64,000 bases of DNA from Chrysomallon squamiferum (taxonomy: Eukaryota > Animalia > Mollusca). The stretch spans positions 33,294,001 to 33,358,000 of the forward strand of contig CM022671.1 in assembly GCA_012295275.1 (NCBI GenBank), written 5' to 3'. The position numbers were made by a program, and so were the translations under genes. This document shows positions 1-64,000 of this stretch, in pieces. The notes beneath the pieces were generated by a model that searched no databases, had not been told where the DNA came from, and saw nothing but the letters and a program-made list of their open reading frames with translations. Positions within the stretch are counted from its first letter, which is position 1. Each line of letters opens with the position of its first letter.

Positions 1-1752
1 AAATAGATGTGAATAAATGTTACATATAAAAAAATGATAATATTAAAAAGATTGAAAGAAAGAATTAAAATGTTATATATTAAAAACAAATATTCAAAAA
101 TTATTTGAATCAATGTAGTTCATTGAAGTTTAGCTGTTAGATTTACAAGAACAATCTCCTTCAAAAATGAACTTGTGTTGCAGTCTGTTATTCTACATAC
201 AATTTTTTATATTATTCCAAGATATTTTGGAATATAAAATTGAAAGTAACCTAAAGAATCTATAGTTAAGCATTTAAACCAGGTATTTTAACAAGTATCA
301 TGCCAAAGAAAGTAAGAATAAGGTACAGAAAGAAATGGTTCCATAGGTAGCATTAAAGTTTTTGTAACCATTAATATCTGTTTGAAACTGCCATCACTAG
401 CTGAGATGTCTGAATATATTAATCAAAACAAACTTCTAAAATACAGTACATGTCTGTTTTGGTCACATAACAAGAAATGAAACAGTACAAATATCTTGCA
501 CCTTCTCTGGTATCGACAGTTAGCAGAGGAATCAATATGGAATGTGACCCTTGTACCAGTGAGCATTGAGGCTAAAAGCTTAACCATTGTTGTACCAAGA
601 CTCGTTATTTTTTCATGTAACTGTTTTTTTAAAGTCTGGATATCCTAAGATAAATTTTTATAAGCAAAGTCTTTTACCCATTTTTTAAATGACATGACTA
701 ATAACTAAAGAATAAACATATAATGGTTTATCAGGCATGAATTGGTGGCAACTGGTATTTATCTATATCTGTATGTCAAGTTATTATTTTAAAAGGTTCA
801 TGCAATTTTGTTCGGATATACATGGAAACAAAAAAAAAAAAAAAATAATAATAAATGTTAGGCAAACAGACTTTTATTTGAAGGAAAATTTTATCGATTT
901 GGAGTGTGCAATCCAAGAACTATACTATTAACTGACTTGTTTTGATGCCACACCAAATCACACCACTTTCAGAGCACACAGCATTTTCATTTTGCATTGC
1001 AGGCATGCATGTAAGATCCTATGCAGTTGTGTAAAGCTGAAAATCCATTTATTTGTGAAAGTGAGATAAAGTGCAAATATTTCTACTCATTTCCGTTAAT
1101 GGCATCATAATACACAGAGCTTTTTGTGAGATTACAACATAGAACAAGTAGTTTCTGTGTCGACAGGGGTTCGTCTTTGACTCATCCTGTCTTTGAAACT
1201 TTGTATCTTGTAATCAACTTTGATAAGTTCTTTTTCCTTCAGTTTTCTTTAAGGTCAGATTGGGAAACTTTGATATATGAGTAATCCTTTTGAGTTATTT
1301 ATTACGCCCATACATTTTTGCAAATTCTTAACTTTAAATATTTTGTTGCAGGTTTTATTTTATTTTTATTTTGGGTTGAGGAATAAGTCATTGCAGTTAA
1401 ATTAAATTTAATCATTACATAGAAGAAAACTTAAGCTTAATTGATAACAAGATGTAATTTGATCAATAATGTATTCTCCATTGTTATTTACCACTTCTTC
1501 CCAACAGCAAGTTTTTTGATGCCTCTGTAATAAAATTTGAATCAACTATGAACCACAGTGACTTATTCCTCAACCCAATATATTTTTTAATTTACTATTA
1601 TTTTTGAAATATCCAAAATATTTACAAACTTAATTTTCCTGGTTTTATTTTTTCATAAATATCTGTTACAGGTACCTTCTTTTAATAAATTAGGTTCATT
1701 TACTAAATCAAAGAGCAGATTTATCCATATTCCTTTTATAAGAGACACTTTT

Positions 1753-1787
1753 ATTCATTCATTCATTCATTCATTCATTCATTCATT
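1753..1787. repeat. (ATTC)n microsatellite
   Basis: Directly visible tetranucleotide run. Confidence 0.9.
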
Positions 1788-2358
1788 TATATATTAATGT
1801 GTGACAGATGCTGACTGGTTTCTCTGAATCAATGTCTGTTTATTATCTTTCACACAACATTAACTGACAATGATGCTAAAAATAATCCAAGTCAACAATC
1901 AGCTCCTTTACAACAGCTATTTCTTTAAAAAAACAAAATTTTATTTTTTAAATTCCACCATAAGCAAACACTAACTTTTTGAGCAGGTCATAGGCTTTTC
2001 ACGCCCGTTTAACTCCAGTTTTTGTAAGTATAATCCCATGCTGCAACAGTCAACCCAGCAATTACCTTGCTCGGTCAATGAACATACAAACACAGACATT
2101 ATGACACTAAGCATACAGGTTATTCATATATACAGGTAACTTTAGACACACTGACAATGCCACTTGGATATGTGGTTGCCAGACCTGAGTACCTGGGGCA
2201 GGTAAAAAATAATCGCATCTATTAAAATACTGTCAAATGATACACCTGTTCTGGCCATGTAAACAAGGAATATAACAAGAAAATACTATAAAATGTTTAA
2301 AACATTAATACAGGTACATGATTCTGCTGGTATTTTTGAGTAGCACTACAATCAATAA

Positions 2359-2398
<40 letters not shown>

Positions 2399-4516
2399 GA
2401 AATAGAATTAGCAGTAGTAGTAGTAGTTACAGTATGGTATAGTATAGTATTGAAGTAGTAGTGGTTATGACAGTAGTAGTAATGATAGTAGTAGTATCAA
2501 TAATAAAGATGCTGTATTCAACATATATAACCATAATACATGCTTTTATTGCCTAATAATAATTCATCATTTCATTTAACAAATACAATCCCATTAAAAC
2601 TGAAAAAAATTACACCCAAAATCTATATACATAATGACAAACACACACTTCTCTTAAAGGAGTAGCAAGGTTACAAAAGCAAATAACTTTTTTGCTTCTA
2701 ATCAGTTAGCCAGTGTAATGATGATATCCATGTAAATAGTACTAAACACATTTCAAGGGCAAAACAAACTATATATTTCTTCTTTTGTAATCATCTGTGT
2801 ATAAGAAGCCATATTTGACAATTAATAAAAGTAAATATTAAAGTACTGAGATTTTTAAATTTATTAATATTAAGATATTTGTCTCTTTATTCAATTTCAT
2901 TTTTCTTTTAGTGGTACTGCTGACCACTGACCATTTCTCTGTGCCTAAAATGAACTCAGTCTGTTCAGCACATGTGGAATGGCACTTTCTGTGACACCAA
3001 ACAAACATTTGTTTTAATGACTTTTCTCTCTCATGACATCTGGCTTTTATTAACTGAAATATATCTGTGAATTGTCCACATGAAGTATGTTTCTCTTTCT
3101 ATTAAATTCACGTTTATCTTTTCTAATCTTTATATGATTCAGCTTATGGTATTTCATATTTGAGTTTGAACACAAACTAAATTGTTAAAGTGTTTGTTAA
3201 TATTCTGTCTGGGGTAACAAATGCTCTCCTTGTAGGCATGCACATGCACATGCATACACACACATTTACACACATTCACCCTTATATGTATTTATAGGCA
3301 CTCACTTGTAAGTCATAACAAAACAGAAAAACTGCCTACAAAACATATATACCTGCATAATAATAAAACAGTAATGAATCAACATTTATCTTGCAAAAAA
3401 ACTAGTGTTAAATCAAAATAAGCAGAACAGCCTTCTGCCATTAATTCCAGATATCACAATAATCAATGATATCATATGATAACTGATAGTAATACATTAT
3501 GTACAGTGATGTTGCTATGATAAGATTTGTTACATCATTTCTAGTCTAGCACAGATCATTACTGAAGTAAAAACACAAAGTTGAAATTCAGTATGTGAAG
3601 GCTTACAAATATTACATACTAATAATAACTAATATTTACCTTTCAGTAGTAATTAAAACTATATGTTCAAAATATTAACTTCTACTGGTAATATAAATAT
3701 CTCTTTTTGTCATGTTTTCATAAAACTTAGGGCTATACCACAGAATGCAAAATAGTGTAAATATCAGAAAAATCTTCATTAACAGATGAAATCCTACAAT
3801 TTAATTTGCTTCCTCCCATGACTGGCTAGAGTAGGATAGTTTTAATATTCATGTTCAAGGAAACTGTGGAACTTTAATGATTTGTCACTGGTACAAAGTA
3901 TTATTAAGATGTGATGGAAAGAGACATATATGATAATCTTACACATTCCCAATTAGTTTTGAGATAGCAGCTTGAACAAGGAAGCACTTCCTGTTCATAC
4001 CAGCCTTACAGCTATTGCCTTAATCACTGAGCCATCAAGGTCTTATGATAGGAGAGAAAGCCAGTGATTATACTAATCCCATGCTGTCATGATTGCTTTC
4101 ACACTTGCCCTAAACACTGGATTTAGTGTATGGTTAAGTCTCTGATTCTATTCAAAGGCAGTGGCCTATTGTAAAACTGAACAGACAATGATGGTTTAGT
4201 ATAATCCATGATGTCTGCTGATTATCTTAATCCTAGACAATCACTAACTTGCAGACCTAAAAGTGACTAGTGGGTAAATGTTGTTTCTTATTGGCATGAC
4301 TATTGTTTCACTTAGAAATGACTAATCACTTAACAGTGTTGTATTGTCTGTTTAAAACTGATGTCATATAAAATAGGTCTACACTGTCTGACAGTGGTAG
4401 ATCATGGTTCAAATAAAAGGGATGAACTTTCAAAATAAATAAGTGAATTATTAACTTAAAAAACTAAACAAAAACAAAACCAAACAAACAACAATGACAA
4501 TATATTTAAATAAATA

Positions 4517-4552
<36 letters not shown>

Positions 4553-6063
4553 CGTACATTCACTTTTTTTTCACATCACAGTTATTGTATGTACCATTGC
4601 AAAAGACTGACAGTGTAAACCAAGGGATACTGAAACTTTAACTGTTAATGCTTTAAGATGCAGGTAACTCCTTACAGCCACCAACTCCCTCCAAAATGGA
4701 AGGGATGTATGATGTTTCAATAGGGTTAATCTAATAAAATTGACATTGGTCAGTTATTTATGCATGTTCAAAACACAAACTGTTTTGGTACCTGAAGCTA
4801 GGGTCAGCCAAAATACCAAAATATTATAAAGTTTATAATGGTTCAGGAAGTATTCAGCAGGACTATCAATATGTACTCTGCCTTTCAGCAATTAAATCAA
4901 TCAGCTTTTGACATTGTAGTGCCAGAGAGAGCATGAAAAGTGGATGTTTATCATGAAATTTTACCTACTACCTGATTGATGCTTTTTCTGTTTATCACAA
5001 AATTTTGATTATTAACCCTGCTCATACAGGTGAAAAAAGAAAATGAGATAGTTTGCTTGGTACTACAGAAGTCCAAGAGTCCATATTTGTTACTGAAGCA
5101 GACCTTGTAGTGAACTGTATTGAATTAATAACAATTACTGTGAGAAGAAAAAGCATGTATCATGTCTAAAGAAGGTACATATACCAAGATCACGTTTCTA
5201 GATAATAATGGCTGTTCTAAAAGAACCCCATAAAATTGTTATGGCACTTCTCACATACCACAAGAATCAATGGATTTCCAGTAAAAGATGTGAAAATTTG
5301 TTCCAAGCCCAAACTATATACTTTTTAAGACCTGTTTATCCTATGAGTAGTTTTATGTAGTGAAAACTGTCTGCTTATTAGTTTCAAAACAAAAACAGTA
5401 TAGATATCAAAGAAAGGTAGATACTAATATTTATTCATGTATTTTCTTTTTTAGCATTAACAAAATAATAATAATAATAATAATTAAAATAAATAAATAA
5501 AAAAATAAATAAAAATGAAAGTCATAAACCTCATGAAAATCTTATATGTTTAAATCAGGATACTAAAGAAATGTTTTTTTACCATTTAAAATTAAATTAA
5601 AATACTGGTATTTATATTTGAATTTATGAGTTTGTAAGACATTTTTAGTTCTTTTATATTTTTAAAAACATATCCTACAGAATAAAAGTTTTGTAGGTGC
5701 ATGTGTATGTATTATATATAATTTTATTTATTTAAGAACATACAGTTTATGCATATACAGTTATTTAAAAAATGATAACTGTTTACACATACTTACAGTT
5801 GATTATCATCAATCAATGGACAATCCTTTCATAAGCAGTTTTTATTCTTATTTAGTAATTGTTTAGGACAACAAAAGGAATGTCAACAGAAATGTGAGAC
5901 TTTCACTTATTCATACTGTAAATATGCACCAGGTGTATTTTTATTATTCACATTCACATTTCTTAAGGAAAACACCCACTATTATTCACTATTTGAGGCA
6001 GAAAATACCTTTTATTTGAACAAGAAAATATACAAATGTTAACTGAACAGAAATAATTATATG

Positions 6064-6097
<34 letters not shown>

Positions 6098-6883
6098 AAC
6101 TTAATAATGATATAACACTAATAACAATAACTTTTTTAAAAACACTGATAATTAAAACTTCAGTACTACATAATAAGTATTTAAATTCAGTATAGAGTTT
6201 GTTTAAATAACAAACCATATTTATCTTCATTTACCATTCTTATTAATAACAGGTATAAAGTATTCAAACATTAACCTTAACTCTCTTCACTAATAAGTAT
6301 CTGACTGTGAAAGAAAAGCTGGCACTTTAATGTCTCAATAAAAATGAGAACCTTTGACACTCCAGCCTTAATCTCTGACATCAGTCTGTCATGTCCTCCT
6401 TTCCCTGACCAATGGCTGTCCCGTTTTCCACAAACACTGTACAATTTGTATTCAGGTATCTAATATTGTAAGTTACAATATTTACATCATAAATGCCATT
6501 TTCTAACTCTCTGTGTTTTTAAAAGTTGCTCTGACACCTGAAAAGGGATATGAGCTACAAAGGAAGGTATTTAACAAGGATGTGAAACACAGTGGGTCAG
6601 GTAATAAAAAGGTGGAAATGATCTTTCAGCAATAAGTCTTAAGTCAAGAAAATGTAAATTTGCAATGGCAGACCTCAGCATGGGTCAAACCACAAAATGT
6701 CACCATTGTATTACCACATACAAGTGTCTACAAGCCAAAGTCGAACATTTTAATAATATTTTGACAACCAATACAATCCAAAAATATTTTAACTATTATA
6801 ACAATAATAATAATTGCAACATTAACAACAACAACAAATTAAAAAAGAAAGAAAAGATTTCTCTAATAATGAAAAGGATACAC

Positions 6884-7002
<119 letters not shown>

Positions 7003-9451
7003 TTTATTTCATACTGGTCATTTTCCTTGTTTTGCAGCAGGCTGGCTTGTATGTTTCTTACCTCTTGGTCCAATCATGTCAAAATCAACATTTGAGTCAA
7101 AATATTTTCACTGATAAGCTAGAAAAACATTGTCTGAAATATTGTTAACCAGCATGTTGTTGATAAACAAAAGATGATATTATCCAGACCACACACTAAA
7201 GATATCAGTTTGGTCAACAGAGCCCTGTGGCTTCCTTACCTGAGCTGGTTGCTGAGAAAATGTTATCACTAACAATTCAATAAATAATGTATAAATTGTC
7301 TTAAAAACATGTTTAATCTTATTTGCCATTTTTAAAATTTTTGTATCATCATTTTTACACAGACAACCTGTTAATAACAACAGTTATATCCAACATATAC
7401 AGACATGAGTGTGAACTGAATGCTGTTGTTTTTTAAATTATTTTTTTACACAGAATTCAGAATATAAATTTAAAGTTTAGCTAGCCTAACTGGCAATACA
7501 TTGGATTTTCCATACACTATTACTTCCTGTAAAATGAAAATATGGTGGACGTTTTTAAGAAGGGAAAGAGAAACCTTAAAATAATAATAATAAGAAGAAG
7601 AAGAAGAAGAAAGAAAAAGTAGCCATCAACATAGAATATTTATTCAAACAATCCCTAAATCAAAATTTTAAATGAATACACCCAGCTGAGAAAAATCACT
7701 ACAATAATAAACTATGATAGTTGTAGAACAAAGAATTTCACAATAAAAGAAGAAAAGAAAATATATACTTTCACTAAAATATAAAACAGATGTTTTCATC
7801 TACTTCCAGCAGCTAGAAGAAGAATACAAAAAACAACAGAAAGACTGGGAATGTCTTGTTTTCATAACAGGTGTCACTACAGTTTCTCTTTGAGGTAAGC
7901 CCTGTGACAGGTGTATGGTACAGGTATCAGCAGCAATCAAGAGGTAAACTGCAGATTCAATCGCAGACAGGAAAGCAGTGTATCGTTTCAAATCTCAATA
8001 CAATACAGCACAACTGTTCTGAATACAGCAGTATGGCTGTAGTTGTACATATCTGATCATTAAATCTAAATCAAAATATTCTTTAACTAAGTCATTTCCC
8101 TGTGAACAGAGGAAGCAGAGGATCAAGACTAATAGAAAGGTTTTATATATATATATATATTTATGACATTAACATCAACAGAAAAGCAGCACTAAATTCC
8201 TTCTAATTTTAAGCATATTTGATTATACATAGAATACCTCTTGATAATTTCAGTGTGTTTGTCTCTCTGTGACTCTCATATTTACTGTTATATTTGTCTC
8301 ACTGTCAGAGTTATAAAAGTTAAAATTAAAAAAATAATTTAAAAACAGGAAAAAAAGGTTTTTTTAAGGGCCATATAATACTTTTAATTCTTTACCAGCA
8401 GGGTCACTACATAAATTACAAACATCTACACCTGTTTAACATTTATACACAAGAGTAAAAATCTCATAACTTATTTCTGGCTATACATCTAAGTGCATTC
8501 TCTTCCATTCATAAAACAAATAAAGTATCTGAACATTTACTACTCTAATAACTATCACAAGCAGGCTACATTTAGTAACAATCATCACCAGTTTACACTG
8601 TCTATAATACAGTAAGAACTATTTTAAAAGGCCATAACAGTTCCCAGAATATTTCAGTGACCAAGAAACTGACTGGAACCACTGAGGAATCTGAAGCAAC
8701 ATATAATGGGATGTGTTCTGAACTTTATAGCTATAATGACCATCAGCCTAAACAGTTTTCTTTGAAGAATATCTCAGGATGAAGAATGCAGTAGTAAGTT
8801 ATATTTATTTTAAGTATTTCCCTTTGTTGTACAAGCATAAGCTCAGTCACAACAAGGCACTGCACTGTATTAAAGAAAAACCTTAAGCCTGCCACAAAGT
8901 TCATTGAATTTTATGATACATAAAAATATATATCCAAAAAATTATATAATTTATATGATAGACAAGGTAAGTTATAAAAGAAAAATGAAAAAAAAAAAAA
9001 GAAGAGAGTTAAGCCGCATGATATTTTTATGATATCAATTTAACCTTAAGAATAAAAAAACAATTAACAGGTTGGTGCAGACCTTGCTAATTAATGTCTT
9101 TTCTTAATTTTATTTTTTTGCATACAGAAATTTTAGTTTTTTATTGTTGGACAATAACCAGAAATAGTTCTATAAAACAAAACATTCAAATAGGTGTCCT
9201 GGCATGAGTCCCTTAAATAAGAAAAAGGTTTTCTTAAAAGTAAGTAAAATATTATAAAAACAAAGAGAGAAGGAAGACAAAGAAAAAGTAAAGAAAAAGA
9301 GAGAAATCTTTCCTTTTAAATAAAAACCATAATCAACTGCAAAATACTTATTTATACAATCAAGAAGAAACAATGATGGGTTTTTAGTAATCAAAATGTT
9401 ATTATTCAGTCTATTCTCTCCTGAATTATTTTCTTACCTCAAAAATATATG

Positions 9452-9497
<46 letters not shown>

Positions 9498-10396
9498 TAA
9501 TAAATAAATAAAAATAGAAATAAAAATAACAAAATATAATAATAACAAAATATTAATTTCACTAAACAAAATATGCTGTCACAGTCATAATAAATATCAT
9601 TATAAAAATATAAAAGTATTCACCTGATGCTGCTAGCTGGCTTTGAACATATACAAGTAACTGGTGAAATCATCTTCAAGCTGGCTTTGTCAGTTTTAAT
9701 CATAATAAAAGTGTCTCAATTTGATCTTGTACAGGAATTTCAGCACAAGATGTAAATATTAAACAAAGAGTTATTATTACAAACAGAAACCAAATATATA
9801 AATAACTCCTATTATTTGATATCTAAAGTTTTCTGATGAGGTGTTTTCATCACAGAACTCATATATGCTTAAAATATATCATTAATCATCCAAGTAAAAA
9901 CAATTCAATTAAAAAATGCAGTGCTCTAGAAACAGGGAAACATCACCAGACAGGAAAAAGTCTCCACACCTGTCGTTCCTATCTGTAACAGGCAAAGACT
10001 GAATGCAGACAAGTCACAACAACATAATATAGCCATAACCTGTTACCTACATGATACAAAGACATTAAAACAACCACAAACCTTAGTCATATCTCTATCA
10101 ACAGTACAGAATCATCAGTTAAAATGCTATCAAGTGTATTTCTCCCAAGATACCAAGGACACTTATGATCTAACTGGGATGATTTTATTCCTTTCTATAG
10201 ATAGTTCTGAGGGACTTGAATTAGTACAATGTGACTATAAAAATTATTCCAATCCGCAGACAATGACAATGTGGCCAGTGATGTCTCAAACTTCAGCTTC
10301 CAAGGTTACCCAGCAACAAAGGTTATAATGATTACTTCAGTGCAGACACAACACACAAGAATACAGTACACACACAACACACAAACACACACACAC

Positions 10397-10438
<42 letters not shown>

Positions 10439-10934
10439 TTACTATTTTTTGCTTCACAGAAAGGAATTTCTATTAAACTAACAGGCATTATCATAGGGGT
10501 AAAAAAATGGAAATAAATAAAAAGAAAACAAAGTTGCTTTTGAATCAATAAAACAATCAGATGTACAAATGGTGTACCAAACCATTGGCTGGAATAGGAA
10601 ATAAGCCCACAGAGACATTAAGAGGACTGAATTTACAATAAATGTTTGTTCAGTGAGATTCCACTAATTATCATTAAACGCTAATAAAATGAATACTATA
10701 TGAAACTCAGATTTATATTAAACTGATATAGTTAATCCTTTTAGATAGCTATATCATTAAAACAACAATTCATAGTTTATTACAAAGGATACTTTTAAGT
10801 CAAAGAAAATATTGTTTAAAGACAACATATTTAACCAGTTGTTGCTCCTTTCCAAAGCCATATATTATTTTTATATACTATCAGGAGAGAATGTACCAGT
10901 ATTTAAAATAATTCAGAGCCTGTGTCCTGCAGTT

Positions 10935-11060
10935 GGTGTATCAACGGCCATGGTATGTGCTTTCCTGTCTAAGGAAAGGTGAATGTACAGGTGTTGCTAA
11001 TTGATAAGAAAAGCAGCTTTTGATAAAAATCCCAATGATTTAAATAACAGTAAGGTATGT
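10935..11060 (+). mobile_element. Degenerate fragment of a dispersed SINE-like repeat
   Basis: TGGTATGTGCTTTCCTGTCT (~10951-10970) is the approximate reverse complement of AGACATAGGAGGCACATACCAC (~14295-14316). Resembles a gastropod SINE body recalled from memory, not searched. Confidence 0.5.
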
Positions 11061-13609
11061 AAAATAAAAATACCTTTCCTCCTTTTAATACATAGCTATA
11101 ATCATTAAAATTTGAGATTAATAGACATAAAGTTTTACTGCATCGAGAACTACAGACAAAAGAAATTCTTCAAAGCTTTCTCTTTCTCCCTCTTGCTGTG
11201 TAAATCTAGAATCAAGATGTATAAAGAAGTATTTAGACATTATTATCAAGCTATATATTCACTATCTCTGTCCAGGAAACTGCTCACATTTCTGTATCCT
11301 GCTCACCCCACAAAACAGATGTTTTATTTTATTGCCTGCAGAAGTATTGAGTGTGTCAGGAGTGTGCCAAATGGCTTGTGCAAAACTGGAGCTGAGCTAG
11401 TTCCTGTCCATGGTTGCCAACACCTTAGCAGGTGCAAAAACTGCATCTCTCTCTAAGTGAGTTTTTTTACTCATGAATGAATTATTAATATTTGCAAACT
11501 AATTATTTCTTAGAGTAATATTTCTAAATTCAGAAAAATTTGAAGGGTTTCCAAAAACACATTATCAACACAATAAAATGTTCAAGTGTTTTATTACTTA
11601 AATAATAAATAAATAACTACATACATACATACATACATTCATACATTCATACATTCATACATACATACATAAATAAATAAAAAAATAAATAAAATAAAAT
11701 AAAAACAATTTAAAAAGTTTTAAACCAGAAAATATGAAAAGAATGAAACAGTTGTATTCTTCTGGACCTTTGTATCTTATCACTATCAGTCATCCCTCTT
11801 TCCATCATCTTAGATGTTAAGAACAAAGACACCAGACTTAGCTGTATCTTGATTAATAACTGTTTCTAGGACATTTTTTTAATTACTAATTAAATTACTG
11901 TAATCAATTTTTGTTTTTTTGTTTGCTTTCTATATATACATGATGCTAACAGGAAATAACCAATCCTCCTAGATAAATAAATCAGGCAAGACATATTCAA
12001 TCCAAATTTTTAAAACAAATTCTATGAATCCCTGACAGATGCTGTGCACAGTAGCATATGATGGTATGATTTCTTAAATTACAACATTCCACAGAACGTT
12101 TACTTCTCACTGCTTGCAGATAATAATTGGAGGGAAGTCAACTCAGAAAAGTTACACATATAATCTACCACTGTTCTTTTATGTTAATTGGTCACTGTCC
12201 CTAGGAACAAACTTATAGGAGAAATTTACTCAGCTGATTAACTCATGAGCTGTTCCACATAACATAGAACACATTTAACTGATTCTGTTAATGTAATCCT
12301 GGTTGTAGGAAGGCTCACAGGTGGAACATTTATTTCACCTGCTGCTTTCTAGTAATTGCACTAGAAGCAATTTGTCTGCTTTGATAAAGGATGACACGAA
12401 TGATGAGACTTTTTTCAAAAATATCTTTTCTCAGCATCTGTAATTAATTATAAATTTGTCACAAATTCTTTGCATTCTAAACTATACATGTTGTTTGCAA
12501 TCAGTTTGTTTATTTTACTCCCCAAGAGGTTGGCAATAAAGACTAGTACTGTTGCATACATAATATATTACACATGCTGACTGATGCTCAAAGGATGCCC
12601 AAACTATTTATCATATACATACTGAGTGCAAAGATTGATATTCTCCAGTCTGCTCTAACAACACATATTAAATGCTATTTCATTAAATTTTAAATGAATG
12701 TTTGGTTATCATCAAGTCATAATTAAGAAGATGATAATGACAAAAATTCTTTAGTGAGAAGTTTTATTGTATTTTGTGATGTATTATTTTTAGTTTTTTT
12801 TTTTTTTTTTTTAATTCCTTTTTTAAGCCATCTGTTGCTCTGATATCAGACTAAGTACAATCCAATGGAGAACCAAGATTCCATACTACAAGTTATCTTT
12901 TTTTTTCATTTACCTAAGCAAAACAGCAATGTGAGTGACTGTAAATCTAAGGTAAATAACAAAACAAAACATTGAGATACCTAAACAACATACAGCAATC
13001 TAACAATTACAGTATCATCCATTTGTGGAATTGTAGAAAATTGCTACAAATTACTACATATAATGAAAAGCAAAGAGTGGCACCTAGTACTCTGAATTCC
13101 ACAACTATAACACAGACAAACACATCAGCACATATCATCTAACTCCTCACAAACAGTCAGCACACATCAGAAAGTTTTGCCATCAATCCTGAATGGCGTA
13201 ACCGTAAGGAAATTCCACCATATATTCTTGCATATAAATGACAGTGCAATTATTCCAGCACAAAGTCTTGCCAGCTCAAACTGTCAGCTAATGTAAGAAG
13301 TTTGCCAAAGCTGAACATATTTCTCTTTGAGAATACCTATCTTCCAGCAATTTTCAGTGAAAACAAAAAAAAAAAAAAACGTAAGAAAAAAAGAAAAAAT
13401 CCTTTTCACAAAAGGTGCAAAAACCTATTCCACACCATAAACCAGTTTATTTACCTTTTATTGACAGTTCAATATGAACAGTATATCCTGTTTTTGAAGT
13501 TCTAGCTGCAAAGAAGAAAGTTTATCTCTATGATATCCATTACTGGAATGTTTTTAAACAAAGAAAATTACTTTTATTTATTTTTTACCTCATTTGTCAA
13601 CAATTTATC

Positions 13610-13613
<4 letters not shown>

Positions 13614-13665
<52 letters not shown>
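13614..13665. repeat. (AAT)n microsatellite; similar runs at ~2360, 9460, 15873, 19090, 20629, 52719 (as TTA), 56395, 63295
   Basis: Directly visible. Confidence 0.95.
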
Positions 13666-13666
<1 letters not shown>

Positions 13667-14151
13667 TAAATAAAAAATAAAAAAATAAAAATAAGACAGA
13701 ACTTTAATAGATTCTTAAAACCAGTTTTGCTTTTTTCCTGTCAGTTATATATCAGAAATAATATTTTATGAACAGAATCATTCCTAATGCACTTCATGAA
13801 ATAAACAAGTATAGTGATGATTTCTTTTAATCAAGTGTATGGATATTTTAAAAAATATCATACTGTATTGAACATCTATTTCTTGAAGTTCCACATACCT
13901 CTATGTTGAATTATCTCTAGAACACTCACCCATTTAGTAAGTAAGTCAAATGATAAAGAGTTTCAGTACAAATGATCTCCTTCATCTACACCTCTAACCC
14001 ATAAAACTACTTTGAGCTACAATAAACGTGTTTATCCAATTTGATCAGTTTGAACTGATCAGAAAAGAAAACAGCTTTCTGACACATGTTGTGTTCTAAC
14101 TACCTTTTAAACAGTGGAACAATAGAGATAGAGCACTGAAATCTAAACAAG

Positions 14152-14320
14152 ATTTTGTTTAACGACACCACTAGAAGAACCTGATTAATTTTTCATCATT
14201 GGATATTTCATGCAGTATTATTAATTTATAGTCTTAGAAGAGCATGCACAATACTTTTCTATTTACAGCAAAGAAACTCTTAGATGCCTTTCTCAGACAT
14301 AGGAGGCACATACCACAACT
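14152..14320 (-). mobile_element. Degenerate SINE-like repeat copy (3' part)
   Basis: TTTGTTTAACGACACCACTAGA...TATAGTCTTAGA...AGCAAAG...GCACATACCAC; shares blocks with the copies at ~10935 and ~49430. Family recognition is from memory. Confidence 0.55.
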
Positions 14321-15872
14321 ACTGAAAATGAAGATTAAAGTATTCACAAGAATGAGAAATAGTTCAATGAACACAGAATTTAAATATTCAGAGATTATTT
14401 AAAAATTTTATATATTTAAAAGCCTCCTCCTTATTCTTCTTCTTATTATTTAATATATTTATAACACATTTAAGGAACTCAGCTTATATGCTACAAAATA
14501 TCAAAGATGAACACCATCACTGTGCATATGTTACCCATACACTGAAATATTCACGCCTATCAGACAGTCTTTTACACAGATGTGCACATTTTAACAACAA
14601 TCTCTGAGAACTGTCCACATGTCAGGATCAAAGGGTTTTACCAAACCTTCTGCCAGCAACATCCGTTTTTTTTTCACAACAGTTTGTCTTATGATGTATG
14701 ATTCAACACCCAAGCACAAAATAAAATGCTCAGGATATATCTTGTAAAAAGTTTAAAAAAAGATGTTCAAGAAAAACAAACATTATTTCTAAAAACAAAT
14801 ATGTATACAGATGGCTCTATATATGATATTATGGTTCAACATTATGAACTAAAAACAAAATTCTACTTAGAAGAAAGAGAAGAAGAAATAACTATCACTA
14901 AAACAAAAATAATAAAGAAACAAAAGAAAATAATAGTCACATTAAAATGTTCTCTTTATAACTAATTACAAAAGAGTGTATATATATACAGGAATTAGAA
15001 ATCAAAAGCTTCATATAAGTATTATGTTAAAGAAAGAGTAATAATGATGGATGATGTGTGGGAAGAGTGTGCAAGACATAAAGAAAGAAAATGTAGGATG
15101 AAAAAAGGAGGAAAAGGAGAGAGGAAGAATGAAATCAAGATTAAAAAACAACAAAGAAACAAAACCAACCATACACATTCACCAACTTTTAAGTATTTTT
15201 TAAATCATGAAATATTTCTTTTTATCTAATGTCCTATAAAGCAACACAAAACAAAGGGAGATGGAAAAAAACTAAAAAATGTTATGGGCTTCATAGTGGA
15301 TTAAGTACATGTTCAGTTAAATGAAACTTCTACTTTTTATAGTCAGATACACAAAAGGCTATCTTAAAGTCAGACAATGGGAAGAATGTAACTTGTCATA
15401 TCTATATGCATACACTCTGTAAATATGACTTTATTACAGGTTGGTCACATGATTCATGTTTAATAGTAAGTACAAGTCTATTTTAATGGATTTCCATAAC
15501 ATAAAAATGCCACAAATACCATTCAATGCCTCTGTCCTGCCAGGCTGTGTTCATTTGCAAATATATTTTAAGCACATATAAGTGTCACAAAAGTATTTGT
15601 TGACATGGGTTTTCTTCAAATGTTGCAACTAGATGAAAGCTGTTATTGATATTAACAAAGTACATGAATTTCCACTTTGGAAATTAAATAAAATAAATGT
15701 TGGATTGTCTGTAAATCACTGAATACTGATGTAACAGAAATACTCTCAAAGAATTATAAGACCAATAGTTAAAGGCTAGTAAGTGATATACTATATCCAA
15801 TTTGTAATTTGTTTCAAAATCTATAATATATTCAAATACGTTACTGTATATCAATGTATTTGTAAATGAAAG

Positions 15873-15915
<43 letters not shown>

Positions 15916-16414
15916 TAATGCAACAAAAGATTGTTGCAAGAATTGTGGAATGTTATTATCAAAAAAAAAAACCATCAGTTTCTACAATATATATAAATTT
16001 AAACAAAAAATTACAGTTTTAATTATTTTATTCATAACAAAAGTGATGTAATTACAGAATGATATTTTCATCAAATATCTCAAGTTGTGGAAGCTATTAT
16101 GTTTTTGTAATAAACATCAATTTCTACATAATAATAGTAATAATAAAATAAATGAATAACTTAATTATTTAAAGTTTTCTGTAAATTAAGATTCAATAAA
16201 CTAATTAAACTTTTTATTCTGACTTCCAAGATGTGACGTTGGTTAATGTTATGAATGGACCTTTTCTCCTTCTGTGCTTTAATCAAACTGTCACCAGTGT
16301 CAATGAATGACACAGCAGGGGCCTTTTATATATTATATAATTTATGACATGTAACCTGTTATAGAGAGCCTTGGTACATACATTTATATTCAATGGGAAA
16401 TGAATAATGTATAT

Positions 16415-17977
16415 ACTTCTTATATATGTATTTATTTATTTCACTTATTTATTTGATTTTATTAAAAAAAAATCACTTTTTAAAACCTTGATGTCAGCAA
16501 TATATAAACTAAGTAATATTCAGGTAAATAATAATAGTATACAAATCTAAGTATATTAATTTCCATACATTTTACATTTTGCTGAATAAAAGTTAGATGT
16601 GGAATTTCAGTAATGTACACATTTTAAAACTCTATACTGAAAGTTTTTCTAAATTTAAATGCATTATGATAAAGGAAGATGGGCTTCTATATTAATGTCA
16701 AAATTTGAGACTAATAGGATTCAAAATTTATTCCAACTGACATCCTTAAACCTATCTTAGTCATATTAATAAAATGATTAGATATGGATTTTGTGAAAAT
16801 GAAAATTATGTATTGGCAATGGGCTGAATGCTAAATTCAACCAGTACTCATTGAATGATGTACCACATACTGTATTATCAGAAATATTCACATAAAAGAT
16901 TCCTTGAAGTTATCTGGTGCATATATAAACAACAGAATAATAACAGCAAATTGTTTTTTGTCTTTTTCATTTTTAATTTTATTTAAGAATTTGTCATTAC
17001 AAAACTGTAACTCAGTAGATCACATATTTGTTACACAGAAACTGTGGTTCTGTCAAAAAAAATACTTCTTTACAGCACAAGAACAAGGTACTTAGTGCCC
17101 CAGTTGAACTGTTTGAAGCTTTCTTTCTGTTTTATTGAAGTTTGTCCAAACATTACAGTGTTGGTACCTCAACTGGTCATGAATTGGGATTACTAGATTT
17201 GATATGTTCATTCATTCTAAACAACTATTAAAAATGCCCTAATACCAGTCTGCAATAAAAACCCATTGAAAAGACTGAAGAACATGTAGCACTCATAAAT
17301 AAAAGCAACACTAAATATATAAATATATCTGCACCATTGAGAAACGTGTCATAAAACTGTATTATATTAACAAGCTGCCATGTTTTACCACACACAGTAG
17401 ACACAGGTGTCTTGGCACCAGTATAATCCTTACCTGTCACACCACTTAATATTTAATATTTACATAACTTGCCCAAGCCAGAAAAACAACATATGCTTCA
17501 CACTTGGTCGAGCCACCTAATGACTTAATCAACCATGAAAATAAGTAAATAACAATCATAAGCTTTCTAGCCTAAGTTGATAACTATAATCATTCTTGCT
17601 CTCCCACCTTTCTCCATATCAATTTCCAGTCTTAGCAGCTGTTTCTGCTATCATGTTTCAGCATTTATAACTGTCCACAAGTCACTGGGATTTTATCACT
17701 TCTTAATCAACCCCTTTTCTCCCTTCTACACATACTTATCCTTACCAGTATAGTTCAGTTATATTGTTAAAAGATACAGCTTTTTGGGACATTTTTTTTA
17801 TTTATTTATTTATTTATTTTGTTTTGTCTTTTTAAAGGCATTATTTAATACTTAATTAAATTATAAAACTGAAGATGATGTTTCTTTTGTTTTAAATATG
17901 ATTTAATATTCAGAGCTAAATCTTGAAACACACAAAAATACAATACTCATTCTATTACCATACAGAAGTTTGGAAAT

Positions 17978-18019
<42 letters not shown>

Positions 18020-18117
18020 CTTATATATGTATAAACCTTGATGTCAGCAATATATAAACTAAGTAATATTCAGGTAAATAACAATAGTATACAAATCTAA
18101 TGATATATTTCCATACA
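16415..18117 (+). repeat. Dispersed direct duplication: 16415-16431 plus 16483-16550 copied to 18016-18100
   Basis: The 68-bp block AAACCTTGATGTCAGC...ACAAATCTAA occurs twice, 1550 bp apart, with one mismatch. Confidence 0.95.
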
Positions 18118-18812
18118 GAAGATTAGAACTGCACAAACACATACACACACACACAAATGCACACACATATATAACATAGCCTAATTGTACATATAATTAT
18201 ATTATATAAATGCATGTGTGCATATAAACACATTCACATATGATAAATTGACAAATATATTTAAACAATCAAAATGTGCAAAATTCATTAATAATTCTAT
18301 TTGAGTATTATTATTATTACAAACATTCCCCCCCCCATTTACACACAGGCATGTTTTCTATTGCTGTTATCAAGGATCTCCCTCAATTTATTATAGCAAT
18401 TTTTTATTCACAGCTTATGCTTCTTGACAACAACAAAGCTATTCAGTTTGTGCCTTGAACTTAAATCTTTAAAACCATGACCATGTTTTAGACATGCCAT
18501 ACCACACAATGTTAAATCAATTATACACTAGAACGATCTATATAACTGATTAATTAATCCAGTATGATTTGGATTTCCTTATTAAAATGCTTTTTATTCT
18601 AATATTTTTGTGTTTCTAGAATTTGTTATTGTTGAGATTATTGTTTCTTGCTGTTTTGTCTTTTTGTTTGTTTTTTGTTGAATTCTTTTAGTGCTATTAT
18701 ATAAATGTCTAAATATGCTGATGTTATTTGGTGATAATATATTTATGTCAATTATGTGAATATTTTCAAGGTTACTTCACGAGTGATGCTTAATATTTTT
18801 GTTATGTTCATC

Positions 18813-18907
18813 ACCTACCTTAACAACAGACTTTTAAAATATTTTGGAATAGTTCTTCATTTCTAATATAAACTTACCTGAAATAGAAAGAAAAACAAAC
18901 ATTAGTA
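18813..18907 (-). promoter_or_regulatory. Candidate recursive splice site (ratchet point) with 59-nt cryptic exon 18877-18819
   Basis: Minus strand reads TACTAAT-GTTTGTTTTTCTTTCTATTT-CAG|GTAAGT: branch-point-like motif, pyrimidine tract and acceptor fused to a perfect donor. A second donor AAG|GTAGGT lies 59 nt downstream. Confidence 0.7.
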
Positions 18908-20628
18908 TTATTTTCATGCTGAAACATAACACCAAAAATGTGAAATAATATATTTTTTTTAAAGCTAAACATTGTTTTGTTTTTCCTTTATGCAGTAGAA
19001 TGTATAATGTGTATTTCCATATTTGGAATGTGCAATGACTATAGGCCTATTTTTTAATTTTGAATTTAAATTAAAGAGCTCAGTTTAAATAATAATAATA
19101 ATAATAAATAATAATAATAATAATAATAATAAATGCTTTAAATTTTAGAAAAGAATAGACAAAAGTTTAAAAATGAACCATATTTTTTCTATAAAAGATT
19201 TTTTTTTTTTCAAGTGACCTCAAAATGATTACAGTATCAGAAATGAGATACATTATAAAGAACAACAATAGTGCTCAACCAAGTTATTAAATCATTCTCA
19301 GACTGTTTCATCATTCCTGCATTGTCTACAGGACTGCCACTCTTGCATATATACTTGCTTGAATGAAGTTCCATCAACATAAAGGGAAAAATAAATCTCA
19401 AATAGCTGGTAGGTCTCAACAAGCTATGATCAAATGTACCTTTTAGCTATACTGTCATTAGTGTGACACTCCAAACCAGACTTTATGTGGCTTATTTTAC
19501 TGTGAATATTAACACAAGAGAGATTTCTATTTAATCTTTCCTACTTAAATTTGCTGTGAAAACAGAGTTTGTTGAATAAAAACAAACATTTTTGAAAAAC
19601 AGAATAGAGAGAGAGAGAGCTAGAGATTATACATTATATTCAGAGTAATTCAATTTATACATTGATATTTTCTTAATGATACAACTTAACAGTTTACCAC
19701 TACTGAAATAATGTTTAAGTTAAGTTTTTAAAGGAAATCCACTGATTATAATGAAAAGCATACTTTATTTTTATGGAAGGTGTGACAGTTGCATTTTGTT
19801 TCAGAATTACAAACATGACAATCAATGAATAAATAATAAAGATACAGAAATAAAATTGATGGACAAATTAATGGTTTCTGAAATAATACAACACAATTAA
19901 CCATGTTCAGTCTTTCAGCAGCATTCACAACAAGCACATCAAAAGATCTTTGTATGAAATCCTGTTATAAAGACAAAACCATATACCATGACTACAATTA
20001 TTATTTTTCTTTTTTTTTGTACAGTTAAATAAATAAACAAACCTGATACAACTAAGAATGAAAAGATGATTCACCCCAAGAAGTGATAGTGAACAACTGT
20101 TTTATTCATCAATAACCTACACTATGGGAGAAAATTTGTGATTCAGGGCAACAGGTGAAAGATGGTGTGAGGAACAATCGACTTGCAACAAGTTTGCCAT
20201 TACTGGCACATGTCATGGGGCTAATGATGAAAGGTGAATACCAGCAAACACTGAAAGCTGAAGACAGAAACATTGCACAAACACTGTTAAACCGTTTCAC
20301 TGAACAAACTGTTTATAAAGCATTGGCAAACTCTACACATTATTTGCTCAATAATTGGTGTTATGAAAATACTTATTTTACTCATTTTCCAAATACAGCA
20401 TCTCCAACACAGTACCCACAAAAACAAAAGGAAATAAGAAATATAAAAATTTAAAATATATATTTTAATGTTTATACATTTTCTGGGGATTATAATTAAA
20501 ACACACATGCACACACAAACACACACACAAGCACACACATAACACACACACACACACACACACACATACAAAGAGACGAATGACTATGAAACTCCAAATG
20601 ATATATAGTGATACTGACCCTTTCTTTA

Positions 20629-20666
<38 letters not shown>

Positions 20667-21501
20667 TAACAATAATAATAATAATAATAAAACAAGAAGA
20701 AGAATTAGAAGGAATACTTTTTAAATGTTTCTTTATTAAAAGGAATTTATGTTACATGAATATTGGCTAAAAATCTACTTGAATTATTTTGTTAAAATAA
20801 AAAAATTAATGAAGACCAAGAAATTTCCTGGAGTAATCTGCATTTTCTTTTAGAATGGCTCTTCTATTTATTTAAGTTATAAAACACAGAACTGGAGGTA
20901 AAAACTAAATATTTCTATCCTGTAGGTATAAAAGATATGAAATTATTTAAATATAACTAATGAAAATGAAAAATGACATTATCTGTCAGGGACCTTACTT
21001 CAAAGAATGCAACTGTACTGCATAATCTTTTAACAGTAGATTTATTTGCTGGGAGTGCATTTATCTGTGTTTACATTATCACTGATATATATATATTTGC
21101 GTCCTTTAATGAACCATCCAAATCACTGCAGCTCCTTATAAGGATCACTAATTATAATGTATGACTTTTTATCACTATTATTTTTGACATATTTTATAGC
21201 ATCAGTCAAGATGATGAATAACTGCAGCAACATGGTTAATATTCTTCATTTTAATGGCATTAAATATTTTTTAACATTCTTTCTAAATCCACACATTCAA
21301 AAAGACAATGAAAAACATTTTTTAAAAATAATTAAGAGAGAAAAAGAGAGTGTGGGTGTGTGAAATGTTATTAAACACTGAAGTGAAACTTCTACAAGCT
21401 ACTGCCATTTACAAAACATTATATGGAAACGTAGAAAAATTAAAATAAAAGTATTGTAAAGATATTTTAAAAATGATTTTCTGTATATATATATATATAT
21501 A

Positions 21502-21635
21502 TTTATATTAGGAAAATCAAATACCTTGATGGTTTTTCAATGTTTATTCCATTGGTATTTTCTGAATTTTCTTGTGAAAACACCAATGGAATAAACACTG
21601 AAAAACCATCAAGGTTTTGTTTTTCCTATTATAAA
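21502..21635. repeat. Near-perfect ~134-bp palindrome/hairpin (palindromic MITE remnant or hairpin RNA)
   Basis: Arms 21502-21562 and 21576-21635: ACCTTGATGGTTTTTCAaTGTTTATTCCATTGGTaTTTTC pairs with GAAAAcACCAATGGAATAAACAcTGAAAAACCATCAAGGT; ~13-nt loop; TA-GGAAAA...TTTTCC-TA near the ends. Confidence 0.92.
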
Positions 21636-21666
21636 GTAGCCTACTTAATGCTACAAAAAGTTTATA

Positions 21667-21701
<35 letters not shown>

Positions 21702-22383
21702 ACAAAAAAGACAAAAATATAAAAATAAAATAAAATTAATATTTAGATATAATAAAATATATCTCCCCAAGATACACCAAAATTCCTTTACAGCAAACTG
21801 AACCAGGTTGCTAAATTATATACTGAAAAATGAAAATTTTGAAAAATGTCTTTATGATTATCATCCTGTAATCCCAAGGGTGTGTATATCCTTAAACACA
21901 GTCCACGAATACCCAGAGACACCAGATGAACTCAATTTGCAACCAAAAGTTCTTCCAAACAACTATTCTTCAAATATGGAATTTGGTTGTCCCAGGGGTT
22001 CACAGGGTTTTTCAGACTTAATATCAAAGAGCAAGTTGGAGTCAACATCTGTATATAAGCTCTGTATGAAGGTGACTGTACTCCCTTCCTTCAATAAACA
22101 GGAGATAAATTAGGTCTGGAATATCATTCTCAGCTCTGTTTATACAAAAAGGACATGCAGACATGACTTCTCAATGTGGCTTGGAAGGAAAAACTTCATA
22201 ATGTTGAACAACAATCTAATGATATGTGCCTTTAATGATTTTGTTAATTAAGCCTCATGCAATGAAAACAATGTTTACAGATGATGGAGTTTAAGATGCA
22301 GATTTCAGTTGTAAATATGTTTTCCAATAAAACATCTATTTGCTGGTTTGTGTCATAACTGCTACACTTTTTATATGAAATAA

Positions 22384-22420
<37 letters not shown>

Positions 22421-22653
22421 GAAAAAAAAGTATAATAAAATAACAAAACAATAACAAACAAAACAACAACAAAAAAACCCAACAAAAATATAAAAAGTGT
22501 TCTGTCAGTAAAACATCATAATGTTGTGATAGTAATAATTTAATCATCATATATAATGAACCAAAAAGAATAAAAAAGGGATAATAAATAAAAAGATTCT
22601 GGAAAATGTTGTTATCAACAAACTGTTGTGTATGTGTGCACAATTCAATATCT

Positions 22654-22655
<2 letters not shown>

Positions 22656-22695
<40 letters not shown>
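22656..22695. repeat. (TG)n/(CA)n microsatellite; similar runs at ~10370, 17979, 20500, 21668, 31424, 47799, 49250, 53860, 62954
   Basis: Directly visible. Confidence 0.95.
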
Positions 22696-22697
<2 letters not shown>

Positions 22698-25600
22698 ACC
22701 TATATATAGACAAGTGTCCATATATATTGTATGTTTTCAGTTTAACATCAGTCCTTTAACTATATATTCATAGAGGGAAGTGGAAAAAGAAAAAAAAAAA
22801 GATTTTGCAAGACAGTGAACTTTCTCTTGTGCTCAGTAAACCATCATAAAACTGACAGGTTAGCTGTCATGTCAGTTGAAATTCAAGCCAGTGTAGCAAA
22901 TGATTTTACAACACCAGACATGATCTTCTGGCTCTTCCCCTGCAGGGATGAGGTTCACCTCAGATGTCAGAAGAACACACCAGGTGACAGGTTGTGAGTT
23001 AATATCAGTGACATGTTGTAACAAGATTTCTATACAACATCCTGTGAGGCAAAAAGTGAATTTTGAATATATATATATACTCACTAACAAATTCAGTACA
23101 AAAACTGGCCTAAGAAAAAGACCAATATTAAATTATAATTAAATTATAAAAGAAACAATAAATAAATAAATGCAATAAACAAAAAAATCACGAAAAAACC
23201 CCAAGAATCTTGCATGTTCTGTGATGGTGACATAAAAAATTCTGAATTTTTGAATATATAAATGTTAGTGAATAATGTTTTTTTCAAACTGAATTTATAT
23301 TTAGATAAACAAGCCCTTCTCCAGTATTCCCTTAAATGGATGTTTTAAATATTTGTAGCTGTAACATTATCTGAATATAACTAAGTTTAGTTATAAACAA
23401 AATAAAACAATAAAACTAATAAATAAATAAAAACAAATGAAAAAATTCAAAAAATAGACAGTCTAACCAATGAAATCACATTTTTCCATTTTTATTTTGA
23501 AAATAACCCCCCACCAAAAACCAAACAATTTTGCATACCAAAGATTATTTTTAATTACATGATTGTTATTAAGGCAAGATTCCTTGCAAAACTCTAATAG
23601 GTCATGTTGACTGTTTTTTTACTGCAATCAGATACAGTTACATTTGGACATTTTATAAATCTGTCTTTATTAGCATTTAATATTATTAACTACTGCTTTT
23701 TTGACATAAAAAGTTAAACTTTTTCCTTCATTGTTTTGTCTAGCAAATTTACTTCAAAGCACAGAAAATCCCAAAACTGGCTCTATGTTATTTCAACTTA
23801 ATTTGTATGCCTATATTCAAAACAAAGATCAAGGCATCAGCCCGGGTTCATATTAGCATTTTCAATTCCAATCTACAATCTGCTTCTATATATAATATCA
23901 GCCAAATAATCTGCTCCTACATTTAACATACACATCCTTTCCAATCCATTCCCACAAAAATCACCATCTACACCCATCCACATCAGTTCACAGAGACCTA
24001 TCATTAACACCCTCCCCCAATATATTCTAACTGAAAATGCTATTAACAGCACTCCCCCATCTGCTTTAACAGACACACCATAAAACTGTATAATATAAAC
24101 ATGTTCTTCGAAGCAAACTCTGATGAATGGAGCCTGGTAACTTTGATCTACGGTTAGATCAGAAGGTAGGAAACCCACAAACAAAAAAAAAGGAACCTGG
24201 AATAACAGTAGATTGTTCTGTTGTTGAGCACCAGGCCTGAACTTCTGTCATGTAATTGCTCTTGGCAGTTGCATTTACTACTCAGTTTTAAGAATTACAG
24301 CATGATTTTGTTGAAATGCAATATGTTGAGAGCTATAATCTGTGTTTACAAAACAACATGGGAAGGGATAATCTCACTGGCTATTCTTTAATCTTCAACC
24401 ATCAGTTTTTATGAGCATCAGGAATAGCAATTATATTTTATAGCTATTTGCAGTGTGGTCTAAACATAATGTAAAATTTAAAGCCTGATTTGTTACTTTA
24501 AACCTAATAATAAGTTTAGATGTAAGATAAATTTTAAATTAAAATTTCAGAGGTAAGATAGCTGGGCTAATCCTTTAATAATTTTTTCTTGTCTTTTAAA
24601 TGTGTATCTGAAACATTTTAAACAGGTATTGAGTAGACCATCCCTTTAAAGTTAAGTATAATTATTACAAAAATAGTATGAATAAAGTAAAAAAATAAAA
24701 TAATAAAATCTTTACTTTTTTATTTCACTAGAAAACTTTATAAAGACTTTATAACCTGCATTTAAGTTATTTTTATTTTAAGAAAGCTGAACAAATCAAG
24801 ACAAAACAAACAAAAACATTTAAAAAAGGTGTATGTGCTGAAGTAATTTATGTTGTCAAAGTATAGTGACTGGTTAGATATTTTGTAATTCAAATATAAT
24901 TTTACATATCTTTTGGATAATATATAAGTTTTAAAACTTCTCATTTCAATCCATGCACATTTTATACACCATAACGGTTTTCAAATGGAATACATAACCA
25001 TTGTCATTTATTGTTGTTTTTTTTGTTGTTTTTTTTAAATAGAAGACATTGTTAAAGTGATTATTTTCATAAAGTGAACCAAGTGAGAAAATCTCTATCA
25101 TTAACATTTTCCTTGCATTAGGGATGCTTTAAAAAATATATATTTAAAAATAAAAAAATTAAAAAGACCTGGTCAAGCCAGTTTGTTCATATGAGCACAG
25201 CAAGAAACATCAATTTACTTTCCACAATAACCAGCCAAGCTTCATCATTTAATGTCACCATTTATCGCTGGGGTTGACTTAAGGATTCAAGGGCATTATT
25301 CAATCACAACCAATCAAATCAAAGGTGACAAAGTTCTATCCAATCATCAACATTCATTGCTCTCATGGTTTCAGATTAAATACAGGATCATATAATTGAA
25401 GGAAATTTTCATTAGTCAATTTTTATAATCAGTAAAAAAGAAAATCTGGGACACTTTATTTGATCCATAGAACAGCATGTTAAAAGTAAAAGGGAATGAT
25501 AAAGCAACATACAGTTTGTCATAGTGGAGCACATTTCTCTCTCATACACACCATTATATATAATTACCATCACAACTGGAATATTCATATAAAACAATCG

Positions 25601-28600
25601 AAAGTATCTATGAAACAATTTATAATTTTTTTTTTTAATTTACCTGAAAATATATTTATAAAGAATTTGTGACAAAATATCTCACTAAAAATTACTATTT
25701 CAGTTTGATGAACTATAAACTTTAAATACACATTTATATGTAAGAACCTATTTGCACAGATAATTAATGTCACTAATATTTAAAGCATATTATGAATCTT
25801 GTAAAGGTGGAAGGATACATTAGTGTTTTTTTAATCCTCCAACAGATTATAAATAAAAAATGTTATTTGTTTTTTCCTTTATTATTTGTTTTCTTATATT
25901 TTTTTCAAATTCTATTTTGTTTGTTTATATCTTGTGAAACAATAAACTGTTTAATCTCTGTAGTTATTTATTTTGAAAATATACCAAAATAATTATAACT
26001 GAAACAGTCTGAATAAAAAATTGCTTCGTGCAGTTGCTATCATCATTCTTCAAAATCTGTTCTGATATTAACTTCACTCCAGCCAGTTGCAATATAGTAA
26101 GTTGCAGCTGGGATGGTAGAGTTTGGGTGGCAATTGTTCAAGAATGTGCTGTTTTATAACTCTTGTATAAACAGGGATAACCAAAGAACTTCAGATGTTT
26201 GCAATCAGGAGTAATTTTTCTTATCCAAAGTTACCTACCAAAGAAATGATGCAAATGCTGTAACAAAGGTGGAAAATGCCTAGGCGAAACAAAACTAAAT
26301 TATGGACCAGATAACTAAAGAGCAGCAGACATAAACAAAGAAAATCAAAATGATCTAAAATGCCATACAAATCAAACCCAAAATGTCTTGTACATACACA
26401 AACAGAAAATGGTGATCTAGACAAAATTACTTCAGGTGTGTACTATATGGGAAAATTTCTCTGGATTTATTTGCATGAAAATACTTACTTGAAAGCACTG
26501 TTTATTTGGAAAATTCCAAAAAGTTCAATAGTTCAATTACATTGATATGGCAGGTGAAAAAAATATAAATAATAAAAATTAAAAGTAACATTTCCATGCT
26601 CTTTAATTTGTGCTGTTAAGTATTAATATAAAGTAACTTGATATATTCTAATACATTAAAACCTAACACTATATATTCAAAAATAACTAAACTGAATATT
26701 GTTTTCAAAAGACACATTTTAAAAATAAACAAACATACATAAATATTCCAGGCTGCTCAATCAAAGAAAAATCAAAAAATAATTTCTATATATATATATA
26801 ACGATATTCCAGGAAGTTTAAAAAAGTTGATTCATTTAGAAAACAATAACTAAATGTATTCTATAGGCAGGGCAGATATAGCTTTTATTCAAACTGTTTT
26901 CTTTTCTTTTTTTGTCCAAAATTACTAAACATATTTAAATGTTACGCTGATTACTTGAATACCACATTAACTGTTACCAATTTCTGCTTACGTAGTGTTT
27001 CATAAGCATAGCAGACATACTTTTAAAAATTTTAAAAAGAAAAGATTACTAGAATATCAGATTAAACATTACTAACTTCTGCTCACCTAGCACTCTCTGG
27101 GCAGGGCAGGCATCACACTTGAAAGGCACACTGATTTGTAAAAGAAGATTGGTGCAAGATGCTGACAGAATAGTGATAAAATTTGATGGAGTCCATGATA
27201 GATTTCCATAAACTAATTTCCAGTGTTATTTGATGGTGGGAGAAGCTAAGATGGGGAGATAACTGCAGGTCACACTGATAAGACGTTTTGGGGAGTTTTA
27301 GATTTGTTTTTTTTCTCCTCCACTACTTATGTAAGTATCAGATATATCAAAATGAGGTGAACATTTATTACTGGGTCTATTTGTTGTTGTTTTTTTGTTT
27401 TTTTTTGCTTTCTTTTATCAAAAGTAATATAGTGATTACAGCTAACACTCAAAACTGAAATTGTTTAGTAAAAGAGTGCATGATTCTCCTTTTCACAATA
27501 AAAGATTGAAAACAACATTTAACAAAAGAAATTGTTATTAAAAATATTTCAAGACAGGAAAAACTAAACTCTATGGATATATAAATTGGTTAGTTTTTGA
27601 ATATATACTCAACCTCTGCAGTATTAATATCCTTTACTGATGACCTCCCATTTCTGAACAAGAAAGAAAGAAAGAAAAAAAGAAAGAAAGAAAAATGAAA
27701 AACAGACCTAAAAAGTATCTGGGATGTTGCTTTCTAAACACAAAAAATATGTTGTTATTTTCCTTTTTAATCTTCCTACATGCTTTTAACTGCTTTTAAT
27801 AACCATTAACATGAAATTAAGCATGCAGTAAATTATCCATGACCTTTATCTTTAAAACATAAACTGCCAGCCTGTGCACATAATAGGAAACGGTTAAAAT
27901 TCTACCATAGCACTCAAAACACTATTACACATGCTCTACAAATATACATGGGTACAGAGAATCTGGACAATCAGTATTTAGTTCAAAAGCATCATCTGCT
28001 TACAGACTTAAAACTCTATTAAAAGAACATCAATCTGTTTCTGCCAATATAACAATCAGTTTAATGCCATAATTCAGAAAATTCAAAGAATGTCAATTTA
28101 TCTCTGGCATAATCAGGCATCAGCTAATAAATCAAGAGAATGTTGAGGATACTCTCTTCTGACCAAGCAATCCTAGGTGGTGGAATGGCCAAATTCTACA
28201 ATTTTGCAAACCTGACTACTGAAATATTTCCTGCCTTTCAATCAACTGCAGGAAAATGAAGGTTTTTTTTTTAAAGATGGGTAAAAAGCCAAAAGGGGAT
28301 GGTGTGGAAGAAGAAGATGTGTGTCTGCTATGCTCCTAAAAGGAAAGGTATAGTTAACAAATCTTTATCATACCGTTTGCTTATCAATCTAATATATGCA
28401 TATGTGATTATAATTATATAGGCCAACATTAAGGAAAAACATTTTAATTTTTTCATCAGTTTTTAAAAGTTTTTGACATATATCTTTTATTTATTTATTT
28501 AAAAAAAAGATAATATATATTTATATGTTATAATTTAAATGGAAACTGTGCTCACTTTTTATCACTTAACATTTAAATTTATCCTAACCAGAAAAAAAAA

Positions 28601-31420
28601 AAAATATATATATAATAAAAATAATAATGAAAGTCTGTGAAAAGTTGACCTCTAGTTTACTGAAGCATCACAATCTGCTTTCCACACTTGTAAATAAATG
28701 AACCACTACAGCATTCAGCCCTATAAACTGATATCTCAGTAAAACTATCTTGTGTCACAACCAACAAAATCAAGTGCCCTACAGTGCAATTCATAGAAGC
28801 TGTCTAGCAGTGTATCTGACACTGAATAATGTGATAATGCAGAGAAAGACCCTTTAATATGTGTGCGCGTGTGTCTGGTAGGGTCAGTAGCAGCCTGTAT
28901 GTTGTTTGCTGAGCACACAAAGGGCTCTTGGGCCAACAAACCATCTGACATTCAGTAAAGTTGACAGACAGCAAAATCTGGAATAAGCCTGGAGTCTGTG
29001 TTGGTCAAATTAGAGGTTAACATGTTCTAAACACAAACGGCAACAGTCATGACCAGATATACAAATTAATACAGCAGAATAACACAAATATCAAACCGGT
29101 TATGAATAGGTTATGGAACAATGTCTTGATGGAAGGAGAGATAACTTAAAGGCAGATGGATTCAAAGAAGGATGGATGAGTTTTCATGAAGGTCTCTTTA
29201 AACCATTTGTGTACATTTTTTCCTATACAAATTTTTAATATTAGAGCCTTTAATCAAGTCAAATTGTAAAATAATTAAAATGGTAGTCAATGTTTAGAAA
29301 TGTGTGTAAAATTCAGGATGCATTCTAATTGTGTTTAACTTTAACAGATGTCTAATTTTTTTCTAGTTAAAATAATATTTTGAAAAAGATGCTGAGATCA
29401 AGTGTTACATATCCAATTCAGCAAATCATGATCACTCTGTACTTTATCAAAGCAATCCTTTCTGCTAATCGCATCTGCTAGTTGCATCTGTTGGGTTCTA
29501 GGTCTTAGAAAAATCTATGAAAGCACTATTACTTTTATTTTAATCACTACATCTGCTTTCCCCTTATATGTTTAACATATCCACATGCTGTCTGCAAAAA
29601 TAAAATGCATCAGTGGAAAGGTATATAGTTTGTTTTCAGTTTTCATTATAAACCCAGCTATGCAAATCATGTATACCTGGATTTTAAAAAACTCTGTCAT
29701 GAGAGTACTTCAATAATTAACATACAGATACACATTAAAAAACATCCAATTAGATTAGTACATATGGTAAGTCACTTTTGATGTTGTTCCAGATAGCTGA
29801 TTACAATTTTTATATTTCTTTTATTATTTTTAATTTTTTTAATACCAATCCTATAAATTCTTCTTGCAACAAAATCTGCATTGCTCACTTGTTTTATAAA
29901 GTTTTAAAAAGGTAATTAAGACAAATCAAATCTAGTGAAGAAAATCTACAAACATTTGAATCAGCAATGACTTCCTGAGTGCACTGGACCATTGCACTCC
30001 TCAACATCTGATAGGATATCATTTATAAACATTCAGCTCATACCTTTAAAAAACTGAATTCAGTCATTGTGTAGCTAATGCTTTTAAAAATCCAAATCAC
30101 ATTTTTCACTCAGTTATTTGTATGTACTCAGGACTTACAAAACTGCATTTACTTTTTCATAAGTTGTTTGTTTGACATTGAAGACTAAAAAAAAAAAAAT
30201 TCATTTTCTTTTTCACCTGAGTTATTTGTACTTACAAAGAACTGTTAAGAAACAGGATTTATTTTATTATCTTTTTTTCTTTCACCCCAGTTATTTTTAC
30301 ATATATATAATGAAAATCAATAACAGGCTTTCTTTAACAAACAAAATTTCACAAGAACACTTGTATGAAATGTACTAGGTCAACAAGAAGAAAGAAAGAA
30401 AAAAAAAAAAAAAAAAAAATATATATATCTTTCCTGGTGGCCTGATTTCTCTACTAGAATTTTAAATAATGATTTACAATGCTTTTACAAAACCACAGGT
30501 ACTGACATTTTATGTTAACTTGTTCTACTCACACCATATGGATAACAAACATAATTATTATTTAATACTTTTTAAACATTAACATTTAATATTATCCTGT
30601 CATAATATATTTTGCTTTTATAATAATTATTTTTGTTCTAAAACATCAAATTACATTTGACTAGATTTGAAAACAATATACAAACATATATGAGAAAATA
30701 CATATATATTCAAAAATAAATGTACATTTATTTATCACACACAAACACATATACTCACCAAAATTATTGTTATTAAATTTAATTTTCTTATTTTTTTAAT
30801 TTCCATTCAAGACTACTACTACCCTGGGTACACTAAAATATTTGCCTCTGCCTTTAACCTGAAGTGATTATTATGCTATCACTAACCAAATATCTATCAA
30901 GAGTCTGAGAACTGGCTATCAATTTTTTACTATTGTTATGTATTGTAATGTTGCTGTGAGAATTTTCACATGACCATGTATCCCTATTCACCAATTACAA
31001 TAATGTATCCTATGGCTGCTAACCAGATTGGATGGCATAAAGGCCATATCATTTTACAGGGTGTAAAGGCCATTCACCTTTCATAACCATCCAGCTAATT
31101 TGTTACCTGTCCCTGTAGCATGTACCACTAACAATACACTAGGTTCAAAAATAAACACATCAGTAATGTTGGCATTATGGAAATTATCATTATGGAAAGT
31201 GTGAATTTATAAATAAATTAATGTTTGTTTACTGATGCATTAACATATTTTGTTTAATTAATTATTAGGTGTCAAGTTGTTGGTGTTTATCTTAATAAGA
31301 TATATATATTTTTTTTTTTAAATTTCAAAAGTATCAAAAATAAAATAAGATCATATCACAAGAACTGCAGTCACTATTGCAAATAAGTAGTTTGTATCAT
31401 CATCAGATTTGTTTAATTTC

Positions 31421-31458
<38 letters not shown>

Positions 31459-34400
31459 CTGTGTATGTGTGGGGAAAAAAATGAAGTAAGAAACTGTTTA
31501 TACTCATTACCAGTTATCATATTTTAGTTATTGTATTAGAATATTTCAAAAAATATATATATCTTAAAAAGTTTAATACAAATTTGTTAAACAGTGGTAA
31601 TCATTAGCAGAATAGATCCTTTAAGCATTCTTTAAAAACATCTAATGTTAAAATGTGTTAAGATCTCTTTCAACAGATACTTAATCATTACAGCATTTAA
31701 AAACCACCAATTTGTTAAATTACATGGACTATATTTGTACTGAATTATCTGAAAGTATAATGAACTAGATTACTTTAACATCTATTTTTAAAAATTCTTA
31801 CCTCCAACTGACTTTAGACATTAAATATTTAAGCACCAATTTAAACCTTATATAATTCTTTGTATCTATGATCTGCTTCATTCCAGAGTTACACAGAAGC
31901 AAATTTCCTAATTCAGCTGAAATTTACCGAGAAGTTCATGACATTACCATAATTTGCACTTAAGAGCAAACAGATCTAATTAAATATACATTTCTGACAC
32001 ATTAAAGGCACAAAGTCAGAAATATTTAATATTTTAAACAGAAATTTGTTCTTTTTACTTAATTACTGTTTACAGAAATGTTTTCCCAAATGAGATGATG
32101 CTAATTTTTAGCACTTACATCTCCCTTAGTATGTTTTAATGTTTTTAATTTTTCAATATTTATTATTAATTTACTACTAAATTCTTAAAAATAAAACAAT
32201 AAAAAAAAGAAGAAGAAGAAGAAAGAAAGAATGAAAAGAAAAGAAATATGCAAAATGTTAAATATTGTCCTAACCAAAAAAAAAAAAAAAATATTTTGTA
32301 ATGGTACATAAGCCTGGTGAGGCATCTTAAAACTAAATACTTCTATATGTAAAATAACAAAAAATAAAAGTGCAATAAGTTTTTCTTCACAATTATTACT
32401 AGGCAATTTTAAAGATGATACCCCTAGCATCACCTGAATACTGAAGATATTTTACACATGTAACCCATTATATAACAGTAGACATGTGTGCTTACTGACA
32501 TTTCTACAAGCCATAAACTTTCACCTAACTATCTCTGTACCTGCAAATATGCTGTCAATACACCTTTCTACCAGTATACAAAAAGGCTCGAAAGCAACAG
32601 AAATATTTGTGAAGTAAGGAGTGGGGAAACAAAAAAAAAATTAACTGTGCAAAGATAGAATTTATGAAAGACATCTAGCATTTCTGCTAATTTATATGAC
32701 TAGCCTTCCCAGTATGCAATGGGAAATGTTCAACATTACTGACATAGAGATTGGAACAAAATAAACATCTACTGTGTGGCACTTCTGACAGACATGGATA
32801 CATGTCCTGCCTGTCTGACATGCAACAACACTGAAAGTCAATAAACAACCATAAACATTAGCATGCAAAAATAAACAGAAATTATCCAGATACCACATTT
32901 CACCACTATGATAAAGATTCCTTACAAGTGCAAACTTTCAGTCACATGAAAATCTTAGTTTTTTGGAATTTGTTCTTCTCTTCCTCTTTTTTCAAAAACA
33001 TCTAATGTATTTATTTTATTTTTTTTGGTCATTTTTAATTTTTTAATTTTTTATATATAATGAATGATTAAAGGCTCTTTTCACAGCAATTATTTTTGGG
33101 GGTAAGATATGAGATTTAATTTTTTTTTTAATTTAATCCATAATAGTTGTTATAAAATGAAAATATGAATTAATCCGTTTCCTGAAACTTAATTGTAAAC
33201 TATATGAAAAAAGAAAAGCCTAATATAATGCATTAACATTAACAGAAGATTTAATAACATTTATTATGCAATAGCTAGTATCTCCTATTGCTTTTGGATA
33301 TCATTAAATATTCATTACTCAGCTTTAGTTTTCCTCATTAAATAGTTTCATTTTGCAATTTGAAAAAAAAAAAAAAACAAAAAAAAACAAACAATAAAAC
33401 CCACAATACCCCAGAAAATAATATGTTTTCTAAAAATGGAGAGTAGTAATGTAATTACCAAACTATGCCAAAAATCACAGTGTCCCACATCATCTGCACT
33501 GTCACATAGCTCAGAATAGTTTAGCATGGTCCTGTGACATGTACTTTTCAGCACATGAACATCCTAAATCTTAATTTTGGCATGCCACAAAAACTCTTTG
33601 CAAGAAACTTCCTTATGGAAGAAGTTTGCTAATGGCTTAAAGTCAACACTCACACATCAGTGATAAGACTTAACTTTGTCTGTCGGCCATGACAAGACTT
33701 TTGAAAAAGAATGCAGAATTATCTCTGAGTGCAAGGAATGTTTTCAAATAGAATCAGTGGCAGTAACTGCATTCCTTTTAATAAAAATGTTTAATAATAA
33801 TAATTTAAAAAAACAGTAACAATACAACTACTACTAATAAAATAATATAAACATAAAATGTTACATACTGTTTCTTTTCTAGCCTTTTTATTATTTCATA
33901 TCATAGTAATTTGACTACTTACATGAAATTATTATCTGAAATATTTACTTAGTATCTAACATTATGAAATATATGTATTAAAGGATTACAACTAAATGCA
34001 TAATGAAGAAAAATAAATAAATAATAGTAGTAATAAACAATAATAATAAAAAATTTATAAAAAAGTAAAATAAAAATTTTGCTCCTGTTGTAAAAGCAAC
34101 ATGTAATTTCAATACAAAGAAGAATACAAACTAACACCAGTATTAACTGCCTTAACTGATTTAATGCACTGCCAGCATGGCTAGGTTTGGTTACAAGAGG
34201 TGTTCTTTCAAGACAGCAAACCAGAAACTGAAGGTGATAATTTCCAGCATGAGGTTGCTTCCAAGATTCAACAGCTGCAGTTACTTCACATTTCTACCCT
34301 TCCATGTGCAATTTATCTATAGCATGTACAGACAAATATCATCATTATGGGCAAGGATTACAGGAACTGTATTGTTAAGAATTTCAGCCAGTTGCTTCCA

Positions 34401-37400
34401 AATTAACTAGGACTGTCAGGAGATAACCCACATACTATCTTCTTTCTGGTTAATTTATAACTTTTGTAACCATAAATCAAAATAATATTAGTACATTAGT
34501 TTTTTGTCAGAATTGTACATCATGATTTAATAAACATTTATTGGCTATCTTATTACTAAGCTGTCTCACAAGCTTAAACACTGTGTTATATACCTTTGTT
34601 ATTAAAAACATATCCTAAACTGATAAAGTTATTATTATTATTATTATATGTTATAATTATTATTTTTATCATTTTTAAATGTTTAAATGAGCAAGGTTAT
34701 TAATAAACATTTTTTCTTCTCAGTATTTTTAATTTGAATTACCTTTATAGCTATAAATATTTTTTTTATTAATAATTACCTATTTCTTTCTTTTCCTTTA
34801 TGAATTTAACTATAAAATTTGTTTTGGTGCACATGTGCATGTGTTTTGGTGTGTATGTGTGTGTGTGTGTGTTTAAAAGTGTATATCACATATATATATA
34901 TATATATGTTATTAAAACATCTGGTTACATGTTGATATTTGATTATGTTTAGCGTTACCACATCACATCATTGTGTCTATACATCATCACTTCTTCATAA
35001 GCAGAAGGTTTGTGTATATACTCAGATATCAATTTACATATCTTTGCTAGCTAAATTAAATATTATTTATTTATTTATAATAATAATTATTTTTATATAT
35101 AAGAAAAGAAACAAATAATGTTAACACTAGAGAGAAAACAAAAAAAAAGTAAGAAAGAAAAAGATAAATGATTAAAAAACAATAACAAACATTAGATTTT
35201 GAGTATTCCCATTTTAAAATAAAAAGTCTTAAGGGGGGGGTGAAATGGCTCCAGGATGATTGGCTCAGGTAACAGTGATGAGCTGTCATCACCCATGGTG
35301 CAACAGGCCCCACTAGAACTATGTGCCTTGTATCAATTAGAGTGATGACAGAGTTACACAACCTGGCACAGCCAGTTGTAAATGCCAATCTGTGATCCAA
35401 GTTCAACATCAACAGAATAAGAAACACATCTTACCTTGATCATAACTACACACAAATGATCCTCCATAGGTGTGCTGTTCAGTAACAACAGTTTCTGAAC
35501 ACACCAACAACCAGATTAAAGAAAATAGTGGTTTTATTTTTTGGCAACAAATTTGGCTATCTATTTTAGTTGTGTTAGCTTTTCTTTTCTCATTTTTGTG
35601 ATTGTTGTGATGATGATACTTGCCATTTTTCATTACTATAAAATTAATAGGGTTAGTTCTCCATGTTTACATTATGGATAAAAATTAAGCAAAAACTCAT
35701 TTTAAATGGAGAATTATGCATTTGTCATGATTGCGGCTTTAAAAATATCAAGTATGAAATGCATGCCTTCAATATTTTCAAAAAAGTTCCCATTAATTTT
35801 GTTAAAAATGTTTCCTAAAATAGAAGAAGCAATTTAAAAATATGTAGATCTAACAGCCATAAAATTCACACCTTCAGGCACAGATCTGAAGTGTTTCCAA
35901 AACTGAAACTTCTCACAGGAACTTTTCAAGAATACACTCCACAATCAGCTATGTATAAATATTAGTTTCCTGGCTGCTGATGACAGCCATAAAATCCACT
36001 GATAAAAAAATATATTTATGAAGCAAATCTGAGTTTGTATGTTCTAGCTCTAACCCTAAAAGTCATCTCATTTTGCTGAAATTCTATCCATCACTATCAA
36101 AATCTCTGCCAAACAGTGATAACAGACAGAGACACACATGAACATCAGGTGTAAAGCCTATCTCATAGAAAGCTTGGACTATCAGAGGAAAAAAAACTAT
36201 CCAGTGTGATAGGATTGTGTCATTGTACCTAGTGGACCCCACCACCAGCAGTGCCACCCTCAGCACCCATGTTAATAACCTGATAGGATGTAATGAACAT
36301 TTCCTCTATTGCCTTCATCCAGAAAGCATGAGATGTTTTCTAGAAGAACATGCCAAACACAACCACCTGATGACTGCTGATAAATGGTAAACAAATAATA
36401 ATAAACAAAAATAAAAATAATGATATATATATTTCAAAACTGCATTAATACTGGATACCTTTAATAATATTTAGTAATAAAATGCATTGAGATAGCAATA
36501 AATATTCATTCAATTTAAAACAGGTTATCTTTTAACAAGCCAAGGCAGGTAAAAATGTGAGCTTATCTCTGTTTTAAAATAAATTCAGATTTAATTCATG
36601 ACAGTAAGGATGTATCTGAATCTTTTATAATCAGAAAGGTTCTGCTTTTATTTTATTATTTTATAACTGTAAAAAGTTTATAAACATGCTTTTTTCGAAT
36701 TTTCAGTGCTAGAATTCCAGTTCTCTGTATAATACATTTTTGTTTCATTCAGAATTACCTTTTAAAGACAAAATTAATATTTATCCAGGATTAAGTAAAG
36801 TCACAAAATGTTACTACATGAAATTTTTATCTTCTGCTCAGCCATGTCTATGTTAAGTAACAGATTTTCTCCAAATCTATAAGTTAAATAATACATAAGG
36901 TATCTGGCTGACCAGTAATAAAACTTCCATTGGTTGAATAACACAGTTTATAATCCTGTAAAATAAGTTAAATAATCTACTTTCTCTCTTATCTGACCAC
37001 TGTTTGAAATTCAGAAAGCTAACTTTAAATAGCAGAGGAACTGCCAACAAGCAATCAATAACAGGTGGAGTTCTTCTTGGAATACCCACTGATCTGAATA
37101 GGAGTGAATAAAATATTTCTTAGTGTTAGATATTACTAAAGTCAGTGGTTTCTCTTCTCAAACTGTCATTATAAAATCTCGTCTAATAACAGTATTATAA
37201 AGAAAATACTACAGAGATTTTAAACAAATATGTATTCATAACTAGAACTGCAGTAGTTTGTGGATGAGTTAGATGGTGTTCACAATAGACAGCAAATATG
37301 AAATGTAAATATCACCTATAGAATACATATATTTCTGTACACTCTTACACAAGGCAAATGATGCCTGTGAAAGAAGACAGCCTGTAAGTAAATATATTCA

Positions 37401-40220
37401 TGGACAAAACAATGAAACCATAAAAAGTTATTTACTACAACTTGAAGGAAATGTATCTTGTACAAATTGACTGAAATGGTGGACAATACAAAAAAAAGAA
37501 GAAAAAACCCCCCAAAAACAAACAACAACAAAAAAGCATTTATTTAATGTATTTTATGTTATAATGAAGATAATGAATAATAAAAACCTTTTAGTTTAAT
37601 TACATGTAGACACATATGTATGTGTCTGAGTAAAATAACTAGAACATAAATTAGTTTTAAACATGTGTTACAGAAATGGCCAAGATGGCCTACCTGCTAC
37701 ATCTATCACCATAACATGATGGCAGGGCTCACAAATTAGCAATCTTATGCAGTCTTAAACAATTAGTTAAATTTACAAATCTCTTTATAACTCCCAAATG
37801 TAAAATGCAGCTGATGTCAGCGTGGGATTCTGATCTTTCTCAAGGTGAGGAATAATAACTGTGAGGCAGTTGAGATTCATTTCACAAATTTATTGCAGCC
37901 ATCAAATGTGCTTACTGATTGAAGACAATTCCAACATCTGGATTTGACAGGCTATAGCCAGACTTGTGTGTAGCCTGGAAAAGTTTACTCAAATTTATTG
38001 CCTCTCTTTTTAACTAATTTATATATCTATAAAAGAAGTTTTAAAATGTTTTAGACTGACAAAGTTTTCTTCTGTAACATTTCTAATATATTTTACCAGT
38101 TCCAACCAAAATGTTTTAATAAACAAATTTATAATCAGTTACAATAAATACATTTGTTAAATAGGAAGATACTAATTGTGCTCAATTAAAAAGATAAATT
38201 TTATGTAGTTAGACAAAAAATTTCTTTATGTCCTTTGTTATTAAAGTGTTCTTTGAATCTTACATATATCAATGTAGATTTAAAGATGCTCCATCACTTA
38301 GCATCGATTATAATGCATCATCCAAGAGAAAGGACCAAACAAGATCCACAAGCTGTTATTGAACAGACACATTAACCTAGTGACTGAAAAATAATAATAC
38401 ACCAAAAACAAAAGATTTGTAATATGATGTATAAACCCATATTACATTCTACATACTATATTTGCTATATGCTACAGAAATACAGAACTATATAAAGATT
38501 ATGCAGTGCCTTTACTTTTTCTGAAATGTATTGATTAAAATATCAATAAAAATAAATTTAAATGAACTCTTTAGTGAATTCTATGAATAATCTGGCTAAA
38601 TTTGAATCTTAAAAAAATGTATGCTAGGCAAGAACAAGAATAGGAACAGTACCAGCTGTTTTGGTAATTAACATGATTACAAGAGAAAATAGGATTAGAA
38701 TACTGACACCAAAAGCTAATTATATGCAAATGGCATGGTTAATGTTCTACTAAGCAAAAGACATGTCACAAACAAACCAGGCTACGGTGCCATACCTGCC
38801 AGGCTCAATACTGACACTTTCTGATGTAGGTGATAACAACATGTACTGTCCAGACTTACAGGTCAAGGGTCAAACACATGTGGCCACAGAACCTCTTGAA
38901 AAACATCCCCAGCACCATGGCTAGGCAGCCATGTGCCATCATGAAACCAACTCCAGACCCAACATCCTGACAAAATGTTTTGGACAAATCACTGTTGGTA
39001 CAGGTGCTGCCTGGACTCATAGAAATAAATGATTTCCAAGGCCACAGTTTCAGAGCAATATGACATTTTTCAAAATTGTTCATGAAGAAAGATGCACAAA
39101 AGAATATTTGAAATTATGATAAAGTTCTAAAAGAATACAGTGTTCAATCTAGTTAATGTTTTGTAGATCCTTCTCTTCTTATTTCTTTTTTTCATCTCCT
39201 TCTTTATAAATTATTATCTCTTTTTTAAATTTTTTTTATTATTAGCACTCTGCTCACAGTTTGTACAACAATTATAATGCAAATGACATTAATTGTAAAA
39301 TACTGTACAATAAGAACATATTGAACATACTATTTACTATTTACTAATTTTTGCAGTTGACAAATGTAAAAAGATGAAGAAAATATGCAGAATATTACTT
39401 CTTTCATACTGCTTACAGGATTTTATATTTACCATTAAATGAAATAAGAAAAAAGGTCAGGCCATCCTGTTTTAGATCAAAAATTGCTCAATGTGACTGT
39501 CATACAGGAGCAGTTTCACTGTTTTATGAATGGTCTAATAAATATGTCTGTGTTGTCCACAAAGTCAGTTTTGATGAGCAAGATGACAGACAGAACTCAG
39601 ACAAGAGAGAGAGATGTTGTACAGGTCACAGTCCACACCCCAGGCAGTGTCATAAATTCACCCATATACATTGCAAGGAGACCCTACAAGGTGTCGTAAA
39701 TCTGAGAACTTCAATCAGATCTGGCCAGTTATGTTTGTGCTGGAAAGTTGTAAAACTCTGCACCATAGGTCCCACTTTCACAAACGACTGTGTGGTTTTG
39801 TGGCAGGCTACGTACACAGCGATAATGAGATAACATTGAGCTTCTCATCAGACAAGGGTGGGAATTACAACCATAGGGTGCTACAAAAACATTCTTTCAC
39901 AGAACACTTCTCACTCTCCAAACAGACTCCCCATGTTCTCAAAACCAGTGAATAGGTAGTATAAAATGCTAATGAATTCCACATGCACAGAGTTCTAACA
40001 TTAGATAATACTAGAATATAGTATATTAAGAAAGAAATATTTAAATAAACAAATACTGTCTTGATAAAAAATGAGAAATTTTCTTCATTTTTTTTTCTTT
40101 ATATATATATATATTTTTTTAACACATCAAAGAAAAAGAATATTGATATTGCTAATTTTGTCTCCCAGTTCTATTTATAAAATAATATGTATATATATAT
40201 ATATGGCACTGTGCAGATTT

Positions 40221-40952
40221 GGAAAAAATGGCACCCTATTTATTTTTTCTGTATAGTTGCTTTTCAAAAAAATTTAAATGTCTTTGTGAAAAAAATGTTT
40301 ATTCATGCAATATTGTTACATACATGTATATTAATATACAGCATCACTCAGCCACTTGGTTTTGCTTAACAAAATACAGTATTATATACAGAGTTTAATA
40401 TTACACATATACACATACATATACACATATACACATACATACATACACACACACATACATACATACATATATATACACACACCCAAACACGTGTGTATAC
40501 ATGTCTATGTGTATATATATATATATATATATGTATATGTATAATACACACATACACATACACATTCATTTATATACATATATGTATGTACATATACTTA
40601 CATGCATATATAGATGCACTAGTACATTCATACAGATGTATCTAATTTAAATACGCATACCACAGTTAAAACATCCTCCAGAATGATATCATTTTTACAT
40701 TAGGTACATCTGTATGAATGTGTCTGTATATATGAATGTACTCATTCATCTAGGTACGTGTGAAAGCATCCATATATGTATGCATGTGTCTATATGTGTA
40801 CTTTGTTAAGCAAACCTAGTGGCTGAATGATGCTATATATTAATATACATGTATGTAACAATATAGCATGAATAAACTGTATTTTCAAAAGTACATTTAA
40901 TTTTCTTTTTAAAGCAACTATACAGAAAAATAAGTAAGTTGCCATTTTTTCC
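40221..40952. mobile_element. Foldback / long inverted repeat element (~730 bp) with ~155-bp diverged arms
   Basis: 40221-~40378 is the reverse complement of ~40798-40952 (GGAAAAAATGGCA...TGCCATTTTTTCC). The ORF track shows nearly the same peptide (IHAILLHTCILIYSI.QPLG) on opposite strands. Inner IR CATTCATACAGATGTA (~40625) / TACATCTGTATGAATG (~40705). Confidence 0.85.
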
Positions 40953-42312
40953 GGTGCCTTTATTTCTGATTCCATTTTTTCCTACAACCGTATATATATA
41001 TCAACAAACAGTCAAAACTAAAGAACAATTTCATCTTTACTCAAACTTTTTCTAGTTCTTATTCTGTTTTTAGCATAGGGGAAAGTTCTGAAAACTGCTC
41101 TAACTGCTAAAAGGATATCCTCTTACTCTTTATCCACTTTTATTGTACATGTCAATAACATTAAAGCACCACATTATAGGAATGCTACATTACTTCACAG
41201 AGTAATTGTACACAGACTCAAACATTTCTTAGATAAAGGGTTATTCCAGTCAACCATGCAGAACCTTCAGACTACAATACACTCTACAGTTTCAAAACCA
41301 CACACACCTGATTGCATTTTAATACATATGCAAGACCTCTTTTTTGTGCTAGTTAACAATTATCTTATTTCATTTTCTTATGTTTACTTAACCTTCCAAG
41401 TATATCTTATCTACAGATTAAAAGATTCTTTAATCTTGAATGGTCGAAAATTATCTCAATATATATATATATATTTTTTTTTTCTCTTCTTTTTAAAAAA
41501 CTGTTTATTGCCCATTATTTTTTCAAAGAAGAAAGCAACTTTTAGAACAATAATACTATTAACAACAATTCACTAAATACAAGTGTAAGTATAATAAAAT
41601 GGTATTTTATACTAGATATTTAGATCTAGAAGACAGAGATGGAAGACAGCACCAATGTATCACCATAATGAACTAGAATGGACATGGCTGAACTAATCTG
41701 TTCCATGATAAAATGATACAACAGATGAAGGGAGAGACAGAGAGAGGAAGTAGTGATGGAAAGATAACTCCAGTGCCAAAAATCCTATGACTGGGTATAG
41801 TTACAGGTTCTATGGGCCAAGTGTCAATCACTTTATCAGATGCTTTACATTCCTTCTGTTTATCTTTTAGCCTCTTTCTAATCTGATAATTAGCTAACTA
41901 GTTTTTAAATAAAATATATTCTTTTACACCAAATGGGAGCAATAATATCTCTAGAAAAACATTACCTCCATCAGCAGAAAATAGAAAATATAAATGTTCT
42001 GTGAAATGTACAAAAGAACAGTTCTAAAGATGATAATCAATTTGTTTTAGGAGCATCATAATGAGTAGAGAAAGAAAAAAGAAAGAAAATAAAAAATAAA
42101 ATTTTCTATTTTACTTTGAACTTTGTTGATATACACAGATAAAGGCTTCTGTCACATTATTTTTAATATATTTTGCAATATAATAATAATAACAATAATA
42201 ATAAAAATTAAAATAAAATTTGTAAGATTTTTGTGTGATTTTCTATGATTCTTTTCTTATTTTTCTTTCTTTTTTCTTTCTATAAACTGCATATATAATA
42301 CTGGTATATATA

Positions 42313-42344
<32 letters not shown>

Positions 42345-45300
42345 AATAAAAATAATAAAAACAATAACTACTACTATAATAATAAGAAGAAATAAAACTA
42401 AATTTAAGAGAAAAAATATATAAAAAAATATAGTGAGAGAGACAGAGAGAGAGAAAGAAAGAAAGAGAAGAAACAAAGGAAAAAAAACTATTCATAGAGT
42501 GGAGAAAAATAATAATAATCTTTTCAGATTATGAATAATGTGCTATGTAGGTAATCTGACCACAGCAAATGTGGCTCAAGTGGAAAACTTTACATCAAAA
42601 ACATTCTGTGGCCTCTATGAGCAAGATGTGCCCTGGGCAGACACTGGTATCAAAGAGTCAGAGGATCCAAAACACACTTGAGACCCTTTGCCTTTAGAGT
42701 AGACCTATTACACTAAGATACACATCCTCACTGAACATTTGCAGGTGAGAAGAGTAGCCTTACACACAGGACATGTGTCATACATTAACCTGCAAACTGA
42801 AATTGTGGTAATAAACAATAATAAGAAAGTCATTTTTTTTGTTTCTGAACAAACACATTCACAGATGGGACTTATTTCTCAAAAGTATCTGTTAAACATG
42901 ACATAAAATACTGTAATCTTACACAGTGATGGTTTTCTTTACTTTGCTGTAACTATAAATTCTACTTCTTATGGTACACGTGTCAATATACAAAGGTGCT
43001 AATTATATAATAGTACTCTTTACATTCAGCTTAGTAAGGTGCTTACAATGAAGCTTTTAATAGTAATAAATTATTTTAACACACGTCACGAAGGCATGAA
43101 TGTGACCTTCCTTAATGAATGTTAACACAAAAAAATACACAATAAAACATTTAAAAAAGGTAAATTTGTTTTATCTGTTTAACAGGTTGTGAAATGCTTC
43201 AGTAGATCCATTAACAGAAAGTAAAACAAATGAAAATATTATTAACTTCCAGTGATGTTTCAGATTCAGACATCTGGATATAATTATATACTAGCAAGAT
43301 GTTATGATAATAAAATTCTGTTTGATAGGATTTTCTGACAAAAGCATTGAATAATACATTTAAAATCAATGGAAAAAAATATTTTGTGAATGGTAAGAGT
43401 TATGTTTTAAAACAGAATTTGCAAATTTAATACAGGCTTGTATAGGTGTACATGAGATATTTCCCTGATTATCTTGCACCTTTTTTGAGACTAATTATGT
43501 TATTAACTAATAGATTAGTTATTAAAATAATACAATTATTCTGTATAGAAATGTATTAGTTTATCCCAGTGACATTTCTCATATAATTTAACAAATATTT
43601 TATAATTACACATCTCCATTCATTCACATGCACACACAGAGAAACATCTTAAACTAAGCCCCAGTAAAGCATCTGTCCATTTAAAGAAAAAATAACTGCC
43701 TTTTGCTCATCATAACAACTGGCATTTTAGACGAGTAGTTTTTCTCACTGGCTTCGTGTTTCTCACATCTAAAACACATTTAGCTTCTCTCACTGCATTT
43801 AATGTACACAGCCAGAAAAATAACTTTCCACACACACACTCTAGGAATACAGTTTGTTCTGAATCTATACACAAGGAGTGTACTGTTTGCATTACTGAAT
43901 CTACTCTGATGTTGTAATATATACAGAAATACAATCCAATTATAAACCTACCTAACTTTTGACTAATTATAAATCTTACATACATAGGAATAAATTATTG
44001 CAGTTACCTAGATATGATAGCTACATTTACATTTATTTCCTCTCTGGTAGAATAGAGTTTAAGGATTTTATTTCCCCTTTCTTTTTGTTTGTGTGGGGTT
44101 TTTATTCTTTAAAAAGGAATGAGGGTGTTATTTTTATTATTATTTACATCATTTTTTTTTTTATTATTGACTTTTTCTTCTTATTTAGTTCAAAGGGTAA
44201 ATTTAAAAATTTAATTTTAAAGTTGTTTCATTAGGTATTTCCAAAACCAACTTTACTGAACACACTTTTTCTCATGCATAATCAGATAATATTCACAGAG
44301 TGATAGACATTGGCCAGTAGTTAGTACAATTGATACAAATTGTCCAGAACGCTTCAGAATTTGTTTTGAATGGTAAACAATGTTACTCAACTGCCACAGA
44401 CTTTTACTCTTTACTCACTTCACTAACATTATGCAACAGTCATGGTCAGTTTATCAGGTAAATGTTTTCACCTGGACAGGTGATCAAAGAACTCTTGACC
44501 TACCAGTGGCAAAGAGAGCAGTTCAAGAACGGATAAGAAGTTTTTCATTGTTTATAGGTGATAGGTAACTGCCTTGGGGCAGAAAGATATTTTCTGGATT
44601 GTAGATTTAGATTATCAGTAGGGACCTGCAAATGATGGACTGGTAATCTTCCACTTTAAACAGAAAAATTTCAAATCATTTCTTAAGTAGTCAGCTTATT
44701 ATATCTACAAATCTCTAGATATTTTAGCTGTGAACAATAAAAATACTCAGAATAGTCTGAATAATAGATTTATGTTTAGATTTTGGAGATGATCTTATCA
44801 TTATACATACAAAAATTGTAAATTGTTTCTTATGTAGCTGGCTTGAGCTATCAACAAAAATCTTGAGATTTCTGAACTCATGATAAACAAAATTTAAACT
44901 AATTTCCTTTGAGCATATCACATATTTTTACCAACTGAGATAAACAAGTGATAATCACATACATATACAAAAAAAAGAACATAGTGTCTTGTGAAAAGCA
45001 TTACAATGAGAAGATAACTTTTTTGTTGTTACAATGTTAGGAAATAAGAAAATGTTTTGAAATGTATCCTATTTATTTTGTAAAACTGTACAACTAAATA
45101 TTGTGAATCAATATCATTAAGCTAGGTACATTTTGCAAAGTATGTACAGTATTTATAAACATCGAAAAAAGGTATCTTAAATAAAAGTTAAAAATCATAA
45201 AAGATTTCAAATACATCAAATTTAATGTTTATAGAATGAATGAAACACACACACACACATATATACATATACACTTTGACTAACATTTTATTTGTAAACA

Positions 45301-46859
45301 CAGAATATATATGGATTAGTTAAGTATAACGTATACAATATATCTTTCTGTTAAGTGTAGATAACTACCATAAACTAGATTCTTTGTTAGTTTATCTATT
45401 ACATGTATGCAAACAATGATAAAAACAAACACTGCACATGTGTTGCTGTTTAGAACAGAAATAATAGAAAAATGGGGTTTTTTTTAGTAACAAAGATAAA
45501 AATATAATTTTTAATATTATAAACTACAATCTGGAGTACACACATACAAATACATCAAGAAACTTATATACGGGAGATGCAAAATGAGAAATTAAGGAAA
45601 GTGAAATCAGAATGTTGTAATGCAGATGATTGGTGTTATTTACTAGAAACTGATTTTACATATTCCCAGTAATTGGTGAAGGAAAGAGAATAGTGAAAAA
45701 AGAAAAGAAGGGGAATAGTAAGAGATAGTCATTTTGTTAATATGAAACAATTTACATTATGATTAAGAATATCTTTTGGCATAAAAACAACAGCATATGA
45801 GTTGTATTTTAACTTATCTGTGTTTTCATACTGAGTCAAATCACTTTACTTGATCATGATTAAAGGTGTGAAAAACCATGCTGCGACCAAAACTATTAAA
45901 CACAGCCAGAAACTTTAAACATAATAAGTAGTGTGTTACTGAAAGAATTCTGAGCCATATTTAATACATAAGTGTGTGTGTGTGTGAAGATTAAACTATG
46001 TGGATTAAATATAATTTCAAATATTAACCAATAAATCCTTAATTGATTGATCCATGTCTGTTTTTATAAATAGACAGACAGAGAGATAGAGAGAGAGTTG
46101 TGTGTGCGTGTGTGTGTGTAATACATAGGTATGACAGATATCTAATCAATACTATGCATTTTTATGTGATAATTTCGGAAAGGAAATAACCTCTCCCAGT
46201 TATAATTAAAGTATTAACATCACATAACTCCAAATTAAATATAAAATTGTATATGAAGTTCACTGACCTCCAGTAATGTAGTCCAAAGCCTGGACACTGG
46301 TCTTTGCAGTTAGAACATGGCTTTCCCAGAGCCACTGACTGGACTTTTGGTATCTGGGGTAAAAAAAAATTAACAATAATAATAATGACTTTTAAAAAAA
46401 AAAAAAAATTAAAAAATTATGATAAACATTTGGCAAAGAAATTCAAAGGAACAACAAAGCAAAGAAAGAAACAAAACAAACAACTAGAAATAATACATCA
46501 ACTACTTTTATAAACAAATTGAAAAAAAATAATTAAAATAATTAACAAAAATCCCCAGCATTTTTATAAAACGGTTACAATGTTCACATCTGACAATAAT
46601 CAGCTTGTAAGTAGGTCAAACAACCAGACAATTAGAAAAGAATCAAAATATTCTTCTAAAATAAAATTATAATATTTATAATACTCTGATAGTAATATTA
46701 TTAATTTTAATGTTAAATATCAAAACTAAAATAATAACTGTGGCATGACTTCACGTTTTAGTTACTTTCAAGATATGCAGCAATTTGATCAAGTGTCATA
46801 AAAGTCAAATACAGGTGGGGTTTTTTCATCAATATTTTAACAATTATCTCATGCATGAG

Positions 46860-47067
46860 TGATCTCCACGATGTAGGTCTGCAACGTAGCCCTGTAGCGG
46901 ATTGTGACCGTTATATCCACCCCGATTAATAATGGCAGTAACTTACCCCTGAATTGGGGGATTCTTCTAACTCCCCCATCATAACAGACGCTTCCCTCCT
47001 CACGCCCTGAAGGCCAAGATGTATAGGGGAATCTGACGATGCCATTTTATAAGTTATTTTCTTTCTT

Positions 47068-47098
<31 letters not shown>

Positions 47099-47750
47099 CT
47101 TATACCAAGTAATATAAACAGTTGATAAAGTTTCTACTTTTTTAATGACTTTGTAACATCATCATTCCTTACGACATACTAGTATTTAAAAACTATCCAG
47201 ACGGAATACAATTAAATTTAGAACTCCTAGCACTCATTTTCGTCTGCACGTGAAAGGGACGCTGTGGAAATTTCAACTTCCCGTAGACGCCGATTCGGAC
47301 GCAGACGTCACTTATCCAATGAAAAAGTGTGTTTAAAGAAGTTTTCAAAGAAACTTTGGTAAAAATCCCCAGGTAAAACTTCCAAGAAAAGTGCAAGAAT
47401 CCAAGAAAGTTCAACACAAAGTCATCAATAAGTAAAGATCCGTTTAAAAACAGAAAGAGAAAAGTCCAAATTTTAATCAATGTTCCGCAGTCGACAGTGA
47501 AAATTACCCAGGTGCTTGGTGAGCTATTTCGGTACGAAATCAAACACTTTAAGCTCCTCCTCTCAGTCAAGACGCCAATGACGTCGCATGATTGACACTT
47601 AAGGCAATAACATTTTCTGAACTGTAACGTCAGGAGGTGTTAAAAGGGTCCCAAAACTACGAGAGAGATCGTTTCGCGTCTAGTCGTATGGTTTTAAGAA
47701 AATGGTGTATTGTATTACGCTGGGGTGGGGGGCGGGAGACGAAGAAAAAA
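46860..47750 (-). promoter_or_regulatory. CpG-rich promoter / non-coding first exon of the large minus-strand gene
   Basis: Abrupt CpG enrichment. CCAAT overlapping TGACGTC (47575-47585), second GACGTCA + CCAAT pair (47304-47320), CACGTG (~47247), GC box GGGGCGGGA (~47729-47737), donor GTAAGT at 46946 (minus). Confidence 0.6.
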
Positions 47751-47795
47751 TTACAAGCAGTGATCGAAGCCTGCCCCTAAAAATCTACTAACTTC

Positions 47796-47865
<70 letters not shown>

Positions 47866-47953
47866 CAGCAGAAAAAAAAGCAACCAAAACAACATATTTT
47901 ACTGTTTTTATTAAATTATTGTTTTTCCAGAGATAAAATTATTAACGTGATGT

Positions 47954-48266
47954 ATTAAATACATGATTTATGGTTTATTACGTTCTTAATTCAGTTACAT
48001 AATTACATCTTCTTCTCTGTTTGTTTTTGTTTTAATTAATTAATTAATTAATTAATTATTAATAATAATAATTGCAAGGCAAGTATTCATACGTATCATT
48101 CTTGTATGATTAAATACATGATTTATGGTTTATCACGTTCTTAATTCAGTTACATAATTACATCTTCTTCTCTGTTTGTTTTTGTTTTAATTAATTAATT
48201 AATTAATTAATTATTAATAATAATAATTGCAAGGCAAGTATTTATACGTATCATTCTTGTATGATT
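47954..48266 (+). repeat. Tandem duplication, 155-bp unit x2
   Basis: Units start at 47954 and 48109; two substitutions visible (TTATTA/TTATCA, TTCATA/TTTATA). Confidence 0.95.
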
Positions 48267-49248
48267 GAATATATCTCTATAAATACCTATCTATCTACCT
48301 ACATACCTACCTATCTGTCTATCTACATATATGTGCGTGTGTGTCAAGGCATCTTGACTTTTTCGACTCAAATGACTGCATTATTTTACTTTCTAACATA
48401 ATTATTTATTTAACAGTAATCCATTTTCAGAAATAACAGTGTAAAGACAGTAAATTTGAACTTAATGCAATATAATTATCTTTGTTCTTTTTTAAATTTT
48501 AGCCATGCTCTTTAAGGAGGATTAGCTGTTTTCATTTAAGTTGGAGCCTAAGTCGAGTTTCTTGAGCTTCGTGGTCTAAAAATGATTCAAAAAATAAAGT
48601 AAAAACGAGAAACAAACAAACAAGCAATAAGAAAGAAAAAGGTAAAAGAAAAGAAACCTCTTTATTTAAATTTTGCCGCAAATAACTTTGAGGTAAATGT
48701 GCTGGACTAGACGACAATAATAATTATTTGCACTGTAAGCCACATCCATGCGTGTTCCTTGATCAGGATTACATGTTGAATATGCAATTAACGTTTTGAA
48801 TGAACATTTGATTGCGGAATTTGCCGCCTACGTTTGTCTAAACTCCTGTCTATCAGTGATGTTTGAACACAAACTTCAGTAAGAAGGCCTATGTTTGAGA
48901 ACTTAGTATTTAAGTAGTGCAGTCACGAACACTGTGCACGAAATCGAACGTAAAAATACGAATATTTACGAAAACTCGTCGGAAGTATTCCCTCGAGTAC
49001 TTTATTTTTTTTAGAACACTTTAATTTCGGTTAGTCTTTGCATTATCCAGTTTTAGACCTGGTGAGCTTGTTTTTGATGTATATGTGTGGAATCGTGATC
49101 ACAATGATAAATAAGTGACTCTCAGTTTAATTTCTCGCGGATTTGTTTATTAATAAGGCAGGCCTGCAGCTATTCCGACGTTCTTTGAACTTAGATCCGA
49201 TGTTCGTGATGAACGTTTTCAGTTAGAAACACCTTTTTTTTTTTTAAC

Positions 49249-49292
<44 letters not shown>

Positions 49293-49429
49293 CACACACA
49301 AATATTATTGTTTTTGAAGCAAGCAGAAAAATACTATTTATTGTATTTTCTTTAAGTTTGACGGTATTGTTGATTTGCTATAGCATATCACACTTCCGAT
49401 CCAAATTAAACATTGTGATTTTGATGTAC

Positions 49430-49560
49430 GTGGCGCAGTCGACACCCGCTACCAGTATCCATTAGCAGTAACTGATATTTTACATGACTTTTTCTTTACC
49501 CGAGAAAACATTTAGTTACCACCGCCTGGAACGGGAAACAGCCTAATGGACACCATGAGA
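49430..49560 (-). mobile_element. Degenerate SINE-like repeat copy; further short pieces at ~10585, ~49870 and ~50290
   Basis: ACCCGCTAC...TCCATTAGCAG...GATATTTTA...CTGGAACGGGAAACAGCC; matches TTGGAACGAGAAATAGCCC (~49872) and CTGGAATAGGAAATAAGCCC (~10589). Confidence 0.45.
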
Positions 49561-50417
49561 AAAGAGTGGGTAAACGATAATGCTTTTTTTGTTGTTGTTG
49601 TTGTTTTGCTGTTTGTAATATAAGCGTACTTGAAGGTTTGATTATGCAAATAGTTTGTAGAAAATGCAATGATTTTTAAAAACTTATATAAGTATCTTTG
49701 AATAAAATATATTCTTGAATTTTCAGAATTTATTAGTCAATACACATGACGATGTGGATTAAACACTAAGCATTTTAAGTATTAATAGTTATTAATTGTC
49801 AGATATTAAAGATATGTCAGAGGATATTCGCTACCCTACCATGAATGTACATGCTAGAAATTTTATAATGGTTGGAACGAGAAATAGCCCCATAGTAATC
49901 TTTGCGGAAGACTGATTCTCGAAAAGTTGTGATTTGGACCAGCGTTCTAAACCTCTGAGCAAAAAGCCTTTCCATCTCTTTTTTTATATGATTGTTCATT
50001 ATTTAACTTTCATAGAAATTATTAACAACTGCCTTAAGTTTACTATTCTGTTTACTGACATGTTGGTGGAATGGGAACATAAAATCAAAAATAAATCTTA
50101 ACGTGATACGGGATTATGCTATTTTATTACTTAGTTTTCAAATACAGAAAACTCCAATATGATTCATTTCTTTAATTAGTCTTTTTCTTTTCTTTCATTC
50201 TGTTTTTTTTTTTTTTTTTTTTTGGTCTCATCTTTTAAAATTTAGTTCATTATTTATTTGCTTGCTTACTTACTTACTATATTTTTTATACTCTATGGGA
50301 ATGCGCATTCAAAAGATATCTCGCTAATGGCTAAAAGTAAGTAAAGATAGCTCTTAAAGTATGACTTTGACACATTATAACCGTAAATATAATAATGATT
50401 AAGTTGTAGCAGTGGTG

Positions 50418-50465
<48 letters not shown>

Positions 50466-50792
50466 TTGAGTCTATGACCTGTTAAATATTAGGAAAGAAA
50501 TCAACACCCATTCACGTGATCATCATCGTCATGATGGTCGTAGTTTACCGTAGTTATATAACAGCATAACACGTGTATAATGTTGTTCTTGCAGATTAAT
50601 CTAATAGCGTTTAACGAGTTAAAATGTCAGTTAAGAAAATCAAAAAGTTTTGTTGTTTTGACAGTTGGTAACCCAGCTCCCCACCATGTCCCACCATCAT
50701 CAGAGATTTGCTGAGTTGCACTTCGGTTATTAGCAGCCGTGTAGCAGATATCACAGAGAATAACCCTGGTATTCTTCATCCAGAGTTATTTA

Positions 50793-51059
50793 TTAACAGT
50801 AACTCCCATAAAATGTCGCGTGGTAAAATTTCATATCGTATGGCATTGTTCGAGCGTACTCTTTATGTGAGAGGAATACTGCCAAAGAATTCACTTCTAG
50901 GTCGCAGTCTTCGTACTGGTCTACATAAACAACGCGAGAATCATATGTTCCGTCACGGATGGTTGCTTGCCAAATTCCAGAAAGAATGAAAATTCTGACA
51001 CGAGGATATAAATCATAATGTAGCTCTGTAAGCATATAACACTCTTGTGTTTCCGCGGT
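50793..51059 (-). CDS. Exon 2 (terminal) of a candidate 153-aa orphan protein: TAETQECYMLTELHYDLYPRVRIFILSGIWQ...FYGSYC*
   Basis: Complex, non-repetitive ORF. Acceptor TTAACTTTCCCGCAG at 51060 is in phase 0, matching the exon-1 donor. AATAAA overlaps the stop. Confidence 0.55.
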   Translation of the reverse strand, partial: TAETQECYMLTELHYDLYPRVRIFILSGIWQATIRDGTYDSRVVYVDQYEDCDLEVNSLAVFLSHKEYARTMPYDMKFYHATFYGSYC

Positions 51060-52718
51060 CTGCGGGAAAGTTAACATCCTAAAGCCATTTTCATTATGAA
51101 CCAGAAGCCAGTTTGTGGTGAATGTATGTACATACCTTTTAATCGTTTTGTTCAGAAAACGCAGAGAGGACAAATATTATGTACAGTCAGTCAGAATACC
51201 CGTCTATCTTGTGATAACTATTAAAGAATTTTTCATTATTATTCATTGAATTTGTTTAACGATATGTGAGGTGATACAGACAGACAGACCCACACAGGCA
51301 CGCAGAGAGAAAGAGATAGAGAACTTTATACATATACATAACACACATAACCCTCTAAAAACTGGCTGTTGGAAGTAGTTTTTTAAAAAGTCTATCATCT
51401 GACATCTGTCTTGTATTTGTCATATAGCAACACATGATAAAATTAAATGTTTTTTAGAATGACTAATGGCCAATAAATAACTAAAAGTCAGGATACAGAA
51501 AAATATTTTTATGGGAAATGAGTACATTGCCCATGTAAATAATGAGGGATGGCAATGTCTTGCGAAGAATATGATCTCCTGGTCTTCAAATTTATTGAAC
51601 GATGGTATCTTTTCGTAAAGGCAAAGTTTTGTAAATGCTTAGAATATTTAAACAAGTGAAAGAAATTATATTGTACGTTTGTGGCGTGTTTAAATGCGGG
51701 TTGCTAGTGAGAGCGAGAGTATTAATTTTAGTATTCTGTTTAACAAACACCTGAGAAATGTATTATGGCATAACAATAAATCAGTATTATTTATAACAGG
51801 ATTAAAATTTAGGCTTTAGATCGTAAACACCAAATATACATGGCAGCACTCTTGAGAATAATGAGCATGCACTTTCTCAAAACTGACGTAACACTGTTAC
51901 AGAATCCATTTGTTATTTTTGCTAATTTAAAACAATTCCTTTGTTACTCTGCACCATGTACACCCCTGACCTTCTGAGCATCGACAAATGAAGTGATGGT
52001 GAAATGTTTTATGACTTCCGGTGACAACAAAGATCTGAACGCAGTGCTCAATAGCTTTACCAGCTTACAAACTGTCGCGTGATCATGTCCTGTGAGGCTT
52101 GAAAATGAAAACTTTCTTAACAATCAAAACTTCATATCGGGATTCCTGAACATGGAATAAGTAGATATCAAGTAAATATAGATATGGACGTAAATAAATG
52201 AAATAAACTAAACTAAACTAAACAAAAATAAAATAAATCAAAATGATCGTGACGATAGTGATATTAATTATGTTATATATATAATATATATAATGTGAAA
52301 GAAGAAACTCGCTGAAGTCACGCTATTGGTTACTCTTTATTCATGCTGCAAGGTATCTTTTTCCATGCACTTTCTTGTATACAGGAAAGCATGTATCACT
52401 AGTTTTGATAAACCAGTCTCGGTGTTCTGACAGGAAAAGGAAACAGACCAAAGGTTTCGTTCAGGAGGATTTATCAGGAAACAGAAATTTAAAAAATTCC
52501 CGATCACTAATCTATAAGAGGAACCGAAGTCCGGCTTCTTTTCATTTGTTTTTTTTTCTTTCTTTTTCTTTTTGTACAAAAATCACAAATCGTTATTAAT
52601 GAAATATCTTTAGATAAACATACTTATGCATTTTTCTTTCATTCCTGCATTGATTTATGTAAGTCTCAGTAATCATTTTTGTATTTAATATACACGAAAT
52701 ACATTTCCTTTTTCTTGC

Positions 52719-52776
<58 letters not shown>

Positions 52777-53369
52777 TATGTTGTCCAGACTGGTGTACGC
52801 TAATATAATGTTAATTAAAAACCCCCACCAAAAACACCCACTCGCCACCAAAACCCACCAATGAACAAAGTATTGCCTCCAAGGTAAATAACTCTCATAA
52901 CTGAGCTTCCCACGAAATTAGCAACGTTTATGGTTCTTGTTTTGCTTACAACGTTGTTATAAATGGATCTGTGTAGTATTAAGAAAATAAAAATAAAGAA
53001 AAATGGATAATAAAAAAAAAATTAAAATAAAAAAAAAATAATAATAATAAAAAAGAAGTAAAAAATACTAAAAAAAAAAGGGCATTGGAAAAAATATATA
53101 CTGCGTAGATTTTTCAAAAGATTTATAGAAAGCTTAAAATCTTGGCTTTTATTTAATTCTTTAATCAAAAACATTTTGGGACAAGTTTACCAGTGATTTC
53201 AGGCTGCTGAGCTAATATGGATCCAAGCTGTCTGGATCTCTCTCCACGTTGACTAATTATGTTTTAAAATGATATTATTTTTGCTGTTGTTGTTGTTGTT
53301 GCTGATAGTGGTGGTAGTGGTAGTGTTGGTATTGTTACTGTTATTGTTATAAAATATCCAAACACCTAC

Positions 53370-53564
53370 TTGATATGAAGAACTTGTTTCGTCGTCATAC
53401 CACATTATATCCATTGATTTGATCGGTGTCGGTTGTCGAATTTCCCTGCTGGTCTTCGTATCGTTCATTGTTATCCAGTACTCAATCACTTTCATGTACA
53501 TAAACAGACACAGAATGTTTACGATAGTGCAAATCAAGTCCAGTTCAGCTTCAAATAGTACCAT
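53370..53564 (-). CDS. Exon 1 of the candidate 153-aa orphan protein: MVLFEAELDLICTIVNILCLFMYMKVIEYW...SSSYQ
   Basis: ATG at 53564, 65 codons, then donor CAA|GTAGGT (phase 0) just before the ORF decays into microsatellite. N-terminal hydrophobic segment. Promoter-like motifs upstream. Confidence 0.55.
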
Positions 53565-53599
53565 AATTAGCGAAAATACATTTTGATAATTTGAAATAA

Positions 53600-53790
53600 G
53601 TTAATTTTTTGAAATTAGAAGATCATCGTTTCTAATTTCCCGCAGAAATAGAGTGGACCAATCAGAACTGTCGATGAATCAAGGCGGCATTGTCCTAACA
53701 GGTGGTGAGCGCACAAAGAAACATCTTTGTTGCTTGACATCAGACACGCGAATGTCACGTGCTCATTGTGACGCTCATTGTGACGCATGT
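53600..53790. promoter_or_regulatory. Promoter-like region upstream of the orphan gene
   Basis: CpG-containing; GGACCAATCAG (CCAAT box, ~53655), TCACGTG (~53755), tandem GCTCATTGTGAC x2 (53761-53785) giving two TGACG half-sites. Confidence 0.4.
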
Positions 53791-53857
53791 CTGGGTTATT
53801 TTTAAAACAAACTGAATGCTTCGAGAACGAAATATTTTTCTCATTCTTGCCATGTCA

Positions 53858-53859
<2 letters not shown>

Positions 53860-53903
<44 letters not shown>

Positions 53904-53939
53904 GGAACTTCTATACCACAGGCTCCACTTTCGTCATTT

Positions 53940-53995
<56 letters not shown>
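53860..53995. repeat. Adjacent (TG)n and (TC)n microsatellites
   Basis: Directly visible. Confidence 0.95.
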
Positions 53996-53999
<4 letters not shown>

Positions 54000-55315
54000 G
54001 ATTAAAAACAAAAAATATTAGCAAATAAAAAGATCAATTAATTAATTTATTATTGTTGTTATTGTTATTAAATCAAAGAACATAGTAAATTAGTAAGTGG
54101 CAATTAGAAAAACCAAGTTTTCCTCACAATTATTTCTGCTTCTGACATGTTCTTTTACCAATGAAAATACGAAAAACGTAAAATATAATAACATTTTTAT
54201 TTTTGTTTAATTCTGCGAGCAGATGCTTGGTATTTATTATTAAGAATTTAGTTAAAATAAAAACAAATGATGCCTAATAATGCGTTCCTTAACAAATAAT
54301 CATGTACACATGACCAGTGCATGTCTTACGGGAAGAAAGACAATAGCAAGATAAACTAAATTCTGAACTTCATTCTGAAACTGACAAATTGACGTTATTA
54401 AAATGGACTGTTATTTTTAAATTCGTTTAGTTTCCTGAATGTTATGGCTAGATAGCCTAGGTCATCTCACAGTTCAGCTCTGCTAAGGAGCATCAATAAA
54501 ACTGGCCACAATTGTGACAGAAGTCCTTCTGATGGATTTTTGTTGGAATTTTTTTTTTTTTTTATTATTATTATTTTTTTTTTATAAATATTTATTTATG
54601 AATGAAAGGTCAATATCAATAATTTTGAACATGAAATATCTATGTGTATGTTCATGTCCGATTTATATTTTATTTGAAGCCAAATTTGTTTTAATACAAA
54701 TTTGAAGACGAATAGCAGTTGAAGAGAAATTTAATTATTTTTTTCCAGTTCTTAAAAAATTAATTCTATATCCCATATATTCGGTACTCGTCTGCTAGGG
54801 TATACTGGATCAAAATCCTCAAAGGTACGTCCTTGCTTACTGGTTTTCGTTTACACAATTTTGGTTAAATCCAGTATAATCTATCTCAAAATTCAGAATT
54901 GTTTTGTCTCCCAAATGATTTGTAATAACGACCAATCATTTGTTCGGTATTATTGCTAAATTTATGGCAGGTCTAATTTAAAACATAAAATTCAAAATAA
55001 ATAAATAAAATATGTCAAAATAAAGATATATAAAAATAAAGAATCATTCGAAATAAATCATAACATTTCATTAATTTAAACTTGCAACTAAAAATATGAT
55101 TTAAAATGCATGTTTTTTTGGTGTTTTTTTTGTTGTTGTTTTTTTGTTTGATTTTTATATAGTATCGTCTGTCACAATACACTGAGCGTAACTGGTTAAT
55201 TTTCACGTACTTAGAGAAAAGTATTCGCAAAATTCCCACAGAAATAAAATATAAAAATTACTAGTTTAAACAAGCAAATGATAGCGCTGGTTTGATGATT
55301 AAAAATGACTATAAT

Positions 55316-55596
55316 CAGGACCCAGTTAGCGGGGAGCCTCTCCCCTACTAAAGCTGAAGATCGATAAATAGTCTCTAGTATGCAAACAACAGAATAAACT
55401 TGAATTCCAGATACACCTCGCGGCCGAGAGGTAACAACTGTTAGAGATAAAACACTGAAACATACTCGAGGACAGACTGCACAGTTTTAACGCTTTCTTT
55501 GCAGTATCAAGAAACTTCGAACGAGTGCGCGGAGACTCCTTCAGGCGCGGGGCCCAGTTTCAACAAATCGGTCTAATCGGCTTAAAACCGAACCTG
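55316..55596. mobile_element. Possible decayed non-autonomous DNA transposon (hAT-like end)
   Basis: Right end GCGCGGGGCCC...AATCGG...AATCGGCTTAAAACCGAACCTG resembles a terminal sequence recalled from invertebrate MITEs; CAGG...CCTG ends; no TSD found, left boundary uncertain. Confidence 0.25.
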
Positions 55597-56391
55597 ATGT
55601 TGTAACCTTAAATTAATATTTCTGCATTTTGTGATTTATTATTATTATTGTTATTATTTATATTTTTCCTTTGTTTGAACAAAAAATTATAATAATAATA
55701 TATTAATTCAAAAACTGAAACTATTAATACATCCTTGCAAACTCGATGGTCCTGAAAATAAAAATATCGATATCAGGGCGAATTAGAAAGGTTTATCGTT
55801 CTTGTTTCGCCTGCGACGTTGTGAATGAATCGTTGTGAATTTGAGAGTATGTTACAATGGACGTGTATGTGTGTGTAACGATTGTAATAAATATATTTTC
55901 CTTCTTGCTAGATAGCGGTTTTTAATTTTTTTCTTTCACTGTGAAATTTGCTTGTTTCTAGAATGTATTCCAAGTTGACATTACGTCGGTCTCCTACTTT
56001 AAGCAGTTACATTGTTTAAAAGTTCTTTGCCTCTTCCACTGTGTGCAATTATTATACTGTCTATGTACTGACAAAATCACATTCAGGAAGATCTCTTGGG
56101 TGTTCGTGCATGCGCGCGTATTTTTTATAAATAATTGGGGATCTTTTTATACTGCTGTTAATATTTAGATAGAGATCTAACCATAGTATATGATCGACAT
56201 ATATGTGAAACCAGTTTGCATAAACTGTCAGTGCAATAAATTTCAACACTTAACAACATGAAAAGAAATTATGTATCGGCAGCTTTAATGTTGTTTGTTT
56301 ACCCTTTCACCATAATTATTCATTTAACTTCATCATGACTGTTTAACAAACTAAAACATTTTGATAATTTTAACTTCCAAGTTATGTTTTA

Positions 56392-56434
<43 letters not shown>

Positions 56435-56564
56435 AATGAAAGTCTAATAACAAAAGAATGCAGTTTAAATATATAAGAGCGTCACCATCTTTCAGGTGTG
56501 ACGTATTTACGTACAGGTCGGTCCGATTTGACCAAGTTTCTTCCAACATTGTAAGAAACAAATA

Positions 56565-56962
56565 CAGTGGTACCTTGGCTCGGTCGATTTTTTGCGTTGA
56601 GTTGCTAGCCAAAATCCGAGTTAAGCCATGGATCGTAAGAAAGTGATTGCAAAGGACAATGCTGAGAAGAAGGAGCGGATGATGTCCATTGAATTAAAGC
56701 ATGAAATCATAGAAAAACATGAGCGAGGTGTGCATGTAGTCGACTTGGCTAGGCAGTACGGGCTTACTACTTCTATGATATGTACCATAAAACACGTTAG
56801 AAAAAAAGAAAAGAAAAAAAAAAGGGGGTGTTTTTGGGGGGCTCGAACGGATTAATGGTATTTCAGTTAAATTCCCTTGGGAAAACTGATTTGATATACG
56901 AGCAAATTGAGTTACGAACTCAGTTACGGAACGAATTGAACTCGTATGTCAAGGTACCACTG
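56565..56962 (+). mobile_element. Internally deleted Tigger/pogo (Tc1/mariner superfamily) DNA transposon, 398 bp
   Basis: Perfect 13-bp TIRs CAGTGGTACCTTG / CAAGGTACCACTG, TA target duplication on both sides (56563-64, 56963-64), internal transposase N-terminus. Confidence 0.92.
56628..56790 (+). pseudogene. Truncated Tigger transposase N-terminus (CENP-B-type / psq helix-turn-helix)
   Basis: MDRKK...MMSIELKHEIIEKHERGVHVVDLARQYGLTTSMICTI matches the N-terminal HTH of Tigger/TIGD transposases; no DDE domain follows. Confidence 0.85.
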
Positions 56963-57707
56963 TACTACTCCGTGCACAATGTACTGGGTGACGTCAAAAC
57001 TTCTGTTGTGAATTAGTAAAATGACGGCGTTAAGAAATTGTAACAGTAATTTTGACTGTCATTCTGCGTTATGTGCGATGACACGTCAGCCAAAACAAAT
57101 ATACTTATGACTCAAAAGTACAATAAATTTTACTCCTACAGGTATACTTAAATGTATTTTATATTTTGTTTAAATGTTGACTTTTAACATTAACAAGTGT
57201 CTTTATTTTCATTTCAGGTATTTTTTGTTTTATGCTGTCGTTGCTTCAGGAACTGCAGCATCTGAATGGATAATAAAAATATTTCTTGTGTAATTACTTT
57301 CTGTGTGTATGTGCGTGCTTGCGTGTGCGTGTAGTGTGTGTATGTGAAGATACAATATATATATCTGTAACGGTTCACACCGATACATCCACCACTAATT
57401 AGTTCATTAATCTAAAAGCATTCTGGTACTAATTAAGAACACTTTTCTTCCCTTGCTGTTATACGTTGTGAAATAGAAAACACTGTCTCAAATGCAAATA
57501 TCCGAATATTTCCAGTGGAATTTCGAATAGTGCCAGTTTATGAAAATAAAAATAATCTTTTCAATTGGATTGCTATTAACAGAAATTCAAATATTCCTTC
57601 GAAAGACACTAAGACTGTTCTATGTTACTGTTCTGAACGAAGGTTAAATAGTCAGACGAATGGAATCTCCGTCACGAGAATCCGAAACAGTGGGAGAGAG
57701 CAATGTT

Positions 57708-58967
57708 CTAGTTTGATTGTTCCGAATATCGCAGTACGCTTATCAGACTAATTTGCTGAACCGATTCCCGAGTTTCCTGCTGCGCAACTTCCAGTTGTCT
57801 AGGCGTAATTTTACGTCTTCTACCGGGCTTCAAGCTGCGGGATAGTCTGTCTCTGAAACTGCTGCTTAAACAAACACAGAACAAGAAATTGAAAGGACAA
57901 GTGGCTATCACTAAAAAATTTGAGACCACGGAACAAGCACCGAGAGCATCTTTCGGTACAAGATCACTTTTATGATACTGCTGTACAAAGGTGATCAGAA
58001 GATTCGCAGCATAGAACGACTCGACGAGAAGAATTCTGAAAGCTATTAGCAACAGCATCGCCGACGTCCTGACTGTCAGCCACAGCTCTGCATTCTGCAA
58101 GTGTTTGTTCCCAATCACCAGTCGACGTCTGTAGTTGAAGCTGGAGTATGTTACTCTCACTAGAAGAATGTTGAAAAACGTTAACAGGACGCACGGTAAG
58201 ACTTCGGCAAGGGCAAGTTTGATCCATGTGTATAGATAGTTGAAGGAATCGAGGGACACACCTATACGTAGTCTCAGAGAACACGTGTTCACGATAGCAA
58301 TGCTAGACTGGTCAAAAAACCTTTTCCCCACGACCTTGATGGGCTGTACGTACACAAGCAGTAGAAATGAATGCAAAACACAAGAAAACAGAACTATTCC
58401 TGCAATGGTCATTGAAACTCCTTTATATCCTGTGATACAAGTTAGACAGTGTTTGTTGGATATGCCAGAATAACGTTGTAAGGACAGCAGGACAGTCAGC
58501 CATAAGGAAGTTGTATGTAAAACGACTGGAACAATAACTGTCCCGTAATGAAAAACGTGACACCATAGCACAGAAGGGTAACTTTTATAACCTTCAAGGG
58601 CGTAGATGTAGATAAAATGCGGCAACGTTGCCAATCCTGTTAAAGTATCTGCTACAGCAACAGCAGCAAGAATGACGTTCGTTGGCGACCTCAGCCGTTT
58701 GGTAAGTATATTTCTTGTAAGAATGATATTTAACACAAATGTTATGAAGATAATTACTGGGGCTGCATATCCGTAAAGCGGTTTTGCCAAATCTACAGGT
58801 TCAGTCTTTTCCAGATCCAGGACATTTTGCAGCTGTCTGCTCTTTATGGCGATCTTTGACAGATTGGAGCTGAAATTCTGGAATTTTATCAGAGATGACA
58901 CATCTTTTTCAGGCCAACCAAATCGAGAAGATAAGGACGACAAACACTGATGATATGTTTCGTTCAT
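57708..58967 (-). CDS. Intronless class A (rhodopsin-like) GPCR, sex peptide / myoinhibitory peptide (allatostatin-B) receptor-like, 419 aa
   Basis: Seven hydrophobic segments; N-terminal N-glycosylation sequons (NET, NFS, NLS); PLYGY before TM1, SPTNVILAAVAVADTL (TM2), HTTSLWLTVLLSLQRY (TM3, QRY as in SPR), LPCVLLTFFN (TM5), PFNF...SSSFR (TM7/H8). Confidence 0.93.
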   Translation of the reverse strand: MNETYHQCLSSLSSRFGWPEKDVSSLIKFQNFSSNLSKIAIKSRQLQNVLDLEKTEPVDLAKPLYGYAAPVIIFITFVLNIILTRNILTKRLRSPTNVILAAVAVADTLTGLATLPHFIYIYALEGYKSYPSVLWCHVFHYGTVIVPVVLHTTSLWLTVLLSLQRYSGISNKHCLTCITGYKGVSMTIAGIVLFSCVLHSFLLLVYVQPIKVVGKRFFDQSSIAIVNTCSLRLRIGVSLDSFNYLYTWIKLALAEVLPCVLLTFFNILLVRVTYSSFNYRRRLVIGNKHLQNAELWLTVRTSAMLLLIAFRILLVESFYAANLLITFVQQYHKSDLVPKDALGACSVVSNFLVIATCPFNFLFCVCLSSSFRDRLSRSLKPGRRRKITPRQLEVAQQETRESVQQISLISVLRYSEQSN

Positions 58968-61900
58968 ATTTTGAAATATTACAATAATAATAATTAAAAA
59001 TATAGAAAAATTGGTCAGTTAATTTTTACTTTCAGTCGAATAATTTTAATTTACATTTCTCAAATTACATTGTTGTTACATTTGTTATCGTTATTTCTTT
59101 TAACAATATTCTGAGTATCTTATGCTTTCACAAGCATTATAATTTTTACTTTTAGTTCCAAAACATCGCTGGAAGAAACTGTTTATATTATTTTATCCAT
59201 TTTTCATTCCGCCAGCATAAATTTCTATCTTTAAAACATATTGTAGAACTGTATTTTCCGACGAAATCAACACCCAGTTTTAATAAACAGTAAAGTATCC
59301 TATACACATATATTTTTCTTTCTTTTCTATATGTCTGCCCTAAACTTTCCAAGTACAGTCTCGAAATTCTTCTTATCTTTTTCGTTTTCCTCCTTCGCAC
59401 ATTAAAATTCTTTCAAGAACTTCATAAGAATTAGAAAACGTGATTTCACGCAGCATTTTCATTTTTTTCTGACAGTCTGCCAAATCAAAATCTATCTTAT
59501 ATTATATTTCTATTTTTTTTTTCTTTTTACGTTTTCACGTCTACTTGATTGAAGAGGATCAAACAAATGACTAATAGGTTCGTCTCAGTTATACTGTATT
59601 ATTATTTATTCCTATACTGGCTTTAAACTTGGATACAGGCGTATGCAAACTCCGACTGCTTTTTCTGAGAAACATTCCGACCTGAATTTTCGATCAGTGT
59701 ACTTAAGCTCTCACAAAGCAAATTAGCACAAGTGAAATTTAAACAACATTGATTGAGTGTAGCGGATAATCATATTTACCTTAATCCGCATTAAACGGAT
59801 CACGTGTCTTGTTCTCACAAAATACAATACATAGTGTCACATAGCATAATAACATTATTATTTTCTTTAGAGGTATTTTTATTTTGACATGACTGACTGT
59901 AGAGACGTCAGCATCAGAAATCTCAGAAATGAGCTCTATGAACAGAAAATGCATCTGGTGTCAGTAAATAACTTACATTTTGTAAACTTTTTAAAGATTG
60001 TTTTCGGTTTTTTGTATGTTTGTTGTTATTGTTTTTTTTTTTTTTTTTTTTTTAAATTAAAATGTACTTGAGGTTTACTGAAAAAACAGACTAAAACCAT
60101 TTTAATGTAATTACCACACTTTTTGTTTTTGTTGTTGTTTGTGTTTCCAATATCTTTATGACTATAAAAACAACGAGAGCAAAAATGTTTCGTAAACTAT
60201 TTTATGATTTTTTTTTTGTACGTTTTTCTTAAAAAAAAAAAAAAAAAAAAAAATAAAAATATATAAAAATAATAAATACATTGTTTAATCAGTGGAAAAG
60301 TCAACAAAAATCTACATCGATGTGAATTAATTACACTGGCAGTGTTATGCAAATAGGCTTCTCATATGTCATTCTCCAGCCCAGTCAGAGTTTGCCCATA
60401 TTTGTGCTATTTAAAAAAAAAAAAAAAAATTTAATTGTTTTGTATGGTTGCTAGGAAAAAAAATAGTGCTTAGAAATAAAAAAAGGAATATGGAAGTACA
60501 AAAAATAAATAACTGAGGCTTTTTTTTTATTAGTAGTACAACAGTACAATTACTACTTCTGATTCTCTAAAAAATTCTACTATCACTACTACATCTACTA
60601 GTACTACTACTATCACCACTACAGTTGTATCAACAGTAACATTAACGATAATGAATCAATTCTTATTAAATCAGATTTCTATGCTGACGGATGAAAATTA
60701 AACAAATAAATGAAACTTTTTGTCTGTGACAGTCATGGTCTTTATCCTCTGTTTGAGGCGTTGTCCTAAATCAGGCGTTCTAGGTGCCCCTCGTTAAAAT
60801 CCAGTAGTGAATATTTATTTAGTTTTCATCAGTGATTTTAACGAGAGAAATTAATGTAGTGCATGTATGTTCAGGGGCTAGAGTATGAAGGAATGAACTT
60901 AATGAGCTCATGTGATTAAGAATTAATTTTGTAATATTTTATCAGGAATGCTTTGCTACTTGAGATTAGTTTAGTATATATTGTACCATTACTAAAAAGA
61001 ACAACATAATTATTATTATTAAAAAAGTTTATTGTATTGCACTGAATGTGTGATTTTAAAGTCTCATTATGAATAGTCTATTAAATCTTAGTTCGACGCA
61101 AACATGAAATTTTTGAAATATAACAGTAATTGTTATCCAAAATAAACAAAGAAGCAAACAAACAAATAAACATACAAACAAATAAATAAATAAATAAACA
61201 AACACGTAAATAAACAAATAAAGAAAGAAACAAGCAAGCAAACAAACGAATTATGTTTATATTGGACGAAAATGCAAGAACCCAGGAAGTGTTTAGGTAG
61301 TTATTAAATCCACTTACATTGGGGATTTATTTAAGTCAAATTAGCTGCTGTTAATACAGAGCAGTATCATTCAAATACATATCATAGTGTCCGGTTATTT
61401 CAAAGTGCGAATTATCTTTTTGGGCTAAATAACATTCAGGTGAATAATATTTATTTTGGTGTGCAATTTTTACTTTTTAACAATGACGAAATTTTTCACA
61501 GATCCTATTTGACTATGTAATAAATAAATAATGATTATTTTTTTTATGTCGGAGTATGATCACATTTATATTCGGATTCGCTTCTATGGAAGTGGTATTC
61601 TTCAAATAGTAATATATGCATAACATTTTTTTTTGTGTTAAGTAATCTCCAGTTGTCCTTTATTGACCGATCTTAGAGACAGTAAATCCAATTGATTCTT
61701 TAAGTTTACTGAATAATCGTATTAAAATAACTGACTAACAAACTAACTAACTAAAAAAAAAAAAAAAAAAAGAGAAAGAAAGAAACGAAAAGAAATTGTG
61801 ACTAAAACAAAAAACAGTATTAATAACATAAAAGAAAAAAAATATATATAAAAAAATAAGCATGCAAGCAAGCAAACTAGCAACATACATGCGCGCGCTG

Positions 61901-62249
61901 AAATTGCTTATATTTTGACAGCAGTAATTACTTATAATTAAAATAATTATAACTTCGGATGTATTTCTAATGGCGTTTTGTTTGTTTTGTTTTAATCCAA
62001 ACCAAATTTAATTAAAAAATCAATAAATAAATCAATAATAAATTTAAAAAAAAAGAAAAAAAAAAAAATCAAATTTAATATATTATAAAATTAGCATTAC
62101 ATCTGGAGAAAATAAATAAATAAATAATAACAATAACAATAAAAATAATAAAAATAAAAATACAATACAATACAATACGATACAAATGAAAAAGGTTTTG
62201 ATAAGCGAACATAGCACTGTTTTATATTATAATTAACAATTAAAACGTC

Positions 62250-62430
62250 TTAATAAAGCGGTCAGGCGTACGATATTAATAAAGTACTTCCGAGAACAGG
62301 AAGATCAAGATGAAACATTTATGAACTAAGCGCGAGGCGTAACGGTCGCTTCGTGAAAAGTCGACTCTCTACGGGCCGTACGAAATACGTGACAATGCAG
62401 AACACAGGGAAAAACCCGAATGCTAATTTT
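62250..62430 (+). promoter_or_regulatory. CpG-rich putative promoter / non-coding first exon of the CARD gene
   Basis: Local CpG cluster; TTCCGAGAA (STAT GAS consensus TTCN3GAA, 62288-62296) flanked by ETS cores (ACTTCC, CAGGAAG); GGGAAAAACCC (Rel/Dorsal-type, 62407-62417). Confidence 0.45.
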
Positions 62431-62680
62431 ATACTCTTTTCTCCGTAAAAATAGTTTTAACCAATAGATAACTGGATTACAAATTGAGTTCAAAATCCAG
62501 CCAATCAGTTTTATTGCTGTACATTTGTATGGAAAGATCCGAAGATTCCCTGTAAGATGATGCAGTTCATCACAAAACCACAAACAAACCGCAGTAAACT
62601 TTAATAAGTAATTAGTAAACAGATATTCATTCATTCAATTATTTATTTATTTACTGTCAGGAATTGGATTATAATAAAAC

Positions 62681-62800
62681 ATGGGTCCGACTAAAGAAGA
62701 AGATCTGGTAAGAAGGTTGACACCAAAATTTATGGAATTGATTGACCCATCTACATTTATGATTCATCTTGAAGTTCATGTTCTCACTTCCATTGATGAG
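62681..62800 (+). CDS. First coding exon of a MAVS/RIG-I-like-receptor-type CARD protein: MGPTKEEDLVRRLTPKFMELIDPSTFMIHLEVHVLTSIDE
   Basis: Acceptor TTACTGTCAG at 62660, AAACATGG start context, 40 open codons, perfect donor GAG|GTAAGT (phase 0). Too short for the ORF track. Confidence 0.85.
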
Positions 62801-62951
62801 GTAAGTGACAATTTAGATCCATCAAGTTGTGTCACTAATTAAGTGAGAATTTGTTTGTAATGTTTTTACTGGTAACACACTTTCTGTGGATACTGAAAAC
62901 TAATCATCAACAAGTGATTCTTTGTACCAAAAAGAGAAGAACAAAAAAATA

Positions 62952-62994
<43 letters not shown>

Positions 62995-63049
62995 GAATCA
63001 AAATTATCAATTTGAGCCAGTAACTGATAATCATTATTCTTTTTATGTA

Positions 63050-63102
<53 letters not shown>

Positions 63103-63292
63103 ATAGATCTGTGGATAGATATATACATTTGTATAAAGCCTTTTTATGAAACATCAACATTTCTTTCTTACATCGTTAATTATATCAGTTACAGTATTGC
63201 ATTATAATTATTCTGTTGTGAAATAGAAGAAAAATTTCTATTTTTTTTTATCATCGTACAATATTTACTGACGTTTAAATAATAATAATATT

Positions 63293-63333
<41 letters not shown>

Positions 63334-63597
63334 CAATATAGTTTAATATAAAGACATTCTACTTGTATTCTGGTTTATTACATTATAATTTTCTGAACAC
63401 ATTCACTCTGATTGGTAAATGTTATTTTCTCTCACTGACCAGTGATGGAGCTGGTTGGCAATGGTGATCATGTTTAGTGACTGTCACAGTCAAAATGTCC
63501 ATTAGTAACATTATCTGCATCTCATTATAACTTCAGACAGTTCAACCCCCCCACACACAAACCCTTTTATAGCATTCATTTTTTGTTTTTCTGGTAG

Positions 63598-63763
63598 AGT
63601 TTGATAGAGGCTGAAGAAAAGTGTAAAGGAAGACAATATGCAGCGAAAAAATTGTTGGATATTCTTTCTAGAAAAGAAAACTGGTTTGAGAAAATAATAG
63701 AAACTCTGAGAATTGAAGAGGTGAAGTTGAGCCATGTTGCAGATAAATTTCTACAAATTAAAA
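63598..63763 (+). CDS. Second coding exon of the CARD protein: SLIEAEEKCKGRQYAAKKLLDILSRKENWFEKIIETLRIEEVKLSHVADKFLQIK; gene continues beyond the window
   Basis: Acceptor TTTTTGTTTTTCTGGTAG, in frame with the previous exon, donor AAA|GTAAGT (phase 1). The G..AA..LL..L....W....I..LR......L..VAD pattern fits CARD helices 4-6 of the MAVS/RIG-I/MDA5 family. Confidence 0.85.
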
Positions 63764-64000
63764 GTAAGTATTTTTTAAAAATTATTACTGAAACAAAAGG
63801 TTTCATGCTAAAATACCTCACATATATCATTACCAGAGAGACAACTGTAACAAATATTGAATCACATTCATATAGTACTTCCCAGTATATATGTATATAT
63901 ATATTATAAAAGGTAACCGTAACAGATTACTGACAACTGTAATAAATTATATTATTTAACTGGTTTATATAATTTGATTTAAAAAAACCCACAAACCACA

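What the first reader, a model, noticed from the sequence alone, without database searches (positions are those of the whole stretch)
18813..18907. Recursive splice site with a short cryptic exon inside a giant intron
Seen (minus strand): TACTAAT branch-like motif, 20-nt T/C-rich tract, CAG immediately followed by GTAAGT (junction 18878/18877), and a second donor AAG|GTAGGT 59 nt later (18819/18818). It is the strongest acceptor I found in ~46 kb and lies ~28 kb downstream of the inferred first-exon donor (46947), on the strand independently implied by base skew. Known: this AG|GT ratchet-point plus short cryptic exon architecture defines recursive splicing in long Drosophila and vertebrate introns. 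Inference: stepwise intron removal in a probable mollusc. To my knowledge this is little characterised in lophotrochozoans.
Basis: partly seen in the sequence, partly recalled or inferred. Interest (0 to 1): 0.78.

Follow-up and report, generated by a model that had tools for sequence, protein, structure and literature searches.

The report
Likely recursive splice site, snail intron
Deep inside a more than 46,000-base intron of a snail testin/prickle-type gene sits a fused "intron end plus intron start" signal with a short decoy exon behind it, so the intron is likely cut out in steps as in fruit flies, but no RNA from the site itself was obtained to show that.

Summary
The motif is real: branch-like TACTAAT, 17/20 pyrimidines, CAG|GTAAGT at 18878/18877, and a second donor 59 nt on. 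It is the only such site in 46.3 kb of sense intron, with none antisense. Simulation expects about 0.02 per intron, or 1 in 1,500 with the second donor (criteria set after the fact).

RNA contigs (4 of 4 runs, one study) confirm minus-strand transcription but correct the gene model. Exon 1 (donor 46947) joins a missed 86-nt coding exon 2 (46353-46268), which joins an exon outside the window. The long intron therefore starts at 46267, and the site lies 27,390 nt into it. The gene is TES-class (testin/LMCD1/prickle). The mature RNA seen skips the 59 nt, and inclusion would create an immediate stop.

This is the Drosophila ratchet-point/RS-exon layout. Its defining RNA evidence (intermediate junctions, saw-tooth, lariats) and conservation remain untested. 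I give about 0.7 that the site is used.

Paper searches found no mollusc report. This scan has already noted similar candidates in other genomes, including octopus, annelid and sea urchin. Verdict: probable new member of a known mechanism, of moderate interest.

The parts
18901..18907 (-). Branch-point-like TACTAAT; presumed branch A at 18902 (-25)
   Evidence: Sequence; role inferred
18881..18900 (-). Polypyrimidine tract, 17 of 20 T/C, no AG within 41 nt of the junction
18872..18880 (-). Candidate ratchet point CAG|GTAAGT (junction 18878/18877)
   Evidence: only such site in the 46.3-kb sense intron
18819..18877 (-). Candidate cryptic RS-exon, 59 nt, 22% GC, frame-shifting; first full codon after exon 2 would be TAA
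   Evidence: absent from the exon 2 to exon 3 join in 4 of 4 RNA runs
18813..18818 (-). Downstream donor (AAG|)GTAGGT, the best donor within 400 nt after the site
1..46267 (-). Host intron 2, longer than 46,267 nt and running off the window's low end; first segment 27,390 nt, at least 18,877 nt follow
   Evidence: loose end at 46268 in 4 of 4 runs; that sequence is not in the window; CpG o/e 0.10-0.11 throughout
46268..46353 (-). Coding exon 2 (86 nt; TES-class TMA1/TMA2 motif); its donor GAG|GTCAGT is the upstream partner of the site
46354..46946 (-). Intron 1, 593 nt, GTAAGT...CCCCAG
46947..47503 (-). Exon 1 (covered by RNA contigs up to 47503; inferred start ATG at 47045, 33 codons), in a CpG-rich promoter-like stretch

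Best explanation
The site is likely a recursive splice site (ratchet point) with a cryptic 59-nt RS-exon, which would let the >46-kb second intron of a snail TES-class (testin/LMCD1/prickle) gene be removed in at least two steps. Inferred steps: (1) the branch motif, tract and CAG, helped by exon definition across the 59 nt to AAG|GTAGGT, act as an acceptor, and exon 2 (donor 46268) is spliced to 18877, removing 27.4 kb; (2) the join rebuilds a donor, GAG|GTAAGT, closer to consensus than exon 2's own GAG|GTCAGT; (3) that donor outcompetes the one 59 nt on and is spliced to exon 3 or to a further site beyond the window, leaving nothing of the site in the mRNA; (4) any message that keeps the 59 nt has a stop at codon 63 and would be degraded. 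Shown: the motifs, strand, exon 1-2-3 joins, skipping in the RNA seen, and the stop. Not shown: steps 1-4 themselves.
For: Unique composite motif on the sense strand, none antisense or upstream. Rare in simulation: 29 of 1,500 with the perfect donor, 1 of 1,500 with branch and downstream donor. Only 2.5% of intron positions have an AG|GTRRG donor 20-120 nt downstream. The host intron and strand are shown by RNA contigs in 4 of 4 runs, and the 59 nt are absent from the exon 2 to exon 3 join. Length (59 nt against about 50), frame shift and stop match fly RS-exons (PMC8605326). In flies 63-70% of introns over 40 kb carry such sites (PMC6110457). In five invertebrates such motifs are 4 to over 20 times commoner on the sense strand (PMC2773006 Table 2). 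The rebuilt donor matches the consensus at 9 of 11 positions against 7 of 11 for the cryptic-exon donor.
Against: No intermediate junction, saw-tooth or lariat was seen, because no RNA was laid on the site. In one search the only loose end at the exon-2 donor was exon 3, with no exon 2 to 18877 join in any of 4 runs (weak: depth 5-13, and contigs drop rare forms). By duplex energy with the U1 end the cryptic-exon donor is not weaker (-11.1 against -10.7 kcal/mol), so donor competition is unresolved. The 27.4-kb first segment is longer than the 9-15 kb typical in flies, though within the 2-60 kb range. Only one strong site lies in 46 kb. Conservation and genome-wide enrichment could not be tested (no genome held). 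The chance figures are post hoc, and the window was picked for having the motif. In vertebrates such motifs are barely enriched (ratio 0.9-1.5), and no mollusc was in that study.
Confidence: 0.7

Rival explanations
1. A chance, unused motif in a T-rich sense strand; the intron is removed in one step.
For: Loose versions arise about 0.08 times per 46 kb and the perfect-donor version about 0.02 times, and very many windows were screened. The antisense background in other animals is about 0.07-0.12 per 100 kb. No RNA use was observed. The only join seen is exon 2 to exon 3.
Against: Four separate features coincide with fly-like spacing (1 of 1,500 simulations). It is the single best acceptor by my score and faces the transcribed strand.
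Confidence: 0.17
2. A real but rarely included poison exon: the 59 nt are spliced in as a cassette in some tissues to lower expression by nonsense-mediated decay, with little re-splicing at the internal GTAAGT.
For: Strong acceptor and a good downstream donor, equal by U1 duplex energy. Frame shift and immediate stop. Decay would hide it from shallow contigs.
Against: A cassette exon has no need to start with a perfect GTAAGT. The segment is 22% GC, like the intron (29%) and unlike exon 2 (48%). In flies such exons are recognised and then skipped.
Confidence: 0.09
3. A 5'UTR exon of a shorter isoform that starts at a promoter inside the intron.
For: It has both splice signals. Alternative starts are known for prickle genes (recalled, not from a call).
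Against: No 600-nt window wholly inside 1-46,800 reaches 14 CpG, and CpG o/e is 0.10-0.11 on both sides of the site against about 0.95 at the real promoter and upstream. The frame that would join exon 3 has stops and no ATG after them.
Confidence: 0.04

Closest known systems
Drosophila intronic ratchet points with cryptic RS-exons (Ubx, kuz RP1/RP2, Bx; PMC8605326, parts 1-2 of 6 read; PMC6110457, abstract, Results and passages read)
   Same: Fused AG|GT with a strong acceptor inside a >40-kb intron; short (about 50-nt) out-of-frame cryptic exon closed by a second donor; skipped in mRNA; located in coding sequence like kuz, where inclusion would destroy the frame.
   Different: Fly sites are shown by junction reads, saw-tooth coverage, lariats, mutants and conservation, none of which is shown here. 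The first segment (27.4 kb) is longer than the typical 9-15 kb. The host is a gastropod.
Vertebrate RS-sites with RS-exons (Sibley 2015 and Zhang 2018, seen only as described in PMC8605326 and in passages of PMC8758631)
   Same: Exon-definition layout; RS-exon with intron-like GC content and a premature stop; low inclusion.
   Different: Fully skipped sites are few in vertebrates (nine noted definitively, per PMC8605326), and the motif is hardly enriched there (PMC2773006). The rate in molluscs is unknown.
Computed RP-site enrichment in sea urchin, mosquito, bee and beetle (PMC2773006, abstract and passages incl. Table 2)
   Same: Sequence-only evidence for recursive sites in long invertebrate introns.
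   Different: That evidence is genome-wide, and it includes no lophotrochozoan. Here there is one site.
TES class of LIM proteins (testin, LMCD1, PRICKLE3, Etes/limpet; PMC3305314, passages and rows of supplementary files 4-5)
   Same: Exon 2 and the start of the next exon read C-P-G-F-G-L-H-Y-W-R-K-I-C-R-H-C-K-C-P, like the TMA2 rows, preceded by a TMA1-like stretch (compared by eye).
   Different: The PET and LIM domains lie outside the window, so the subfamily is not settled. The fly prickle and espinas names and ids (recalled) were not found in the 9 supplementary files of PMC6110457, so no shared site in a fly counterpart is shown.

Membership tests
Ratchet point with cryptic RS-exon (Drosophila type) | Strong 3' splice site directly fused to a consensus 5' splice site (AG|GT) | tested here: met
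   branch motif, 17/20 tract, CAG|GTAAGT
Ratchet point with cryptic RS-exon (Drosophila type) | On the sense strand of a very long intron | tested here: met
   intron starts at 46267 on the minus strand and leaves the window (>46 kb)
Ratchet point with cryptic RS-exon (Drosophila type) | Second donor a short way downstream (about 50 nt) | tested here: met
   59 nt; 2.5% of intron positions have such a donor 20-120 nt on
Ratchet point with cryptic RS-exon (Drosophila type) | Cryptic exon out of frame and absent from mature mRNA | tested here: met
   Stop at codon 63 if included; skipped form seen in 4 of 4 runs of one study. Rare inclusion is not excluded.
Ratchet point with cryptic RS-exon (Drosophila type) | Rebuilt donor stronger than the RS-exon donor | tested here: inconclusive
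   9 against 7 of 11 consensus matches, but -10.7 against -11.1 kcal/mol by duplex energy; no trained splice-site scorer was available
Ratchet point with cryptic RS-exon (Drosophila type) | Intermediate junction reads from the upstream donor to the site | not tested
   No RNA laid on the site; from the exon-2 side only the exon-3 join was seen, in shallow contigs that drop rare forms
Ratchet point with cryptic RS-exon (Drosophila type) | Saw-tooth coverage and segment lariats | not testable with these tools
   All five runs found are kept as contigs, which cannot show levels
Ratchet point with cryptic RS-exon (Drosophila type) | Conservation of the AG|GT core; genome-wide sense enrichment | not testable with these tools
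   No genome held; no related locus found
Ratchet point with cryptic RS-exon (Drosophila type) | Position near the intron midpoint or even spacing (segments typically 9-15 kb) | tested here: inconclusive
   First segment 27.4 kb; the intron's end is outside the window
TES-class LIM protein (host gene) | TMA1 and TMA2 motifs at the N-terminus | tested here: met
   plus the loose end read by hand, compared by eye with the motif rows
TES-class LIM protein (host gene) | PET domain and LIM domains | not testable with these tools
   Outside the window; Pfam, PDB and homologue searches with the short exons gave nothing usable

The most novel reading that the evidence does not exclude
Gastropods remove long introns by fly-style, exon-defined recursive splicing. 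That would place the mechanism in Lophotrochozoa as well as in insects and deuterostomes, making it likely ancestral to bilaterians. At this site the ratchet would also upgrade exon 2's weak donor (GTCAGT) to a near-perfect one (GTAAGT) for the remaining long-range step, with the 59-nt exon doubling as a built-in poison switch for a testin/prickle gene.
Probability: 0.5. Interest if true: 0.55.

Novelty: new member of a known kind. Interest (0 to 1): 0.38.

Why it matters
Recursive splicing has RNA-level proof in flies and vertebrates and computed support in other insects and sea urchin. My searches found no paper reporting it in molluscs or lophotrochozoans (most subscription papers are not in the library). 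A confirmed snail site would fill the third bilaterian branch and date the exon-defined mechanism. This case is cheap to test, because the partner donor is now known from RNA (46268) and one RT-PCR decides it. It is not a new mechanism, and the scan already holds better-powered genome-wide candidates in cephalopods.

Tried and rejected
The whole genome was not available, so there is no genome-wide sense/antisense count. RNA coverage of the site itself was not obtained.

Naming the host gene by search failed. The exon-1 peptide gave one short, 32%-identical match in an unnamed 711-aa protein, which I discarded. The exon-2 frame found no candidates among longer proteins, nothing in PDB sequences, nothing in Pfam, no Atlas result, and no confirmed locus among 587 pattern matches in metagenome contigs. 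The queries included intron read-through residues. The family call rests on a by-eye match to published motif rows.

Rfam found 0 matches in 14000-48000. The site is in no tandem repeat and in none of the listed repeat families (20 of 24 direct families and 25 of 88 inverted pairs shown). Repeats elsewhere in the genome were not checked. The loose ends at 46236 and 46526 rest on 18-22-nt matches and were set aside as spurious.

Paper searches: searches gave 0 papers. Searches gave 1 and 2 unrelated listings. One search was swamped by papers lacking the splicing term (30 of 7,238 listed, none with it). One search listed 9 papers, none on molluscs by title and abstract start. Look-ups of earlier scan notes near this place, in this genome, by sequence and for gastropods showed nothing on this site.

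Full report
Observation. On the minus strand the window reads TACTAAT (18907-18901), a 20-nt tract with 17 pyrimidines, CAG|GTAAGT at 18878/18877 and AAG|GTAGGT at 18819/18818, exactly as reported. Of 8 minus-strand and 6 plus-strand AG|GTRAG matches in the window, this one has the richest tract. In the 46,267-nt sense intron, 11 YAG sites have at least 17 of 20 pyrimidines, and only this one also has a CTAAY branch motif. It is also the only one of 42 sites with at least 15 pyrimidines that is followed by GTRAG. The antisense strand and both strands of the 16 kb upstream have none. A 4th-order Markov model trained on the intron with the site removed gave, in 1,500 simulated introns, 119 loose sites, 29 with the perfect donor and 1 with perfect donor, branch motif and downstream donor. 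These criteria were set after seeing the site and the window was chosen for it, so they overstate the rarity, but the composite is still hard to get by chance.

Host gene. One search found five runs: four RNA runs of one study and one of unknown kind. I laid the four RNA runs on 44200-47790. The joints table listed none, so the joins are read from the table of pieces. In each of 4 runs one contig carries 46947-47047 directly next to 46268-46353, then continues with the same loose end, which does not occur in the window. So exon 1 (donor 46947) joins an 86-nt exon 2 across a 593-nt intron, and exon 2 (donor GAG|GTCAGT) joins an exon beyond the low end of the window. The long intron starts at 46267 and exceeds 46 kb, and the site lies 27,390 nt into it. 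Two independent signs agree. Strand skew appears only below the promoter, and CpG o/e falls from about 0.95 upstream to 0.10-0.11 on both sides of the site, with no CpG-rich patch inside the intron. I read that as a methylated gene body without an internal promoter (inference from general knowledge of invertebrate methylation). Exon 2 encodes IPKVQSVALGKPCSNCKDQCPGFGLHYW, and the loose end, read by hand, continues R-K-I-C-R-H-C-K-C-P. This matches by eye the TMA1/TMA2 motif rows of TES-class LIM proteins (testin, LMCD1, PRICKLE3) in a supplement of PMC3305314. Database searches with these short exons failed, so the subfamily is open. A neighbouring receptor gene is 65% identical to a Gigantopelta aegis protein, so the animal is very probably a gastropod.

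The 59-nt segment. The mature RNA seen goes from exon 2 straight to exon 3 in 4 of 4 runs, so the segment is not a constitutive exon. The runs are shallow (depth 5-13), come from one study and are contigs that drop rare forms, so occasional inclusion and splicing intermediates are not excluded. Exon 2 ends in phase 2, so inclusion makes the first full codon TAA, at residue 63. The segment is 22% GC, against 29% for the intron and 48% for exon 2. Splicing exon 2 to the site would rebuild GAG|GTAAGT: 9 of 11 consensus matches and -10.7 kcal/mol against the U1 end (recalled motif), compared with 7 of 11 and -7.4 for exon 2's own donor and 7 of 11 and -11.1 for the cryptic-exon donor. The rebuilt donor clearly beats the native one. 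Whether it beats the downstream donor depends on the measure; the energy counts a G-U pair in full.

Mechanism. Most likely (0.7) this is a ratchet point with an RS-exon. The 59 nt are defined as an exon, exon 2 is spliced to 18877, the rebuilt donor is used for the next step, and nothing is left in the mRNA. This is the model established for fly Bx and kuz, where the cryptic exon is about 50 nt, usually out of frame, and included once the ratchet donor is weakened (PMC8605326, parts 1-2 read). In fly S2 cells 63-70% of introns over 40 kb have such sites, with segments typically of 9-15 kb (PMC6110457, Results read). The 27-kb first segment here is long but within the 2-60 kb range quoted in a review (PMC8758631, passages). 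Computed enrichment over the antisense strand is 4- to over 20-fold in four insects and sea urchin and 0.9-1.5 in vertebrates, and no lophotrochozoan was studied (PMC2773006, passages). The rivals are a chance motif (0.17), a regulated poison exon (0.09) and a UTR exon of an internal-promoter isoform (0.04). No RNA at the site, no genome and no orthologous DNA were obtained, so the defining tests (intermediate junction, saw-tooth, lariat, conservation, genome-wide enrichment) remain open. It works like a fly ratchet point by layout; membership is not proven.

Novelty. Full-text searches for recursive splicing with mollusc, mollus- or lophotrochozoa gave 0, 2 (unrelated by title and abstract start) and 0 papers, and 'ratchet point' with 'intron' listed 9, none on molluscs. 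The library lacks most subscription papers. The scan's own notes hold 38 findings with these words in at least 7 genomes, including octopus, other cephalopod, annelid and sea-urchin candidates. They are unchecked AI notes, and I do not count them as support. None concerns this site or this genome. This is therefore a probable new member of a known mechanism in a group where I found no published report. Its particular value is that RNA fixes the partner donor and shows skipping, which reduces the test to one RT-PCR. Interest 0.38.

Noticed in passing
window 57708-59018 (-): Single open frame for a rhodopsin-family GPCR (7tm_1), 65% identical to a 'sex peptide receptor-like' protein of Gigantopelta aegis; it lies in CpG-rich DNA.
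   Followed up: partly
window 46300-47800: Sharp step in CpG o/e from about 0.95 (upstream, exon 1) through 0.67 (intron 1) to 0.10 (intron 2), which marks the gene body as clearly as RNA does.
   Followed up: partly
window 44200-44872 and 45710-45945: Intronic stretches covered by RNA contigs at depth 2-9, near the exon depth of 5-13. The libraries probably hold pre-mRNA (or DNA), so their raw reads could test the site.
   Followed up: no
window 47045-47240 (-): The 5' leader has several upstream ATGs, including a 14-codon upstream frame ending at 47193, and a long A-run just before the inferred start.
   Followed up: no
window 25644, 12914, 26235 and others (-): With relaxed criteria, weaker fused acceptor-donor motifs number 9 on the sense strand against 3 antisense. 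25644 (tttcag|GTAAAT) and 12914 are the most donor-like. This could be chance from T skew.
   Followed up: partly
window 21520-21618 and 40244-40930: A hairpin with 43-nt arms (93% complementary, 13-nt loop), 2.6 kb before the site in transcript order, and a 119-nt inverted repeat pair 449 nt apart, resembling a small transposon.
   Followed up: no
window 63598-63909 (+): Open frame with a partial CARD_2 domain (E 1.1e-07) followed by a GTAAGT at 63764: probably an exon of a plus-strand CARD-domain gene.
   Followed up: partly
window 47954-48271: 155-nt tandem duplication (98% matches) just upstream of the promoter region.
   Followed up: no
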